Source: an uncultured Alphaproteobacteria bacterium (GTDB taxonomy: Bacteria; Pseudomonadota; Alphaproteobacteria; Rs-D84; CACZYB01). Taken from it: a DNA stretch of 64,000 bases. The translations under genes and the position numbers were made by a program. Under the pieces are notes generated by a model that was given only the letters and a program-made list of their open reading frames with translations, was not told the DNA's origin and ran no database searches. Where the stretch lies: assembly GCA_944392955.1 (NCBI GenBank), contig CALXYK010000004.1, positions 3,419-67,418 on the forward strand, given 5' to 3'. This document shows, piece by piece, positions 1 to 64,000 of the stretch. Each line of letters starts with the position of its first letter. Within the stretch, counting starts at the first letter, position 1.

Positions 1-5
1 AAAAA

Positions 6-947
6 ATGCAACAACATAGAGAAATAGTAATAATAGGTTCAGGTCCAGCGGGATATTCCGCAGGCATTTATGCTGCACGAAACGGAAATCACCCTTTAAT
101 AATCACAGGAACCGAATTCGGCGGACAAATAACAAAATCATTTGACCTTGAAAACTATCCTGGATTTACTGAAAAAATTGACGGACTTTATTTAACTGAA
201 CAAATGAGGAAACAAGCCGAAATTTTTGGTGCAGAAATACTGGCCGATACAGTAACAGAAGTTGATTTTAAACACAGACCATTTACTATCAAATGTGAAA
301 ATGACAATATAATAACCGCAGATTCAATAATAATTGCAACAGGTGCATCATATAAACATCTTGGACTTCCAAACGAAAATAAATTAACAGGACATGGTGT
401 ATCATATTGTGCAACATGTGATGGATTTTTCTTCCGTGATAAAGAAGTGTTTGTTGTAGGTGGAGGAAATACCGCTGTATACGAGGCACTTCACCTTTCA
501 ACCGTGTGTAAGAAAGTTACAATCATACATCGCAGGGATCATTTCACTGCTGAACATATAAATCAAAAACATCTTTTTGAAACACCTAATATTTCTGTAA
601 TTTGGAATTCCGTATTAGAAGAAATAATAGAAGACAAAGATGGTAAAAAGGTAAAAGGAATCAAAGTTAAAAATATAGATAATAACGAAATAACCGAATA
701 TGAAATCGAAGGTGTGTTCATAGCAATTGGAAACAAACCTAATACTGAAATATTCAAATCTGATATAGAATTGGACGATTCCGGTTATATAAAAACAAAA
801 CCTGATTTATGTGCAACAAACATTGATGGCGTTTTCGCGGCAGGTGATGTTAAAAATCCTAAATTTAAACAGGTTGTAATAGCAGCAGCATCTGGTGCCC
901 AAAGTGCTATGGAGGCAACACAATACCTTATTTCCATAGAAAAATAA
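6..947 (+). CDS. trxB: thioredoxin-disulfide reductase
   Basis: N-terminal FAD-binding motif GSGPAGYSAG. Redox-active CATCDG motif. Second NAD(P)H Rossmann motif VVGGGNTA. 313 aa. Confidence 0.9.
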   Translation: MQQHREIVIIGSGPAGYSAGIYAARNGNHPLIITGTEFGGQITKSFDLENYPGFTEKIDGLYLTEQMRKQAEIFGAEILADTVTEVDFKHRPFTIKCENDNIITADSIIIATGASYKHLGLPNENKLTGHGVSYCATCDGFFFRDKEVFVVGGGNTAVYEALHLSTVCKKVTIIHRRDHFTAEHINQKHLFETPNISVIWNSVLEEIIEDKDGKKVKGIKVKNIDNNEITEYEIEGVFIAIGNKPNTEIFKSDIELDDSGYIKTKPDLCATNIDGVFAAGDVKNPKFKQVVIAAASGAQSAMEATQYLISIEK

Positions 948-1018
948 TATTTATTTTATAAAGGAAATAAATAGTAAAATTACTAAGCTTATTTTATTTA
1001 AAATAGGAACATCTACTT

Positions 1019-1945
1019 GTGGAAAAAAAAAGATTTTTATGGCACACTATACTTATGTTAAAGAAGAAGCCATTACATACTATATACGAAACATTAAACG
1101 AAGGTAAAACGATTTTAAAGGATGCCAAAATCGAAAGTTTTGATATAGATTCACGTATATTACTATCTTATGTATTGGGTGTTGAACATCACGATTTAAT
1201 AGCCAATCCCAAAACTGAAATTTCAAACAAATTTTATAAACAATATCTAAACCTTATAAAAAGAAGAAGTAAGCATGAACCCATCGCACAAATCACAGGG
1301 GAAAAGGAATTTTGGTCATTACCATTTAAAATTTGTAAAGATACTTTAATTCCTCGCCCCGATAGTGAAACAATAATCCAAGCAGTAAAAACCGAATTCA
1401 AAGATACCGATGGAAACTATAAAATCCTTGATATGGGAACTGGTTCCGGTTGTCTTTTACTATCTTTACTAACAGAATATAAAAATGCATTCGGTATAGG
1501 AATAGATATCAAAAGAAATGCAATAAAAACTGCAAAAGAAAATGCAAAAAAACTATCTCTTCATACCAGAAGTAAAATTTTAAACCTAAATTGGCATAAT
1601 AAAAAAAGGACTCAAAGACTTGGTAATATAAAATTTCATATAATAGTTTCTAATCCTCCATACATTACCGCACATGAAATGGAGGAATTAGAAGAAGATG
1701 TTAAAAAATATGAACCAAGGCTAGCCCTATATGGTGGCAGAGATGGTCTTGATGAATACAGATACATCTCAAAAGTCATATATTATTGGGATATTTTGGA
1801 AAAAAATGGAAAAATCTTCCTTGAATTAGGCAAAGGGCAACATAACGATGTCCAAAAGATATTTGAAGCCTTCGGTTTTAAATATATCAAAAATTTCAAG
1901 GACTTAAACGGGATTATTCGAGTTATAGAATTTTCTAAAAAATAA
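1019..1945 (+). CDS. prmC: release factor glutamine N5-methyltransferase (HemK/PrmC); real start may be the internal Met near 1061
   Basis: NPPY catalytic motif (VSNPPYI). SAM-binding glycine motif LDMGTGSGC. 308-aa ORF. Confidence 0.8.
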   Translation: MEKKRFLWHTILMLKKKPLHTIYETLNEGKTILKDAKIESFDIDSRILLSYVLGVEHHDLIANPKTEISNKFYKQYLNLIKRRSKHEPIAQITGEKEFWSLPFKICKDTLIPRPDSETIIQAVKTEFKDTDGNYKILDMGTGSGCLLLSLLTEYKNAFGIGIDIKRNAIKTAKENAKKLSLHTRSKILNLNWHNKKRTQRLGNIKFHIIVSNPPYITAHEMEELEEDVKKYEPRLALYGGRDGLDEYRYISKVIYYWDILEKNGKIFLELGKGQHNDVQKIFEAFGFKYIKNFKDLNGIIRVIEFSKK

Positions 1946-2062
1946 CCCTCAAAACAAATAAAAACTCTTGCATTTTAAAAGGAATATGTTATAATCCGCC
2001 TAATCAGTGTGCACCCTTGGAGGCACCTGATACCTAATAAACATATAAAAAAGGATAAAAAA

Positions 2063-2728
2063 ATGTCAAACAAAGTTACATTCAAAGTACAAAAAAGAGA
2101 CAACAGTGGTAAGGGGGCCGCACGTGCTACAAGAAGGGCTGGACTCATTCCTGCTGTTATCTATGGAAATAAACAAGAACCAGAATTGATTGCAGTTGAT
2201 CCAAAGGATTTGCAAAAACAAATGCAAATAAAAGGGTTCAGAACTCGCCAATTTGAACTTGAAATAGAAGGAACTGGTAAAAAAGAACTTGCTCTTTGCC
2301 AGGCAATCCAATACCACAAAGTAAAGGATAATCCTATTCACATAGATTTTTTAAGAATTGACCTTAACAAAGAAATCTCCGTTGAAATTCCTTTCAACTT
2401 TATAAATGAGGAAACTTGTGTAGGTGTTAAAAAAGGTGGCGTTCTTAACATAGTAACCCGTGTTGCCGAAGTTATCTGTAAGGCATCCGATATGGTAGAT
2501 AGTATAGAAGTTGATGTTGGCAACTTAGATGTTGCTGAATCTATTCACTCTGGTTCAATTAACTTACCAAAGGGTTTAAGATTCGCATCTCATGAACCAT
2601 TTACAGTTGTAACTATTGCAGCCGCAGTGGAAGAAGTGGTAGAAACAGCTGCACCAGAAAGTGTTGATGTTCCTTCTGAAACTGAACAAAAGACAGCTGC
2701 AAAAGAAGCAGAAGCAAAAAATGAATAA
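2063..2728 (+). CDS. rplY: 50S ribosomal protein L25 / general stress protein Ctc
   Basis: Internal ATG with an upstream AAAAGGA ribosome-binding site. The N-terminus (KVQKRDNSGKGAARATRRAGLIPAVIYG) is typical of L25/Ctc. Acidic C-terminal tail. Confidence 0.85.
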   Translation: MSNKVTFKVQKRDNSGKGAARATRRAGLIPAVIYGNKQEPELIAVDPKDLQKQMQIKGFRTRQFELEIEGTGKKELALCQAIQYHKVKDNPIHIDFLRIDLNKEISVEIPFNFINEETCVGVKKGGVLNIVTRVAEVICKASDMVDSIEVDVGNLDVAESIHSGSINLPKGLRFASHEPFTVVTIAAAVEEVVETAAPESVDVPSETEQKTAAKEAEAKNE

Positions 2729-3818
2729 ACTATCTAATGATACTATTCATAAATTTAATAATACAAAGGAGGTTTTTGAAAAAAAACTTCCTTTTCTTTT
2801 GCAACGTAATAAAATAATAAAGGCAATAAAAACCTTTTTTGAAACAGAAAAATTTACAGAAGTTGACACACCTATATTACAATATTCCCCAGGTATGGAA
2901 GTTCACCTTTTTGGATTTGAAACAAAATTTAATGATATAACAGGAAACAATCCACAAAAGTTATATCTTCATACATCACCCGAATTTTCAATGAAAAAAT
3001 TACTTTCATTTGGGCTTCAAAATATATTTCAATTTACCCATACTTTCAGAAACGAAGTTGTATCCCCTACTCACTATCCCGAATTTACAATGCTTGAATG
3101 GTATAGGACAGGATACAATTATAAAAAACTAATGACAGATTGCGAAGAAATTTTAAGACAAACTCTTGCATCAATAAATGCCACCTATTTTGAATATACA
3201 ACACCTCAAAATATAAAAAAGACTTGCTACACCAACAACGGAATTGAAAAATTAACTATAAAAGAGGCTTTTGAAAAATATTGCCATTTTGATATATTAT
3301 CAACTATTGATAATCCAGAAAATCCATCAAAAATTTTATTATCAAACAAAGTAAAAGAATTAAATTTAAACATAAATATAACAGACATAGATACATGGGA
3401 TGATATTTTTGAAAAACTTATGTTTGAATATATAGAAGAAAACCTTGGAATAAACAAGCCAACTATATTATACGAATACCCTATACATCAGGCCGCATTA
3501 TCAAAACAAAGTCCAACAAATAAAAATATTGCAGAAAGGTTTGAATTATATGTATGTGGTATAGAATTGGCAAATGCATTCACTGAATTAACAGATCGTT
3601 CTATCCAGGAAAAACGATTTTTAAAAGATCAAAAAACAAAAAAAGATTTATATGGGAGCACCTTTCCAATAGATGAGGAATTTTTATTTTCTTTGGATAA
3701 TTTACAAAGTTGCACAGGTATCGCAATGGGTATAGATAGACTGATTATGCTTGCAACACATGCAAAAGATATAAAAGATACTCTTTGGATAGAAATTCCA
3801 TTTTTACAAGATATGTAA
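2721..3818 (+). CDS. epmA: EF-P-lysine ligase-like class II aaRS paralogue (EpmA/PoxA/GenX family)
   Basis: LysRS-like catalytic-core motifs (FRNE, EFTMLEWY, GIAMGIDRL) without an anticodon-binding domain. The ATG at 2721 overlaps the rplY stop. efp is present at 46213. Confidence 0.7.
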   Translation: MNKLSNDTIHKFNNTKEVFEKKLPFLLQRNKIIKAIKTFFETEKFTEVDTPILQYSPGMEVHLFGFETKFNDITGNNPQKLYLHTSPEFSMKKLLSFGLQNIFQFTHTFRNEVVSPTHYPEFTMLEWYRTGYNYKKLMTDCEEILRQTLASINATYFEYTTPQNIKKTCYTNNGIEKLTIKEAFEKYCHFDILSTIDNPENPSKILLSNKVKELNLNINITDIDTWDDIFEKLMFEYIEENLGINKPTILYEYPIHQAALSKQSPTNKNIAERFELYVCGIELANAFTELTDRSIQEKRFLKDQKTKKDLYGSTFPIDEEFLFSLDNLQSCTGIAMGIDRLIMLATHAKDIKDTLWIEIPFLQDM

Positions 3819-4460
3819 AGTTTTAATCGTATCTTTAATGTTTTTCTGAGAAAATAAAAAACTACCAACTACTAATACATTTGCACCTACATCAATAACC
3901 TTTTTCGCGGTATCAAAATTTATTCCACCATCAACTTCTAATAGAATTTTTTTATTTTGCTCTGAAATAAGCGATGAAATTTTTTCTATTTTTGTTATCT
4001 GATTATCCATAAATTTCTGCCCGCCAAAACCTGGTTCAACTGTCATAACCATAACAACATCAACAAAAGGTAAATACTTTTTTATTTTTTTAAAGGAAGT
4101 CTTAGGATTTAAAACTATCCCACTTTTTACATTTAACTTTTTAATCAATTTTAACGATTTCAAAACATTATCAGATTCACAATGAATAGTAATTATATCA
4201 GCACCAACATCAACAAAATTTTTAATATAAGGCAATGGATTTTTAATCATTAAATGCACATCAAATATTTTAGAAGAATGTTTACGAACACACTCAACAA
4301 AATGAGGTCCATAAGAAATATTCGGGACAAAAACACCATCCATTATATCAAAATGAATAAAGTCCAAATCTGATTCATTTATCTTTTTTATAGTATTTTT
4401 AATATCCATAAAATCTGTTGATAAGATACTAGCCCCGATTAAAACTTTTCTTCTTTTCAT
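3804..4460 (-). CDS. rpe: ribulose-phosphate 3-epimerase
   Basis: Motifs HFDIMDG, HLMI and MTVEPGFGGQKF. I trimmed the start to the internal Met (MKRRKVLIGAS), which removes the overlap with the next ORF. Confidence 0.85.
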   Translation of the reverse strand: MKRRKVLIGASILSTDFMDIKNTIKKINESDLDFIHFDIMDGVFVPNISYGPHFVECVRKHSSKIFDVHLMIKNPLPYIKNFVDVGADIITIHCESDNVLKSLKLIKKLNVKSGIVLNPKTSFKKIKKYLPFVDVVMVMTVEPGFGGQKFMDNQITKIEKISSLISEQNKKILLEVDGGINFDTAKKVIDVGANVLVVGSFLFSQKNIKDTIKTLHIL

Positions 4461-4461
4461 T

Positions 4462-6300
4462 TTACTTTTTCCTAAAAATTCTTTTGAACAAGGCACGTGT
4501 TTCCGAAGGATCCGTATCATCAGGATTATCTCCATAAATCTTATTTTCCAAATCCTTAGATGCATCATTAAATGCCTCAATGGTCAAGGTATTTATTTTT
4601 TCATCCTCTATATTCAAAACTATACGCTTAGAAAGTTCTTTTTCCTGTGTTGAAACAATAATAATTTTTTCTTTTGAAATATCCTGTAATAATTTTATAA
4701 GATTTTCTTTATACTTTTTTCTTAATCCCAAAAATGGCTGATCTAATAATATCACTCTTGGATTTCCAACAAAAACTCTAACAATACTCAAAAGTTTTAA
4801 TTCCTCTGGTGAAAGCAAATCCGTCTTATTATCAATCAAGGTATTATAGGCATTAGGTAGTTTTTCAATAACTTCATCAAATCCTAATAACTTAGACACT
4901 TCTTTATAACTCATGAAACCTGCAAACTTATCATCAACAGAATTTTTTGAAACTAAACAATTCAAGTTTTCTTTAACAGTTCCTTCTATCACAAAAGAAG
5001 TTTCCGAAGCATAACGAATATAATCTTTCAAACTTTCCGTTTTCAAATTTGCAACATTATATCTATCAAACAGAACTTCACCTTCTTCGTTTTCATAACC
5101 TCCAAACAAAGATTTTAAGAACAAAGAACCTTCAAAGGTATTTTTTGCCCTTAACACATAAAGCAAACCTTCCTTAAAAGTAAAATTCACATCTTTAAGA
5201 ATAACATTTTTTCTACTATCTTCTAATGTAAAATGTTTAAGTTCCAAATTTCCCAAGGTAACATCTTCTATTACCTCTGTCTTAATAGCATCTACCTGTT
5301 CCGACATAACCTGAGACAATCTTTCTGTAGAATTTATAAACTTAAAATACTCTGGCAAATATTTTATAAAACTATTAAACAAAAAGAAGGTCTGTGAAAA
5401 CAATAACAAAATAGCAACCACCTCACCCAAAGAAATCAAGTTCAAAGAAAATGAATGATATCCAGTCAAAGATAAGATTACTAAACCAACAAAATAAACA
5501 ACGAAAGTAAGCACTAAGAAAATATCCAAAGTAGAATTTCTTTTATAAGTGTTGTCTATAATACTTCTTTGATAATCCTTCCACATATACATAATTTTGT
5601 TGGATAATGACAAAGTTTTTAACGAAGACAAATTTCTAATGGTATTAGAAACAAGTTCATCACGTTCCTTTATTGCTAATTTTTCTTTATCATCAACAAT
5701 ACTTAACATATATATTGCAAAACCAACTATTACAAAATATACAAGGAAAATAAACAACATAATAAAGAAATATTTCCCTAATAAAATACCTATCATCCCC
5801 ATAAAGAAAAGGACAAAAGGAACATCAAAAAGGTTTATAACATACGAGGCAGATAAGCCATTTCTTATGACATCAATATCAGCAAAAACGGAATGCCAAA
5901 ATGCATCATTTTTCTTTTCCATTTTTTTTGCTGGAATTTTAAAAACTTTCTCCAATATTCCATTACAAATATTTGTATCAAGAGAACATAATATAAAGTT
6001 AACAACCGAACTTCTCATGTACCTAAACAAAAAATTAAAACACAAAACAGAAACTAAAAAAACTATATTAAAAAGTCCGTTTCCCTTAAATGATAAATCA
6101 ACCTTTCCATCTATTAAAAACATAATGATTAAAGGCACCATTACGGTCAGCATATTTATAAAAAACGACATAATAAAGACTCTCCATAACTCCTTTTTAA
6201 ATGGAGAAATTATCATAGATACATCGTATTTTGACTTGTCCAAATATACATCCATCACACTATTATTTACATGTTTATTTTCCATAATAAGTCCTATCAA
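4462..6300 (-). CDS. ABC type-I exporter-like protein (6-TM domain plus C-terminal nucleotide-binding domain) with degenerate ATPase motifs
   Basis: N-terminal half with 6 predicted TM helices. The C-terminal domain aligns to ABC motifs, but Walker A is RAKNTFEGS, the signature is LSPEE (not LSGGQ), Walker B is ILLDQ (catalytic Glu replaced by Gln) and the H-loop His is replaced by Gln. The 612-aa ORF is intact. Confidence 0.6.
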   Translation of the reverse strand: MIGLIMENKHVNNSVMDVYLDKSKYDVSMIISPFKKELWRVFIMSFFINMLTVMVPLIIMFLIDGKVDLSFKGNGLFNIVFLVSVLCFNFLFRYMRSSVVNFILCSLDTNICNGILEKVFKIPAKKMEKKNDAFWHSVFADIDVIRNGLSASYVINLFDVPFVLFFMGMIGILLGKYFFIMLFIFLVYFVIVGFAIYMLSIVDDKEKLAIKERDELVSNTIRNLSSLKTLSLSNKIMYMWKDYQRSIIDNTYKRNSTLDIFLVLTFVVYFVGLVILSLTGYHSFSLNLISLGEVVAILLLFSQTFFLFNSFIKYLPEYFKFINSTERLSQVMSEQVDAIKTEVIEDVTLGNLELKHFTLEDSRKNVILKDVNFTFKEGLLYVLRAKNTFEGSLFLKSLFGGYENEEGEVLFDRYNVANLKTESLKDYIRYASETSFVIEGTVKENLNCLVSKNSVDDKFAGFMSYKEVSKLLGFDEVIEKLPNAYNTLIDNKTDLLSPEELKLLSIVRVFVGNPRVILLDQPFLGLRKKYKENLIKLLQDISKEKIIIVSTQEKELSKRIVLNIEDEKINTLTIEAFNDASKDLENKIYGDNPDDTDPSETRALFKRIFRKK

Positions 6301-6305
6301 TTATA

Positions 6306-7559
6306 TTAACCAAAGTTTTCATCTAAAAACTTTTTAAACTTTTCCCAAAGGTTTTTGTGTTCCTTCTCATCTAAATTAGTATTATAATATAATATACCAG
6401 AAGATTTATAATAATAAAACAAAAAAAGTCCAACCAAAGTAGAATAAGTCGGATCGTCAAAATCATCTCCTAACTCTAAAAACTTTATTGGTTTAGCAAT
6501 TCTAGTAGGCAACCTGAACACTTCCTCTACTATTTCTTTAAATCCACGAAGTTTCGCACCACCACCTGTTAAAACTACCCTATGAAAGTATGGGGATATA
6601 TTTTTATCATCTAAACACTTTTTTAAGAATAAAACTATTTCTTTTGAAAGTTCATTAAGCACAGATAATAAATCAGACTTTAAAATATCCTTTGATTCAT
6701 TTTCTCCATTTTCCCCTATCATAAACACACTTATATATTCAGAAAAATCCAAAGGCAAAGGGAATTTTGCACCATATTTTTTCTTTAACCGCTCTGCCTC
6801 ATCAAATCTGACATTCATACGCTTTGACAATGAATTTGTAATAACATCCCCACCCAAATTCAATGACATATTATAAAGCAAGTTATTTTCTAAAAATACA
6901 GCAACAGACATTGTTGATTTACCAATATCAATAACTAAACTTCCTACTTTCTTATCATCATCAACCAATGTTGCCAAAGCCGAAGCATAAGAGTTGACAA
7001 CAACCCTTTTGACATTAAGATTTATTGAATTCAAAGAAGATATTAAATCCGAATACATTTTGGCATCTACGGTAATAATATGATAAAATATTTCTAACTT
7101 TTTTCCAAAAACTTTTTCTGGATTTTCAACTACATTTCCATCTACAACAAACCTTATAGGAACAACATGCACCAACTTTTCCTTATCCACATCTATATGT
7201 TTTAATATAGGAAGTAATCCCGAGCAATCCTGAATATCTTTTACAGAAATATTACGTTCAAAAGGCAATACTTTTGACGAAGAAAAAAAATAAGATTTAT
7301 AATTAAAATCGGATAAAGAAATCACTACATCAGAAACCTTTAAATGTTTCTTCTCCTCCGCCATATCCAAAGCAGCATTTACAGATTTTGTAAACTCAGA
7401 TACATTAACAACCCTACCATTTTTAAAACCAACAGATATGGCTTCTCCTTTACCTAACACAATTGGCTTATTATCCTTATCCAAAGAACAAACCATAACA
7501 CTAATTTTTCCAGAAGCAATATCAATAAAAGCAACCAAATTTTTTTTATCAAACGCCAT
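6306..7559 (-). CDS. ftsA: cell division protein FtsA
   Basis: Actin-fold motifs (DIGKSTMSVAVF, VLTGGGAKLRG). 417 aa. Immediately downstream of ftsQ. Confidence 0.9.
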   Translation of the reverse strand: MAFDKKNLVAFIDIASGKISVMVCSLDKDNKPIVLGKGEAISVGFKNGRVVNVSEFTKSVNAALDMAEEKKHLKVSDVVISLSDFNYKSYFFSSSKVLPFERNISVKDIQDCSGLLPILKHIDVDKEKLVHVVPIRFVVDGNVVENPEKVFGKKLEIFYHIITVDAKMYSDLISSLNSINLNVKRVVVNSYASALATLVDDDKKVGSLVIDIGKSTMSVAVFLENNLLYNMSLNLGGDVITNSLSKRMNVRFDEAERLKKKYGAKFPLPLDFSEYISVFMIGENGENESKDILKSDLLSVLNELSKEIVLFLKKCLDDKNISPYFHRVVLTGGGAKLRGFKEIVEEVFRLPTRIAKPIKFLELGDDFDDPTYSTLVGLFLFYYYKSSGILYYNTNLDEKEHKNLWEKFKKFLDENFG

Positions 7560-7560
7560 T

Positions 7561-8301
7561 TTAGTTTTTCCTTTGTTTAATAAGAATTTTAGTCAAATCT
7601 CGTAAATCTATATCTGAAATATCTCTACTTAAAATCCCCTGTAAAACATCAAGTTCGGCTAATTTTGCCACACCTTTTTCAAAATTATTATCTAATTTTG
7701 CTGTCAATCCATCAGCAACATCATAAAATATCAAATTCCAACGTAAGCCATTAACATATTGAATTGCCACCAACCTATTCTTAAGATTCGGATATTTAGA
7801 TAAAAACTTTAATAAATTAAGAACTTCTGTTTCCGCACCATCACCAAACACCAAAAGCCCATCGGCATATTCAACAGGCATATTTAAAACTTCACCTGAC
7901 GAGGTAATAGGATAATACTTATCATTTAAAACCTTATAAGCAATAAATTGTTTAGAAGATATAACAATCTTAATTACATCTGGAAAATCACGAATAACTG
8001 AAACATTTTCTACCCAAGGAAGTTCCGAAATAGTTTTGGTTAAACCTTTGACATCAACATCAACTATTTTTTTTACTTCGGAATACGGAGTTATTAAATC
8101 TCTAATTGAAATCAAAGCAATATTTTTATCAATTGGTAAATTATTCAAAAATACTACTTCGGGATAAGTCATCTTGAAAACCTTATCTGATACCAAAGCC
8201 TGTCTAAACAGGAAAACAATCGTCATCAAAGATATTACTGACAACGATACCAAACAAAAAAACTTAAATTTCAAAAAAAATTTTTGCATATTAAAATTCA
8301 C
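7561..8301 (-). CDS. ftsQ: cell division protein FtsQ
   Basis: N-terminal TM segment and POTRA-like region. Two-nucleotide spacing to ftsA. Confidence 0.8.
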   Translation of the reverse strand: MNFNMQKFFLKFKFFCLVSLSVISLMTIVFLFRQALVSDKVFKMTYPEVVFLNNLPIDKNIALISIRDLITPYSEVKKIVDVDVKGLTKTISELPWVENVSVIRDFPDVIKIVISSKQFIAYKVLNDKYYPITSSGEVLNMPVEYADGLLVFGDGAETEVLNLLKFLSKYPNLKNRLVAIQYVNGLRWNLIFYDVADGLTAKLDNNFEKGVAKLAELDVLQGILSRDISDIDLRDLTKILIKQRKN

Positions 8302-8395
8302 ACTCTAAAACTACCTATTTATTATAACAAATTTTTTCCTTTTTTTAAATTAAAATTATTATATAATAACAAAAAAATAACAAAAGGAATAAAAT

Positions 8396-11187
<2,792 letters not shown>

Positions 11188-11259
11188 TTATAATGTTGAA
11201 ATTTTGATTGTTTTTCAAATATATATACTTTATAATAAAAGAAAATAAAGGATTATATT

Positions 11260-12015
11260 ATGTTAAAACTATTTTTAATAGGTGTTTTGTTTTTTTCTTC
11301 AACTGCCTTTGCGGAAAATATTGAGCTTTTCGCAGATGACGGATTGGAATGGAATCAAAAGGAACAAAAAATAACTATGCATAAAAATGCAACTGCAAAA
11401 ACTCCATCTTATGAATTAAAAGCTGATACAATAGAAGCCTTATACAAAGGAGAAGATAAGCAAATATATAAAATCTTTGCAAATAATAATGTTAACATAA
11501 AATCAGCAACGGAAACTATCACAACTGATAAAATGATTTATGACATAGATAAGGAACGAATTGACTTATTTTCAGAAACTACTCCAACAACTTTATCCAG
11601 TGCAGATAGTAAAGTAATAGCAAAAGATGAAATAACATATTTTAAAAATAAAAATTATGCCACTGCAAAAAATGCCGAAATACAACATTCAGACAGAGTT
11701 TTATTTTCAGATGATATAAAAATTACATTTGAAAAAATAGATGGGAAAAATCAGGTGAAACTGATAAATGCAAAGGGTAATATAAAACTTATAGATGGTG
11801 AAGAAGAATTATTCGGTGATACCGCAGAATACAATCCTAAAAATGGTTATGCAACGATAGAAGGAAACGTCTACTTTAAAAAAGGAAGTGATGCAAACCT
11901 ATCCGGCGGAAAAATCGTATATAATATGAATACAGGTATTGCAAAAATACTTCCAAAAGATACAAATAGTAAAGTAAGCGGTATCTTTTCAACAAAAACA
12001 ACAGCTAAGGAATAA
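11260..12015 (+). CDS. lptA: LptA/OstA-like periplasmic LPS transport protein
   Basis: Signal peptide. Beta-jellyroll OstA-like repeats. Immediately upstream of lptB. Confidence 0.65.
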   Translation: MLKLFLIGVLFFSSTAFAENIELFADDGLEWNQKEQKITMHKNATAKTPSYELKADTIEALYKGEDKQIYKIFANNNVNIKSATETITTDKMIYDIDKERIDLFSETTPTTLSSADSKVIAKDEITYFKNKNYATAKNAEIQHSDRVLFSDDIKITFEKIDGKNQVKLINAKGNIKLIDGEEELFGDTAEYNPKNGYATIEGNVYFKKGSDANLSGGKIVYNMNTGIAKILPKDTNSKVSGIFSTKTTAKE

Positions 12016-12025
12016 AGAAATATAA

Positions 12026-12729
12026 ATGGAAAATACTAAGGAAATAATAGTAAAAAACATAGCAAAGAATTATTCAAAACGCCCAGTTTTAAAGAATGTT
12101 TCAATAAACATAAAACAAGGTGAAGCCGTAGGTTTGCTTGGTCCCAATGGTGCTGGAAAAACAACTTGTTTCTATTGCATAACGGGATTGATAACACCTG
12201 ATTTCGGAACAATAAACCTTTCTGGTGAAAATATAACAAAACTTCCATTTTATCGCAGGGCACAAAAGGGTATAGGCTATCTTCCACAGGAATCATCAAT
12301 ATTCCGCTCTCTAACAGTAGAAGAAAATATAATGGCAGTTTTAGAAGTTGTTGAAAAATACAAAGACACCCGCAAACAAAAGTTAGAAGAATTACTCGCA
12401 GAATTTTCAATAACTCATCTAAGAGAAAGCCCTGCAATCGCACTTTCTGGTGGTGAAAGACGTCGTTTAGAAATTGCCCGCGCCCTAGCCGCAAATCCTG
12501 ATTTTATCCTACTTGACGAACCTTTTGCAGGTGTGGATCCTATTGCTGTAAACGACATACGAACCCTTGTATCTCATTTAAAAGATAAAGGCTATGGTGT
12601 GCTTATCACTGATCATAATGTAAGGGAAACCCTTGAAATAACAGACAGGGCATATGTACTTCATAATGGAACCGTCCTATGCGAAGGAACACCAGCGGAA
12701 ATTGTTGCAAATCCAGATGCAAGAAAAGT

Positions 12730-12757
<28 letters not shown>
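12026..12757 (+). CDS. lptB: LPS export ABC transporter ATP-binding protein
   Basis: Walker A GPNGAGKTT, signature LSGGERRR, Walker B ILLDEPF. 243 aa. Confidence 0.9.
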
Positions 12758-14639
<1,882 letters not shown>

Positions 14640-14721
14640 CTACCTCTTTGTTTTTTTTAAATGATACAATCAAGACATATAAAAAACAAGAAATTTTAAA
14701 AACAATATTTTTATTCCTAAA

Positions 14722-14756
14722 AATAAAAAAAGACCTTCTAAACAGAAGGCCTTTTC
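14722..14756. terminator. bidirectional rho-independent terminator downstream of hupB
   Basis: Hairpin CCTTCT-AAAC-AGAAGG, with an A-run on one side and a T-run on the other. Confidence 0.55.
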
Positions 14757-14772
14757 AAAAAATTCTGTTTAA

Positions 14773-15048
14773 TTATTTGTTAACAGCATCTTTCAAAGTT
14801 TTACCTGCTTTGAATTTTGGTTGTAAAGAAGCAGGAATTTTAATTTCTTCACCAGTTCTTGGATTATGACCTTTTGTAGCTTTTCTTTTTGAAACAGCAA
14901 AAGTACCAAAACCAATAAGTTTAACTTCTTCTTTTTTCTTTAAAGCTTTTGTTACAATGTTGATGAATGCATCAAGAACTTCTGCAGTTTTTGCTTTTGA
15001 AAGATCTGTTGCTTCAGCAAGAGCATTAATGATATCATTTTTATTCAT
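14773..15048 (-). CDS. hupB: DNA-binding protein HU
   Basis: 91 aa. HU/IHF family signature, including the arm motif RNPRTGEEIKIPA. Confidence 0.9.
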   Translation of the reverse strand: MNKNDIINALAEATDLSKAKTAEVLDAFINIVTKALKKKEEVKLIGFGTFAVSKRKATKGHNPRTGEEIKIPASLQPKFKAGKTLKDAVNK

Positions 15049-15272
15049 AATTATATCTCCTTTTTAGTTTTTTACCTTTTCTTATGTATTGATATCCAAC
15101 ACATAACTAGATTCTAACTATTAAAAACTGAATAAGTCAATAAAAAATCAAGGTTTTTCTTAAAAAAACCCAATTTTGATAAAAAAAAACGAATTTTTAA
15201 CCTAAAAAAATTCGTTTGTCCCAAAATTTAAAAAATATTCCTACAATAGATTCTCTCAAAATCACAGAGATT

Positions 15273-15893
15273 CTAAAACAATCCTTTATAAACAGTATTC
15301 TCTTTTATCTCTCCTGACACCTGTAAGAAGTATCTTGAATCATACAAAGAAGCCCCCTGATCATCAACTGAGCATTTAAAGAAAGCATCATTTGTTCTTT
15401 TGTTTCTGCAATCCACATAAACACCATCACTTATAACATCCTCTAATGTAATCCTATTAGTAGCAAGTCCTATTAAAACTTCTGCACCTGCCAAAATAAC
15501 AACACCTATAATTAACATAGAAAGATGCATCCACTTCATATCTCCTTCATATGCAGCCTTAACAAAAATCCATAACAACATAAACACAGCCGCAACATAT
15601 ATCACCTTTCTAAATTGTTGGAAAAGTTTTTCAAATGCATGCACCATCTTACGCCATGGACCTAAATCTGCCTCACCTATTTTAATATCTTTAACAGAAC
15701 AAAAAGCCTCTAACTTCTCATTCTTAGTATTTGCAGATTTTAATACCGAAGGACAATCTTTATTTATTTTATTAACCATATCTTCTGTAAAACGAAATGT
15801 ATTATTACGACTATTATAATTTCTTGTCTGAGCAAAAAGTGATGATGAAAACAAAGTAAATATCAAAACAAATAGTAACATAAACTTTTTCAT
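15273..15893 (-). CDS. hypothetical secreted/membrane protein
   Basis: Signal peptide (MKKFMLLFVLIFTLFSSSLFA) followed by two adjacent hydrophobic helices. No recognisable catalytic motif. Confidence 0.45.
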   Translation of the reverse strand: MKKFMLLFVLIFTLFSSSLFAQTRNYNSRNNTFRFTEDMVNKINKDCPSVLKSANTKNEKLEAFCSVKDIKIGEADLGPWRKMVHAFEKLFQQFRKVIYVAAVFMLLWIFVKAAYEGDMKWMHLSMLIIGVVILAGAEVLIGLATNRITLEDVISDGVYVDCRNKRTNDAFFKCSVDDQGASLYDSRYFLQVSGEIKENTVYKGLF

Positions 15894-15946
15894 ATTAAAT
15901 CTCCTATAACAAATCAATGATAACACAAAAAAGGCAATAGTGCAAT

Positions 15947-17170
15947 TTATTTATTATCATCAACCAACAATGAAATATCATTTGATTCTAAATCTATTTT
16001 TTTGTTAGTTTTTGCACCTAACTCCCTCATGCTTTCAGCCAAAGAAATAGCATTTCCCCTACCTGTTGATAATTGTTTAAATGCCTCATCATAAGATTTC
16101 TTAGCATTAGAAAGTCCCTTATCTATACCTTCCATATTTGAAATAAAGCCCACCAACTTATCATATAAAAGACCTGCTTTTTCTGCAATTTTTCCTGCGT
16201 TTTGATTTTGCTTTTCAATATTCCATAAATTTTTAACCGTCCTTAAAATAGGCAAAATAGAAGATGGTGTAGTAATTGCAATATTATTTTTATAGGCAAC
16301 ATCGTAAATAGAATTATCTGCCTTCAATGCTTCTATATATGCATGTTCATTAGGTATAAACATAAAAACAAAATCCAAACTATTATCTTTTAAAAATTTT
16401 TGATATTCTTTATTTGATAACTCTAAAATATGTTTTTTTATAGAAGACAAATGTTGTTCCAAAAACTTTTTTTGCATATCTGGATTATCTGTTTTAATAA
16501 AATCCACATAGTTAGAAATAGACACCTTTGAATCTATTATAAGTTTTTTCCCATCAGGCAAAGAAATTATACAATCAGGTCTAAGATTTTCACCATTTTC
16601 CCCCTTTAAATTAAATTGCATTTGATAATCAATTCCTTGCTCAAATCCAGCCATATCCAAAATATTTTTAAGTTGTCGTTCCCCCCAATCGCCCTGTATT
16701 TTTGAATTTCCTTTTAGGGCATTAACCAAATCATCAGCATTTTTGGAAAGGTTTTCGTTCATATTTTTCAAATCATCAAGATGTTTTTTCAAAAATCCCT
16801 TATCCTCACGATTAACTTCATTAGTCTTTTCTATCAAAGATTTAAAGTTCAATATCTCTGTTTTAAAAGGATTTAAAATAGTATTTAAATTTTCCTGTTG
16901 CACCTTGGAAAAATCGTCTTTTTGAACTTTTAAAACCTTATTTGAAATATTTTCAAATTTTTCTTCTAATGTTTGTTGCATCAATGCTAATTTAGAAGAA
17001 GCATTTTCCCTTTCAACAGATAACAAAGCCGAAAGTCGTTCCTTCTCAATTCTTAAATTTTGAAAATCTGTATCAAGTTTTGCCTTTTGGGAAAGTATTT
17101 TTTTTCTATCCAACAACAAAAAAACACAACAAACAGATAAAATAAAAAGCATCATTAAAACTATTGTCAT
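15947..17170 (-). CDS. rmuC: DNA recombination protein RmuC
   Basis: N-terminal TM segment, long coiled coil and C-terminal RmuC nuclease-like domain. Confidence 0.8.
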   Translation of the reverse strand: MTIVLMMLFILSVCCVFLLLDRKKILSQKAKLDTDFQNLRIEKERLSALLSVERENASSKLALMQQTLEEKFENISNKVLKVQKDDFSKVQQENLNTILNPFKTEILNFKSLIEKTNEVNREDKGFLKKHLDDLKNMNENLSKNADDLVNALKGNSKIQGDWGERQLKNILDMAGFEQGIDYQMQFNLKGENGENLRPDCIISLPDGKKLIIDSKVSISNYVDFIKTDNPDMQKKFLEQHLSSIKKHILELSNKEYQKFLKDNSLDFVFMFIPNEHAYIEALKADNSIYDVAYKNNIAITTPSSILPILRTVKNLWNIEKQNQNAGKIAEKAGLLYDKLVGFISNMEGIDKGLSNAKKSYDEAFKQLSTGRGNAISLAESMRELGAKTNKKIDLESNDISLLVDDNK

Positions 17171-17242
17171 TTTTAAAATAATCTCCTATACTATATAGAA
17201 ACAAGATTATAATAAGAAAAAAAGAAAAAAGAAAGAATAAAA

Positions 17243-17782
17243 GTGAGTATTAAGAAAAATTTATCATTAGTAATAGAGCCAGATCCGATTTTGCACCAAA
17301 TCGCAAAACCAGTAGAAGAAATTACCCCTGAACTAAACGAAATTTTTAATCAAATGGCAGAAATAATGTCCAAATTTGATGGTATAGGTTTGGCCGCACC
17401 ACAGGTTGGATTATCAAAGGAAATAATAATAATAGATGCCGAAACTATTGCCAGAGAGGAAAAATTAACCATTCCATCTGAACGATATATAAAAATAATA
17501 AATCCAGAAATAATAGAAGTATCAAAGGAAACCTGCATAAAAGAAGAAGGTTGTCTCTCACTACCTACTATATATTATTCTGTTGAACGCCCTGCCTCTA
17601 TCCGTGTTAAATTTTTTAACGAAGAAGGTGAAGAAATAATACTAGAAGCTGATGGATTATTAGCCCGTTGCATAGAACACGAAATAGATCATTTAAAGGG
17701 TAAAGTTTTTATTGATTATGTAAGTCCTTTAAAGAAAAAGATTGCATTATCAAAATTAAAAAAAATGAAACCTAAACCATAA
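17243..17782 (+). CDS. def: peptide deformylase
   Basis: GTG start. Motifs GIGLAAPQVG, EGCLS and HEIDHL. Confidence 0.9.
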   Translation: MSIKKNLSLVIEPDPILHQIAKPVEEITPELNEIFNQMAEIMSKFDGIGLAAPQVGLSKEIIIIDAETIAREEKLTIPSERYIKIINPEIIEVSKETCIKEEGCLSLPTIYYSVERPASIRVKFFNEEGEEIILEADGLLARCIEHEIDHLKGKVFIDYVSPLKKKIALSKLKKMKPKP

Positions 17783-17789
17783 AATTACA

Positions 17790-18716
17790 ATGAATAAAAA
17801 ACTAAATATAGTATTCATGGGGACACCCGAATTTGCCGAAACTGCATTAAAAGCATTATTACCAATTCATAATGTTATAGCAGTGTACACAAAGGAACCA
17901 AAGCCGGTAGGCAGAAAAATGATTTTAACAAAATCCCCTGTCCACGAATGTGCTATACAAAACAATATACCTGTATATACACCTAAAACATTTAAAGACG
18001 AAGCCATAGTAAATCAATTAAAGGGATTAAATCCCGATATGATTATAGTTGCTGCCTATGGGAAAATTTTACCTCAAAATGTATTAGATATTGCAAAATT
18101 CGGATGTATAAATATACATGCTTCAATTCTTCCTAAACTAAGAGGAGCAAATCCTATACAACGTTCCATAATAAACGGCGATACAATAACCGGTATTACT
18201 ATAATGAAAATGGATGCCGGTATGGATACTGGGGATATATTATTACAAGAAGAAACAGAAATTTCAAACACAATCACCTATAAGGAATTAGAGAATAAAC
18301 TAAGTGAAATTGGTGCAAAACTTATACTAAAATATATAGATAATATGGGCTCCATAAAACCTATAAAACAAGATGATACACGGGCAACTTTGGCACCAAA
18401 ACTTCAAAAGGAAGAAGCCATCATAAATTGGAATAATACCGCCAATCAAATTCATAATTTAATAAGGGGATTATCACCACACCCTTATGCTACTTGTTAT
18501 CATAACAATAATCCTTTAAAAATAATAAAAAGCGAAGTTGTAAATGATACTCATAACTTTGAACCAGGAACTATTTTAAATAAAAATATGGACATAGCAT
18601 GTGGAAACAACACCATTTTAAGAATATTAGAAATTCAAAAAATAGGTGGGAAAAAACTTCCTATAAAAGATTTTTTAAATGGATATAAAATAGAAATAAA
18701 TGAAAAATTACAATAA
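17790..18716 (+). CDS. fmt: methionyl-tRNA formyltransferase
   Basis: Formyl-transferase motifs (NIHASILPKLRG). Follows def. Confidence 0.9.
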   Translation: MNKKLNIVFMGTPEFAETALKALLPIHNVIAVYTKEPKPVGRKMILTKSPVHECAIQNNIPVYTPKTFKDEAIVNQLKGLNPDMIIVAAYGKILPQNVLDIAKFGCINIHASILPKLRGANPIQRSIINGDTITGITIMKMDAGMDTGDILLQEETEISNTITYKELENKLSEIGAKLILKYIDNMGSIKPIKQDDTRATLAPKLQKEEAIINWNNTANQIHNLIRGLSPHPYATCYHNNNPLKIIKSEVVNDTHNFEPGTILNKNMDIACGNNTILRILEIQKIGGKKLPIKDFLNGYKIEINEKLQ

Positions 18717-19459
18717 TGACAAGATATAAAATTGAAACAGAATATGTAGGTACAAATTATTCAGGTTGGCAGATTCAGGAAAAATCACCTTCTATACAAT
18801 CTGCAATACAAGAGGCAATTTTCAACTTTTGTCATGAACAAACATTCGTATATTCATGCGGACGAACCGATGCAGGTGTCCATGCCATAAATATGCCTGC
18901 ACATTTTGATTTAAGCAAAGATTACGACGAATATAAAATTTTAATGGCAACAAATTTTCACCTTAAAAATAACAATCATCAAATATCTATTAAAAAAGTA
19001 GAAAAGGTATCCGATGATTTTCACGCAAGGTTTTCTTGTAAAAAACGCCATTATATCTACAAAATAATAAATTCACCAACCCGCCCAGTTATAATGGAAA
19101 ATCGTGCATGGTGGATATATAAAAAACTAGATGTTCCATATATGGAAAAGGTTGCACAAAATTTAATAGGCAAACACGATTTTTCAACTTTCCGTTCATC
19201 ACAATGTCAGGCAAAATCACCAATTAAAACTATTGATGAAATAAAAATTCATCAAAACAACGAAGACATAGATATTTATATTTCTGCAAAATCCTTTCTT
19301 CATCATCAAGTAAGAAATATAGTTGGAACATTATCCCTTGTCGCTGAACATAAATGGACAGAGCAAGATTTTATAAATGCCTTAAATGCCTGTGATAGGA
19401 CAAAGGGAGGACCTACCGCACCTGCATGTGGCCTATATTTTAACTATGCCGAATTTTAA
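18716..19459 (+). CDS. truA: tRNA pseudouridine(38-40) synthase
   Basis: Catalytic Asp in the GRTDAGVHA motif. 247 aa. Confidence 0.9.
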   Translation: MTRYKIETEYVGTNYSGWQIQEKSPSIQSAIQEAIFNFCHEQTFVYSCGRTDAGVHAINMPAHFDLSKDYDEYKILMATNFHLKNNNHQISIKKVEKVSDDFHARFSCKKRHYIYKIINSPTRPVIMENRAWWIYKKLDVPYMEKVAQNLIGKHDFSTFRSSQCQAKSPIKTIDEIKIHQNNEDIDIYISAKSFLHHQVRNIVGTLSLVAEHKWTEQDFINALNACDRTKGGPTAPACGLYFNYAEF

Positions 19460-19474
19460 ACAAAAGGAAAAGAT

Positions 19475-20020
19475 ATGAAATTTATAATACATCTTATCGC
19501 ATACCCTGGGGCTGGTAAATACACAATAGCAAAGGAACTTTGCAAAGATAAGCAGTTTAAGTTGTTTGACAACCATATTGTAAATAATGTACTATTCAGT
19601 TTAACTGATTTATCAAAATCCCTACCAACATTTAAGGATAAATATATAAATAAATTATACAAAACTGCATTTGAATATTTTGAAAAAATTGATATAAAGG
19701 AAAATATAGTATTTACTAACTTCTTGGAAAATTCTAAAAATGATAAAAAATACCTTAAAATGATAAAAAAATTTGCTAAAAAAGCAAACTTTTTATACAT
19801 GCCTGTATTGTTAACTCCGAATACACAAACTCTTTTATCTCGTGTTCAAAACGAAGAGAGAAAATCAAAACTAAAATTAACAAACCCACAAATCGCACAA
19901 CAGGTATATAATTCTGTATTAATAGGAATAAAAGATAAAAACAAAATGATAATAGATAATTCCAATCTATCCCCTGAACAAGTTGTAAAAATAATCAAAA
20001 ATAATTTAAAAAAAATATGA
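19475..20020 (+). CDS. P-loop NTPase / small kinase-like protein
   Basis: Walker A YPGAGKYT at the N-terminus. 181 aa. No further assignment. Confidence 0.5.
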   Translation: MKFIIHLIAYPGAGKYTIAKELCKDKQFKLFDNHIVNNVLFSLTDLSKSLPTFKDKYINKLYKTAFEYFEKIDIKENIVFTNFLENSKNDKKYLKMIKKFAKKANFLYMPVLLTPNTQTLLSRVQNEERKSKLKLTNPQIAQQVYNSVLIGIKDKNKMIIDNSNLSPEQVVKIIKNNLKKI

Positions 20021-20310
20021 ATAAACATATACTAAAAATACATCTATGTCCTAATGCAAAAAAAAATAATATTTGCGGAATTTATAATAACGAATATTTA
20101 AAAATATCTATATCTTCTCCTCCTGTTGATGGAAAGGCAAACGAAGAACTGATAAAATTTCTAGCCCGTAAATTGGATATACCTAAATCAGATATAAAGA
20201 TAACAAAGGGACAAACAACCAGAAACAAAATAATAGAAATAAATACAGACAATAATATAGAAAAAAACTTAAACAAAATTTGGTGCACCCAAGAGGATTC
20301 AAACCCCTGA
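20017..20310 (+). CDS. YggU-family protein (DUF167)
   Basis: DUF167 core ([25 protein letters not shown]). The ORF 3' end runs about 30 nt into the opposite-strand tRNA, so its true stop is uncertain. Confidence 0.55.
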
Positions 20311-20357
20311 CCTTTGGCTCCGGATGCCAACGCTCTATTCAACTGAGCTATGGGTGC
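20281..20357 (-). tRNA. tRNA-Arg (anticodon CCG)
   Basis: Manual cloverleaf. Acceptor stem GCACCCA/TGGGTGC. D-stem GCTC/GAGC. Anticodon stem TTGGC/GCCAA with loop ATCCGGA. T-loop TTTGAAT (U instead of C at position 56). 3' CCA encoded. Confidence 0.8.
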
Positions 20358-20473
20358 CAACAATAAAAACGATTGTATAAAAACTTTCCATAAAAGTAAA
20401 TTTTTTTTTGAAAACATCTTTATTTTAAAAAAAAATAATGATATAATGACAAAAGTAAAATAAAAGAACAAAA

Positions 20474-21286
20474 ATGACAAATAATGCAAAAGTAATAGTT
20501 GTTGGTAATGAAAAAGGTGGTAGTGGAAAATCTACACTTTCCATACATTTGGCAATTGCATACCTTTATTCCGGATATAAGGTCGCAACAATAGATTTAG
20601 ATGGAAGACAAGGCACACTCACCCATTACATAGAAAACAGGGTAAGATATGCAAATGAAAAGAACCTTGATTTGCCTATGCCTGAACATCTTGTTGTTAC
20701 ACCTTCACAATTTTCCAATAGACGAAGTTCTAATGAAGATGAGGAACAACTTGATGCCGAAATCAAGGATTTAAAAACAGAATACGATATAATAATAATT
20801 GATACACCCGGAACATATAGTCATCTTTCCAATGCGGGACATAAAAATGCGGATATTTTAATTACTCCGGTAAATGATAGTTTAGTTGACATTGATGTCA
20901 TTGCAAACATTGACCCTAATACAAAGGAAATAATATCAGAATCTCAGTATACTAATAACATAAGAAATATTCAAAAAATAAGAAAAGATATAGGAAAGGA
21001 TGATCTATTTTGGATTGTATTAAGAAACCGAATTTCACACATAGACGCAAAAAATAAACGAGAAGTTGACAACATTTTAAAAAAATTACAAACACAACTT
21101 GGTTTTACATATATTTCAGGAATAGGTGAAAGAGTTGTATACCGCGAAATGTTTTTAAAGGGACTAACTATACTTGATCTTTTAAAAACAGGAACAGACG
21201 AAATTACAATATCACACATCGCAGCTAAAAATGAACTTTTAACAGTTCTAAATACAATAAATATCCCTTTAAAACAAGATATATAA
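20474..21286 (+). CDS. mipZ: ParA-family ATPase MipZ (division-site positioning, FtsZ-polymerisation inhibitor)
   Basis: Motifs VIVVGNEKGGSGKST, LDLDGRQGT, IDTPG, TPVNDSLVDID, VLRNR and VVYREMF. These match the Caulobacter MipZ pattern as I recall it. Confidence 0.75.
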   Translation: MTNNAKVIVVGNEKGGSGKSTLSIHLAIAYLYSGYKVATIDLDGRQGTLTHYIENRVRYANEKNLDLPMPEHLVVTPSQFSNRRSSNEDEEQLDAEIKDLKTEYDIIIIDTPGTYSHLSNAGHKNADILITPVNDSLVDIDVIANIDPNTKEIISESQYTNNIRNIQKIRKDIGKDDLFWIVLRNRISHIDAKNKREVDNILKKLQTQLGFTYISGIGERVVYREMFLKGLTILDLLKTGTDEITISHIAAKNELLTVLNTINIPLKQDI

Positions 21287-21294
21287 AGTAAGGT

Positions 21295-21567
21295 TTATTT
21301 CCAACCTTTTAACAAATCGTTTATTATTTTTAACGGATCTACACCTATTGCCTTTGCAATATCAGCAAATTCAATAACATCTAATCTTCTTTCTCCGTTT
21401 TCATACTTTGAAACATAAGATTGATTTTTATGCAATTTATCTGCAACTTCTTTTTGTGTAAGTCCAGATTCCTTTCTTGCCAATAAAAGCAACTTTAAAA
21501 ATAAATTATAATTTTCTGTAAAAACTGATTTAGTCATCTTCTCCTCCATATATTTCATTTTAAGCAA
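21295..21567 (-). CDS. XRE/Cro-like helix-turn-helix transcriptional regulator
   Basis: Helix-turn-helix motif LTQKEVADKLHKNQSYVSKYENGER. 90-aa ORF; the real start may be an internal Met. Confidence 0.6.
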   Translation of the reverse strand: MLKMKYMEEKMTKSVFTENYNLFLKLLLLARKESGLTQKEVADKLHKNQSYVSKYENGERRLDVIEFADIAKAIGVDPLKIINDLLKGWK

Positions 21568-21685
21568 AGAATAACCCTTATTTGCATATATCCCAAAATC
21601 AAATAATAAATTTATTCTTTAATATAACTTAAATGAAAAATATATAAATATAAAGAAGTTGAAATTCTTTTTAATTAACAAAAAT

Positions 21686-21964
21686 TTAAAAAGCCCTGTC
21701 CACTCCCTTTTTTACCATATTTTGTATAAAAGAAACTAAATACCGCTGTCCCTCTAAAAACCTTAATTCTTCATTAGAAGCAGTCGCTGGCAAATACCTA
21801 TCCAAAGTAATAGAAATAAGATAGGCCAAAACCTTTTTCCCCTCATCTGAATTAAAAGTTTTTGCGAAATAAATAGGAATAATATCAGATTCCTTTTTTA
21901 AACTTTTACCCAAATTAAATAAATTAATAGTATCAAAAAATTTTTTATCCATAAAAACCTCCAT
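21686..21964 (-). CDS. hypothetical protein
   Basis: Start trimmed to an internal Met because the first 13 codons of the ORF coincide with the upstream terminator hairpin. Confidence 0.3.
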   Translation of the reverse strand: MEVFMDKKFFDTINLFNLGKSLKKESDIIPIYFAKTFNSDEGKKVLAYLISITLDRYLPATASNEELRFLEGQRYLVSFIQNMVKKGVDRAF

Positions 21965-21992
21965 AAAAAAAAAGGGCTTTAAAAGCCCTTTT
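21962..21992 (-). terminator. rho-independent terminator after the 22011-22679 gene
   Basis: On the minus strand: AAGGGC-loop-GCCCTT hairpin followed by a run of 9 T. Confidence 0.5.
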
Positions 21993-22010
21993 GATAACCA
22001 CAAATAAAAG

Positions 22011-22679
22011 TTAAATAAATATCTGTCCTGTTAATTTAACACTTTTAGGAAAAGCCCTAACACTGCTTTTACCACTTAAATAGATATGACCATCAACAAG
22101 GTTGTCCCCCATAAATGTCACACCATCAGCATTCACAAGATAAATATTACCAAGAACCTTAAAATTCTTAGGTATTTTTAAAAAATCTATATCTTTAATA
22201 TAAACATCGCCCAGGATACAAGTATTAGATTTAAGATAATCCAAATGCCCCTTTGAAAAAACAATATCACCTTTAACTAACAAAGTCTTAGGAGAGATAT
22301 TTTTATTTTTCAAAACAAAAGATTCTTGTGAAGTTAAAACCTGTCTTGAACAATTCTTGCCGGCACAAACTATACGATAATCATCTAAATATTTATCCCC
22401 TACATACTTTTTTAATCCCATAGTCATAGGAATATCTCTTTTAAACTCCTTACCTTCGTCATAAATATAATTCAATTTAGTAGGACGATTAAAAGGCACA
22501 AAAATATTTTCAGGTTTTTCCACCTTATTTGCAACAATATAGGCCTTTACCTTAAATTTTTCAGAATCAATAGCCGACCTGTTCAATGATTTAAGGAACA
22601 AAATACCCCCCACAATCATTAAAAACAATCCAGTAAAAACAAGCACATATCTTTTTTGTTCTGTATTCATAAGAGTCAC
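22011..22679 (-). CDS. hypothetical membrane-anchored protein with beta-rich repeat C-terminal region
   Basis: N-terminal TM helix (VLVFTGLFLMIVGGILFL). The C-terminal half contains short G-D/N-I/V-hydrophobic repeats (GDIVFSKG, GDVYIKD, GNIYLVN, GHIYLSG). Confidence 0.45.
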   Translation of the reverse strand: MTLMNTEQKRYVLVFTGLFLMIVGGILFLKSLNRSAIDSEKFKVKAYIVANKVEKPENIFVPFNRPTKLNYIYDEGKEFKRDIPMTMGLKKYVGDKYLDDYRIVCAGKNCSRQVLTSQESFVLKNKNISPKTLLVKGDIVFSKGHLDYLKSNTCILGDVYIKDIDFLKIPKNFKVLGNIYLVNADGVTFMGDNLVDGHIYLSGKSSVRAFPKSVKLTGQIFI

Positions 22680-22750
22680 CTTTTATTCAAACTATACAGA
22701 TAATATATCCTTATTTTTTTATTTGTCAAGTATTTTGTTTATAATTTTTG

Positions 22751-23632
22751 TCATATTTTAAAATCAGTCTTAACACGAAAACTTCCCAATGGGTAATTCC
22801 TGATTGGAAATATATTTTTCTTAGACGTCAATGGCATTTTTATATGCTCGCTTAGTATGGCACCCGCCACACTATCCAAACCATCATCATAACCGTTCAC
22901 ATTATCAAAATTCCATTCCGAAAACTCAGAAATAAACGGAGTTTGCCTTACCTTTTCATTAACAAATAAATATCCTGCCGAGGTAATAACATCAAAAGCA
23001 TCTAAAATCCTTAGATTTTTTGAAACTTTTGAATGTTTAGGAATAATTGTTGTAAAAATATTCATCTTTAATAATTCAGACTTCAAAAATTCTGGTAAAA
23101 ATTTACCAATTCCATTACTTTCCACATAAACAACAGGAATATGATTCCTTTGTAAAAAAGCCCCAACCTTACAACATTGTTCATGAGCAGATTGAACCTC
23201 TTGCCCATCAGAATGATAAAGGTATTCTATATCATGCAGGTAAAATTTCCCTTCTGTATCAATAAAGACGACAGAAATTACACTTCTATCACCATCTTTT
23301 GAACCATACGCAGGATCCCACCAGCAAGATACTTTTTCTATTTTTTTGCCTGCTATTGAAAAATTCAACAAATGATTCCTTTCTTCCATTAACAAATCAT
23401 CTGAATAAAAGGAAAGTTTTGACACATCAAACCTTCCCTCTTTCATATCAACAGGAATAAGCATCATTTGCGAAGAAAACTTTTTCAACCCAACCGTTTT
23501 TTTTAATTTTTCTATTTTTTCAATAGGAAATTTTTCATTCCAAACTGGTTTTCCATTTTCCATAACAGGAATTTTCAAAACATCATATCCAAAAAGAAAT
23601 GCTTCCTGATTTTCATCATCATTCATCTGCAT
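22751..23632 (-). CDS. phage large terminase, C-terminal nuclease-domain fragment (T7 gp19-like)
   Basis: RNase-H-like nuclease motifs: CWWDPAYGSKDGDRSVISVV, VVYVESNGIGK, NGYDDGLDSVAGA. These match the T7 gp19 C-terminal half as I recall it. No ATPase domain. An in-frame TAA lies immediately before the ATG. Confidence 0.8.
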   Translation of the reverse strand: MQMNDDENQEAFLFGYDVLKIPVMENGKPVWNEKFPIEKIEKLKKTVGLKKFSSQMMLIPVDMKEGRFDVSKLSFYSDDLLMEERNHLLNFSIAGKKIEKVSCWWDPAYGSKDGDRSVISVVFIDTEGKFYLHDIEYLYHSDGQEVQSAHEQCCKVGAFLQRNHIPVVYVESNGIGKFLPEFLKSELLKMNIFTTIIPKHSKVSKNLRILDAFDVITSAGYLFVNEKVRQTPFISEFSEWNFDNVNGYDDGLDSVAGAILSEHIKMPLTSKKNIFPIRNYPLGSFRVKTDFKI

Positions 23633-25136
23633 TTACAATCAACCTTTCTGGAACAGCAAATGTTTTAGCCAACCACAAGGCAACTGCCTTTTTATCAACT
23701 ATTGCCAATGCTTCTTCTCCCAACTCTGATAAAGATTTTATCCAACCTAAAATATTTTCAGCATCTCTAACCGCCTGATTTCTAGCAAGAGGTGATTGAT
23801 ATTTCAAATCTACTTCATGGCCATTAACCATGATATCGGAAATTTCACCCCTACGTCTTAATATAGAAATTGCTCTTAAAATAACTGGTGTTAAAAATTC
23901 GGATTGTAATCTTCCATAGGTTGCTCCTAAAATTCTGCTCATTTGATTTGTTCTTTCTAAAACTTCTGTCGCAGTCATTTTAGTAGTAGAAAACGAAGAT
24001 AACTGATCTACCAATAAACTATGATTTATTTTTGCCCGTAAATCTGATAAAACTAATTGAGATACATCAAAATCCGCACCAGTCCTAAGTGGTGTAAGTC
24101 CACTAGATCCAACTGCCTTTGGAATTATAGTTCCCGGAGCAAGAGTAATATTAGAAATATTTAAAACCCCATCATCATCTGCTTGCCATACACCACTAAC
24201 TGCAATACTAGCATTTTTTAAAATCAACTCCACAACTTTATTCGCAGTTTTAATATCGGGCAATGCTTTCATCACTGGCGATCTTCCATATACTTCTGAT
24301 GGAATTTTCAACCACCTGAAACAAATAAACGGAGAATATGCAAAAACACCAGTTTTCAAAACAAACATTTCATTATTTGTTAAAAGTTTATCTGCATCAT
24401 TAACAAAAGCGACATAATTATAACCTTGTTGACCACTAGGTGTAATTCTTGGCAATACTGCTTCTATAACACAAATTTTTTCATCAGGTTTTTTAGAAAT
24501 AATATTCAGCTGTTTATCATCAAATTTAAAATTAGGAAATCTAAGTTTTAAATTTTCCAAAGTCAAAATTGATTTTCTAAAAACAGTATCTAATTTACCA
24601 TTAACATTTTCTTCTAATGCAATTTCATTCATAGGAATTGCTGTAAAATTAAATGCGGTTGTTTCACCAACGCTATTTTCCTCAAATAACATTACCGCTG
24701 TTCCAACAGTAATTAAATCTAAATAACATTGATGAGCCTCAACATAAAAATTAGACCTATCAAAATGAGATTGCAAAACTTTTTGAATATCATCTAATGC
24801 CTTAAATTTTTCTTGTTTATCCCCATTATCTTTATCACAAGCATCAACACCGAAACCCAAACCAAACCATTTTGACCAAGGCGGAGTAAGTTGAGCCAAT
24901 AAACTACCTGCTAATTGTTCCACACCAGATTCAGCAGTAGAATCAAAAATATCAACATTTTTCTTTTTACCATTGGAAATAGAAGTAAATAAACCACTTT
25001 TTTGAGGCAGTGCATAATCATAACATTCACTCCAATGATTTTCCCATTCGGCCCTTTTTTCCATGGCTTTCTGATATCTAGCATAGATTTTAAAAAGTTC
25101 TGTTTCATCAACAATATATTTATTATTTTCAATCAT
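23619..25136 (-). CDS. phage portal / head-to-tail connector protein (T7 gp8-like)
   Basis: 505 aa. The N-terminal pattern (YARYQKAMEKRAEWENHWSECYDYALPQ ... LAGSLLAQLTPPWSKWF) parallels T7 gp8 (YERLKNDRAPYETRAQNCAQYTIP ... LASKLMLALFPMQTWM) as I recall it. Confidence 0.75.
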   Translation of the reverse strand: MIENNKYIVDETELFKIYARYQKAMEKRAEWENHWSECYDYALPQKSGLFTSISNGKKKNVDIFDSTAESGVEQLAGSLLAQLTPPWSKWFGLGFGVDACDKDNGDKQEKFKALDDIQKVLQSHFDRSNFYVEAHQCYLDLITVGTAVMLFEENSVGETTAFNFTAIPMNEIALEENVNGKLDTVFRKSILTLENLKLRFPNFKFDDKQLNIISKKPDEKICVIEAVLPRITPSGQQGYNYVAFVNDADKLLTNNEMFVLKTGVFAYSPFICFRWLKIPSEVYGRSPVMKALPDIKTANKVVELILKNASIAVSGVWQADDDGVLNISNITLAPGTIIPKAVGSSGLTPLRTGADFDVSQLVLSDLRAKINHSLLVDQLSSFSTTKMTATEVLERTNQMSRILGATYGRLQSEFLTPVILRAISILRRRGEISDIMVNGHEVDLKYQSPLARNQAVRDAENILGWIKSLSELGEEALAIVDKKAVALWLAKTFAVPERLIVNADE

Positions 25137-25157
25137 ATTAAACCTCTTTTTTTATTG

Positions 25158-25190
25158 ATTAAAAAAACTCCTAAGATTAACTTAGGAGTC
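25158..25190 (-). terminator. rho-independent terminator downstream of ftsZ
   Basis: On the minus strand: GACTCCTAAG-TTAAT-CTTAGGAGT followed by TTTTTTT. Confidence 0.55.
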
Positions 25191-25212
25191 ATTTGAAAAT
25201 ATTTATTATTTA

Positions 25213-26928
25213 TTAGTTATTATTCTTTTTAAATATTGCTGGAATTTCCAAAGTTTCTTCCATTTTTTTTATCATTTCCATCAAATCAGTCTGTTGACTT
25301 TCTCTTTTCTGTTCATCCAAACTTCCAGCCAAAAATACCACATTATCATCTTCTTTTTTTTCTTCTTTCTTAGAAATTGTGAAATCCAATTCTTTATCCA
25401 AAGATAACTTTACATCTTTATCACTACCAAAATTTTCTACATCATCAAAGAAATTATCTTCCTTTGATTCACCTAATAAATCAAAGAATGATGACAAAGA
25501 ACTTTTCTTTTTACCATTTCCACCACCATTGTCCGGAGGAGTTGGTTCATCATCATCATTATCTTCTTTTTTTGCAACCAAATCCATAGGTTCAGATTCG
25601 GAAATTTTTTGTGCTTCTCTATTTATAAAATCATCAATACTAGAAGGTGTATTTTGTTTTATAAAACTATCAAAGGAGTTTTCCTTTTCAAAATTTTCCA
25701 CTTCCTCCGTATTTTCAGAAAACAAAGCATCTGCTCCAAAATCACCTAAAACATTTTTTACATCTTTATCAAAAGTATCATCTTTAATAGGTAATGGTTT
25801 TTCCTCATCTTGACTATTTATATCATTATCAAACGAAGAAAAAGATGAGGTTGTTTTTTCAATACTATTATATGTATTAACATTTTCCTTCATACTGGGA
25901 AAAGTATTTAACTCATCTCTATGAATATTTTTTATTCCTACATTTTCAGATAATCCAGTTGCAATTATCGCGACCTTTAATGAATCGTCCATAGATACAT
26001 CAAAACAAGTTCCAAGATAGAAATTTGTATCATCACTATCAATAGAAGCCCTAATAGTATTCATAACTTCGGCAGGTTCGTCCAAGGATAAATTTTCAGG
26101 ATTAGCCGTTATGTTCACAAGGACTGATTTTGCCCCCCTTATATCATTTCCTTGAAGCAAAGGATTTAACAAAACACCTTCTACTGCCTTTAATGCCCTA
26201 TTTTCGCCACGTTGAACCGAAGTTCCTATTAAAGTTCTACCACTTTTTTCCATTACCGCACGAATATCAGCAAAATCCAAATTTATTGTTCCAGGAATTC
26301 TTATCAAATCGGTAATATTTCTAACTCCGTCATAAAGGACATTATCAGAAATTTTAAACGCATTCAAAAAAGTCATCTGTTTATCAACAACATTATAAAG
26401 ATTCTGATTAGGCAAAACTATATAAGAGTCGACATTAGGAATTAAATTATCAATCGCATCTTTTGCAATTTTTTCCTTCTTTTTCCCCTCAAAATCAAAC
26501 GGCGTTGTTACAATAGCAACGGTTAAAATACCCTTTTCCTTTGCAATAGAGGCAATCACAGGCAATGCACCACTTCCTGTTCCCCCACCCATACCAGCAG
26601 TTAAAAATAAAATATTTGAATTTTTGATTAAATCAGCAATTTCACCACTTGATTCTTCTGCTGCCTTTTGACCTATTTCAGGTCTAGAACCGGCACCAAA
26701 ACCTTTCGTAGTTTGCTTTCCCAGTTGGATTTTTTTCGGCGACTTTGATTGTAATAATGATTGAGCATCAGTATTGGCAACAACAAACTCTACACCATCA
26801 ATTCCCTGCTCTATCATATTATTAACAGCATTACAACCAGCACCACCAACCCCCATTACCATAATTTTTGGAATAAAATTTTGAATCTCATCATCAAGAG
26901 ATTTATAACCAAAATTTCCATCAAGCAT
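25213..26928 (-). CDS. ftsZ: cell division GTPase FtsZ
   Basis: Tubulin signature GGGTGSGA, GVGGAGCNAVN, T7 loop NLDFADI. Long disordered acidic linker. Conserved C-terminal FtsA-binding peptide (LEIPAIFKK). Start set at the Met preceded by AAGGGGGA. Confidence 0.95.
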   Translation of the reverse strand: MLDGNFGYKSLDDEIQNFIPKIMVMGVGGAGCNAVNNMIEQGIDGVEFVVANTDAQSLLQSKSPKKIQLGKQTTKGFGAGSRPEIGQKAAEESSGEIADLIKNSNILFLTAGMGGGTGSGALPVIASIAKEKGILTVAIVTTPFDFEGKKKEKIAKDAIDNLIPNVDSYIVLPNQNLYNVVDKQMTFLNAFKISDNVLYDGVRNITDLIRIPGTINLDFADIRAVMEKSGRTLIGTSVQRGENRALKAVEGVLLNPLLQGNDIRGAKSVLVNITANPENLSLDEPAEVMNTIRASIDSDDTNFYLGTCFDVSMDDSLKVAIIATGLSENVGIKNIHRDELNTFPSMKENVNTYNSIEKTTSSFSSFDNDINSQDEEKPLPIKDDTFDKDVKNVLGDFGADALFSENTEEVENFEKENSFDSFIKQNTPSSIDDFINREAQKISESEPMDLVAKKEDNDDDEPTPPDNGGGNGKKKSSLSSFFDLLGESKEDNFFDDVENFGSDKDVKLSLDKELDFTISKKEEKKEDDNVVFLAGSLDEQKRESQQTDLMEMIKKMEETLEIPAIFKKNNN

Positions 26929-27033
26929 TTTTTCCCCCTTTTGACTTCTTTCCTTAATTATATCATAAAAAAAGGTAAAAGTTAAGAGATAAAAACATAA
27001 AAACAAATAATTTTATTTTTTTAAGCAAAAAAA

Positions 27034-27486
27034 CTAAGAACCAACAAAATTGTCCAATGCCTTTTTGCATGCCTCCGAAGCATCTATCAACTTATTTATA
27101 TTAGAAAGAGCACCAGCAGACACACCAAGAGACAATACATTCGCACCTGTTGCAATACCAGAAGAAACCAAAGAAATAGTTCTATTTTTTTCTAGATTTT
27201 TCATATCATCAATGTCTATTTCTCCAGAACTTTTTGCTACATTATTAGCAGATAATGCAGTTGAAGTAGCAGATCCAGCCGTCGCAACAGCCGAAGTAAC
27301 ACCAGTTGTAATAGATTGAGCCTTCAAACTATTCAAAACAGATCCATCAAATTTACATGCAGAAATCACATCTGAAATATATGGTTCTTTCTTTCTTACA
27401 CTATCCGAAGATAATTTTGCCTCTGCACCAAAGGATAAAAAAGAAGCCGACACAACAAAAACTAAACTATAAGATAAAAACTTCAT
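27034..27486 (-). CDS. secreted Ala/Ser/Thr/Gly-rich protein
   Basis: Start at the Met with a GGAGG ribosome-binding site. Signal peptide MKFLSYSLVFVVSASFLSFGAEA. Low-complexity A/S/T/G segments. The C-terminal motif is similar to the C-terminus of the upstream 612-aa protein. Confidence 0.5.
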   Translation of the reverse strand: MKFLSYSLVFVVSASFLSFGAEAKLSSDSVRKKEPYISDVISACKFDGSVLNSLKAQSITTGVTSAVATAGSATSTALSANNVAKSSGEIDIDDMKNLEKNRTISLVSSGIATGANVLSLGVSAGALSNINKLIDASEACKKALDNFVGS

Positions 27487-27487
27487 T

Positions 27488-29326
27488 TTAATCCTCCATT
27501 CCACTAACTTCTGCATTATATGATGAATAAGCATTATTTAAGGTTCTAATACTATCTTCACATTGTTTTAAATTTGTTATTGCATCTTCTATCGTAGCAA
27601 GGGATACAAAACTTACAACAGATGCAGTTCCACTAGCAAGAGACGAAGCCGCACTTAACCCAACCTGCCATTTATCAAAATCTTTTGCTGAAGCCAAAGC
27701 TTTACCACTAGCATCTCTTAACTCATGTATTTTTGTTTTATTACTCTCTACTATTGCTTGTTTACTTGAGATAGATTCTAATTCTGCATTTTTTTGAGCT
27801 AAAAGTTCATTTTTATTTATTTTTTCGCTCTCTTTTTCTTGTTTAACCTCATTTTCAATTTGTCCTGGTTCAGATTTTTCAAGTTGGTCATTAACATCTT
27901 TTAATTTAATATTTAAATCCTCAATAACCTTGTCTATATTATCCATTTGGGACTTATAGTCATTACATTTATCAACATTTTCCTTTGCATCGTTTATTTT
28001 ATTATTTAACTCTTTTATTGTTTTTTCCTTCTCTTCCTTCTGGGATTTTAATTTGGAAATGGCACTCATTTTAGCTTCCTCTAATGCAGAATCTGTTTCA
28101 TTATTATCAGCATCCAATTCTCCCAAATCTTTCATAAGGACATCTATTGAATCATTAAGCCCCAATACCGCCTTTTTTGCATTTGCCAAACTTTCTTCAT
28201 TTGTTTTGTTGTCTGAAAGTTTATTTTCACAGGCTAAATTATTATAACTATTCTTAATAGTCGTTTGTTCTTTTTTTTGTTTTGCAATAACTTGCTCTAA
28301 AGCATCTTTTTCTGCTGTTAATTTAGTTTTTCTATCTTCTATTGTTCCATATTTAATAGTAGAAACTCCATTCAAATCTGTATTTTTTGATAAAATAATT
28401 TGTCCCTCTTCCAAATTTGATATATCACTATCAATAGACTCTATTTCTGTATTTAACTTAGCTACTTCTCTTTCTAACTTTTCTTTCTCCCCATCCAAAC
28501 CTTGACCTATACTTGTATTTTTAGTTCCAAGGCTCTTCTCTGCATCGTGATAATAAATTGCATCTTTTGTATTTTTAAGTGATAATGCACCAACAACTGT
28601 GCTACCTGTACTTAACACACTACCAACACCAGATGTCAAGGAAACCCCATAAGTTATTTGGGATTTAAGTTTTTCCATATCATTCACAAATGCACCACAT
28701 TTTTCTCGTGCAGTTTGAACTGCTGAATTTATTTTTTTCTCATATTCTGAAACATCAACAAAAATCTCGCTTTCCAAATACATAGAGGCGATTAAATTTC
28801 CCGCCCTTGTTACATAAAGTTTTCTTCTATCCGAAGATAATCCAGAGTTATCAACAACCGAACTAATCTGTGAATTTGTTCCATTTAACAAAGAAACCGA
28901 ATAACTATATTTAGGAAGCAAATCTACACATTTTATCTCCCCTTCCGCAGATACAACATCCATCGCCCCCGAAGAATCCATTCCAACCAATTTCATATAA
29001 GGACCGAAACAAAACTTTTCATCCAATTTAGCCGTTCCATTAGTATAATAATAATTATATACTGATGGTAATAACATAGTACTTAAACTATACGATTCAT
29101 CATAATATAATTTATCCAAATGCACCGAGTTTAAAAACCTTAACACAGATCCAGAAATATCCGAAGAATTAGAAGAGGAACTTGACGAAGTCGTACGTCC
29201 CGAAGATCTGCTATTTGGACTTCTACTGCCACCTGAATTAACTACACGAGCAGCGAACAATCCTCCATCTGAAAACAAATAAGATAAAAAGACCAATCCA
29301 CAAAGTAAATTAAACTTCTTTTTCAT
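27488..29326 (-). CDS. large secreted coiled-coil protein
   Basis: Signal peptide. Ser-rich low-complexity stretch. About 300 aa of Lys/Glu-rich heptad-like coiled coil. C-terminal A/S/T-rich domain. Confidence 0.55.
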   Translation of the reverse strand: MKKKFNLLCGLVFLSYLFSDGGLFAARVVNSGGSRSPNSRSSGRTTSSSSSSNSSDISGSVLRFLNSVHLDKLYYDESYSLSTMLLPSVYNYYYTNGTAKLDEKFCFGPYMKLVGMDSSGAMDVVSAEGEIKCVDLLPKYSYSVSLLNGTNSQISSVVDNSGLSSDRRKLYVTRAGNLIASMYLESEIFVDVSEYEKKINSAVQTAREKCGAFVNDMEKLKSQITYGVSLTSGVGSVLSTGSTVVGALSLKNTKDAIYYHDAEKSLGTKNTSIGQGLDGEKEKLEREVAKLNTEIESIDSDISNLEEGQIILSKNTDLNGVSTIKYGTIEDRKTKLTAEKDALEQVIAKQKKEQTTIKNSYNNLACENKLSDNKTNEESLANAKKAVLGLNDSIDVLMKDLGELDADNNETDSALEEAKMSAISKLKSQKEEKEKTIKELNNKINDAKENVDKCNDYKSQMDNIDKVIEDLNIKLKDVNDQLEKSEPGQIENEVKQEKESEKINKNELLAQKNAELESISSKQAIVESNKTKIHELRDASGKALASAKDFDKWQVGLSAASSLASGTASVVSFVSLATIEDAITNLKQCEDSIRTLNNAYSSYNAEVSGMED

Positions 29327-29454
29327 AACTAATTCTCCTACCTCTATGCTCTGTATGATAGCATATTTTTAGGCTTATATCAACAGATTATTACAATTAT
29401 TTACTTTTTTTGTTGCGTTTTGCTAAAATATCAGTTATAAATTACCTGTCCTTG

Positions 29455-29531
29455 TGGCAAGGTAGCTCAGTCGGTAGAGCAAAGGACTGAAAATCCTTGT
29501 GTCGGCGGTTCGATTCCGCCCCTCGCCACCA
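29455..29531 (+). tRNA. tRNA-Phe (anticodon GAA); the 3' acceptor strand looks irregular
   Basis: Manual cloverleaf. D-arm GCTCAGTCGGTAGAGC. Anticodon stem AAGGA/TCCTT with loop CTGAAAA. T-arm GGCGG-TTCGATT-CCGCC. By my count the acceptor has an A4-C69 mismatch and one extra C between the T-stem and the 3' acceptor strand. Confidence 0.8.
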
Positions 29532-29538
29532 AAAAATC

Positions 29539-29570
29539 AACTCCTTACTTCAAATGTAAGGAGTTTTTTC
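29539..29570 (+). terminator. rho-independent terminator after tRNA-Phe
   Basis: Hairpin CTCCTTAC-TTCAAAT-GTAAGGAG followed by TTTTTT. Confidence 0.5.
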
Positions 29571-29584
29571 ATAAATACATTTTA

Positions 29585-29765
29585 AACATCTGGTTCGTAT
29601 ACTCGTATAACACGCTAAGCCAAAAAAAATCCCCTGTTGCGAGGAGAGAACACGAACGAAGTTGTTCTTAATGACGAGCGGTGTTAGCGAGGAATTTTAG
29701 AACATCTGGTTCGTATACTCGTATCACCCGCTAAGCCAAAAAAATCCCCTGTTGCGAGGAGAGAA
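29585..29765. repeat. two ~66-bp direct repeats (29585-29650 and 29701-29765), the second ending in a stem-loop
   Basis: The units read AACATCTGGTTCGTATACTCGTAT(A/C)AC(A/C)CGCTAAGCCAAAAAAA(A)TCCCCTGTTGCGAGGAGAGAA and differ at 3 positions. In the second unit CCCCTGTTGCG pairs with CGCAACAGGG at 29788-29797 around a GA-rich loop. Confidence 0.6.
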
Positions 29766-30134
29766 GGAGGAAAGGAGAGAAAAGGAACGCAACAGGGAAT
29801 AACTTTGAAAATAAATTTAAAAATATACTTAAATTCACTTCACATTCTCGATTCTTAATATACTCGACAAAAAAAGTCAAGCGATTCTTTTTTTGGCTAT
29901 TTTTTAAAGTGATTTAAAAAGCAAAAAAAACACTAAAATCAAATAGTTAAAAAAATGATTTTTTTTAATAAGAATCAATATTGTCTATAAAAATCTACTA
30001 TCTAAAAGAAGCAAAAACACGATTCTTTTAACACAAAAAAAGAATCGACTCCGAATCTTTTAAAACACAGTAAAGTTTTAGCAATTTAATTACCAAATAG
30101 CAAATAAAAAAACACATTTTTACAAAAAAAATAT

Positions 30135-30232
30135 CCCTTAAGTCGAGGAGAGAGAGAAAATAAGGAGGGAATGACTTAAGGGATCTTCGGTTTTCACCGA
30201 ATTTGCCGAAATGAGGGGTCGTCTCGGCAAAC
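30135..30232. other. cluster of three consecutive hairpins in non-coding DNA (candidate structured RNA or recombination site)
   Basis: CCCTTAAGTC-(28-nt GA-rich loop AGGAGAGAGAGAAAATAAGGAGGGAAT)-GACTTAAGGG; TTCGG-TTTTCA-CCGAA; TTTGCCGA-AATGAGGGGTCG-TCTCGGCAAA. Confidence 0.4.
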
Positions 30233-30351
30233 TTTATATTCGTATTAACGAATTGCCTTCATTATACAAATCATTTATACTTTGTCAAGATATTTTTGCA
30301 AAAATATTTTTTCTGTATAAAACAATATAAAAATTCCCATAAAAACAACAA

Positions 30352-30951
30352 CTAAACTTTATATATTGTATCAATAGTATGTGGCGTCCCTATAAAAATT
30401 TGCATACCATCTGGAACTAAAATAAAATTGTATTCCAGTAATCTCTCCCTTAAATCAAGCCTTTTTTGATATGTATCACAATTTTTGGGAACCTCTACAT
30501 CATCAAAAATTATAACATCCGCCCTACTTCCCGTCGCATTAGACAATAAGCCAACTGCTAACATAGAGGGATCCCTTAACTCCTTACTTCTCACAACGGT
30601 AAAACTACCAGACGCCCAATCTGATTTTTTCTTTGGCCTAATATCTTCCATTAAAGGATTAACCTCTATAATACGTTTTACATTTTTAACCATTTTTCTC
30701 GCTAACATAGTATCAGCAGCCACCACCAAAATTCTTGTATTAGGATTTTTATACAAAAGCCAAGCACAAAATATTCCAACAATAGTTGACTTCCCACTAC
30801 TTCGAAAAGCCATCAACAAGCCCCTTTTTTTATCTGATAAATAGATACTTTCAAGCCATTTTGCAATTTTAATATGATGTTCTGGCGTATCTATTTCTTG
30901 TAATTTATTCCAAGCCAACAAAAACTTTTCAAAATTTAACTTTCTTTTCAT
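30352..30951 (-). CDS. phage large terminase, N-terminal ATPase-domain fragment (T7 gp19-like)
   Basis: Walker A LMAFRSSGKST. Walker B ADVIIFDDVE. Coupling motif IFIGTPHT. Nearly colinear with the T7 gp19 N-terminal region as I recall it (LQAFRGIGKSF...RADIIIADDVEIP...YLGTPQTE). The ORF stops right after the ATPase domain. Confidence 0.85.
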   Translation of the reverse strand: MKRKLNFEKFLLAWNKLQEIDTPEHHIKIAKWLESIYLSDKKRGLLMAFRSSGKSTIVGIFCAWLLYKNPNTRILVVAADTMLARKMVKNVKRIIEVNPLMEDIRPKKKSDWASGSFTVVRSKELRDPSMLAVGLLSNATGSRADVIIFDDVEVPKNCDTYQKRLDLRERLLEYNFILVPDGMQIFIGTPHTIDTIYKV

Positions 30952-30952
30952 T

Positions 30953-31393
30953 TTATAAAATATTCAAACTATAAAAAGCAGAATCCAACAATTTCAAAGC
31001 ATCTTTGTCTTTTGAAAGTAAATTTTTGTTTTTTTTGTAATTATAATTCAATTCATTTGTTTTTAAATCTAAATCTGAAAAATAATCATTATTTTTAATA
31101 TCTTCATCTACTTCTTTTTCTATATTACCAAGCAAAACAGCCGAAGAACCATCTGTAAAATCTAAACCATTTGCAGCCATAGTAGCCTTTTTCGTAGCAA
31201 GTTTAGATTTTAATAAATCTGTTTTTTCCTGCTCATATACTTGTTGTTTCTTTTTAATTTCAGCATCTGCTAATGCTTTCTCCTGTTTGGCCATTTCTGT
31301 CGCTGCCTTTTTAGCATCATTAGATTCTTTTATATCCATAACAGTTTTTGCAACATTTGCAACACCAGCGACAACACCTGTACTTACACCCAT
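30953..31393 (-). CDS. hypothetical coiled-coil protein (possible small terminase or internal virion protein)
   Basis: 146 aa. Lys/Glu/Ala coiled-coil segment. Its stop codon is 1 nt from the terminase ATG. Function not assignable. Confidence 0.35.
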   Translation of the reverse strand: MGVSTGVVAGVANVAKTVMDIKESNDAKKAATEMAKQEKALADAEIKKKQQVYEQEKTDLLKSKLATKKATMAANGLDFTDGSSAVLLGNIEKEVDEDIKNNDYFSDLDLKTNELNYNYKKNKNLLSKDKDALKLLDSAFYSLNIL

Positions 31394-31403
31394 AATTAAC
31401 CTC

Positions 31404-33311
31404 CTACTTTATTATATCTATTAACATTGAAAAACTTAGAATTTTTAATTTATAAGGTTTTGAACTTTGTATTTTAAACAAAGGAATTTCATAATTTTTT
31501 ACAAATCCTTTACCTCGTATTCTTAAATCCCCCGTATAATAAGGCAAACTTTCATCAAAACAATTTCCACTATCAAAATTCAAAAAGACAATAGTCCTAA
31601 GCCCAGAACCTGTATCAATTTGAACTAATGGAGTATCCATAACCCTTAATGTCAATTCCAACAATCTAACAGACTTTGGAATATAACTCCAACTTATAAA
31701 TGTAGGTAATGGACAATATATATGAGTAAAAGGCAAACCAATTATAATATTTTTAGAAGTCTTAGGTAATATTATTTTATTATCTACCACTTCTAAATCA
31801 TATATATAATCATCTGCATTAACTACAACCTTTTTACCATTTAAAAATGAAAGATTTTCTACCATATCAATACCTGTTTCTGATGTAATTTTTTTAGAAC
31901 AATCACAAGAAACATCTTCATCAAAAACTTCTAAGAAATAATTACTTCCTCGTTGAACTACAACATAAACTTTATCAACCAAAACAGACAAGGAAAGTAT
32001 TTTACCATCTGTTTCATATCTTACCCAAGCATTTATATTATATGTTTTATTTGTTAACAATACAGCCAAAGTTCCATCTTCTTGAACAACATATAACATT
32101 CTTTTTTTGACATTATAATCCTGCTCAATCGGACTATTTAATAAGTGATTAGATAACAAAATTAAATCTTGCGAAGAATAATTTTCACTTAAATCACCAT
32201 AAAAAAACTCTCTTATCTCTTTTTTGTTTCTAGCCACAAAAATAGTAGAACCTTCTACTAATTTAGGGGCTATATATCTATCAGAAATAGACCCTATCTT
32301 AGTTTGTTGAGAAACTATTATATTAGACGGAGTAAGAGGACTTCCCGTAATCATCCATTCAGAGTCCGAAGTAAACACCTGTAAATGCCTACCTGAAAAT
32401 ACTGATAATATTTCATTAACCTTATCAGAAAATATATCAAACTCTATTGATTCATCATCAAGTCCGGTTCCCAAATCAAAATTCATAAAATCACCAGTCT
32501 TAGAAAACCACAACCTATTGCTTAAACTTTTTGAACCACCAATTACCAATCTATTTTGGTGAAACGCAATACTTTTAGGATAACCACGGCGTTGTGAAAA
32601 ACTCTGTTCTTGCCAATTTGCATCAGCATTAACATCGGATAAATTTGATTTTACCTCTGCATTTGCAATAGTTTCAGATTCAATAGAAGTAATAAGAACT
32701 TCTCCACCATCTAATGTAATCCTAATATTAACCCAATTATCAGAGAACAAATTTTTACTTGCTGTAATTTGAATATTACCTGTTTTTGCAGACGGAGTAA
32801 GAGTTATACCTTCTGTATCATCAAATCTATTAAATGGTTGACAAGAATAACCATAAGTTGCATTTGTAGCATATATCCAAGACGAAATTGACCAAGTTTC
32901 ATTTAACAAATCGTATTTTAATATTTGAGGTTCAATATCTGGATGAGCCAGATATAACTCACTACCTTTCTGCGACCATCTTAAATTTTTTAAATCAGCA
33001 ATCGCATACGGCGAAGTCAAAGAAGACACTTTTTCTTCATTTTCATCATAAATATCAATCGTATTATTTCCAAAAAACAAAATAAAAAGTTTTTCACTGG
33101 AATATTCAAAAGAAATTATTTTACCTTCTGTTGACAAAGTATCAACATATCTCAGACCTTCCCTTCTTTCTATTCCACCCGTAGCAATCACATTCATATT
33201 TGTAATTGTCATAGCCCCACTTTTGTAAGCGGTTGAATTTCCCCTACCAAATAAATTTCTTGATAATTCTCCAAACGAAAAGTTAGACATAGTAATAGTT
33301 TGCTTTACCAT
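31404..33311 (-). CDS. tail tubular protein B-like (T7 gp12-like)
   Basis: 635 aa. Positioned after a gp11-like gene. The mid-region pattern (ILSVFSGRHLQVFTSDSEWMITGSPLT...IFVARNK) parallels T7 gp12 (LFSEELLIWSDEAQFVLTASGTLT...VYFASPR) as I recall it. Confidence 0.6.
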   Translation of the reverse strand: MVKQTITMSNFSFGELSRNLFGRGNSTAYKSGAMTITNMNVIATGGIERREGLRYVDTLSTEGKIISFEYSSEKLFILFFGNNTIDIYDENEEKVSSLTSPYAIADLKNLRWSQKGSELYLAHPDIEPQILKYDLLNETWSISSWIYATNATYGYSCQPFNRFDDTEGITLTPSAKTGNIQITASKNLFSDNWVNIRITLDGGEVLITSIESETIANAEVKSNLSDVNADANWQEQSFSQRRGYPKSIAFHQNRLVIGGSKSLSNRLWFSKTGDFMNFDLGTGLDDESIEFDIFSDKVNEILSVFSGRHLQVFTSDSEWMITGSPLTPSNIIVSQQTKIGSISDRYIAPKLVEGSTIFVARNKKEIREFFYGDLSENYSSQDLILLSNHLLNSPIEQDYNVKKRMLYVVQEDGTLAVLLTNKTYNINAWVRYETDGKILSLSVLVDKVYVVVQRGSNYFLEVFDEDVSCDCSKKITSETGIDMVENLSFLNGKKVVVNADDYIYDLEVVDNKIILPKTSKNIIIGLPFTHIYCPLPTFISWSYIPKSVRLLELTLRVMDTPLVQIDTGSGLRTIVFLNFDSGNCFDESLPYYTGDLRIRGKGFVKNYEIPLFKIQSSKPYKLKILSFSMLIDIIK

Positions 33312-33318
33312 ATTTCAC

Positions 33319-33873
33319 CTACTTTCTTATATCCACAAGTGGGAAATTTACAAAAGATTTATTAGTTTCTTGCATACTATCAATAGATTTTGCCTCTCTT
33401 ATTTCCGAATTAAATAATTTATAAAATAAAGAATATTTACTAGTATCATTTAACAAAGAAATAGAAAGTTCAGCCGCCATCAGATAAACAAATGCAGAAA
33501 TAAACACAGGTGTAAAATATTCTTCGTTCACATTTGCAATATAATCCAAATACACCTCTTCATCATTACAATAAAGATAATTTCCTAAAATTTTATAAGG
33601 CGAATTAGAAGAAATTTTTAATGCTCGCAAAAAATCACCTGGCAAAGCATAAGAATAGCCATACTCACTTTTACTATCTTCAACAACTCTATTTAATTTC
33701 TGAGAAGCAGTCGCAAAACTCCACGAAAATATAGAAAGCAATTTATATTTTAGCGTAGAATATAAACTTCCACATATTTCAGCTTCCGGAGTTCCCTCAT
33801 CAAAAGACACAATTGCATTAGCCCCAATTTTGTTAAGGGCTTTGGAACATAAATCAATACTTGAAAAACTCAT
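33319..33873 (-). CDS. tail tubular protein A-like (T7 gp11-like)
   Basis: 184 aa. The N-terminal pattern ALNKIGANAIVSFDEGTPEAEICGSLY parallels T7 gp11 [30 protein letters not shown] as I recall it. Located between the capsid gene and gp12-like, as in T7. Confidence 0.55.
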   Translation of the reverse strand: MSFSSIDLCSKALNKIGANAIVSFDEGTPEAEICGSLYSTLKYKLLSIFSWSFATASQKLNRVVEDSKSEYGYSYALPGDFLRALKISSNSPYKILGNYLYCNDEEVYLDYIANVNEEYFTPVFISAFVYLMAAELSISLLNDTSKYSLFYKLFNSEIREAKSIDSMQETNKSFVNFPLVDIRK

Positions 33874-33931
33874 ATTATCACCTTTTTATTCAAAAGCCCC
33901 TTTATACAAAGGGGCTACAATTAACTTAAAA

Positions 33932-34189
33932 TTAAGATGCTGGTGAAATAATATCAGAAACCACTACTACACCAGAAGTAATAGAACTTACAACAAATAT
34001 ACTTGTTGTCAAAGTTCCATCTATATCCATAGAACTAACAATCAAATCGCCAACATTAAAAATATTAGCAACAGAATTAAAATAATTTTGACCAGTAACA
34101 ACAGTTTTCTCATCATCTGTTTTATAATGCCACAAAGTAAAACCATTTGAATAAGCTAACACAGATAAATTTTTAGAATTCATACTCAT
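33932..34189 (-). CDS. hypothetical small protein
   Basis: 85-aa ORF between the capsid and gp11-like genes. No motifs. Confidence 0.3.
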   Translation of the reverse strand: MSMNSKNLSVLAYSNGFTLWHYKTDDEKTVVTGQNYFNSVANIFNVGDLIVSSMDIDGTLTTSIFVVSSITSGVVVVSDIISPAS

Positions 34190-34217
34190 TTTTATATTTC
34201 CTCCTATTTAGTTTTAA

Positions 34218-35048
34218 TTAAGCAATAGTTGCATCATCATCACAAAGTATTTTAACAATACCAGTATCGTCTATAAGTTTCGCTCCTTGGCTCATACAAT
34301 TAGAAATAAAATGAGCTGCCCTTTCACCATGCCAGGTAATATCAGTTTTCACATCACAACCAGACGCATGTCCAACAGCATTTTTATGATAAATAAAACA
34401 ACTTCTTACACCTTCATTGCAAGGAAGAGCATTATGCAAAATCCAATTTATACCCATCCATTTTCTAGATTCTGTTCCTTTAAGTAATGGATAATTATCA
34501 CCAACATAATCGGCATTTGAAAATTCCTCTAAACTTAAAAGTTCATTCCATTGATGAACACCAACAACACCAAATCTTTGACCATCATCAGGCACATCAT
34601 TATTGTTAAGTATTTCCAAAGCTTGAAATATCTTTGATTTAGTAAAACCTACACCAGAAGTATCAACAGAATTAGTTGCATTGTTAAGTTCATTAATAAT
34701 AAGTTCATCACTCTTTCTACCTAAGGCATAAGCGCCAGCAGAAGCAACAACTCTTCTTTCATCTACATTTGTTTTTAATTCATCAAGTTCATCAACCCAA
34801 TCTCCTGCATAGAAATCAGACAACACACATTCAACAGGAGTATGATCTAAATTCATAACAGGAACAAGTCCGTGTCTAGCTTTTGTACTTGCAAGACCTT
34901 TACCTATTTTTTGAAAGGTAGTTGAGGTTCCTCTTACATCACTTTTTGTTCTAACAGTAGAACGTAATTTTGTTCCCATCTGTTGAAATGCAAGATGAAC
35001 TTCTGCCTCAAATTGTTTTATAAATACTTTATCAATAGAAACTGACAT
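34218..35048 (-). CDS. phage major capsid protein (T7 gp10-like, short form)
   Basis: 276 aa. The N-terminal segment (VFIKQFEAEVHLAFQQMGTKLRSTVRTKS...TFQKIG) and C-terminal segment (HKNAVGHASG) parallel T7 gp10A as I recall it. Follows the scaffold gene as in T7. Confidence 0.7.
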   Translation of the reverse strand: MSVSIDKVFIKQFEAEVHLAFQQMGTKLRSTVRTKSDVRGTSTTFQKIGKGLASTKARHGLVPVMNLDHTPVECVLSDFYAGDWVDELDELKTNVDERRVVASAGAYALGRKSDELIINELNNATNSVDTSGVGFTKSKIFQALEILNNNDVPDDGQRFGVVGVHQWNELLSLEEFSNADYVGDNYPLLKGTESRKWMGINWILHNALPCNEGVRSCFIYHKNAVGHASGCDVKTDITWHGERAAHFISNCMSQGAKLIDDTGIVKILCDDDATIA

Positions 35049-35155
35049 AATTTATATCTCCTTATTTTTTATTAAACTAACGATAGGTTAAAACCTACCA
35101 ATTAAAAAAATCCGCCATATAAATGACGGATTAAAAGTATAATTAAACCCAAATT

Positions 35156-35722
35156 TTATTTATTATCTTTCTTCACAAGAACCGGTTCTATACTACTTAA
35201 TAAGCCATGCATAGAAGTCAATGTAAATAATACAGACACAAAAGATAATATAAATATCTCAATAGAAGATCTTATCAATTGCGGTGAATATCTAGTCAAC
35301 AATAAAACATCGACATAAAATATAACCGAAAAGATAAACGATAATAAAAAAGCAATTAAAGATTGCACCTTAAAAGTGTTCTTAAATATATATTCCACTT
35401 TTAATTTTCTAGATTTAATCATAATAAATTTTAAAATCAAACACACAAATACGAACGGAACATAAAATTTTATAATAGAGAAAATAGCATCAACAACAGC
35501 AATAAAGAAAATCTCTATTGGATTCATTGAAAATCTCAATGTTTCATAAACATCCAATTCTTTCATAAAAGAAAAGGCAAAAAACACAATAACAGAAAAA
35601 ACTAATGTAAATTTTAATATTCCTTTTGTATGATTATAAAAAAATCCCAACAAAGAACCTAAAAAAGAAGATTTTTTACTTTCAACTTTCTTAGTCTTAT
35701 CGTTGGGATTTGATACCAACAA
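35156..35722 (-). CDS. hypothetical 4-TM membrane protein
   Basis: Four hydrophobic helices. No motifs. Inserted between the scaffold and capsid genes. Confidence 0.4.
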   Translation of the reverse strand: MLVSNPNDKTKKVESKKSSFLGSLLGFFYNHTKGILKFTLVFSVIVFFAFSFMKELDVYETLRFSMNPIEIFFIAVVDAIFSIIKFYVPFVFVCLILKFIMIKSRKLKVEYIFKNTFKVQSLIAFLLSFIFSVIFYVDVLLLTRYSPQLIRSSIEIFILSFVSVLFTLTSMHGLLSSIEPVLVKKDNK

Positions 35723-35730
35723 AGAAACTT

Positions 35731-35997
35731 CTATTTCTTCGCTACTTTTTTTTTTGCTACTGGTTTAACTGGCTTTTTAACAGAAGCAACTTTAACAGCA
35801 GCTTTTTTTACAACAATTTTTTTCTTAGGAGCTGCTTTAACAACTACTTTTTTTGCAGGTGCTTTTTTAGCAACTACTTTTTTTGCAGGAGCCTTTGTAG
35901 CAACTACTTTTTTAGCTGGAGTTTTTTTTGCAACTGGTTTAGAAGCTACTTTTTTAGCAGCAGGTTTTGCAGTTTTTTTAATTATACTTTTAAACAT
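35731..35997 (-). CDS. histone H1-like Lys/Ala-rich DNA-binding protein
   Basis: Start set at Met15 with an AAGGAGAG ribosome-binding site. 88 aa of PAKK/VAKK repeats (KPAAKKVASKPVAKKTPAKKVVATKAPAKKVVAKKAPAKK...). Confidence 0.6.
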   Translation of the reverse strand: MFKSIIKKTAKPAAKKVASKPVAKKTPAKKVVATKAPAKKVVAKKAPAKKVVVKAAPKKKIVVKKAAVKVASVKKPVKPVAKKKVAKK

Positions 35998-36097
35998 ATT
36001 CCTCTCCTTATTAAACAAAAGACAACTACAATATACCATATAAAAAAAAAGACTGCAACATCAAAAATAAAAAAAAGTAAAAAAAATTTAAAAATTT

Positions 36098-36685
36098 TTA
36101 TTCATCACCATATAAAAATTTAAATCCATCATCAACTTTTTTAATGAAATCTTTATCTCCATCTCTCCAATACTTTGGATCCTTCATCATTTCTTTTAAT
36201 TTTTTCTCTGTAATACCACATTGAGATTCACCAGATTTTGCCATAACTTTCGGCTCATTGGATGTCATCATATTATACAAAGCAAGCACACCATAAAACG
36301 AAGAATTCAAAGAATTATAAATTTCCTGAGGAACATTTTTTTCTGCCCACAAAGAAATTTGACGAGAAATTTCATCAAATCTTTCTTCTCCACCAAAATA
36401 ATTTTCAAGTTTTGAAAGTTCTCTGTAAGCACGAAATTCCTCTATTACTTCTTGAATCTTTGGAATCATAATTTCAGCAGCAAGGTCATAAACCAATTGG
36501 ACCTGAGCATTTGTGAAACCTGCTTCTTTTAAACGTTTATTGACATTTTGATCAACTTGTAAAAATTTATTATGAAGCACTATTTGATAGTCTTTATCAG
36601 CACCATCAGTTTTCAAAGCCAAATCTAAAACATCTGTGTTTTCACGATCAGTATTTTTATTTTGATCAACTTTTTGATTATACAT
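36098..36685 (-). CDS. phage scaffolding protein (T7 gp9-like)
   Basis: The C-terminus (ERFDEISRQISLW...KLKEMMKDPKYWRDGDKDFIKKVDDGF) parallels the T7 gp9 C-terminus (ERFDALYNHLETH...EMIKAMSDPRYRTDANYRRQVEQKVIDSNF) as I recall it. Located upstream of the capsid gene. Confidence 0.6.
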   Translation of the reverse strand: MYNQKVDQNKNTDRENTDVLDLALKTDGADKDYQIVLHNKFLQVDQNVNKRLKEAGFTNAQVQLVYDLAAEIMIPKIQEVIEEFRAYRELSKLENYFGGEERFDEISRQISLWAEKNVPQEIYNSLNSSFYGVLALYNMMTSNEPKVMAKSGESQCGITEKKLKEMMKDPKYWRDGDKDFIKKVDDGFKFLYGDE

Positions 36686-36806
36686 TTCATACTCCTTTAT
36701 TTTAAAAATTTATTTTTCAAATATTTTAAAAGGTCAAAAATAATAAAATATTTCATAGGAACCTTTTTAAATATTATTTTCATAAAACTAAAACTTTTAA
36801 ACATTT

Positions 36807-37025
36807 TTACTTTTTTTTAGAATTTAAACTATCAATTTTCTCTGTTAAAGTTGTAGAAAGTTCTTGTCCCAAAAATATTACACCAAACAAAGGAATAACA
36901 ACTTGTAGCAAATCTACCAACCCTACATCGCCAACTAAATAAGCGGCAACACAAGAAATCACACTAACAATCGCAGTAATCAAAGTTTTTTTAGTTTGTA
37001 AAAAACCACCTGTAATTATACTCAA
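36807..37025 (-). CDS. small two-TM membrane protein (holin-like topology)
   Basis: 72 aa. Two hydrophobic helices and a charged C-terminus (KKK). Confidence 0.3.
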   Translation of the reverse strand: MSIITGGFLQTKKTLITAIVSVISCVAAYLVGDVGLVDLLQVVIPLFGVIFLGQELSTTLTEKIDSLNSKKK

Positions 37026-37049
37026 TTTAATCTCCTTATTTTATTTAAG

Positions 37050-37496
37050 TTACATACAAATATCATAGAAATAAAAATCATCTATAATATATTTCGGAGA
37101 AACATTTTTAGCCCAAAAAGGACATTTCTCCTTTTTATGAAACTCAATTGCATCAAATTTTTTACTTTCTACATTATTTAAAGACAAAACATCTCCTGCA
37201 ACCTTTAAACAAGTTTTAAAGTAATCAGAATTTGTATCAATTGAATCCATATTTTTTAAATTCTTCCATGCAGGGAAAATATTAACAGATGTCAAAAGTT
37301 TTACTATATCAGGAAATGTTTCTGATATTTCCACTTCATAAAAAAATCTATTAACAATAGTCATCGCAACAGATTTTAACAAAAGATTCGAAGCATCTTT
37401 TTCCAGAGAATATAAACTTTTTGCTAAAATAAATTTGTTAATATTGGAATTTATTTTCAATTTTTTCAAAAGCTTTTCTCTATTTTCAATAAACAT
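37050..37496 (-). CDS. hypothetical protein
   Basis: 148-aa ORF. No motifs. Confidence 0.3.
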   Translation of the reverse strand: MFIENREKLLKKLKINSNINKFILAKSLYSLEKDASNLLLKSVAMTIVNRFFYEVEISETFPDIVKLLTSVNIFPAWKNLKNMDSIDTNSDYFKTCLKVAGDVLSLNNVESKKFDAIEFHKKEKCPFWAKNVSPKYIIDDFYFYDICM

Positions 37497-37792
37497 TATG
37501 ATTTTCCCCCTGAAATTTTTTCTTCAATCCTAAGCAAATGAGCAGTCAAACGATTTTCCACATCTTTCAAACATGAAATAGATGCATAATTCATAGCCAC
37601 ATCAACACGAAACGATGCAATATTTTCAATTAAATTAATTACATCTTTTTTAGATTTGGCCTCTACATCTTTTAAATTATTTTCCAAAGTGGAAATATTA
37701 TTTTTCAAAAGCCAAAATGCGCCTATAAACAATGGAAGTTCAACCACACTTATCCACCAGGATAAATTGATATTTTCCATTTTTTTCTCCAT
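37496..37792 (-). CDS. hypothetical N-terminally anchored coiled-coil protein
   Basis: TM helix (WWISVVELPLFIGAFWLL) followed by a coiled coil. ATG and stop overlap with the next gene. Confidence 0.3.
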   Translation of the reverse strand: MEKKMENINLSWWISVVELPLFIGAFWLLKNNISTLENNLKDVEAKSKKDVINLIENIASFRVDVAMNYASISCLKDVENRLTAHLLRIEEKISGGKS

Positions 37793-37949
37793 AACTATTT
37801 AAAAATGAAAAAACCCTCTCTGAATAAAAAGGGCATAAAAAAACTAATGCAGATACAATTATCCCATTAGTTGAAAAACACTATACCACATTTTTACAAA
37901 AATGTCAAGAACATTTTAAGAACAAAATTAACTTTTATTTAGAAATCAG

Positions 37950-38456
37950 CTAGAAATCCAGTTTATACATAGAGTTCACAGATACAATATTTTTATTTTT
38001 TCCCACAACAACTTCTAATTTTTTTTTCAAATTATATATATGCGTTGATAAACTTTTCAGATTCGATTCTGTATTTTTTTTAAAAATAACTTCAACAAGA
38101 GAAAGCGCCGAAACTCCTTTATCCTTTGCTTTTAGCAATTGAAGTAAAATCGCATTTTCAATATTAGTCAAAGTTATTTTATCATCTCCATTTATAATAC
38201 ATTTTCTGTTTGAGAAAAATTTAGCATTACCAATATAATAAAATGAAGAAGACTTAATCACATCAATCAAAGAAAAGAAATTTAAAGGCTTATAAAAATA
38301 ATGAATATTATTCAAAACAAACTTATCACTATCATCACTTAAAATAAAATCCGCAACGGATGCATCATTAACAACAGACACAGAAAAATCCCTAAATAAC
38401 TTTTTTAAGGTATCTTTCACACAATCATCCGACAATTTCAAAAAAATCGTAATCAT
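37950..38456 (-). CDS. OmpR/PhoB-type winged-helix DNA-binding protein with truncated receiver-like N-terminus
   Basis: The C-terminal ~95 aa match the trans_reg_C winged helix (...LKSLSTHIYNLKKKLE...SMYKLDF). Only ~75 aa precede it, so a full receiver domain cannot be present. Confidence 0.5.
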   Translation of the reverse strand: MITIFLKLSDDCVKDTLKKLFRDFSVSVVNDASVADFILSDDSDKFVLNNIHYFYKPLNFFSLIDVIKSSSFYYIGNAKFFSNRKCIINGDDKITLTNIENAILLQLLKAKDKGVSALSLVEVIFKKNTESNLKSLSTHIYNLKKKLEVVVGKNKNIVSVNSMYKLDF

Positions 38457-38537
38457 ATATCAATTATAAAATATAATATTGAAATTACAAACATAAAAAT
38501 ATATTATAAAAATATATAAAAACAACAGGAGATAAAA

Positions 38538-39164
38538 ATGAATAAATTCATAAAAATATTATCCATTACAGCCATACTTTGTTCATGCAGTGGAATTTAT
38601 ACACGTATGGCAAATAGTGATTTGGAAATCAAAACTAATATGACTAAAACAATATGGTTAACTCCAACAGATCCTGCTCAAACAAAAATATATGTTCAAG
38701 CAAGAAATACATCTGATAACAAAGAATTCAATGATTTGAGAACATATATAAAATCCTCATTAGAAAGCAAAGGTTATACAATAACAAATAATCCAAACGA
38801 AGCAACATTTATACTACAAACTAATGTATTAAAGGCAATTTTGAATAATAATTCAGTAAGCAAATCTAATACCCAAAACGATGCTCTTACAACGGCGGTA
38901 GGTGTAGGATATGCAGTAGGAAGTAAAAATGATGACCTAACCGCAGTAGGTGCCGGCCTTGCAGCAGGACTTGCATCTATGTATTTTGATGCAAAAACAA
39001 AAGATGCAACATACTATGTTCAAACGGATATAAAAATAACCGAAGGAAATAAATCTTATACAACATCTTTAAATGTAGATGCAAAAAAGGTAAATTTAAC
39101 AGTAGAAGAAGCATCCATTAAAATGAAGGAAGCAATTGCGAACTCTCTTTCTGGACTATTCTAA
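38538..39164 (+). CDS. traT: TraT-like surface-exclusion / complement-resistance outer-membrane lipoprotein
   Basis: Lipobox LCSC. Colinear with F-plasmid TraT as I recall it: LEIKTNMTKTIWLTP vs LEVKTQMSETIWLEP; NVLKA; GAGLAAGL; KVNL...EEA. Confidence 0.75.
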   Translation: MNKFIKILSITAILCSCSGIYTRMANSDLEIKTNMTKTIWLTPTDPAQTKIYVQARNTSDNKEFNDLRTYIKSSLESKGYTITNNPNEATFILQTNVLKAILNNNSVSKSNTQNDALTTAVGVGYAVGSKNDDLTAVGAGLAAGLASMYFDAKTKDATYYVQTDIKITEGNKSYTTSLNVDAKKVNLTVEEASIKMKEAIANSLSGLF

Positions 39165-39184
39165 AATAAATTAACTTAAAAAAA

Positions 39185-39218
39185 CAAAAGCCTTTTGTTA
39201 TAAAAGGCTTTTTTTGAT
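39185..39218 (+). terminator. rho-independent terminator after traT
   Basis: Hairpin AAAGCCTTTT-GTTAT-AAAAGGCTTT followed by TTTTT. Confidence 0.55.
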
Positions 39219-39280
39219 TTTGTTCTTATAGTTTAATTCTTGAATTTATGATATACTCCTAATATAAAAAGGAGAGGAAA

Positions 39281-39883
39281 ATGGCAAATATACTACTTAT
39301 CTACGGACATCCGAAAACACCCAATAGTTTTAATTTTGAATTAAAGGAAAAATTAGTTCAGGTTTTAAAATCAAAAGGACATAATGTTTTAGTAAGAGAT
39401 TTATATGAAATAAGTTTTAACCCATTATTATCATCAAATGATTTAGAAAAAATTCATAACAAAGAAATCCCAGATGATGTAAAACAGGAACAAGAATTTA
39501 TAAAACATGCCGATATAATAATATTTATTTATCCAATATGGTGGGCTGGACAACCTGCAATTATAAAAGGATATATAGACCGAGTATTTTCATATGGCTT
39601 TGCCTATGTATACAAAGGGAACAAAGTAGTAGGATTACTATCAGATAAACGAGCTATTATTATAAATTCCACCGGCTCTAATTACCAAGATTACGAAAGC
39701 CAAGGTTTTTACAATTCTATGAAATTACTTGTAGATAAAGGAATATTTGAATTTTGTGGTTTCAAAAAGATAAAACATCTATTTTATGGTGGAGTTCCCA
39801 CTGCATCACCAAAAGACCGAGAAATTTTTCAAAATAATGCAATAGAAGAAACAATAATAGAAGTAGAAGCAAAAGATATATAA
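39281..39883 (+). CDS. flavodoxin-like NAD(P)H dehydrogenase (quinone) family protein
   Basis: Flavodoxin_2 pattern (ILLIYGHPKTPNSFN ... IIIFIYPIWWAGQPAIIKGYIDRVF). 200 aa. Confidence 0.7.
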   Translation: MANILLIYGHPKTPNSFNFELKEKLVQVLKSKGHNVLVRDLYEISFNPLLSSNDLEKIHNKEIPDDVKQEQEFIKHADIIIFIYPIWWAGQPAIIKGYIDRVFSYGFAYVYKGNKVVGLLSDKRAIIINSTGSNYQDYESQGFYNSMKLLVDKGIFEFCGFKKIKHLFYGGVPTASPKDREIFQNNAIEETIIEVEAKDI

Positions 39884-39886
39884 AAA

Positions 39887-41143
39887 TTATTGATACCTTA
39901 ATGCTTCAATAGGATCTAACTTTGTTGCCTTAATCGCAGGAAATATTCCAGATGCAATTCCAACAACTATTGCAACTGAAAATGAAATCATAACCGTTAA
40001 TAACGAAATAGGCACATTCTGCTCAAATAAAACACCTGCAATCTGAGATAATGCAATTCCTAAAATCATACCTATCATACTTCCGATAAACGAAATCAAA
40101 ATAGCCTCTAATAAAAATTGAGATAATATATAAATGTTTTTAGCCCCTATTGCCTTACGAATACCTATTTCCCTAGTCCTTTCAGTAACAGAAACCAACA
40201 TCATATTCATAATACCAATACTACCAACTATCAATGAAATAGAAGCAATAGATGCTAATAAAATAGAAAGATAAGTTCCAACAGATCGCATAGTCTCCTG
40301 CACCTCTGTCATATCATCAACACGGAAATCATTATCAGCCCCAGGTTTTAGTCGTCTAGATTCACGAAGAGCATTAACAATATAATTTTTAGCTTTTTCT
40401 ATGTGTTTTTCATCATCTACCTGTGCCATAATATAATTAACACGATTAGGAATATAACTACCCCTTATCCTTCTTCTATAAGTAGTAATAGGCATAATAA
40501 TAGTTTCATCTCTATCTATTCCGCCCATGCCCTGACCTTTTGCTTTTAAAATTCCCTTTACAACAAATGGAATATTTCTAACACGAATTGTTTTTCCTAA
40601 TGCTGATTCGCCACTATGGAACAATTCCTGTTCAATAGTTTTACCTATTAATACATAAGAAGTCGCCGCCTTAACATCTCTTTCAGTCAATGGCTCTCCT
40701 CTTTCTATTTCCCAATTTCCTGTCTGTAAGTAATCAGGTGTAGAAGCCACTACCGAAGCAGTATAATTTTCATTACCATACACTACCTGATCTGCTCCAT
40801 TCACCATAGGGGAAACAGCCTTAATATATTTTAATTTTCTAATTACATCAGCATCATCAGTTTTAACAACCGTTTGTCCTCCACTTTTCACACCAGAGGT
40901 GGTAACAAACTCAGGTCGTATCATCAACAAATTACTACCCATTCCAGCTAAACTATCGTTAATCATATTCTGAACTGTTTGTCCTGCTGCAACCATAATA
41001 ACAACAGCACAAACTCCAATTATTATACCCAAAGTAGTTAAAAAAGAACGCATCTTATTAGATTTAATGGAAATCCAAGACTCTCTTAAAACAGCCTTTG
41101 ACATATGGATTTTTTGTTCGTTATCATGATTTTTTATCAACAT
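39887..41143 (-). CDS. ABC transporter permease, FtsX/MacB family
   Basis: N-terminal TM helix, large periplasmic domain and C-terminal FtsX-like 3-TM bundle. Follows an ABC ATPase gene. Confidence 0.85.
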   Translation of the reverse strand: MLIKNHDNEQKIHMSKAVLRESWISIKSNKMRSFLTTLGIIIGVCAVVIMVAAGQTVQNMINDSLAGMGSNLLMIRPEFVTTSGVKSGGQTVVKTDDADVIRKLKYIKAVSPMVNGADQVVYGNENYTASVVASTPDYLQTGNWEIERGEPLTERDVKAATSYVLIGKTIEQELFHSGESALGKTIRVRNIPFVVKGILKAKGQGMGGIDRDETIIMPITTYRRRIRGSYIPNRVNYIMAQVDDEKHIEKAKNYIVNALRESRRLKPGADNDFRVDDMTEVQETMRSVGTYLSILLASIASISLIVGSIGIMNMMLVSVTERTREIGIRKAIGAKNIYILSQFLLEAILISFIGSMIGMILGIALSQIAGVLFEQNVPISLLTVMISFSVAIVVGIASGIFPAIKATKLDPIEALRYQ

Positions 41144-41145
41144 AA

Positions 41146-41853
41146 TTATTTTTTCCCCTTAAATTCAGAAACAGGTCCATCATAATGCACAACCCCATCA
41201 ATTATATAAATCAAACGTTTTGCATACTCCGCAATATCAGGTTCATGAGTAACTAATACAATAGTTTTTCCCTCTGCATTTAATTCTTGAAACAATTTCA
41301 TAATTTCAATAGAAGTCTTCGTATCCAGATTTCCAGTTGGCTCGTCTGCTAAAATAATTTTAGGATGATTAACCAAAGCCCTTGCAATAGCAACTCTTTG
41401 TTGCATACCACCTGAAATTTGATTTGGAAAACGTTCAATAAAATTACCTAACCCAACATGTTCCAACATAACTTTCGCTCTTTCATGTTGGGCCTCCAAT
41501 CCATACCCAGCATAAATCAGTGGTATAGAAACATTATCCAATAATGATCTTTTCATCAAAAGGTTAAAGCCCTGGAAAACGAACCCTATTTTTGAACTTC
41601 TTATATTTGCTAACTCATCATCATTCATACCGGAAACAACTTCTCCACCAATTTTATAAACACCCGAAGTTGGAGTATCCAAACAACCCAATGTATTCAT
41701 TAAGGTAGATTTTCCACTACCACTTGGTCCCATAATCGCAACAAACTCACCTTCGTTAATAGAAAAATTTATATCTTTTAAAACAGAGTATGGCTCCCCT
41801 ACAACCATAGGATAACTTTTATATAAGTGCTCTACTTCTATTACTTTTGCCAT
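41146..41853 (-). CDS. ABC transporter ATP-binding protein (MacB/LolD-type nucleotide-binding domain)
   Basis: Walker A GPSGSGKST, signature ISGGMQQRVAIARAL, Walker B ILADEPTGNLD. Confidence 0.9.
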   Translation of the reverse strand: MAKVIEVEHLYKSYPMVVGEPYSVLKDINFSINEGEFVAIMGPSGSGKSTLMNTLGCLDTPTSGVYKIGGEVVSGMNDDELANIRSSKIGFVFQGFNLLMKRSLLDNVSIPLIYAGYGLEAQHERAKVMLEHVGLGNFIERFPNQISGGMQQRVAIARALVNHPKIILADEPTGNLDTKTSIEIMKLFQELNAEGKTIVLVTHEPDIAEYAKRLIYIIDGVVHYDGPVSEFKGKK

Positions 41854-41864
41854 AAGATTACCAC

Positions 41865-43079
41865 CTACATCATAGGTCCCGGACCACGACGGCCACCTCT
41901 GTTATTTCCACCCAAAGAAGTATTAGTCTTAGGCTCTACATTTCCCTCATACATAAAATCGGAAATTATAGTATCTCCTTCTTTTAATTCATCCGAGGAT
42001 ATTTCTGTAAACACACCATTAGTTATACCCTTTTTAATTTTAAAAGCCTTTATGGTTTTAGTATCTGGATCAAACACATAAATAAATGTTTCATCAACAG
42101 CCAATTTTTTATTTTCAGGATAAATTATATAACTTTGTAATGCACTATCAGGTTTAAATTGTAGGACATAGTTTTCCAAAGACATAACATCATCCTTTTT
42201 CAAAGTATCTATTTCAACAAAGGCAGTCATTCCAGGAAGAAGTTTTCCATCTTTGTTATCAATATCAATAATAACATTGTAAATAACAACATTTTGATCA
42301 GTAGTAGGATTAAGTCTTACTTGATTAACTTTTCCATGAAATGTTTCCAAAGGGAAAGCATCAACTGTAAAACTTACGTCTTGCCCTTTTCTAATATTAC
42401 CAATATCTGCTTCGGAAATACTTGCCTCTATCTGCATTTTAGTTAAATCTTCTGCAATAGTAAACAATGTAGGAGCCGAAAACGAAGATGCAATAGTTTG
42501 ACCTTCTTCAACATCTTTTGAAATAACCACACCTGAAACCGGAGATTTAATTTCCGCATACTCTATATTTCGTTTACTTCTTTCGTTATTTGCCTTCGCA
42601 GCAATATAATCTGCCTCAGCCGAAGCCAAATCTGTAACAGCCTGATCTAATTCATATTTAGCAATATATCCGGCATTAAATAATTCTTCTGTTCTATTTT
42701 TTTCCAAAGTTGCCAAATCAAACTTTGCCTTTGCCTGCATCATTTTTGCTTCGGTAGAATTTATATCTTCAATAAGTAATGCCTTGTCTATTTCCGCCAA
42801 CAATTGTCCTACTTTTACATTATCATTATAATCAACATAGATTTTATCAACAATTCCCGACACTTGCGCACCAACAGATACAACATTAACAGGATTCACT
42901 GTTCCGGTTGCACTAACCGAAGAACGAATATCTTGTCTAGATATTTTTGAAAATTCAAAGAAATCAGGACGAAGGGAAAGTGAACCATCACCACCAAAAA
43001 ACAATTTAAAAATTAAATAAACAACCAAAAGTATTATAACAAGTATAAAAAATTTTTTCTTAGTAAATAACTTCCCCAT
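41865..43079 (-). CDS. periplasmic adaptor / membrane-fusion protein (HlyD/MacA family)
   Basis: N-terminal TM anchor, coiled-coil hairpin and lipoyl/beta-barrel domains. Lies between a TolC-like gene and the ABC ATPase gene. Confidence 0.8.
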   Translation of the reverse strand: MGKLFTKKKFFILVIILLVVYLIFKLFFGGDGSLSLRPDFFEFSKISRQDIRSSVSATGTVNPVNVVSVGAQVSGIVDKIYVDYNDNVKVGQLLAEIDKALLIEDINSTEAKMMQAKAKFDLATLEKNRTEELFNAGYIAKYELDQAVTDLASAEADYIAAKANNERSKRNIEYAEIKSPVSGVVISKDVEEGQTIASSFSAPTLFTIAEDLTKMQIEASISEADIGNIRKGQDVSFTVDAFPLETFHGKVNQVRLNPTTDQNVVIYNVIIDIDNKDGKLLPGMTAFVEIDTLKKDDVMSLENYVLQFKPDSALQSYIIYPENKKLAVDETFIYVFDPDTKTIKAFKIKKGITNGVFTEISSDELKEGDTIISDFMYEGNVEPKTNTSLGGNNRGGRRGPGPMM

Positions 43080-43102
43080 TTATCCCCCTCTGTAAATTTA
43101 AA

Positions 43103-44491
43103 CTATTCTAATTCGCCAAGATTTTTTAAACTAAGTTCACCAGCAGCTTTTAACAAAGCAATCTTAGATGTATATAAACCATATTGTGCAGAAATAAGTT
43201 CCTTTCTCGCAGAAAGTAATTTAGATTGTGCTTCCATCAAACTAATAATATCACCTTTTCCTGCCTGATAAGAGCCAAGAGCCACTTTCTCATTTTCTAC
43301 TGCACTTGCGAAAAGTGTTTTTGCAATAGAAAGACTTTTCACACTGGTATTATAATCATTATATGCATTCACAACAGACAATTCTATATCTTGCTCTAAT
43401 TGTTGCAAAGCCTCTTTATCAGCAGCATACTGATACTTTGCATTTCTAAGAGAATAAGTATTCTCAAAACCTGTAAATATAGGCATACTAATTTTTACAC
43501 CAATGGAATAATTATCTTTATCCCTTTGTAAACTACTTGCCTCTGGCTCATTATCAATCCATGATTGAGAACCATAAGCGGAAATAGTAGGGAAATAATT
43601 TGCACTTGCAGAACGAACCGAAGCATAACTAGCCTTCACATCTGCAATTTTTGATTGTAAATCTGGACGTTTTGCCATAGCAATTTTTACAATATCATCA
43701 ATACTTTTTCCTATCAATTCATCAGTAGTATTTGCAAACGAAGGAACTAACTTAATTTCAATTGATGGAGGAAGACCAAGCAATTTTGCCAAATTTGCAT
43801 TAGTTGTTCTTACAACTTGCTCTTGCTTAGTTGTTTCTAATTGCCTTTGGGCATAGGTAGTCTCTGTCTGCAAGGTATCTGCCTTAGATGACATACCAAG
43901 TTCAAATTTTTTACGAGCCAATTCAAATGATTTTAAACTAGCCTCTTCATTTGCCTTAACCGCAGCCAATTCCTCAACCGCAGACAATGCATCGTAATAT
44001 GCCACTATTGCATCATATGCCACCTGTTGCAAAGTAGAATTATATTGAAATTTCAAGGAATTCATAGACTGGAATGTCTGTTCCACACTTGCTTCTCTTT
44101 TACCAAAATCATACAATAACCAACTAAGCGATAATCCTGCATCTGCTGTCTTACCATCTGTAACCAGACCTTCTGGATTTACCGTATAATCACTTGATTG
44201 TGATTTTTGATAACTAGCACTAGCAGAAATCTGAGGCAAATAAGATCCCAAAGATTTTTTATACGATGTTTCCCCTACCTTAGTATATAACCATGCCTGT
44301 CTGGTAGATGGATTATTACACATAGCCAATTCAATAACATCAGCCAAATTTAAAGGTTCTTTTGAAATATCCTTTGTAAAATTACATGAATTACTTAATT
44401 CAAAAGGATTTTCCACCAAAATATTATCATCAGCCATAACAACATTCGAAAAGACCAATGATAAAACAACAAACAACGAAATTTTTTTCAT
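43103..44491 (-). CDS. TolC-family outer-membrane efflux protein
   Basis: Signal peptide. Two tandem OEP repeats with coiled-coil heptads. 462 aa. Confidence 0.8.
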   Translation of the reverse strand: MKKISLFVVLSLVFSNVVMADDNILVENPFELSNSCNFTKDISKEPLNLADVIELAMCNNPSTRQAWLYTKVGETSYKKSLGSYLPQISASASYQKSQSSDYTVNPEGLVTDGKTADAGLSLSWLLYDFGKREASVEQTFQSMNSLKFQYNSTLQQVAYDAIVAYYDALSAVEELAAVKANEEASLKSFELARKKFELGMSSKADTLQTETTYAQRQLETTKQEQVVRTTNANLAKLLGLPPSIEIKLVPSFANTTDELIGKSIDDIVKIAMAKRPDLQSKIADVKASYASVRSASANYFPTISAYGSQSWIDNEPEASSLQRDKDNYSIGVKISMPIFTGFENTYSLRNAKYQYAADKEALQQLEQDIELSVVNAYNDYNTSVKSLSIAKTLFASAVENEKVALGSYQAGKGDIISLMEAQSKLLSARKELISAQYGLYTSKIALLKAAGELSLKNLGELE

Positions 44492-44607
44492 AACTATACT
44501 CCTTAATATAAGAAAATAGTATAACTTTAAATAAAAATAGTGTCAAATAAATTTGCAAATTAAGAAATCAATAACATTTTTTGTCTTTTATTTATCGTAA
44601 TAGACAA

Positions 44608-44642
44608 ATAAAAAACCCACCTGACCTTCCAGATGGGTTTTC
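44608..44642 (-). terminator. rho-independent terminator after the LysM gene
   Basis: On the minus strand: CCCATCTG-GAAGGT-CAGGTGGG followed by TTTTTT. Confidence 0.5.
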
Positions 44643-44658
44643 AAAGAACCAACTTTAA

Positions 44659-45888
44659 CTATTTATTATTTTTAACTTTTTCTTTCATTTCATCAAAGGC
44701 ATCACTACCTTTTTTGATAACTGAGAAAACCTGACCTACATAAATTTTATTAGGATCTTTAATTTGTGATTTATTAGCTTCAAAAATTATAACATAATCA
44801 ATACCACGACCATATTCTTTCAAAGCAATATTCCACAAACAATCACCTTTTTTAATAACCATCATCTGATTTTCATTATCAAAAAGCACAGGTGTAAATT
44901 TATATTCAACACGTTTTGCAACCTTACCACTATCAGATAACATATCAGCACGAATAACTTGTTCATCATCAGAAAGTTCAAAGGTTGTATCCACAGTCCA
45001 AAAACCATTATTATCAGCAACAGTTTTAAGAACAAGTTTATTATTCATATAAAGGTTAACTGTTGAATTTTTCTTTGCCAAACCTTCAACTTTGAAATCA
45101 CCATCATCATTATAATCTATTTTAGCAATTCTAAGTACACCTATATTTTGTCCTTTCGGAGCCTTTAAAACTTTTGCCTTTTTATTACCACCCATGATAA
45201 CAGCAACTTCGTCATTTGCTTTTTTAGAAACATGTAAAACAGCAGATTGTTTACTTTTGATTTTGTTTCCGTTTTCATCTACAACAAACAAAGAAAGTTT
45301 TCTATTACCAACAGGCAAAGCTTTCTTTGGAATAAAGACCCATTGTCCGTTTTCATCTGCTTTTTCTTTACCAATTTCTTTACCATTATCAAGTATATGA
45401 ACAACAGCACCTTTTCCAGCCTGTCCTGCAATCACCGCTTCACCTTTTTCCATTCTAACAATATCAAAGGAAGGAGCAATTACTTCTTGTTTTTCATCTT
45501 TTTTTGAAAACCACTTTGACCAGAAAGATTCTTTTTCCTCTGTTTTCACAGGAACTTTTTTCTCAACAACTTTTTTAGGTTGTTCTAAGGTTGCAACATT
45601 AGATGCATCTTTGTTAAACAAAGAAATTACCCAAACAGTTAACAACACAACGAATAAACAAACAAATCCTGCAATTGTGAATCTTTTTTGTTTTTCAGAT
45701 AATTCGATAGATTTTATTTTATTTGTTAAATTTTTGATTTTGTCATTAGCCTTTTTCAACTTTAATTTCATTGAACTTTTCTTAGGCTCTTTTTTAACAA
45801 CTTCTTGTTCATTTGAAACAGTTTTTTTATCATCTACATCAGGAACAGAAGTATTAACAGATGTTAAAATAGGTTCTTTTTTTTCCAT
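44659..45888 (-). CDS. membrane-anchored LysM-domain protein
   Basis: N-terminal TM helix. C-terminal LysM domain (DCLWNIALKEYGRGIDYVIIFEANKSQIKDPNKIYVGQVF). Confidence 0.6.
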   Translation of the reverse strand: MEKKEPILTSVNTSVPDVDDKKTVSNEQEVVKKEPKKSSMKLKLKKANDKIKNLTNKIKSIELSEKQKRFTIAGFVCLFVVLLTVWVISLFNKDASNVATLEQPKKVVEKKVPVKTEEKESFWSKWFSKKDEKQEVIAPSFDIVRMEKGEAVIAGQAGKGAVVHILDNGKEIGKEKADENGQWVFIPKKALPVGNRKLSLFVVDENGNKIKSKQSAVLHVSKKANDEVAVIMGGNKKAKVLKAPKGQNIGVLRIAKIDYNDDGDFKVEGLAKKNSTVNLYMNNKLVLKTVADNNGFWTVDTTFELSDDEQVIRADMLSDSGKVAKRVEYKFTPVLFDNENQMMVIKKGDCLWNIALKEYGRGIDYVIIFEANKSQIKDPNKIYVGQVFSVIKKGSDAFDEMKEKVKNNK

Positions 45889-46212
45889 TTTACAACTCCT
45901 ATAAATTATATTAAATTAACACAATCAAAATAGAACTTTTTTCCAAAAATGTCAAGAATATTATCTATTTTGTCAAAACCATAATATTTAATAGAAAAAA
46001 CAAGTATTTATGTCATATATTTTTGATACATTTCAAATAAAATATTAGCAAGACACCCTTAAACCAAACCACTTATTAAGAAAATGAATAAAAAACAAAA
46101 AACATATAAATATAACAATATATAAAATGACTTATTAAATTTAACTTGAAAAAAACTAATATTCTAATTATACTTTAAAAACTTTAATAAAAATTTTACA
46201 GGAGAATTTATT

Positions 46213-46779
46213 ATGAAACAACAAGCAAATCAAATAAGACCAGGTTGGGTTATTCTTGATAACGGCAAACAATATACTGTTATCGGAATACAAATCCTTC
46301 AACCAGGAAAAGGTGGTGCATTTATTCAAGTAGAAATGCGTGATGTTGAAACAGGTCTTAAAACTCAACAAAGATGGAGAACCGTTGACACTGTTGAAAA
46401 ATTAACAGCCGAAGACAAGGACTATCAATACCTTTATGCCGAAGGTAATGATTTCGTTTTCATGGATCAGGAAACCTATGAACAAATAAACATTTCAAAG
46501 GATATCCTTGGCGAAAGAGCTCCTCTTCTTCAAGATGGTATGAAAGTTATTATAAGTTTTATAGAAGGAAAGGCTATCTCCGTTCAACTTCCAAAAAATG
46601 CTATCTGTAAGATAGAAGAAACCGAACCTGTTGTAAAGGGACAAACCGCAACTGGTTCTTTCAAACCAGCTATTTTGGATAATGGTATCAGAGTTATGGT
46701 CCCACAATTCATAGATGCAGGTGATGAAATTGTTATTTCAACAGATGATTTAACTTATATTGAACGTGCAAAAAAATAA
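46213..46779 (+). CDS. efp: translation elongation factor P
   Basis: 188 aa. KOW-like N-terminal domain with the conserved QPGKGGAF loop lysine. Two OB-fold domains. Confidence 0.9.
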   Translation: MKQQANQIRPGWVILDNGKQYTVIGIQILQPGKGGAFIQVEMRDVETGLKTQQRWRTVDTVEKLTAEDKDYQYLYAEGNDFVFMDQETYEQINISKDILGERAPLLQDGMKVIISFIEGKAISVQLPKNAICKIEETEPVVKGQTATGSFKPAILDNGIRVMVPQFIDAGDEIVISTDDLTYIERAKK

Positions 46780-46805
46780 ACAATATTATATTGCAAATTA
46801 TATTA

Positions 46806-46838
46806 AAAAAACTCCTTAGCAAAAGGAGTTTTTTATTT
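46806..46838. terminator. bidirectional terminator between the convergent efp and 46840-47934 genes
   Basis: Hairpin ACTCCTT-AGCA-AAGGAGT flanked by an A-run and a T-run. Confidence 0.5.
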
Positions 46839-46839
46839 T

Positions 46840-47934
46840 TTATTCCGGAATACTAAAAGAAAGTTTTTTATCAGGATCAAGTGCATTTGCACCGAAACTT
46901 CCTATTATTTTATCATAACTATTTTCTTGTTGATTCAACTTAAAATCATAGATACCAACAACCTTGTCATACTCACTAAACACTTCATCTACACCTGAAA
47001 CATTTCCGGTATGTTCTCCTGTCTTTACTCGATATAAATCCACTTTACCACTACTTCCTGTATAATTACCATCTACCTTTACTTGCCAAGTTTTTCCAAA
47101 AATATAGCCTGGCATTTCTATTTCTATATCTTCCAAATCATCAAACAATAACTTCAAATTCCCATCTAAACTATAATCATTAACACCTTTACCTCCATTC
47201 ACTGACAAGCTCAAGGAAACATCTCCTACCAAATCCTTTGACACCTTTGCGCTTCCATTTTCATAAGAGGTTTTAACGGCCAAAGTCTTTCCTTTAAATT
47301 CAAAATTTTTGCCCATATTAGTATCAATATCATAATTTGTATTTAAAATTCCTTCATTTTTATCTGCCGAAGAATATATCATAGCATTTGCAGAACCAGG
47401 TTCTATTTGAAGTTTTCCATCCACTGATACTAACTTTGTCATCATTCCAAAATCAGCATAATCAAAATCCAAATTATCTTTAAAATCCATATTTTCTACA
47501 CCCAAAGTCAACTGATACAAATCTTCATTATCGGGAGAAGTGAACAACATTTTTATCATATCATTTGAATCTTTCTTAAACTCCGAAGAAGAAAATTTTA
47601 TCACACTATCATTTGCTTCCTTAAAAAAAGTCACAACATTTTTGTTGTTATCAAACATAAAATCTGGAATTTCAAAATTACCATCAACTTTATGACGTTT
47701 AGAAGTAGAAGAATAAACTTTTGTGTTAAGAAGTGATGATAAATCGGTAACAACATCCACATTATCAGAAGGCTTATCAGCACCATCATCATCAGTAGTA
47801 TTATTACCTGTATTATTTTTATCATTAGATTCAACTCTGAAATTCAAAGAATCCCCTGCACCCAAACTGACACAAGCATTTAACAAAGGCATAAAAGCAA
47901 TTAGAAAACAATTAAATATATTACGCATACGCAT
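46840..47934 (-). CDS. hypothetical lipoprotein/secreted protein
   Basis: Signal peptide with a possible lipobox LLNAC. Asp/Asn-rich. No motifs. Confidence 0.45.
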   Translation of the reverse strand: MRMRNIFNCFLIAFMPLLNACVSLGAGDSLNFRVESNDKNNTGNNTTDDDGADKPSDNVDVVTDLSSLLNTKVYSSTSKRHKVDGNFEIPDFMFDNNKNVVTFFKEANDSVIKFSSSEFKKDSNDMIKMLFTSPDNEDLYQLTLGVENMDFKDNLDFDYADFGMMTKLVSVDGKLQIEPGSANAMIYSSADKNEGILNTNYDIDTNMGKNFEFKGKTLAVKTSYENGSAKVSKDLVGDVSLSLSVNGGKGVNDYSLDGNLKLLFDDLEDIEIEMPGYIFGKTWQVKVDGNYTGSSGKVDLYRVKTGEHTGNVSGVDEVFSEYDKVVGIYDFKLNQQENSYDKIIGSFGANALDPDKKLSFSIPE

Positions 47935-48112
47935 TATGACCCCACCCCTCTCTTTCTATTATTTTATACTAAATATAGGAATAAAATCTTAAATGTAAAT
48001 AAAAAAATTATAAATATGTTTTAAATCATATATAAACGATATAAAACTGCTAAAAATTACAATAGAGAAAATAATATACCAAAACGGAATAGAAAAATAA
48101 AAAAATAAAAAA

Positions 48113-48189
48113 TGGTGACCCCGGGCAGATTCGAACCGCCGACCTACAGCTTAGGAGGCTGTCGCTCTATCCAGCTGAGCTACGAGGTC
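48113..48189 (-). tRNA. tRNA-Arg (anticodon CCU)
   Basis: Manual cloverleaf. Acceptor stem GACCTCG/CGGGGTC. D-arm GCTCAGCTGGATAGAGC. Anticodon stem ACAGC/GCTGT with loop CTCCTAA. T-arm GGCGG-TTCGAAT-CTGCC. 3' CCA encoded. Confidence 0.85.
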
Positions 48190-48239
48190 CTTCCTAAGTA
48201 TATATTCTATTAAACTTTAAGATTTTGCAATAAAAATTT

Positions 48240-49610
48240 TTAAGAATATATATTCTGCCTTGAATTCAAAAGCAACATAGTAATTAAATCTATATGAACT
48301 CCACTATATGGAATATCAAAAATATTTTTCAATACATCATAACAAGATTGATTCCCATAAAATTCATTTAATTTACCATTAGAAGCCCCTGCATCCTTAA
48401 TAAATGCAGTATGATTTTGTAAATTTTTAATTTTTAAAGCAGAAATATTTGCCCCTGTGATATTAGTTCCCAAATCAGGAACTACCGCATTTTCGAAACT
48501 AACTTCCTCTGCATTTAAATATTTCATAGAGGAAGGAAGCACACCTAAAAATTCCAATTTTCCAGATGAATTAACAAAATCAAACGAAGTCAATGATAAA
48601 TCAACATCTGTTAGAAAAGATACATCTTTCAAAGTTGCAAAATCAAATTTCATATCTGGACTAAGTGTTGTATCATCTCCGACAACATTTACAGAATACA
48701 AATTAGGTTTTGCACCTCTAAGCACCATATCTTGAATCAACTTCAAAGAAACATTATCTTTCTCATTTTCAAAAGAAGCATAATACGCCTCACTATCAAA
48801 AGATATATTTCCAGCCTCAGCCTCCTTTTCAAACAATGGGAAAATAGGTTTTAAATTACCACTAAGTTTTACAATATCTATTTCAGAGTTAACAAACAAA
48901 GGAGAAGATAAAACCTTCAACAATTTATCAGCATCAGAAACGACTTTTCCTCTTAAAAAAGGATCTTCCACACCAATAAGATTAACCGAAGTAGTAGATT
49001 GTGTAATTATTGCATCATCAGGAACAGACAATCTATTTTCAACAATCCTTGAATAAAATTTTTCTAAATCAAAAATTTCTCCAACACTTGCATCACCACA
49101 TGAAAATTTAACAGGTGTTTTTTCTCCATAAGGGTTAACATCAGAAATATTTACCACATTAAAATTTTTATAAATTTGATTAAGTACTGACGGAGTTATT
49201 TCCTGTCCTGCACCATCTTGCGCAACATAATTAAAATAAATTGATAAATTTTTGGTATCATATTGTTTTGTATTATACAAAGAAGATTCCAACAACATCT
49301 TTACATCAGAATATTCAGCATATCCGGAAAATCCTTTTATTTCTGACCTATTTGTAATTTCTTTTGAAAAAGAATATTTTTCCTCAGAAGTTGTAGGATC
49401 AACAACTTTTTCAATTGCTTTATTTTTAAAATCATACCAATCAGCAATACCATCATTTAACACAACATCATTTGTATTAACAGAAGTTTGTGTATTATCA
49501 GTAGCCTGATTACACCCTAACAACACAACAGACATAGGAACGAAAAGTCCCGCACAACCAATAAATACAGACAATAATTTTGATAAATTTTTTCTTTTAT
49601 TTGTATTCAT
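48240..49610 (-). CDS. hypothetical lipoprotein
   Basis: Signal peptide with lipobox LLGCNQ. 456 aa. No catalytic motifs. Confidence 0.45.
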   Translation of the reverse strand: MNTNKRKNLSKLLSVFIGCAGLFVPMSVVLLGCNQATDNTQTSVNTNDVVLNDGIADWYDFKNKAIEKVVDPTTSEEKYSFSKEITNRSEIKGFSGYAEYSDVKMLLESSLYNTKQYDTKNLSIYFNYVAQDGAGQEITPSVLNQIYKNFNVVNISDVNPYGEKTPVKFSCGDASVGEIFDLEKFYSRIVENRLSVPDDAIITQSTTSVNLIGVEDPFLRGKVVSDADKLLKVLSSPLFVNSEIDIVKLSGNLKPIFPLFEKEAEAGNISFDSEAYYASFENEKDNVSLKLIQDMVLRGAKPNLYSVNVVGDDTTLSPDMKFDFATLKDVSFLTDVDLSLTSFDFVNSSGKLEFLGVLPSSMKYLNAEEVSFENAVVPDLGTNITGANISALKIKNLQNHTAFIKDAGASNGKLNEFYGNQSCYDVLKNIFDIPYSGVHIDLITMLLLNSRQNIYS

Positions 49611-49618
49611 GATATCAC

Positions 49619-51505
49619 CTATCTAGTTTTTTCAAATAAATTTGTAAATACTTCTTTTTCATGACTCTTTTTAATTTTTTCCATTTCTGATTTTCTTTGC
49701 ATTTCTATTAAATGCTCTTCTAAACCTTCATCTTCTTTAAAGCCAATATAATTTGTAGAATTATAGAAGTTATTCATATATTCATCATTTTCTACAACTA
49801 TATCTTCAATTTCTTCTACAATAGGATTTGTATTTTCTTCTATAACTGGCTCAATAACTTCTTCGGCTGGCACTTCTTCTACAACTGCTTCTTCTTTAAC
49901 AGCAGGTGCAGTTTCCTCAACAACATCTTCCACAACTGGCTCAGAAACTTCTTCGGATGGCACTTCTTCTACAACTGCTTCCTCTTTAACAGCAGGTGCA
50001 GTTTCCTCAACAACGTCTTCCGCAACTGGTTCTGTAATTTCTTCTGTTAGCACTTCTTCTTCAACAGCAGGTGCAGTTTCTTCAACAACCTCTTCTGCAA
50101 CTGGCTCAGAAACTTCTTCGGCTGGCACTTCTTCTACAACAGTTTCTTCTTCAACAGCAGGTGCAGTTTCCTCAACAATCTCTTCTGCAACTGCTTCAGA
50201 AACTTCTTCGGCTGGTGCTTCTTCTACAACTGCTTCTTCAACAGCAGGTTCAGTTTCTTCAACAACGTCTTCTGCAACTGGTTCAGAAACTTCTTCGGCT
50301 GGTGCTTCTTCAACAACTGCTTCTTCTTCAACAGCAGATTCAGTTTCTTCAACTAATTCTTGCTCTTCTGAAATATTATTCATGGACTCAGATAATAAAA
50401 ATCCCTTCATGAATTCACTTTCTAATTTAAACATATCATCAATATTTTCAGTGTTCAAAGTAGGAATATAATTATCACCATCATCAAAATACTCTTTTAA
50501 CAAATCAAAATTCAAAGTTTCTTCAACAACAGGTGCAGTTTCTTCAACAACCTCTTCTGCAACTGGTTCAGAAATTTCTTCTACTAATGCTTCTTCAACA
50601 ACCGCTTCTTCTTCAACAGCAGGTGCAGTTTCTTCAACAACCTCTTCTGCAACTGGTTCAGAAACTTCTTCGGCTGGTGCTTCTTCAACAACTGCTTCTT
50701 CTTCAACAACAGGTGCAGTTTCTTCAACAACCTCTTCTGCAACTGGTTCAGAAATTTCTTTGGCTGGTGTAAATTCTTCAAACATATTATTTACAACCAA
50801 TTCTGGTTCATCAGAAACACGAGATTTCACACTTTCAACTTGATTTTCTTCTGCAACAGAAACAACATCTTCAGCCACTTCTTCTTCAATAAAAGGATTC
50901 GCTCTAAAAATTATTCCTTTTTCAACAGGAGCCTCTTCAACCTTATCCATAACCCAACTATCAACATAAAAATCCAAATCGCCATTCATACGAAGTTGTT
51001 CTATTTGCTCCTGAGTTGGAATAATCAAAGATTGCCCTGCCCAAATTCTATTTACATTAGAAATATTATTCAAATAAGCAACTGCCTTTATTGCATTCAA
51101 AGAATATCTTCCATACTTATCAAATACTATTTCTGACAAAGTATCCCCTGTTTTTACAACATAATTAGAAGATTTTGCATCTTTTAGACCACTATCAGCA
51201 ACATAAGTATCATTATAAGTATCATTCAAAGAAATTGAAATATCAAAATTTTCCGCTTTTTGTTTCAAATCTGAAATTTTTTCATCTTGTTCTGTATCTT
51301 TTAAATTTTGTTCTACAACAAATGTATTAAAATTTTGCTTAGATTCGTTAATATCATCTTCTATATTAGAAACTTGCTTGTTAATAAAAATACCTGTTCC
51401 AACAGCAACCGTAATAATAGAGCCTAAAAGCAAAGACATTAAAATTCTATCTAATCTTTTTGCACTTTTAGATCTTATATCTATATTTTCGTCATTTTTT
51501 CTCAT
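49619..51505 (-). CDS. membrane-anchored LysM protein with long polyacidic tandem repeats
   Basis: N-terminal TM helix and LysM domain (TGDTLSEIVFDKYGRYSLNAI...WAGQSLIIP). These are followed by about 13 copies of a ~29-30-aa Glu/Val/Ala/Pro repeat (EEVSEPVAEEVVEETAPAVEEEAVVEEAPA) in two blocks. Confidence 0.6.
   Translation of the reverse strand: MRKNDENIDIRSKSAKRLDRILMSLLLGSIITVAVGTGIFINKQVSNIEDDINESKQNFNTFVVEQNLKDTEQDEKISDLKQKAENFDISISLNDTYNDTYVADSGLKDAKSSNYVVKTGDTLSEIVFDKYGRYSLNAIKAVAYLNNISNVNRIWAGQSLIIPTQEQIEQLRMNGDLDFYVDSWVMDKVEEAPVEKGIIFRANPFIEEEVAEDVVSVAEENQVESVKSRVSDEPELVVNNMFEEFTPAKEISEPVAEEVVEETAPVVEEEAVVEEAPAEEVSEPVAEEVVEETAPAVEEEAVVEEALVEEISEPVAEEVVEETAPVVEETLNFDLLKEYFDDGDNYIPTLNTENIDDMFKLESEFMKGFLLSESMNNISEEQELVEETESAVEEEAVVEEAPAEEVSEPVAEDVVEETEPAVEEAVVEEAPAEEVSEAVAEEIVEETAPAVEEETVVEEVPAEEVSEPVAEEVVEETAPAVEEEVLTEEITEPVAEDVVEETAPAVKEEAVVEEVPSEEVSEPVVEDVVEETAPAVKEEAVVEEVPAEEVIEPVIEENTNPIVEEIEDIVVENDEYMNNFYNSTNYIGFKEDEGLEEHLIEMQRKSEMEKIKKSHEKEVFTNLFEKTR
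49830..50790. repeat. coding tandem repeats (~87-90-bp unit) inside the acidic LysM protein gene
   Basis: Near-identical DNA units (…ttcttcaacagcaggtgcagtttcttcaacaacctcttctgcaactggttcagaaacttcttcggctgg…) recur through this interval. They generate spurious antisense ORFs. Confidence 0.7.
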
Positions 51506-51643
51506 AATTTTACCTCATAGCTTTGTCATTTTAGACAAACTATAATTAAAATATAATAATTTGTCAAGTAATATTTATAAAAAAATACTAGAAAATTTAT
51601 ATTTTTAATTATAAACTGAAAAATCATAAAAAAGGAGAAAACA

Positions 51644-52054
51644 ATGTATTCAAAAAAATTTAAAATAATATTTATATGTACTGTTATAATAGTTGCAATG
51701 TTCACCCTAATAAACAACGATGCAAAAAGTATGGATAAAAAGGCAGAAGTTATAATTTTTTATAGTCCCGTTTGTCCACATTGTCATGATGCCTTGGAAT
51801 TTTTAGATAAAATAAGCCCAAATTACAAAGACTTAAAAATAACAAAATATAACACATTTACAAAAACAGGAATCAATTATTACCAACATTATACAAAGAA
51901 ATTAAACATTGATAGTAATGGTGTTCCTATTGCTATATTTAATGACAAATATGAACTTGGATTCGGAAACGAAGAAACAACTGGTAAAAAATACATAGAA
52001 TATATAGAAGAAATGTTATCCGAAGATTCCGAAACAAATGAAAATAAAAAATAA
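51644..52054 (+). CDS. thioredoxin-fold CxxC protein (periplasmic thiol-disulfide oxidoreductase-like)
   Basis: N-terminal TM/signal segment. CPHC active-site motif in a thioredoxin-like context (VIIFYSPVCPHCHDALEFL). Confidence 0.55.
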   Translation: MYSKKFKIIFICTVIIVAMFTLINNDAKSMDKKAEVIIFYSPVCPHCHDALEFLDKISPNYKDLKITKYNTFTKTGINYYQHYTKKLNIDSNGVPIAIFNDKYELGFGNEETTGKKYIEYIEEMLSEDSETNENKK

Positions 52055-52082
52055 AAAAAGAGGTGATTTTCACCTCTTTAAT
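52052..52082. terminator. bidirectional terminator between the CxxC gene and kdtA
   Basis: Hairpin AAGAGGTG-ATTTT-CACCTCTT flanked by an A-run and a T-run. Confidence 0.5.
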
Positions 52083-52098
52083 TACATATAAAACGATA

Positions 52099-53376
52099 TT
52101 ATTTTAAACATCCAAGAACATCTTTTAATTTTTCCATAGTCCTAGAAAGCACATCTGCTTCCCTTTCTGCTACATAAAATGCCCTTGACATATAATCCTT
52201 TGCAATATCAGGATTTTCAAAGAACCCTTTTATTTTTGAAGCCAAATCTTCACCACTTTTAACTATAACAACAGCCTTTTCTTTTTCCAATAAATCATAA
52301 GTTTCTTTGAAATTATGGACATACTCTCCACTTAAAACAACATTATGAAGTCTTGCAGGCTCCATAGGATTATGCCCTCCCCATTTTATCAAGGAACCAC
52401 CCACAAATGAAATATCTGATAAAGTATAAAACAAACCTAACTCCCCCATAGTATTTGCTATATATACATCAACAGAAGAATCTAGTTTTTCCTTTTTAGA
52501 ACGAAGTGCAGATTTTAAACCATTTACTGTAAACAAATCCTTCAATTCTTCCCCTCTATCAGGATGTCTAGGAGCAAGTATCATCAAAACATCAGGAAAC
52601 CTTTTTTTGATAATAGTAAACGCTGTTAAACACATTTCCTCTTCCCCAGGATGAGTACTTGAAACAACGAAAACATGTCTTTTCCCAATTTTTGATTTTA
52701 AATCAGCTAACTCCTCTTTATCATAAGACAAAGGAGGAACTGCATACTTCAAATTACCAACACAATAAACATTGGAAAGTCCCATAACTTCAAGTCGTGC
52801 CTTATCTTCTTCTGACTTTCCAAAACCTAATACAAAAGCAGACATCAAAGCTTTTGCAACAGAAAGATTCTTTTTCCATTTTGGGAAAGATCTATCCGAG
52901 ATTCTACCATTTAAAAGCACAAGAGGAATACCATGTGCCTTTGCACTTAAAATTAAATTGGGCCAAAAATCACTATCTACAAAAAAGCCTAACTCTGGCT
53001 TCCAAAAATCAAAAAATCTATCTACATAAGCCTTTCTATCCACAGGTAAAAACTGATGAATAACCTTTTTCCCTGCCATCTTCTTCGCAATATTTTCGGA
53101 TGATGTCAAAGAAGATGTTGTTACAACGACATAAACATCAGGATATTTTTTCAAAATAAAGTCTATAACAGGTATAATAGAATTACTTTCCCCAACACTT
53201 GCAGCATTAAACCAAACAACCTTTCCCTCTGGTCTTTTTACAGAAGCAATACCAAAACGTTCCTTCTGACGTTTAGGATCTTTCGTTTCTAAGCCCTTTC
53301 TTCTTCTAATTGATAAAAGCGGACGAACAAAAGGCTTTAATAAAAAGGTAAGCATTCTATAAATAAATAACTTCAT
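52099..53376 (-). CDS. waaA: 3-deoxy-D-manno-octulosonic acid (Kdo) transferase
   Basis: 425 aa. KdtA N-terminal pattern (GKVVWFNAASVGESNSIIPVI) and C-terminal GT-B region. Confidence 0.8.
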   Translation of the reverse strand: MKLFIYRMLTFLLKPFVRPLLSIRRRKGLETKDPKRQKERFGIASVKRPEGKVVWFNAASVGESNSIIPVIDFILKKYPDVYVVVTTSSLTSSENIAKKMAGKKVIHQFLPVDRKAYVDRFFDFWKPELGFFVDSDFWPNLILSAKAHGIPLVLLNGRISDRSFPKWKKNLSVAKALMSAFVLGFGKSEEDKARLEVMGLSNVYCVGNLKYAVPPLSYDKEELADLKSKIGKRHVFVVSSTHPGEEEMCLTAFTIIKKRFPDVLMILAPRHPDRGEELKDLFTVNGLKSALRSKKEKLDSSVDVYIANTMGELGLFYTLSDISFVGGSLIKWGGHNPMEPARLHNVVLSGEYVHNFKETYDLLEKEKAVVIVKSGEDLASKIKGFFENPDIAKDYMSRAFYVAEREADVLSRTMEKLKDVLGCLK

Positions 53377-53460
53377 TTTTTAATCCTCCACAAATATTAA
53401 AAATAAAGGAAATTCTAACATACTAAAAAAAAAAAGCAATACTTTCCTATCATACCATTA

Positions 53461-54192
53461 CTACGTTTCATCAATATCCGCAGGCATAATCAACGGCATT
53501 CCTAATTCCCTATCTAATTTTATGGTTTTATCAACCATTTTATTTTCAAAATCAATTTTCACTTTTTGAAAATCTTTATCTGAAATATTCCTGTCAACAA
53601 AAAGAAAATCTCCTACCTCTATTATTGCCTTATGAAAAGGTTTAGTAATCATAAACCTATCCCAACTATTAAGTAATTTAGGATTCTTAGAAGATATGTA
53701 TACAGGAACAACCGGAACACCTGAAGCTTTTGCGAACAAAAAAGCACTTTCGCTAACAAACCTCATCCTAGGGCCTATTGGTCCATCTGGTGTAAATCCT
53801 ATAGAAACTCCACTTTTTAAAAGTTTAATAGATTTTATTACAACAGATCTAGCCTGCATAGTAGATTTAGAAGATGTAAGAATGTTCTTTACACCAAAAA
53901 ATCCAAACATTTTTCCTATTAAACGCCCATCTCTATGAGTAGAAAAAATACCATATATAGGATGTTTTTTCATTCCCAATTTATCATTCCAAAATTTTGT
54001 AATCAAAAAGCATCTAGAATGCCAAAAAACCAAAATAATAGGTTTCCCATCTTTCATGTAATCTTTTAGTTTATCAACATTTCTATATTCTACAAAGGTT
54101 GAGAAATAAATAAATTTAATAAACCAAAAAGCAATTACAGATAGTATATCAATGATTTTATTATTTGATAAAATTTTTTTTAATTTAGACAT
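53461..54192 (-). CDS. DUF374-family lysophospholipid-acyltransferase-like protein
   Basis: Motifs ILVFWHSRCF and GFTPDGPIGPR. Adjacent to kdtA, as is common for this family. Confidence 0.6.
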   Translation of the reverse strand: MSKLKKILSNNKIIDILSVIAFWFIKFIYFSTFVEYRNVDKLKDYMKDGKPIILVFWHSRCFLITKFWNDKLGMKKHPIYGIFSTHRDGRLIGKMFGFFGVKNILTSSKSTMQARSVVIKSIKLLKSGVSIGFTPDGPIGPRMRFVSESAFLFAKASGVPVVPVYISSKNPKLLNSWDRFMITKPFHKAIIEVGDFLFVDRNISDKDFQKVKIDFENKMVDKTIKLDRELGMPLIMPADIDET

Positions 54193-55421
54193 TAAATATC
54201 ACCCTCTCTTAAATCCAAAGAAAACACATCTTGATCCTTTTTATTACCTTTTTTCACTTTGTTTTTTAAATTATTTGATAAATTATTTAATTTCATATCT
54301 TTATCAAGTTTTTCAACATAAACAGAAGATGAAGGATAAGCTAAGGAAACACCTGCTTCTTCAACTACTTGTTTTATCTTTAAAATTAACTCTTCTTTAA
54401 TTTTCAACCACTCTGTCCAAACATTAGTACTAACAAAGCAGTAAATCAACAATTCTATTGAATAATTTCCAATTCTATCAAGCCTAACCTGTAAAGCAGA
54501 TTCCGGAGGTTTCACGAAACTATCACTTTCTATCAAATAACGTTCAATTTCCTGACGAACATATTTTAATTGATCCGAAGTTGCCCGTAAATCTATATTG
54601 ATAATCCATTCTATCCTTCTATACATTCTAGATGAAAAATTTATAACAGCAGCATCTGCCAAGGTACTATTAGGCACAAACAAAGGTGCCCTATCAAACT
54701 TTCTTATCATAGTAGAACGAAAGCCTATATTTTCAACAACACCCTCAATAGGTCTATCTACATCTTCAATTTTTACAATATCACCTACACTAAACCTGTG
54801 TTCAGAAATGATTGCAATTCCAGAAATAATATTCCTAAACATATCCTGAGCACCCAAAGCAACAGCCATACCAACAAGCCCTAAAGAAGCAATCAAAGTA
54901 CTAACTTTAACCCCCCATTTTTCCAGTAATGCTGATAACCCTATAACAATAATCAAAAATTTTGTAATTCTTACTATCCAAGTAATTATAACTGTTTTCG
55001 TATTATCCAAATGCGATTTTTTAAACACAAAAGCCAGCGGATTAACAAAAGAATAAATAATCCAGGTAAAAGTAAATATATATAATGAGCTTAAAAAATT
55101 TCTGGTATAATAAAGTAAATAAGGAGGAACTTTTAATACATCAATCGCAAAATAGAAACCAAATACAACTGGAATAAATTCAATAGGCTTACTAATTTCC
55201 CTTATAAATCTTTCTTGACTATATGTAATTTTTTTCAAAATAAGAAAATTTAAAATTTTAATAGCAAAAAAAGAAAATAAACTTCTTATCATCAAAGCAA
55301 ATAAAAAAATCAAAATCGCAGAAACAAGTCGTCCAATTTCCGTCATTTTAAGCCAAAAATAAAACTCATGCAAATACCTTGCGACAAAGGATAAATCAAA
55401 TAGTTCACTAAGCATACACAA
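54192..55421 (-). CDS. small-conductance mechanosensitive channel (MscS family)
   Basis: Pore helix plus beta-domain signature (GLVGMAVALGAQDMFRNIISGI...FSVGDIVKI...GVVENIGFRSTMIR). Confidence 0.85.
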   Translation of the reverse strand: MCMLSELFDLSFVARYLHEFYFWLKMTEIGRLVSAILIFLFALMIRSLFSFFAIKILNFLILKKITYSQERFIREISKPIEFIPVVFGFYFAIDVLKVPPYLLYYTRNFLSSLYIFTFTWIIYSFVNPLAFVFKKSHLDNTKTVIITWIVRITKFLIIVIGLSALLEKWGVKVSTLIASLGLVGMAVALGAQDMFRNIISGIAIISEHRFSVGDIVKIEDVDRPIEGVVENIGFRSTMIRKFDRAPLFVPNSTLADAAVINFSSRMYRRIEWIINIDLRATSDQLKYVRQEIERYLIESDSFVKPPESALQVRLDRIGNYSIELLIYCFVSTNVWTEWLKIKEELILKIKQVVEEAGVSLAYPSSSVYVEKLDKDMKLNNLSNNLKNKVKKGNKKDQDVFSLDLREGDI

Positions 55422-55478
55422 CCCTTTCTTTTTATACTAAGTAAGATTATAACAAAATTTTCAAGCAAAATCTACATA

Positions 55479-55859
55479 TTATTTTTGTAGAAAGCAATAT
55501 AATCTGAATGGGGTTAATATAAAAAAATTTGAAATTCCCAAAACCCGTTTTACTACTTCCACACAAGTAAATATACCAGTTTTTACCTTCATTTTTGGTT
55601 TATAATTTTTACAAACCTTTATAACAGATATTTGTTTTTGCTCAAACATTTTTTTTGTTTTTTCAACACCAAATGGCAAAAGCGATAATTCTATTTTATT
55701 AGAAACCGGATCCAAAACAAACGTCTGAAATTCATCACCAAAAAATAAAAAACAATGACGAAATCCTCTCTTTAAAAATTTCAAAAAGAATAAATCTGTA
55801 TCCGAAGAAAATCCGACATAAAAATCAGAAACAGAATTTAATAATCCAATTGTTTGCAT
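55479..55859 (-). CDS. hypothetical protein
   Basis: 126-aa ORF. No motifs. Overlaps the next ORF by 22 nt. Confidence 0.3.
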   Translation of the reverse strand: MQTIGLLNSVSDFYVGFSSDTDLFFLKFLKRGFRHCFLFFGDEFQTFVLDPVSNKIELSLLPFGVEKTKKMFEQKQISVIKVCKNYKPKMKVKTGIFTCVEVVKRVLGISNFFILTPFRLYCFLQK

Positions 55860-56218
55860 CTTACAATCCCCTTTTTCATAAGAATCGTTTCTAATTTATC
55901 CATAGCATCATCCCACCACAAAGCTTCTTCTTGCTCTTCTAAGATTCTATGATCCGGCACAACCTGCATTTTCCCATATTTAATAAGTGTTTTAAGATGT
56001 CTTTCACTAATTTTTCTAGCTAAATATAATTTTGAAACTACAATATATATATCGTCCAAATAACAAGGTCTTATTATTTTATTAGAAGAATTAGATTTAG
56101 AAAAAGATTTTTCCTCATATTTACAATACCAAAACCAAGCTTCCTCCGCCGAATCAAATAATACCTGATTCGGATTCTCTTCTGTAAGATAAAATTTCTC
56201 ATCCTTAACATTAAGCAT
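55838..56218 (-). CDS. hypothetical protein
   Basis: 126-aa ORF. Trp/acidic-rich. No motifs. Confidence 0.3.
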   Translation of the reverse strand: MLNVKDEKFYLTEENPNQVLFDSAEEAWFWYCKYEEKSFSKSNSSNKIIRPCYLDDIYIVVSKLYLARKISERHLKTLIKYGKMQVVPDHRILEEQEEALWWDDAMDKLETILMKKGIVRCKQLDY

Positions 56219-56384
56219 AATTCCCTCCTTTATTTTTGTCTTATTGTAGGAACAAAATCAGAACATTTTCAGAAATTAACACCCACAAAATAAAAAGTCA
56301 ACACTTTTCTACTTGCATTTTATATATTTTTCTAGTATAAGTTGTATATGTGAGGCTTGATATATTACAAAAGGGAGAAAAAAA

Positions 56385-56624
56385 ATGGATACAGAACACT
56401 CAAAAATTTGGCAAACAATAGATAAAATTGCCTATATAAACGGAATATCAGTATCAGCACTTGCAAAAAAAGCTGGTCTTGATGCAACCGCTTTTAATAA
56501 AAGTAAAAGATTTTATCCAAGTGGTAAGTTTAGATGGCCTTCAACCGAAAGTATTTGTAAGGTAATCAAGGCAACAAATATGACTTGGGAACAATTTACA
56601 AAATACCTTGAACAATCTATCTAG
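56385..56624 (+). CDS. small helix-turn-helix DNA-binding protein
   Basis: 79 aa. Helix-turn-helix motif ISVSALAKKAGLDATAFNKSKR. Preceded by GGGAGAAAAAAAATG. Confidence 0.4.
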   Translation: MDTEHSKIWQTIDKIAYINGISVSALAKKAGLDATAFNKSKRFYPSGKFRWPSTESICKVIKATNMTWEQFTKYLEQSI

Positions 56625-56724
56625 AAAAATTTTAAACTATAATTCATTATTTTAGTAGAAATCACAATATTTTTGTGGTATTATAGATTATAGTTTAAAA
56701 TAAAAACCTATATAAGGGGGAAAA

Positions 56725-57549
56725 ATGATGGATATGAATAATAACGATTTCTTCGGCGATATTAAAAAAGATGAATTTGAAGATGAAAACATTTCTGGTT
56801 CTGGCATAAACTACGGGGAAACGCCAAACAAATCATCTATAAAAACGATTCTTATTGCAATAGGTGCCGGTGCAATAGTTGCGGGTATATTTGTTTTGTT
56901 ATTAGGGCCAAATAACAATACAAAACCTAACAATTATGCGGAAATTCCTACCATTTCTTCCCCTTCTGAACCTATAAAAATAATTCCAGAAGATGAAAAA
57001 TTAAACGAGGTATTTCAAAATGCCAGCGTCTACAACCCAACAGATTTTGATGCCGAAGCCCAAAAACTCATGACAGATGCACAACAACCAGCTGAAAAAC
57101 CTGCTTCTGTTCAAAAAGTAGAACCTGTAAAATTACCTACACCTCCGGTAAAGGAAGTAAAAAAAGTTGAAACTAAAAAACCTTTACCTCCAAAATCAAT
57201 AAAGAAAACAACTTCTCAACCAAAACAAAAATTGATTGAAAAGGAAACCGAAGTAAAAGGAGAAGTAGAAGTATCTAAGGTATCTACCCCTACAAAAAAA
57301 ATTGGTGGAATTTGGAATGTTCAAATTACGTCAACAAGTTCTGAATCCGCTGCAAAAAAAGAATGGACAAACCTTGTTGCAAAATACCCATCCATACTAA
57401 AAGGTTTAGATCATACCGTCAGCAAGACTGAGGTAAATGGTAAAATTTATTACAGATTAAGAGTTTCTAATCTTGAATCAAGTGCAACTGCAACGGATAT
57501 TTGTAATAAATTAAAAAGCAATAATATCCCTTGTTTTGTAACAAAATAG
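56725..57549 (+). CDS. SPOR-domain cell-division protein
   Basis: N-terminal TM helix, Pro/Lys-rich linker and C-terminal SPOR domain (WNVQITSTSSESAAKKEW...KIYYRLRVSNLES). Confidence 0.7.
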   Translation: MMDMNNNDFFGDIKKDEFEDENISGSGINYGETPNKSSIKTILIAIGAGAIVAGIFVLLLGPNNNTKPNNYAEIPTISSPSEPIKIIPEDEKLNEVFQNASVYNPTDFDAEAQKLMTDAQQPAEKPASVQKVEPVKLPTPPVKEVKKVETKKPLPPKSIKKTTSQPKQKLIEKETEVKGEVEVSKVSTPTKKIGGIWNVQITSTSSESAAKKEWTNLVAKYPSILKGLDHTVSKTEVNGKIYYRLRVSNLESSATATDICNKLKSNNIPCFVTK

Positions 57550-57563
57550 TAGGAGTTTTACAA

Positions 57564-57752
57564 ATGGTACATTTCAGTGAAATTTTAGTAATTTTAGTAG
57601 TTGTATTATTACTATTCGGAACTGGGAAATTTCCAAAAATAATGGAAAATTTTGCAGAGGGGATTAAGGCTTTTAAAAACTCTATGAAGGAAAATGAAAA
57701 GCCTACAAAAAAAACTCAAAAAAAGAAAACACCTTCTAATAAAAAGAAATAG
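57564..57752 (+). CDS. tatA: twin-arginine translocase subunit TatA/E
   Basis: Start at the internal Met. TM helix followed by a hinge FGTGKFPKIM and an amphipathic helix. 62 aa. Confidence 0.8.
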   Translation: MVHFSEILVILVVVLLLFGTGKFPKIMENFAEGIKAFKNSMKENEKPTKKTQKKKTPSNKKK

Positions 57753-57828
57753 ATTTACTTTGAATATATGATATCATATAATTTACTAATAAGTAATAAG
57801 TGAATTTTATATCGTATAGAGTCTAAAT

Positions 57829-60114
57829 ATGAGAGAGAAAGAAAAATTTTTACCAACTAGTCTAAAAAATTATCTAACAAATTTAGAATTAAAATTTTTT
57901 GGAATTTTGCTTGTATTACTAAGTTTTTGGCTTTTCTTATCATTATTATCATATAACTCAGTTGATCCTTCTATAAATACAGGAAGCACATTTCATCTAA
58001 AAAATATAGGTGGCATTTATGGGGCAAACATATCAAATATATTACTATATTTTTTAGGATTAGGTAGTTTCTTTATTATATATGATATATTTTTAATAGG
58101 TAAATATTTCATATCAAAAACATCATTAAATAATCCTATAAAAAAGATTTTAATTTATCTTACATTATCAATTATTCCGACAACTTTGTCTTTGTCTTAC
58201 ATTTCAAATATTTGCCTAAAAACATTTCCTACTAAAACAGGTTTAGGAGGACTATTAGGATTAACTATTAAAACAGATATAAACACAATGCTAACATCAA
58301 TGGGGATAAGTGGGTATATGCACATAATAATATTTATAATATCCACCTTATTAAGTCTTATTACTCTTTATTTTGCATTAGATTTCACAATAAAATCACT
58401 GATACGATTTGAAAATTTTATAAGGTATTGCATCGCAACACTTAAAAATACATATCTATTTTTAACAACAAAAAAGACAAATAAAATCGTTATCAAACCT
58501 CAAAAAAGTAAATTAGTAAGTATTGCAAAAAAAATAACCTCTACTCCGCCTAAAAAAGAAGTTGAAAAAACACCGCAAAAAACCTCTACTATCCAACCAA
58601 AAATTGAAGAAAAAAAATATATATTCCCAAGTATAGAATTATTAAACAAATCTTCTGGAAATAAAACTAATACCAACACTGAATCTAATATAAAAAAAGC
58701 AAGGATGTTAGAAAATATTTTAAGGGAATATCATTTGGATGGAAAAATTACAGATATAAAAACAGGACCTGTCATAACACTTTTTGAAATGGAGCCAGGC
58801 CCCGGAATAAAAACTTCACAAATCAAAAACCTAAGCGAAGATATCGCAAGAAAATTAGAGGCTATCTCTGCCCGTATTGCAGTTATTCCTGGCACAAATA
58901 AAATAGGAATTGAACTTCCAAACCTTCACAGAATGAATGTAAATTTAAGAGAACAATTTGAAAGTGATACATTCAAACATACTGAACATAAACTTCCAAT
59001 TTCTCTCGGTGTTGATATAGGAGGAAGCCCTGTATTCATAGACCTTGCAACCACCCCACATTTACTAGTTGCAGGTTCCACCGGAAGTGGAAAATCCGTC
59101 GGTGTCAACTCAATGATTTTATCTTTATTATATAAATTAAGACCTGATGAATGCAAATTCATAATGATAGATCCAAAGGTTGTTGAATTTTCTGCATATA
59201 AAGACATTCCTCACCTTCTTATCCCTGTTGTAACAGAAGTAGCCAAAGCCGTAGCCGCATTAAAATGGGCCGTTTGTGAAATGGAGGAAAGATATAAAAA
59301 TATGGCTGCGATGGGATCAAAAAATATAGAAAGTTTTAATCAAAAGGCAAAATTAAAACAAGGACAATTTTTAACCAGACAAGTTCAAACAGGTTTTGAT
59401 CCAGAAACTGGCGAGCCAATTACCGAAGAACGAAAAATAGAAATAAAACCTATGCCATACATAGTTATAGTAGTAGATGAAATGGCAGACTTAATGCAAC
59501 AACGGAAAGAAAGACAAGAAGTTGAATCTGCGGTTGCAAGACTGGCTGCTATGGCTCGCGCAACTGGAATTCACCTTATTTTAACAACACAACGTCCATC
59601 TGTTGATGTCATAACAGGAACAATAAAATCCAACTTCCCTACACGAATAAGTTATAGGGTTCCATCAGGTCAAGATAGTAGAACAATACTAAATGAAAAT
59701 GGTGCAGAACTTATGCTTGGTAAGGGAGATATGTTATACATGGGAACAGGCGGTCATACTATTCGTATTCATGGTGCATTTGTAAGCGAATCTGAAATTG
59801 AAAATGTGGTATCATTTATAAAAACTCAGGCAGAACCAAATTACATCAAAACTATAACAATAGAAAAGCCAACCTCTGAAAACGCAATGTCATCAATAGA
59901 TAAGGCATCTTTAAAGGAATCAAAGGATAATGACTTATATTCACAGGCTGTTGAAATAGTTTTAACTTCTCAAAAAACCTCAATTTCTTATCTACAACGA
60001 CGCCTAGGTATAGGCTACAACAAATCCGCAAATTTAATAGAAAAAATGGAAGAACAAGGTATTTTATCAGAACCAGATTCTACCGGCAAACGAAGCCTAC
60101 TTGTAAAAAAATAA
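57829..60114 (+). CDS. ftsK: DNA translocase FtsK
   Basis: N-terminal 4-5 TM helices. Motor-domain Walker A GSTGSGKS and Walker B IVVDEMADLM. C-terminal gamma winged-helix domain. Confidence 0.95.
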   Translation: MREKEKFLPTSLKNYLTNLELKFFGILLVLLSFWLFLSLLSYNSVDPSINTGSTFHLKNIGGIYGANISNILLYFLGLGSFFIIYDIFLIGKYFISKTSLNNPIKKILIYLTLSIIPTTLSLSYISNICLKTFPTKTGLGGLLGLTIKTDINTMLTSMGISGYMHIIIFIISTLLSLITLYFALDFTIKSLIRFENFIRYCIATLKNTYLFLTTKKTNKIVIKPQKSKLVSIAKKITSTPPKKEVEKTPQKTSTIQPKIEEKKYIFPSIELLNKSSGNKTNTNTESNIKKARMLENILREYHLDGKITDIKTGPVITLFEMEPGPGIKTSQIKNLSEDIARKLEAISARIAVIPGTNKIGIELPNLHRMNVNLREQFESDTFKHTEHKLPISLGVDIGGSPVFIDLATTPHLLVAGSTGSGKSVGVNSMILSLLYKLRPDECKFIMIDPKVVEFSAYKDIPHLLIPVVTEVAKAVAALKWAVCEMEERYKNMAAMGSKNIESFNQKAKLKQGQFLTRQVQTGFDPETGEPITEERKIEIKPMPYIVIVVDEMADLMQQRKERQEVESAVARLAAMARATGIHLILTTQRPSVDVITGTIKSNFPTRISYRVPSGQDSRTILNENGAELMLGKGDMLYMGTGGHTIRIHGAFVSESEIENVVSFIKTQAEPNYIKTITIEKPTSENAMSSIDKASLKESKDNDLYSQAVEIVLTSQKTSISYLQRRLGIGYNKSANLIEKMEEQGILSEPDSTGKRSLLVKK

Positions 60115-60196
60115 TGCTGTATTAATACCTATTGCAATTCAAAAAAATTTCATGTATAATATAGACATATTAAACTTAAATGTATAGGACACTAAT

Positions 60197-60436
60197 ATGC
60201 CAACAAAAACCACTACTGAAATAAACGAACTTGATGAACTAAATGACTTCGCAAACAAGTTAAGTTCTATTCCTGAACCACGAATAAAACGATATACCCA
60301 ACGTCCCATTAAAAAATCTCCAAAATCTGAGGATATAAAGGATGGAACAAAAAAAATAGAACAAAAAATCAAAGAAATAAATCATCATTCTAATATAATG
60401 GAATTGGCAAAAAATAAAACATCTGGAAAATTTTAA
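60197..60436 (+). CDS. hypothetical small basic protein
   Basis: 79-aa ORF. No motifs. Weak call. Confidence 0.25.
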   Translation: MPTKTTTEINELDELNDFANKLSSIPEPRIKRYTQRPIKKSPKSEDIKDGTKKIEQKIKEINHHSNIMELAKNKTSGKF

Positions 60437-60507
60437 AAAGATATAAAAAATAACTTGATAAACCAAAGAAAATAAAATAACATTTACTCCATCTTAACGG
60501 AGGAATT

Positions 60508-61146
60508 GTGAAAAAAGTATTCTTATTATTTTTAGTATTGTTTACAGCAAATATAAATTTTGCAAGTGTTTCTTATGCTCAAAATAACTTTGATAACAAA
60601 TTATTAAAAGATATTGAAACATATGTAAATTCTCTACAAAAAATTAGTGGAACTTTTGAACAATATTCATCAAATGGCGCCGAAGATTCTGGAAAATTTT
60701 ACATAAACAAACCTGGTAAAATGAGATTGGAATACAAAAGCCCTATACTATTGGTTGCAGATGGAAATTCAATAGTCTACGAAGATAAAAAATTAAATCA
60801 AATCTCATATATATCAATGGATTCCAACCCTGCATCAATAATACTAAATGGCAATATAACATTAACTGGAAATAACCCTTCTGTAAAAATAAAAAACATA
60901 GAATATAAGGACTCTATCATAGAATTAACCCTTACCACACCAAACGAAAAACAATCTGGTATAATCACATTGATATTTGAAAATTCACCTCTTTCACTTA
61001 TAGGATGGAGGGTAAAGGATGCTCAGGGCATAACTACAAATATCACACTTTCTAACATTAAACCCGAAAGCAGTTTTGATAATAACCTTTTTAAAATAAC
61101 ACGAAAAGGTGTCGGTTCAAAAAAATCCAAAAGCAAATACTACTAA
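60508..61146 (+). CDS. lolA: outer-membrane lipoprotein carrier protein LolA
   Basis: GTG start with a GGAGG ribosome-binding site. Signal peptide. LolA pattern ISGTFEQ...GKFYINKPGKMRLEY. Confidence 0.75.
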   Translation: MKKVFLLFLVLFTANINFASVSYAQNNFDNKLLKDIETYVNSLQKISGTFEQYSSNGAEDSGKFYINKPGKMRLEYKSPILLVADGNSIVYEDKKLNQISYISMDSNPASIILNGNITLTGNNPSVKIKNIEYKDSIIELTLTTPNEKQSGIITLIFENSPLSLIGWRVKDAQGITTNITLSNIKPESSFDNNLFKITRKGVGSKKSKSKYY

Positions 61147-61147
61147 T

Positions 61148-61561
61148 ATGAAAAAAGACATAACAAACAAAAAAGACACAATAAAATTTGCAAAAGATTT
61201 CATAAAAAATATAAAAGTGGGAAAACCCATATTGCTTTATGGAACACTTGGAACTGGAAAAACATTTTTTGCATCAGAAATAATAAAAACATTAACAAAT
61301 ACAACCGCCCCTATCCAAAGCCCTACATTTTCAATTTTACAAACATATCCTTCACCTTACGGGGAAATATATCATTACGATTTATATAGGATAAAAGATT
61401 CAGACGAATTATTTGAACTTGATATTGATAATGCACTAACTAATAAAATCACAATAATAGAATGGCCTGAGATAATAGAAGATTATATAAAAACTAATTA
61501 TGAATATATTGCATTACATTTCTCATTAAATAATAATTCTAGATTTATAGAAACAAAGTAA
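61148..61561 (+). CDS. tsaE: tRNA threonylcarbamoyladenosine biosynthesis protein TsaE
   Basis: P-loop ILLYGTLGTGKTFF. HYDLYR motif. Start trimmed to the internal Met. Confidence 0.8.
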   Translation: MKKDITNKKDTIKFAKDFIKNIKVGKPILLYGTLGTGKTFFASEIIKTLTNTTAPIQSPTFSILQTYPSPYGEIYHYDLYRIKDSDELFELDIDNALTNKITIIEWPEIIEDYIKTNYEYIALHFSLNNNSRFIETK

Positions 61562-61700
61562 AATTTCCTATAATTATACTAAATAAATTATCAATTTATA
61601 CTTATAAAAATTTCTTGTTTTAATAATCATTTAATATATACTAATAATATAGATTAAAAATATTTTCAACTATTACTAGAATTGTTTTAAAGGGGGGAAA

Positions 61701-62759
61701 ATGGAAAACCAGGGAAATAACAATACTCATTTATTAAAAGAAATTCCTCTAACATTAACTATTTCAAAACAACTTAAAACAACACCTAATACAAAATTTT
61801 TCATATACATTCCAAATTATACAGAAATAGAACTTTCCCAAGGAAAAAATTTTGAAAATGGATTCTGGTCTTTAACTCAAAAATTATTCAAAACCACAAG
61901 TTTTATAATAAAAAATAATTTAACATTTTTTCAATTCCTATTTATCCATAAAAACAATTCCGAAGAAGAAATAGTAAGTAACGTATACTATAAAAACAAA
62001 GAGTTTATAACAGGTCCTTTTATAACCGCGGATTATACAATAATAAATAAAACAACAATCAATTTACGCATAAAAAGTATAACAAATACACAAGATGTAA
62101 AATTTGAAATAGAGGGTATCCCAACCAATTCAACCTTATCAAAAGGCGAAGAAATAGACAACAACCTTTGGGAAATAGAAAACAAAGACAGCAAAAACAT
62201 AATGTTATCCCTTCCTGACAATTTACAAACGGAAAAATTAAATTTATCAATAACTGGTATCAATAAGACTCAACCATATTATAACACTACATTTAATCTA
62301 ATAATAAATCTAAAAGACAACATAAAACCTCATAAAACAAAGTATAAGGAAATAACAATCCCCACATTAAAAATACTAAAAAATTCAAAATTAAAATTTG
62401 ATAAGTATTTACTAACAATAAAAAATGTTCCAGAAAATTGCTGTATCCACGATGGTGTAAAAATAGAAAATAAATGGATAGTAAAAGATAACCACGAAAA
62501 AATAAAAATCAGAAATTTTGATACAAACATAAATGAAGTAAATATAACATTAGAATACATACTATTAAACAAAGACATTCCAACAATAGATAACCAATAT
62601 AGCAAAAAGATAAAATGCGATTTTACAGATGCAGAAATAAAAACAAAAAATTACACAAAATGTTTAATTTGCAAAAATTATAAAAAATGTAATTTGTTCA
62701 AAGATTTTATGAATTATATAGGAGATTCTACTATTTTAAGACACATAATTCACAAATAA
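61701..62759 (+). CDS. hypothetical Asn/Lys-rich protein
   Basis: 352-aa ORF with a GGGGGAAAATG ribosome-binding site. Cys-rich C-terminus (CLICKNYKKCNLF). No assignable domain. Confidence 0.4.
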   Translation: MENQGNNNTHLLKEIPLTLTISKQLKTTPNTKFFIYIPNYTEIELSQGKNFENGFWSLTQKLFKTTSFIIKNNLTFFQFLFIHKNNSEEEIVSNVYYKNKEFITGPFITADYTIINKTTINLRIKSITNTQDVKFEIEGIPTNSTLSKGEEIDNNLWEIENKDSKNIMLSLPDNLQTEKLNLSITGINKTQPYYNTTFNLIINLKDNIKPHKTKYKEITIPTLKILKNSKLKFDKYLLTIKNVPENCCIHDGVKIENKWIVKDNHEKIKIRNFDTNINEVNITLEYILLNKDIPTIDNQYSKKIKCDFTDAEIKTKNYTKCLICKNYKKCNLFKDFMNYIGDSTILRHIIHK

Positions 62760-62881
62760 AAAACCAATATAAAAATTTTTTTAAACTTTTCTTTTTTACA
62801 TCTATTATAACCATTTGTATTTACTATAAAATATCACATACAAACAAATAAAAAAAATATTTAAAAATAAGCCTTTTTTCC

Positions 62882-62910
62882 TTGCATTTAAAAGTTAATT
62901 TTGCTAGTAT
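62882..62910 (+). promoter_or_regulatory. candidate sigma70-type promoter for gyrA
   Basis: TTGCAT -35 box, 17-nt spacer and TAGTAT -10 box. Lies about 40 nt upstream of the gyrA ribosome-binding site. Confidence 0.35.
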
Positions 62911-62948
62911 CTTTCTATAAAATTTCAATATAAAAAAGGAGAAAAAAA

Positions 62949-64000
62949 TTGGATAATTATAACGAAAATCAAATACAAAAAACCGACAATGATAAAAGTA
63001 TAAAACTCGCTCCTATCGTTCATGAAATGCAAACATCATATCTTGATTATGCGATGAGTGTTATTATATCTCGTGCCCTTCCTGATGTAAGGGATGGTCT
63101 TAAACCAGTTCACCGAAGAATTATATATTCTATGAAGGAAAATGGTTTTGAATACGGTAAACCATTCAGAAAATCTGCTCGTGTAGTAGGTGATGTTATG
63201 GGTAAATATCACCCACACGGAGATGCTGCTATATACGATGCTATGGTAAGAATGAGTCAAGATTTCTCAATGGGTTTAACAATGGTTGACGGACAGGGAA
63301 ACTTCGGTTCCATGGATGGAGATAGTGCCGCAGCTATGCGTTATACAGAGGCTCGTATGTCAAAAGCCGCCGCTTATATGGTAGAAGACTTGGATAAAGA
63401 CACTGTAAATTGGCGACCAAACTATGATGAATCTACAAAGGAACCAGAAGTATTACCAGCAAGATTCCCAAACTTTTTAGTCAATGGAGGAAGTGGTATT
63501 GCCGTAGGTATGGCAACAAATGTTCCTACTCATAACTTAGGAGAAGTAATAGATGCATGTTGTGCAACAATTGATAATCCTAATATCAGTGTAGAAGATT
63601 TAATAAAATATGTCCCTGCACCTGATTTTCCAACCGGTGGTTTGATACTTGGACTTGCCGGTTCATACAGTGCATATACAACAGGTAGAGGTTCTATAAT
63701 CATAAGGGCAAAAACCCACTACGAAGAAATAAGAACAAAAACAGCAATAATAGTTGATGAAATACCATATCAGGTAAATAAAAAGGTAATGATTGAAAAA
63801 ATTGCTGAACTTGTAAAGGAAAAAAGAATAGAAGGTATTTCTGATATCCGCGATGAATCTTCTCGTCAAGGTGTTCGTGTAGTAATAGAATTGAAAAAAG
63901 ATGCAATCCCTGATGTTATCTTAAATCAACTATTCAAATATTCTCAACTTCAAATTTCTTTCGGTATCAACATGCTTGCGATAAATAAGGGGCGTCCAGG
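62949..64000 (+). CDS. gyrA: DNA gyrase subunit A, 5' partial (continues past the window end)
   Basis: TTG start 8 nt after AAGGAGA. Absent from the ORF track. The translation matches the GyrA N-terminus almost motif-for-motif: [57 protein letters not shown]. Confidence 0.9.

Follow-up and report, generated by a model that had tools for sequence, protein, structure and literature searches.

The gene transfer agents (GTAs) known so far from the Alphaproteobacteria are siphovirus-like. Like the element described here, on our reading of it, Dd1 of Desulfovibrio, VSH-1 and VTA are independent domestications of tailed phages to DNA-carrying particles, in unrelated hosts. Dd1 particles are short-tailed. 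To our knowledge the genes of Dd1 have yet to be identified, which rules out a comparison. How, then, does the present locus compare with what is known? The window that we analysed is a stretch of 64,000 nucleotides from an uncultured Alphaproteobacteria bacterium (GCA_944392955.1, CALXYK010000004.1:3419-67418). A T7-like set of head, stub-tail and packaging genes lies scattered around ftsZ in it. Because this set has no replication genes, a split terminase and a divergence as slow as that of ftsZ, it probably encodes a GTA-like particle of a new kind and is not a dead prophage. Our best reading is that of a podovirus-derived GTA-like element, for which no description was found in the literature searched; particle production and DNA transfer are inferred.

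With RcGTA of Rhodobacter capsulatus this family of elements shares a structural cluster of ~15 kb without replication genes (an integrase was seen beside one module), a fixed chromosomal place, vertical descent, strong purifying selection and extra genes at other loci. The lack of an ejectosome is also common to both, as is a DNA entry that depends on the recipient, the latter being inferred here. On the other hand, the head and tail genes have no homology to those of RcGTA, all Pfam, PHROG and NCBIfam matches being T7-type, and a podovirus stub replaces the siphovirus tail. That the known alphaproteobacterial GTAs are siphovirus-like agrees with a published classification (PMC9662315). RcGTA differs further in that the ancestral form of the present element has a LexA/CI-like repressor alongside and that the terminase here is fissioned.

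Among cultured phages, Pelagibacter phage EXVC031P Hodr (OQ414635) comes closest and has the same gene order (portal, Bbp19-like, scaffold, capsid, an 81-85-aa protein, gp11, gp12) at 28-45% identity. However, the terminase of Hodr is of a different family, and its gp12 is followed by genes of 2352 and 3744 bp, whereas the element has no large internal proteins. The terminase family, like the head, is that of the T7-like podoviruses, but their RNA polymerase, DNA polymerase, primase and fibre are missing from this window, and the element is not one packageable unit.

The element consists of three pieces (21295-25136, 30352-38456 and 55479-56624) that span 35 kb of housekeeping DNA and are kept apart by housekeeping genes including ftsZ, kdtA, macAB and efp. 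The original prediction had given the coordinates 30352-36685. These are too narrow, since there are also lysis-type genes and a conserved promoter at 37050-37908, a Bbp19-like gene at 21686-22003, and a repressor with two leader genes at 55479-56624. The stretch 30352-36685 holds the genes for scaffold, capsid, gp11-like and gp12-like proteins, a small internal virion protein and the terminase ATPase core; 22751-25136 holds those for the portal and the other part of the terminase. All genes of these two sets with family matches are on the minus strand, as are all other features given below except one HTH gene. The GC content of the element is that of the host DNA (fully ameliorated), and no attachment-site-like repeats were found in the window.

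A T7 gene order had been proposed for the structural genes, and profile matches in Pfam and PHROG bear it out for scaffold-capsid-gp11-gp12, the portal being displaced. The crowding of the genes and the coupled stop and start at 30953/30951 are as first described. The scaffold of the T7 gp9 family (36098..36685; PF05396, E 2e-8; dN/dS 0.18-0.31) is followed by the major capsid protein (34218..35048; PF19821, E 2e-75; dN/dS 0.09-0.15), which is 75-87% identical across the gut-associated clade to which the bacterium belongs. Then come the gp11-like adaptor, or tail tubular A (33319..33873; phrog_394, E 2e-41; dN/dS 0.11-0.31), and the gp12-like nozzle, or tail tubular B (31404..33311; phrog_376, E 3e-115; dN/dS 0.23-0.33); nearly all of the more than 1650 homologues of the latter are 625-647 aa long. 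The internal core proteins had been reported missing. This is correct for the large gp14-16, but one small internal virion protein of 146 aa is present (30953..31393; phrog_418, E 1e-10), and its place is constant throughout the gut clade. The portal, of the T7 gp8 family (23619..25136; PF12236, E 1e-124; dN/dS 0.12-0.18), does lie away from the scaffold and beside the C-terminal part of the terminase, as had been noted.

What has become of the terminase itself? The gene at 30352..30951, first taken for the terminase, is indeed of the T7-type family, but it encodes only the N-terminal ATPase core (NF033889 positions 1-189 of 500, 255 bits), aligning with residues 20-211 of T7/T3 gp19. By alignment, Walker A, Walker B with its catalytic Glu and motif III are all present. 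The remainder of the ATPase domain and the RNase-H-like nuclease, with conserved acidic motifs in the alignment, are encoded at 22751..23632 (NF033889 positions 231-500; phrog_38 positions 468-713). The fission point thus lies inside the ATPase domain, after motif III, and the facing ends of the two fragments are ~6.7 kb apart. The window has no single-polypeptide T7-type large terminase; the family was matched as two genes. We know of no terminase split inside its ATPase domain that has been shown to work. Both fragments are under strong purifying selection, with dN/dS of 0.07-0.14 for the N and 0.13-0.22 for the C fragment. Since all ATPase and nuclease motifs are kept at these values (0.07-0.22 overall), we argue that the packaging of DNA is still the selected activity.

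As had been claimed, the 64-kb window, the only part of this genome analysed, yielded no RNA polymerase, DNA polymerase, primase or integrase. The search comprised Pfam scans of ten polyproteins, into which some half of the remaining ORFs had been joined, Pfam marks on part of the homologous genes, the reading by eye of the other translations, and tblastn with the full set of Hodr ORFs. Nor was a single-subunit RNA polymerase, DNA polymerase or primase-helicase found in the flanks of relatives, or any replication gene in any locus examined. The window has no tail fibre, of which relatives retain just the N-terminal PF03906 domain, and no tail spike, lytic transglycosylase, ejectosome, receptor-binding protein, small-terminase candidate or gene at the small-terminase position. 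Without receptor-binding protein, small terminase and ejectosome, and with a relaxed endolysin (below), a classical adsorb-and-inject cycle looks impossible and release is uncertain.

Nine species-level lineages of the gut clade share the rearranged layout and the fissioned terminase; their divergence extends down to 45% gp12 identity. In all nine, the ORFs and the terminase catalytic motifs are intact. For capsid, portal, both terminase fragments, gp11, gp12 and scaffold, dN/dS is 0.07-0.33, that of the capsid being as low as the 0.08-0.18 of the FtsZ GTPase core. These values are only approximate because dS is near saturation. Within the species of the window, the differences are 9 synonymous and 3 non-synonymous. 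Protein identities of 45-87% and a matching FtsZ divergence exclude one recently spread mobile sequence. The element shows two features expected of a GTA: structural genes of phage origin that come without functions for replication or integration, and vertical inheritance with purifying selection, as judged from conserved neighbours, correlated divergence and dN/dS.

The host cell-division gene ftsZ (25213..27006; Tubulin and FtsZ_C domains on homologues), which is not phage-derived, lies between the terminase fragments. It has the same position in L007, L008, L087, L089, L090 and L095, and separates the terminase halves in seven of the eight lineages where this stretch is visible, of the nine in all. 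It is not there in L093, so that the linkage of ftsZ with the terminase is not obligatory. The mipZ gene is beside the element in several species.

Relatives are encoded in at least 519 alphaproteobacterial species genomes. In its contiguous form of ~15 kb (median span of complete modules 15.3 kb) the module contains a repressor gene and leader, structural and lysis genes. In the complete Micavibrio genome it is bounded by housekeeping genes; NAD kinase, purC, NhaA and isocitrate dehydrogenase recur as neighbours, at 11-23 loci each. The divergence of the modules follows that of the neighbouring genes (Spearman 0.54-0.68), the module proteins being more conserved. The cluster tolerates insertions of 2-8 kb at ~14 loci. 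An S24 repressor is beside at least 20 modules; an integrase was seen beside one. DNA-ejection and internal lytic proteins are carried by prophage-like relatives and missing from these modules. Some IMG/VR relatives are in predicted proviruses of 48-57 kb with ejection proteins. Domestication is thus not uniform across the family, as some members adjoin integrases or more complete phage gene sets.

Which explanation accounts best for these observations? The original prediction had left open whether this is a domesticated particle or a decaying prophage, and had named two findings that would count against domestication: further T7 genes just outside the window, or frameshifts and premature stops in related genomes with dN/dS near 1. 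At the borders, the long contigs of relatives and the complete Micavibrio genome have housekeeping genes; related genomes show neither frameshifts nor stops, and dN/dS stays at 0.07-0.33. As neither finding was made, domestication is supported and decay rejected. It is true that a remnant heading for loss could leave an incomplete set in three scattered pieces, the terminase being fissioned and fibre and repressor domains gone. But the same broken layout with intact ORFs would not be expected in nine lineages saturated at synonymous sites, with a capsid as conserved as the FtsZ core, and we consider decay very improbable. Even less credence can be given to an ordinary intact T7-like prophage with its early and replication genes outside the window. 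The proviruses of 48-57 kb and the integrase near one locus would suit it; the pieces, however, extend over 35 kb, parted by ftsZ, kdtA, macAB and efp, the close relatives L087, L089, L093 and L095 have housekeeping genes on both flanks, and ameliorated GC content and missing attachment-site-like repeats also speak against it. A phage satellite (a PICI or capsid-forming PICI-like element) would have its own head and take the missing functions from a helper phage. Head and packaging genes without replication genes or fibres recall such an element, which we nonetheless regard as highly unlikely, for no integrase, primase/replicase or attachment sites were found, a gp11/gp12 tail of its own is carried, and the chromosomal place is fixed, with co-divergence of the neighbours.

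A more serious rival accepts domestication and selection but not gene transfer: the particle, or just some of its proteins, might act in killing or as a decoy, serve DNA disposal or storage, interact with the gut host or have a role in the cell cycle. A function other than transfer would agree with the absence of fibre, tail spike, ejectosome and small-terminase candidates from the window, with the relaxed endolysin homologue, with a repressor that lacks its SOS-cleavable domain, and with the place of ftsZ within and mipZ next to the element in several species. Against it are the terminase fragments, which keep every ATPase and nuclease motif at low dN/dS, and L093, in which ftsZ is not between them; we know of no podovirus-derived bacteriocin or nanocompartment as a precedent. 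We think this unlikely, though well worth keeping in mind. The explanation that we favour, with somewhat better than even confidence, is that a T7-like podovirus was domesticated long ago and that its head, stub-tail, packaging and lysis set survives here in reduced and rearranged form, vertically inherited and selected, its likeliest function being to build DNA-filled, short-tailed, GTA-like particles. Direct evidence of particles, packaged DNA or transfer is lacking. The element genes lie in three pieces among host genes, spread over 35 kb, which bears on self-packaging; the capsid capacity is not known. It is possible, but we would put it at rather less than an even chance, that this is an undescribed ancient vertical GTA family from a T7/pelagiphage-like podovirus, present in hundreds of alphaproteobacterial species (Micavibrio, Magnetospirillum, Azospirillum, gut lineages), which in one gut clade has a working two-gene terminase and antitermination wiring into the ftsZ locus.

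How might a GTA-like element in three pieces be controlled? In relatives, an HTH and Peptidase_S24 (LexA/CI-like) repressor is conserved, divergently transcribed and module-adjacent in 35 loci, Peptidase_S24 being seen in 20 of these flank ORFs. Here, the 79-aa HTH protein on the plus strand (56385..56624; 50-60% identity over ~72 aa to the module-side repressor) is the N-terminal DNA-binding domain of this repressor, the S24 domain having been lost. Beside it, leader gene 1 (55838..56218; 126 aa), the first module gene in relatives, is a candidate Q/AlpA-like transcription antiterminator or sigma-region-4-like factor, its model resembling Q21 and AlpA. Leader gene 2 (55479..55859; 126 aa) is a candidate permuted papain/NlpC-P60-like cysteine hydrolase. 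The relatives thus resemble the AlpR/AlpA and PrtR/PrtN switches of Pseudomonas aeruginosa, in which a divergent, autocleavable HTH-S24 repressor adjoins a small gene for an activator, and lysis or particle genes come next. For the middle block of element genes (block B), a consensus scan predicts, upstream of its first gene, a promoter (TTGACA-17-TGGTATAGT), an initial transcribed box CAACTAATGGGATAAT and a terminator-like hairpin (37813..37908). This arrangement is unique in the window and conserved in L007, L008 and L090 despite saturated synonymous sites between these genomes; a promoter and then a terminator also precede the late genes in lambda Q antitermination. A second terminator-like hairpin (25166..25190) comes after the stop codon of ftsZ and before the ribosome-binding site of the portal gene, and five species have a T-run hairpin of differing sequence at the same place. 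The promoter and terminator calls are consensus matches only.

On this basis we propose that the truncated repressor would control the two leader genes, and that the putative antiterminator encoded by the first would let RNA polymerase from the 37908 promoter pass the block B terminators and that after ftsZ. Such readthrough would bring about expression of the terminase C fragment and the portal. Portal, scaffold and capsid would form a procapsid, and the terminase fragments may rejoin as a motor to package DNA without a recognisable small terminase, hence probably without sequence specificity. The head would be closed by gp11 and gp12 and the particle released by lysis. In the absence of ejectosome and fibre, delivery of DNA, if any, would have to depend on the recipient, as for RcGTA.

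There are two further regulators. The winged-helix (Trans_reg_C) protein beside block B (37950..38456; PF00486, E 2e-7) is also the neighbour in L001, L002, L007 and L094; that it belongs with the module is likely, though not shown. An XRE-type HTH regulator (21295..21567; phrog_8 and phrog_3, E ~1e-12) closes piece C, and L095 has an HTH_3 gene at the same place.

Three small genes follow the promoter region. The 98-aa membrane/coiled-coil protein (37496..37792; phrog_29007, E 1e-17; dN/dS 0.14-0.20) is a candidate for a lysis cassette, because in relatives its gene is sited after the terminase and before the endolysin (synteny, 56 loci). Next to it is a divergent, 148-aa homologue of a SleB-type (Hydrolase_2) endolysin (37050..37496), matched only weakly by the Micavibrio endolysin in tblastn (E 0.002) and with faint or weak Hydrolase_2 matches on its homologues in L089, L094 and L095. 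Its dN/dS of 0.49-0.66 indicates relaxed constraint. The hydrophobic 72-aa protein (36807..37025), conserved in the gut clade, has homologues at the same position in L007 (70%), L090 (38%) and L089 (34%).

The remaining small genes are dispersed among those for head and packaging. After the capsid gene in 67 of 80 genome loci, and likewise in Hodr, comes that for a conserved 85-aa protein (33932..34189; phrog_18004, E 1e-11). The Bbp19-like gene (21686..22003; PF25181, E 7e-11) lies in relatives between portal and scaffold (synteny). Beside the terminase C fragment, a 222-aa protein with an N-terminal membrane helix (22011..22679) is 45% identical in L008, and L095 has a 213-aa ORF at that position. 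Between scaffold and capsid is a 188-aa multi-pass membrane protein (35156..35722), with 34-59% identity in L007, L008, L087 and L089 and dN/dS of 0.23-0.33. The Lys/Ala-rich, histone-H1/HC2-like ORF of 102 aa (35731..36039; PF07382, E 1e-5, below the curated cut-off) may be a DNA-condensing internal protein; it is made of 30-nt repeats (repeat family D2), and strains differ in its length.

The window is chromosomal DNA of an alphaproteobacterium. It is AT-rich throughout (GC about 30%) and carries housekeeping genes (trxB, prmC, rpe, ftsQ/ftsA, ligA, lptB, obg, def/fmt, truA, mipZ, ftsZ, macAB-tolC, efp, kdtA, ftsK, lolA and tsaE). Are the phage-like genes lodged among them what they were predicted to be? 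The T7-like structural genes proposed at 30352-36685 (-) are real. Matches to Pfam, PHROG and NF033889 profiles identify a scaffold (PF05396), a capsid (PF19821, E = 2e-75), an 85-aa protein (phrog_18004), gp11-like (phrog_394) and gp12/nozzle-like (phrog_376, E = 3e-115) proteins, an internal virion protein of 146 aa (phrog_418) and, at the 30352 end, a 199-aa N-terminal fragment of the terminase (30352-30951 (-); NF033889 positions 1-189 of 500). The portal gene, 23619-25136 (-), matches PF12236 (E = 1e-124), and its end is overlapped by the gene for a 293-aa C-terminal terminase fragment (22751-23632 (-); NF033889 positions 231-500). The claim that the window lacks RNA polymerase, DNA polymerase and integrase also held. 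Nothing for replication, transcription or integration turned up in the 64 kb; about half of the non-module ORFs were scanned against Pfam, and for the others we relied on their translations and on the Pfam marks carried by homologues.

The limits first drawn for the element, 30352-36685, were too small. Comparison with relatives reveals three pieces, A, B and C, spread over 35 kb. Most relatives carry the element as a single contiguous cluster, which begins with a divergent HTH plus Peptidase_S24 repressor, two small leader genes, portal, a Bbp19-like protein and scaffold, and continues with capsid, a small protein of 81-85 aa, gp11, gp12 and a small internal protein. Next come a variable region with a tail spike, a gene in the small-terminase position and the terminase, intact at about 490 aa. 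The cluster closes with a membrane protein of the phrog_29007 family, an endolysin of SleB type and a holin-like protein. In the window, piece A consists of a 79-aa ORF (56385-56624) that corresponds to the family repressor's HTH domain alone, with no S24 part, together with both leader genes (55479-56218). Piece B, from 37792 down to 30352 (-), encodes first the phrog_29007 protein, an endolysin-like protein and a 72-aa protein. Scaffold and capsid follow, separated by a Lys/Ala-rich ORF and then a membrane protein, and after the capsid come the 85-aa protein, gp11, gp12, the internal protein and, last, the terminase N fragment; a winged-helix regulator (37950-38456) stands beside this piece. 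Piece C, from 25136 down to 21295 (-), comprises portal and the terminase C fragment, then genes for a 222-aa protein and the Bbp19-like protein (PF25181), and last an XRE regulator. Between pieces B and C lie tRNA-Phe, conserved small-RNA-like repeats, two surface-protein genes and ftsZ. Searched with the relatives' proteins by tblastn, the window yielded no counterpart of the tail spike, lytic transglycosylase, small-terminase-position gene or holin, and a search for attachment-site repeats around the pieces returned only short AT-rich chance matches.

Some neighbouring ORFs deserve description in their own right. The Lys/Ala-rich ORF between the scaffold and capsid genes (35731-36039 (-)) is histone-H1/HC2-like and built of 30-nt tandem repeats; its length varies by strain (138 aa in L001, a locus of the same species). 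The interval between the N fragment and ftsZ (27034-29326 (-)) encodes two secreted/coiled-coil proteins without a family match, a pair present in the homologous locus L007 (40-44% identity) and missing from two others, L008 and L089. A TraT-like lipoprotein gene adjoins the module in the window (38538-39164 (+)) and in the homologous loci L094 (3076-3702) and L095 (722-1363); in the window and L094 its neighbour is a small winged-helix regulator. Farther off, a 628-aa ORF (49619-51505 (-)) containing lengthy acidic tandem repeats (EEVSEPVAEEVVEETAPAVEE...) is a possible surface protein; by eye, from the translation alone, its N-terminal stretch is LysM-like.

Where has the terminase been cut? 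We aligned the fragments with ten intact relatives. The N fragments end at ...GTPHTxxTIYKV and the C fragments resume about ten residues further on, the loss being confined to a short loop. The N fragment aligns with residues 20-211 of T7/T3 gp19, ending right past motif III, and keeps Walker A (AFRSSGKST), Walker B with the catalytic Glu (ADVIIFDDVE) and motif III (GTPH). The acidic nuclease motifs are likewise kept (WWDPAY...GDxSV, VESNGIGKFLP and DDGLDSVAGA). From the alignment and the motif positions we therefore conclude that the cut lies inside the ATPase domain and not at the ATPase-nuclease hinge. Function requires the fragments to reassemble; that they do so is our inference. Among 64 genome loci and 53 IMG/VR loci showing both parts, these are apart only in L007 and L008, which share the window's rearranged layout. 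Programmed DNA rearrangement rejoining the halves was considered and rejected: there are no direct repeats at the two junctions, and in all species the two halves carry separate start and stop codons. The C fragment matched no PDB sequence. Matches of the N fragment to a library of 50%-identity representatives were mostly of gene-fragment length and so uninformative on the frequency of fission. With its ATPase domain cut and both halves long conserved, this form of the terminase is a natural experiment on viral packaging motors.

If the element has lost so much, is it simply a prophage in decay, as the original prediction allowed? The rearranged layout is shared with eight other species-level lineages (L007, L008, L087/88, L089, L090/91, L093, L094 and L095), all recovered from metagenomes, with MAG labels that indicate rumen, termite gut and mouse gut. 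In this gut clade the phrog_29007 protein and/or the endolysin-like gene precede the scaffold, and the N fragment is followed by portal and the C fragment; L094 shows the N part of the layout only. Identity across the lineages falls as low as 45% for gp12 and 55% for the FtsZ core, and all ORFs are intact. Nei-Gojobori dN/dS values (window vs L007, L008 and L087) were 0.09-0.15 for capsid, 0.12-0.18 for portal, 0.07-0.14 and 0.13-0.22 for the terminase N and C fragments, 0.11-0.31 for gp11, 0.23-0.33 for gp12 and 0.18-0.31 for scaffold. The benchmark, the GTPase core of FtsZ, gave 0.08-0.18; it was restricted to the core because the variable linker corrupts the full-length value. The endolysin-like gene, at 0.49-0.66, is under weaker constraint, as is the internal protein, at 0.23-0.70. 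Since dS, at 0.8-3, is near saturation, the true ratios are if anything lower. Capsid identity to the window (87, 82, 83, 77 and 75% for L007, L008, L087, L089 and L090) equals or exceeds FtsZ-core identity (85, 77, 78, 62 and 55%) in all five. Within the species, the window and L001 differ by 9 synonymous and 3 non-synonymous changes. A decaying remnant is contradicted by the layout common to eight other lineages, by the intact ORFs and by the range of 0.07-0.33 for the core genes. Nor do the missing T7 genes appear to lie just outside the window, as they would in an intact prophage: in close relatives the flanks are housekeeping genes (accBC, ddl, topA, rpe and mipZ). We are highly confident that the element is domesticated and kept by selection.

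The contiguous relatives are numerous. Homologues of the gp12-like protein number more than 1650, almost all of them 625-647 aa long, and a scan of one genome per species found a relative in at least 519 species, among them Micavibrio aeruginosavorus, Magnetospirillum, Azospirillum, Roseicella, Hwanghaeella, Pacificispira and many MAGs. The complete Micavibrio genome has a cluster of about 15 kb bounded by genes for a pfkB-family kinase and an EamA-family transporter; across 35 loci in which both ends can be seen, the span has a median of 15.3 kb. Neighbours recur in 10-23 loci each: NAD kinase or purC on the upstream side and, on the downstream side, NhaA, isocitrate dehydrogenase or EamA. 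Of 138 flank ORFs surveyed, 20 have Peptidase_S24; an integrase was seen in just one, the sole flank ORF with a table entry of its own, and the 25 families listed include none of replication. Across pairs of loci, identity in gp12, capsid and portal is correlated with identity in the flanking NhaA or NAD kinase (Spearman 0.54-0.68); for the terminase the correlation is only weak (0.15-0.35). The module is the more conserved, with median identities of 63-75% for gp12, capsid and portal vs 53-55% for the neighbours. Insertions of 2-8 kb interrupt the cluster in about 14 loci and seven loci have no portal near the capsid, which a self-packaging virus could hardly tolerate.

Might some relatives nevertheless be viruses? 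IMG/VR holds 421; among the 80 listed, contigs are mostly of 4-18 kb. A few lie in regions of 48-57 kb, where the additional genes have matches among virion structural, internal lytic and DNA-ejection proteins, and a single locus has, on the evidence of translations alone, a probable integrase and a DNA methylase in its vicinity. Real prophages thus belong to the family or stand at its edge. In two IMG/VR loci, L171 (229-7416) and L134 (1726-6916), it is ORFs of these virion structural, lytic and ejection types that precede the capsid, not portal and scaffold; such relatives may be real prophages of the same structural lineage. GenBank MT838907.1, 5 kb from human faeces entered as 'Bacteriophage sp.', has a capsid gene 62% identical to that of the window and is probably a fragment of a related bacterial module deposited as phage.

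How might the scattered genes be expressed together? Upstream of piece B we find a promoter (TTGACA-17-TGGTATAGT) and a box (CAACTAATGGGATAAT), and with them a T-run hairpin (37834-37813); promoter and box are unique in the window and conserved in L007, L008 and L090. Terminator-like hairpins are enriched in the region (16 observed vs 5.9 ± 2.5 expected), and in five species a T-run hairpin (25190-25166 in the window) stands between the stop codon of ftsZ and the ribosome-binding site of portal, with no space for a promoter. The hairpins and the conserved promoter suggest a late transcription unit, driven by antitermination, that would span piece B, ftsZ and piece C; leader 1 (55838-56218 (-)) is the candidate antiterminator, leader 2 being at 55479-55859 (-). 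Such a unit would explain why all three are retained on a single strand. Given weak fold scores and site scans that rest on consensus matches, the model remains a hypothesis.

In its missing functions, its inheritance and the selection upon it, the element resembles the gene transfer agents. It does not belong to the RcGTA family, with which it has no homologous genes, and it is no T7-like phage, since polymerases, core proteins and fibre are lacking. The nearest cultured phage, pelagiphage Hodr, has the run from portal to gp12 in common with it (28-45% identity), but differs in its large internal proteins and its terminase. We found no description of a T7-like or podovirus-type gene transfer agent in Alphaproteobacteria in the full-text literature, which leaves out most subscription-journal papers. 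To our knowledge only a handful of independent domestications of phages into gene transfer agents exist, and we know of none with identified genes that is podovirus-derived. That the element makes DNA-filled particles, roughly by the mechanism proposed, we favour with some reserve, there being no direct particle evidence; of gene transfer we are less sure. The family is widespread, and its cultured carriers, which have the contiguous form (Micavibrio aeruginosavorus, Magnetospirillum fulvum DSM 13234 and Azospirillum agricola), make particle production and transfer directly testable. For gut alphaproteobacteria it is a possible route of capsid-mediated DNA exchange.

The stretch between the N fragment and tRNA-Phe (29560-30300 (-); counterparts in L007 at 12914-13700 and in L008 at 13694-14530) opens with a perfect sigma-70 promoter at 30288-30261, followed by a conserved transcript of about 130 nt that includes a CU-rich run (CATTCCCTCCTTATTTTCTCTCTCTCC) and a terminator. 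Downstream, two more repeat units (repeat families D5 and D6) also bear terminators. Three species with saturated synonymous sites have almost the same sequence for the first unit, and this conserved non-coding element matched no Rfam family. The units look like tandem small RNAs of anti-Shine-Dalgarno type.

What of the cell-division genes beside the element? In seven of the eight lineages in which the stretch is visible, ftsZ lies between the terminase fragments. It is absent there in L093, so the linkage is common and not obligatory; in that more distant relative (9890-16458), which also has the split terminase, ORFs of 651 and 184 aa of unknown function take its place. The gene for MipZ, the FtsZ-positioning ATPase (20474-21286 (+)), directly adjoins piece C, so that ftsZ (25213-27006 (-)) and mipZ bracket portal and the terminase C fragment. 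The same bracketing is seen in L095 (20587-21402). In the window, ftsZ stands about 17 kb from ftsQ/ftsA (6306-8301).

Follow-up and report, generated by a model that had tools for sequence, protein, structure and literature searches.

The chlamydial proteins Hc2 (HctB; PF07382) and Hc1 are small, stand-alone proteins that consist nearly entirely of short Lys/Ala-rich repeats and are presumed to condense DNA non-specifically, and the number of repeats in hctB varies between strains. The same design, the same presumed activity and a strain-variable repeat number characterize a Lys/Ala-repeat protein (K/A) that is encoded in the window, i.e., the whole stretch of 64 kb that was analyzed here. 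K/A differs from Hc2 by its Val/Pro-rich units of 10 aa and by a conserved aromatic N-terminal motif. In addition, it is encoded within a phage-derived head gene cluster, whereas Hc2 is the product of a developmental-cycle gene. PAKK/AAKK-type repeats like those of K/A are also present in the Burkholderia proteins of the NF038053 type, in BpH1 of Bordetella, in AlgP of Pseudomonas and in the Lys/Ala tails of HU/HupB. Lys/Ala tracts of this type are found on proteins for which the annotation gives binding to DNA or ribosomes. In contrast, K/A has no attached folded domain and occurs in a single lineage and at a single genomic position.

Three further comparisons start from the location of the gene. 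The internal proteins IPI-III of phage T4, protamines and adenovirus protein VII are small and very basic like K/A, and the linkage of its gene to head genes and the acidic scaffold as a putative partner extend this likeness. The short conserved N-terminal motif of K/A could be a capsid-targeting signal, and terminal cysteines are a feature in common with protamines. However, K/A has no sequence relationship to these proteins, and T7-type modules have no prohead protease, the enzyme that removes the capsid-targeting sequence of the T4 proteins; no protease gene was found in the K/A module. Phage morons, e.g., gene 15 of HK97, resemble the K/A cassette in lying between genes that are adjacent in relatives. 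The own promoter and terminator of morons have predicted counterparts at the cassette, and many morons code for small multi-pass membrane proteins, as does the companion gene of K/A. Unlike morons, the cassette shows no compositional anomaly, its carrier is no longer a prophage, and it is fixed across an order instead of occurring sporadically. Lastly, GTAs and viriforms (RcGTA-type, BaGTA, VSH-1 and the podovirus-like FpGTA of Faecalibacterium) are phage-derived sets of head, tail and terminase genes without replication and integration genes, which are inherited vertically at a fixed chromosomal place and include candidate lysis genes. The gene content and position of the module around K/A agree with all of these properties. 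It is distinguished from the alphaproteobacterial GTAs by its T7-type ancestry, as opposed to an HK97/siphovirus-like one, and from GTAs in general by a split large terminase, interleaved essential host genes and a dedicated polycation gene.

The K/A gene encodes a protein of 88 aa that starts with MFKSIIKKTAKPAAKK and ends with VAKKKVAKK. Lys, Ala, Val and Pro account for 87% of its residues (K 37.5%, A 21.6%, V 19.3%, P 9.1%), Asp and Glu are absent, and the computed net charge and pI are +32 and 11.5, respectively. The conserved parts are the N-terminal motif MFKSIIKK and a C-terminal block, IVVKKAAVKVASVKKPVKPVAKKKVAKK. All aromatic residues of the family (114 of 114) are confined to the first 8 positions, and cysteines are present near the termini in 58 of 69 homologues, the protein of the window not being one of them. 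The Shine-Dalgarno motif AAGGAGAGG is part of a conserved 5′ leader, GTCTTTTGTTTAATAAGGAGAG. The mechanically defined open reading frame reaches 36039, and its part upstream of the ATG corresponds to the conserved untranslated leader of the relatives. The repeat number was variable even among samples of one species, with lengths of 88 aa in the window, 138 aa in a second locus (L004) and at least 133 aa in a third (L008), and every indel was in frame. Between species, the dN/dS values of the non-repeat ends were about 0.02–0.3, which shows that the frame is that of a constrained coding gene. Judged by this pattern of substitutions, the K/A gene is real and under purifying selection.

Similarity searches with K/A gave compositional matches. 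The score against Pfam HC2 (PF07382) was 23.5 bits (E 6.9e-5) at a gathering threshold of 40 bits, and the score against the Burkholderia-type H1-like family NF038053 of NCBIfam was 21.8 bits at a cut-off of 80. No further domain was found in the Pfam scan, and no PDB sequence matched at E <= 1. K/A is also not a eukaryotic linker histone H1, as it consists of the repeat and short termini and has no globular winged-helix H1/H5 domain. A single-sequence homology search yielded one compositional eukaryotic match and missed even the variants of the same species, and an exact-sequence look-up returned a 1.2-kb contig only. A profile of 16 members produced 612 matches, which were rejected as homologues because all of them were Lys/Ala tails on unrelated proteins (e.g., RsfS, HupB, DksA, CarD, SWIB). 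Elsewhere, such tracts are attached to nucleic-acid-binding proteins, e.g., HU/HupB, RsfS, DksA, CarD and topoisomerase I. A scan of IMG/VR with an exact 13-aa motif, which is a narrow test, retrieved 12 contigs, seven of them with the same module and the others with tails on other proteins; a stand-alone K/A-like gene in other phage head modules was not among them. As homology tools cannot detect this family, its members were traced by synteny.

In 71 of 73 loci from genomes or IMG/VR, a Lys/Ala-repeat reading frame came next after the scaffold gene. These loci were defined by a capsid protein identity of at least 66%, and in the 71 cases the K/A frame was located on the same strand, 194–787 nt upstream of the capsid gene. 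The gene was also present in all 58 independent metagenome loci, but in none of 63 loci of phage-type relatives. In related phages, the scaffold and capsid genes are adjacent, with gaps of about 20 nt in MT838907 and about 40 nt in the Pelagibacter phage EXVC031P. Therefore, K/A and the membrane protein gene that follows it (TM4) are a true insertion relative to the phage relatives, at a position typical of morons. The earlier note on this DNA had described two extra genes at this site, one for an H1- or Hc2-like protein with a strong ribosome-binding site and one for a multi-span membrane protein, and each part of this description agrees with the present results, the likeness to H1 and Hc2 being one of composition. 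It had also considered that relatives might carry the gene in a non-phage context, or that a host nucleoid protein had been captured. All relatives had K/A at the same position, and the paralogue search revealed no host source: the window contained a single frame of this composition, and in 2.34 Mb of related DNA there was one per locus and no paralogue elsewhere.

The bond to the scaffold gene was closer than that to the capsid gene. In one lineage (L180), the interval from K/A to the capsid gene contains a tRNA gene, the RNase P RNA and three unrelated open reading frames, and K/A is still immediately downstream of the gene for a 72-aa protein (TM72) and the scaffold gene. In about 130 loci, K/A was never apart from the scaffold gene, despite three independent changes just downstream. 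Nevertheless, synteny argues only weakly for a functional linkage, because the small genome is stable and vertically inherited, and dnaB is embedded equally stably. As the gene is missing in the free phage relatives, K/A is probably a DNA-condensing add-on that was gained at phage domestication.

The TM4 insertion, too, is located behind K/A and is limited to the clade of the window; the large Enterousia clade has K/A without TM4. Its start codon is 8–11 nt past the K/A stop codon, and both genes form one predicted transcription unit in the window's clade. Of the four hydrophobic stretches of TM4, one measures 41 aa and could accommodate two membrane spans. Pfam, PHROG and NCBIfam yielded no matches. 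The AlphaFold model (pLDDT 64.6) contains four long helices, and nothing was found with it by Foldseek in the PDB at E <= 0.001. TM4 would be a later add-on that is co-transcribed with K/A, and one possibility is a membrane protein of the superinfection-exclusion type.

The surrounding genes form a T7-like head module (Table 1), with scaffold, capsid, portal and tail tubular proteins A and B, and the matches to PF05396, PF19821 and PF12236 were above the cut-offs. The contiguous T7 order of portal, scaffold, capsid, tail and a single terminase gene is not retained. Instead, the portal gene is relocated and the terminase is split into two halves, which enclose ftsZ and the portal gene in an interval of about 6.7 kb. 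Of this interval, the about 5.2 kb that lead from the N-terminal half to the portal gene contain tRNA-Phe, two unknown genes and ftsZ. The gene for the 72-aa protein was conserved in 60 of 80 loci. Close to it, a 148-aa protein is encoded that resembles a cell-wall hydrolase by eye only and has no family match.

Table 1. Positions of the K/A gene, its predicted signals and the genes of the T7-type module in the window.
Feature	Position	Strand	Remarks
TM72, 72-aa protein	36807–37025	-	holin-like by eye (hydrophobic stretches, charged C-terminus); no family match; adjoins the scaffold gene upstream
Scaffold (capsid assembly) protein, T7-type	36098–36685	-	PF05396, 35.1 bits, cut-off 27.1; acidic
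Sigma-70-like promoter candidate of K/A	36030–36058	-	TTGCAG, 17 nt, TGgTATATT (extended -10); conserved; prediction only
Shine-Dalgarno motif of K/A, AAGGAGAGG	36001–36009	-	3 bases ahead of ATG
K/A gene	35731–35997	-	88-aa Lys/Ala/Val/Pro-repeat polycation; open reading frame scan, syntenic orthologues
30-nt tandem array, 4.7 copies, inside K/A	35796–35935	.	codes for 10-aa KKAPAKKVVA units
TM4, 188-aa membrane protein	35156–35722	-	TTG start; 4–5 hydrophobic segments; clade-restricted orphan
Terminator-like hairpin and T-run, TM4/capsid interval	35109–35132	-	10 bp, dG -12.6 kcal/mol; conserved in clade
Major capsid protein	34218–35048	-	PF19821, E 1.7e-75
85-aa protein	33932–34189	-	phrog_18004; always next after the capsid gene
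Tail tubular protein A	33319–33873	-	PHROG match (phrog_394/phrog_376 cover tail tubular proteins)
Tail tubular protein B	31404–33311	-	PHROG match (phrog_394/phrog_376 cover tail tubular proteins)
Internal virion protein	30953–31393	-	
Large terminase, N-terminal ATPase half	30352–30951	-	separate open reading frame
Portal protein, T7-type	23619–25136	-	PF12236, above cut-off
Large terminase, C-terminal nuclease half	22751–23632	-	separate open reading frame

Replication and integration genes were not found among the scanned open reading frames of the window, the remainder of which consists of housekeeping genes, and the Rfam scan of the window detected three tRNAs and nothing else. The capsid gene is carried by 396 species genomes, and the module occupies a fixed chromosomal position across species, with conserved host flanks: LipB is encoded upstream, and the two halves of the terminase enclose dnaB or ftsZ. 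This combination of a structural cluster without replication or integration genes and a fixed position is that of GTA and viriform genes. The hosts are gut Alphaproteobacteria of the order Rs-D84 (Ca. Enterousia and relatives), the genomes of which have a size of about 1 Mb. As judged from gene content and position, the module is a chromosomally fixed, rearranged, vertically inherited and domesticated T7-like gene set and no prophage. A description of it was not found in the searchable literature.

The predicted expression signals set K/A apart from the structural genes. The promoter candidate was not listed by a simple sigma-70 scan, as its -35 hexamer matches at 3 of 6 positions only, but it is conserved, and in the Enterousia clade an analogous promoter-like element, CTTTACT-N17-TAAAAT, precedes K/A. 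In both clades, a terminator is predicted directly 3′ of the K/A gene or, where TM4 is present, 3′ of TM4, and no terminator-like site was detected between the scaffold and K/A genes. The hairpin between TM4 and the capsid gene, the own promoter-like element and the lineage with intervening RNA genes speak against the simple co-transcription of K/A with the capsid gene that the earlier note had considered. Its argument from a small capsid is not supported either, because capsid proteins of about 270–290 aa with PF19821 belong to normal podophages with genomes of 32–37 kb. CU-rich-loop hairpins at 29600–30190 were considered as antisense regulators of the K/A ribosome-binding site, in analogy to IhtA and hctA, but a search that allowed up to 3 mismatches yielded no match to the reverse complement of the region around this site, and no Rfam family was detected.

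The synonymous-codon bias of K/A was as strong as that of HU and stronger than in any other gene of the module, including the capsid gene. G/C-ending codons for Lys, Ala, Val and Pro were observed 5 times in K/A, versus 16.5 expected, and once in HU, versus 7.8 expected. The GC3 of K/A was the lowest among all scored genes in 58 of 67 loci. A low GC3 of the capsid gene, as a signature of high expression common to both genes, was seen in the window, but did not hold across the relatives. The overall GC contents of K/A (0.315) and TM4 (0.247), compared with 0.30–0.34 for the neighbors and 0.302 for the window, revealed no anomaly of the cassette relative to the flanking phage genes, in contrast to typical morons. 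By this measure, the cassette would be either ameliorated or native.

We hypothesize, as the best but tentative reading and with a confidence that stays short of even, that K/A is a polycation that condenses DNA as a partner of head assembly or packaging. The gene would be an additional, moron-like cassette that was inserted next to the scaffold gene of a T7-like podophage, on its downstream side, and the head-tail genes of this phage would have been fixed in the ancestral chromosome of Rs-D84. K/A would bind DNA non-specifically via its regularly spaced lysines and would neutralize and condense it in connection with head assembly. It would most likely enter the procapsid together with the acidic scaffold, or else coat the DNA during packaging by the split terminase, and its action would thus resemble that of protamines or of the basic internal proteins in T4 heads. 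In most homologues, though not in the protein of the window, the terminal cysteines might lock the condensate. The charge contrast between K/A and the scaffold (pI 5.0) and capsid (pI 5.5) proteins makes such a role physically plausible. Several observations count against it. An own promoter-like element and terminator mark an independently expressed moron, unlike a late structural gene, and the HU-like codon bias fits a constitutively abundant cellular protein. Furthermore, no T7 core proteins gp15 and gp16, no tail fibre and no small terminase were recognized in the window, so that DNA-filled particles are putative. A K/A-like protein is not known as a component or requirement of any T7-like phage, and it was missing in the phage relatives that were compared here. 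A more far-reaching version, which we regard as rather doubtful, is that Rs-D84 carries an undescribed T7-derived, GTA-like viriform, the head of which would be loaded with a dedicated, protamine-like K/A protein; this would come in along with the scaffold and be packaged alongside host DNA.

The main alternative is that K/A is an abundant cellular nucleoid protein of the H1/Hc2 type, encoded by a moron that is expressed independently of the particle genes. It might compact the nucleoid in a resting or dispersal stage, as is the case for chlamydial Hc1/Hc2, and its site behind the scaffold gene would be a historical accident kept by vertical inheritance. The expression signals, including the conserved 5′ leader, and the codon bias with the low GC3 argue for this view, as do the composition with its sub-threshold matches to Hc2 and the Burkholderia proteins, and the hctB-like variation of the repeat number from strain to strain. 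In addition, other cellular genes (ftsZ, dnaB, tRNA, rnpB) are also interleaved in the module. On the other side, K/A was inseparable from the scaffold gene despite the changes downstream, it is confined to the lineage with the rearranged module while the phage relatives do not have it, and the related sequence contained no paralogue. There is also no gap to fill, since a canonical HU is encoded in the window (14779–15048) and an IHF-like gene is present in another locus (L053), so that K/A is not a substitute for missing HU or IHF. All in all, we consider a purely cellular function to be a serious, if somewhat unlikely, explanation.

It appears improbable that K/A does not bind DNA but acts on the membrane or envelope, as a helper of lysis or permeabilization or as a cationic toxin, with TM4 as partner, immunity or export protein. 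This idea draws on the tight coupling of K/A and TM4 in the window's clade and on the two candidate lysis genes just upstream, the holin-like and the hydrolase-like one, which were recognized by eye only. However, the Enterousia clade shows that TM4 is no obligatory partner, K/A has no signal peptide or leader, its repeats are non-amphipathic with a proline about every 10 residues, and similar tracts in other proteins go together with nucleic-acid-binding domains. About as improbable is a function as an element-encoded silencer or regulator that acts on AT-rich DNA of the module or chromosome and keeps potentially lethal particle and lysis genes off. The abstract of PMC5137423 documents prophage-encoded nucleoid proteins that silence their own element. 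CgpS of Corynebacterium would be an analogue, the K/A gene is predicted to be expressed independently, and several leader and terminator structures in the module suggest tight control. Yet, K/A is a low-complexity repeat protein without evident sequence specificity, Pfam revealed no H-NS/Lsr2-like oligomerization domain in it, and AT-richness cannot mark the module because the whole genome has a GC content of about 30%. Finally, the notion of a spurious frame in an A/T-rich, low-complexity repeat that is open by chance is ruled out by conservation: although such sequence lacks stop codons in several frames of either strand, e.g., in a 137-aa plus-strand frame (35710–36123) that is a mirror artefact of K/A, the frame, start codon and ribosome-binding site were kept in about 130 loci at GC contents from 0.30 to 0.53, in line with the low dN/dS of the unique ends and the in-frame indels.

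If K/A works with the head, a domesticated phage particle can gain its own DNA-condensing protein, and the small, easily expressed K/A would be a handle on host-DNA packaging by a split-terminase particle. Co-packaging would mean that a histone-like internal protein occurs in a podovirus-type particle for the first time, as an innovation that came about along with domestication. If it is a cellular nucleoid protein, it would be a clean case of a moron that became a fixed chromatin protein of its hosts, in hundreds of species whose genomes measure about 1 Mb. With either reading, the module is an apparently undescribed, order-wide and strongly conserved T7-like gene set in abundant uncultured bacteria of gut and rumen, and a candidate route for gene transfer in animal gut microbiomes.

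The conservation was highest for the capsid protein. Its identity across the host lineage was 70–87%, far above that of the other module proteins, and, based on the best tblastn segment identity, it evolves slower than FtsZ in the full-length alignment, which includes the variable linker of FtsZ.

The gene for the 88-aa Lys/Ala/Val/Pro-repeat polycationic protein (K/A) is flanked upstream by a T7-type scaffold gene (PF05396, above cut-off) and downstream by a PF19821 capsid gene (E 1.7e-75). The protein, with the termini MFKSIIKKTAKPAAKKVASKPVAKK...VKKPVKPVAKKKVAKK, consists of 37.5% Lys, 21.6% Ala, 19.3% Val and 9.1% Pro and has no acidic residue, with a computed pI of 11.5 and a net charge of +32. 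No second ORF of this composition is present in the window. What the earlier note observed is borne out and is far from what chance would give. A 137-aa plus-strand ORF covering the same DNA is the mirror image of the repeat.

Positions of the polycation gene, its signals and selected genes in the window
Feature	Position	Strand	Description
K/A gene	35731-35997	minus	88-codon ORF, ATG start
K/A repeat core	35796-35935		30-nt tandem array, 4.7 copies, coding for KKAPAKKVVA units
K/A ribosome-binding site	36001-36009	minus	AAGGAGAGG, precedes the ATG
Predicted K/A promoter	36030-36058		TTGCAG-N17-TGgTATATT, in the 100-nt scaffold-K/A spacer
TM4 gene (membrane protein)	35156-35722	minus	TTG start, 188 codons, 8-11 nt past the K/A stop codon
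Predicted terminator, window's clade	35109-35132		hairpin and T-run 3' of TM4, dG -12.6 kcal/mol
TerL(N), terminase ATPase half	30352-30951	minus	199 aa; Walker A and B motifs by eye
TerL(C), terminase nuclease half	22751-23632	minus	293 aa
ftsZ	25213-27006		within the module, directly upstream of portal
HU homologue	14779-15048	minus	46% identical to E. coli HupA; no Lys/Ala tail

Among annotated phages, the capsid protein has its closest relatives in MT838907, a human-faecal phage scaffold (62% identity), and Pelagibacter phage EXVC031P (45%), and in both the capsid gene follows 20–40 nt after the scaffold gene. A Lys/Ala-rich ORF was found in 0 of 63 phage-type contigs (capsid identity 44–64%; canonical order portal-phrog_5977-scaffold-capsid-tail), anywhere in the DNA fetched for them, and the terminase halves were adjacent and in order in the three phage-type loci that reach the terminase (L111–L113). 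The K/A region is an insertion relative to the phages. The interpretation of the earlier note was right in part, namely in that an H1-like polycation gene is inserted into a T7-type head cluster.

A Lys/Ala/Val/Pro ORF of 52–165 aa lay on the same strand between scaffold and capsid in all 66 genome loci having both genes, in 71 of 73 genome and IMG/VR loci (those with a capsid identity of 66% or more and no less than 700 nt upstream), and in 58 of 58 loci of a separate metagenome set; no second copy occurred in 2.34 Mb of related DNA. The family mean (n=69) is 38% K, 29% A, 15% V, 10% P and 0.5% D+E. All 114 aromatic residues fall within the first eight positions, where motifs such as MFKSIIKK, MFGLKKKC, MFFGSKKK and MAFTFLK are found, every member ends in KKK, KRK or AKK, and 58 of 69 carry cysteines close to one or both ends. 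For the non-repeat N- and C-terminal blocks in the window's clade, dN (0.01–0.16) was well below dS (0.2–0.9), and therefore the protein sequence is under purifying selection. Repeat number varies among samples of the window's species, giving proteins of 88, 138 and at least 133 aa, and assembly collapse could explain part of this variation. Taken together, the K/A gene is a fixed member of a domesticated T7-derived element.

Within this element, K/A is linked to the scaffold gene and not to the capsid gene. Three independent changes were observed, all downstream of K/A, and none between scaffold and K/A among the loci compared. First, TM4 was inserted in the window's clade. Second, in a termite-gut contig (L180, Ga0123356_10000237, 5929–10000), inserts shift the capsid gene 3.8 kb away, while K/A remains about 130 nt behind the scaffold gene; they comprise a tRNA gene, an RNase P RNA (222 bits), two reverse-strand genes and a 438-aa ORF whose HExxH motif suggests a metallopeptidase, showing that host genes keep breaking up the module. 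Third, L058 retains the capsid gene, with scaffold and K/A absent within 4 kb. The roughly 4 kb upstream of this 71%-identical capsid gene (MAG 'Rickettsiaceae bacterium 4572_127', 1–4100) contain no ORF of more than 71 aa and no Rfam match; possible reasons include sequence decay, a faulty assembly or the use of another genetic code.

The predicted transcription signals were also analyzed. No terminator-like site lies between scaffold and K/A. The predicted K/A promoter and its leader are conserved in 9 of 9 members of the window's clade, including one that is GC-rich. At the matching position, the larger Enterousia clade has CTTTACT-N17-TAAAAT and, after it, a leader hairpin that is likewise conserved, AAGAACAAAA...TTTGTTCT; a GC-rich hairpin with a T-run, a predicted terminator, stands 3' of K/A. 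The capsid gene has its own upstream region, with elaborate conservation in Enterousia. These conserved signals indicate that K/A, with or without TM4, would be the last cistron of a unit running from the holin-like TM72 gene through the scaffold gene, with an extra internal promoter and insulation from the capsid gene. The predicted promoter and insulation match the classical definition of a moron, whereas the base composition of K/A is not deviant.

Codon usage suggests that K/A is very highly expressed. Its GC3 is the lowest of 45 window genes (0.079; next HU, 0.10), and it is the lowest-GC3 gene in 58 of 67 loci. When amino-acid content was controlled, 5 G/C-ending Lys/Ala/Val/Pro codons were observed versus 16.5 expected, compared with 1 versus 7.8 for HU and 9 versus 14.1 for the capsid gene. 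A particle component made in stoichiometric amounts could show such a signal, but a constitutive cellular protein fits it even better.

Every database similarity of K/A is compositional and below cut-off (Pfam HC2, 23.5 bits, cut-off 40; NCBIfam H1-like, 21.8 bits, cut-off 80). Comparable Lys/Ala tracts elsewhere are appendages of HU/HupB, RsfS, DksA, CarD, SWIB and topoisomerase I, which makes polyanion binding the safe molecular inference; K/A probably binds DNA or RNA. For its biological role, we tentatively favour a coupling to head assembly or packaging. In this reading K/A and the acidic scaffold (pI 5.0) would be expressed together and possibly loaded together, and K/A would neutralise DNA, with T4 internal proteins and protamines as analogues. 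The main rival, that K/A is an Hc2-like cellular nucleoid protein of moron origin, is only somewhat less likely; the codon signal and the moron-like promoter and insulation are in agreement with it, and HU and IHF are present, so that K/A would be an addition and not a replacement. A silencer of the element, or a membrane-directed polycation working with TM4, are minor alternatives.

TM4 itself contains four hydrophobic stretches, one of which (41 residues) could make two membrane spans. Its homologues form only 14 clusters among 5.8 billion proteins, 58–99% identical and all from the window's clade. L017 and L041 encode full-length versions (25–34% identical), and L018 has at this position a shorter (142 aa), more diverged version that is alike by eye only, with no tblastn match. 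An N-terminal KKSSF-GSLLGFFYNHT segment and an FxMNPIEI motif are conserved. No family match was obtained in Pfam, PHROG or NCBIfam, and the AlphaFold model, of moderate-to-low confidence, had no PDB fold match. As TM4 is missing from the much larger Enterousia clade, the function of K/A, whatever it may be, does not depend on it. TM4 may reasonably be guessed to be a membrane protein of the moron type, e.g. one serving exclusion or immunity.

With one genome scanned per species, a close relative of the capsid protein turned up in 396 genomes, and the 80 best matches all come from Alphaproteobacteria MAGs of gut, rumen or termite gut (Ca. Enterousia, "Rickettsiales bacterium", RUG/RGIG bins). 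This lineage is the order Rs-D84, with genomes mostly smaller than 1 Mb (PMC12306168). The module's gene order is fixed across the host lineage and differs from the phage order. It is TM72-scaffold-K/A-TM4-capsid-phrog_18004-tubA-tubB-internal virion protein-TerL(N) ... ftsZ-portal-TerL(C) in the window's clade and TM72-scaffold-K/A-capsid-...-TerL(N)-[dnaB, 2xHTH, unknown; all opposite strand]-TerL(C)-portal in Enterousia. The terminase halves match consecutive parts of phrog_38 and are 6.7 kb apart in the window; this clean split, kept in 68 related loci, could represent a functional two-subunit enzyme. dnaB separates the halves in 63 of 68 loci, with lipB upstream in 56, and the arrangement recurs in at least 40 independent metagenome contigs. 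In Enterousia the same opposite-strand genes (63/68 loci) occupy the gap equivalent to the ftsZ site; ftsZ lies inside the module in the window's clade (L011–L018), away from ftsA and ftsQ (6306–8301 in the window). Essential cell-cycle genes are interleaved with particle genes. Capsid (34218–35048) identity across the lineage is 70–87% (L011–L090), compared with 30–65% for tubA, tubB, portal and scaffold and 42–80% for full-length FtsZ including its variable linker, which points to a constraint unusually strong for a phage-derived protein.

Outside the module, the window, scanned up to about 45.9 kb, carries ordinary chromosomal genes, among them ftsQ, ftsA, ligA, obg, def, fmt, HU and those of a MacAB-TolC-type efflux system, and neither integrase, polymerase nor RNA polymerase. 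The fixed non-phage order, the host-gene surroundings and the lineage-wide capsid argue for a vertically inherited, domesticated module. On context, and in its small-capsid rationale for DNA compaction, the earlier note was wrong: the element is domesticated and not a prophage. The module is a GTA-like candidate, and the finding touches bacterial H1-like polycations, morons and GTA-like viriforms. Faecalibacterium FpGTA was described in 2026 as the first podovirus-like GTA-like element (PMC12946183). No description of the Rs-D84 module was found in the literature searched. The main value of the observation lies in drawing attention to this T7-derived module, which spans the order, has apparently not been described before and has an unusual polycation dedicated to it.

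Several further features were noted. The Enterousia K/A-capsid spacer (L020–L090, about 250 nt upstream of capsid; e.g. L068 9774–10000) holds a series of conserved elements, namely the terminator, a palindrome CAGTCAGA...TCTGACTG, GGATAATCC...GGACCC and GGCGC...TGCATAACC, with a related GGGATAACA motif in L014–L016; operator, leader RNA or promoter are conceivable. A near-consensus predicted promoter (TTGACA-17-TG-TATAGT, 37880–37908, minus) is followed by a terminator-like hairpin (37813–37834, minus) ahead of the first gene of the phrog_29007-u148-TM72-scaffold unit, a layout that would fit antitermination control, which has been described for the Caulobacter GTA. In this unit, a 148-aa protein (37050–37496, minus) with a motif resembling SleB/CwlJ-type cell-wall hydrolases by eye (no Pfam match at E 1e-3) and the 72-aa TM72 (36807–37025, minus), which has a charged tail and several hydrophobic stretches, may together form an endolysin-holin pair. 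The 820 nt that separate TerL(N) from tRNA-Phe (29531–30352) lack any ORF of at least 50 aa and contain a consensus promoter (TTGACA-N17-TATAAT, about 30258–30287, minus), a direct repeat of about 115 nt and three hairpins that have GC stems and CU-rich loops resembling anti-Shine-Dalgarno sequences. Rfam gave no significant match here, and small RNAs or the degenerate remnants of an attachment site are possible identities. Between tRNA-Phe and ftsZ, inside the module, a 612-aa Ser-rich coiled-coil protein with an N-terminal hydrophobic segment (27488–29326, minus) and a 166-aa protein (27034–27534, minus) have no assigned family, are 26–49% identical in L011–L013 (the former also occurs in L041), and could be either surface proteins or particle components (fibre or core) that have escaped recognition. 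Two contigs of one MAG (RGIG4147; L065 and L086) each carry a capsid gene with 72% identity to that of the window, and could reflect two copies, a strain mixture or bin contamination. Lastly, the chromosome close to the module holds genes of the conjugation or plasmid type: a TrbC/VirB2 pilin-like gene (15273–15926), a TraT-like lipoprotein gene (38538–39164) adjoining the module's winged-helix regulator, and a ParA-like gene (20474–21286) next to tRNA-Arg.
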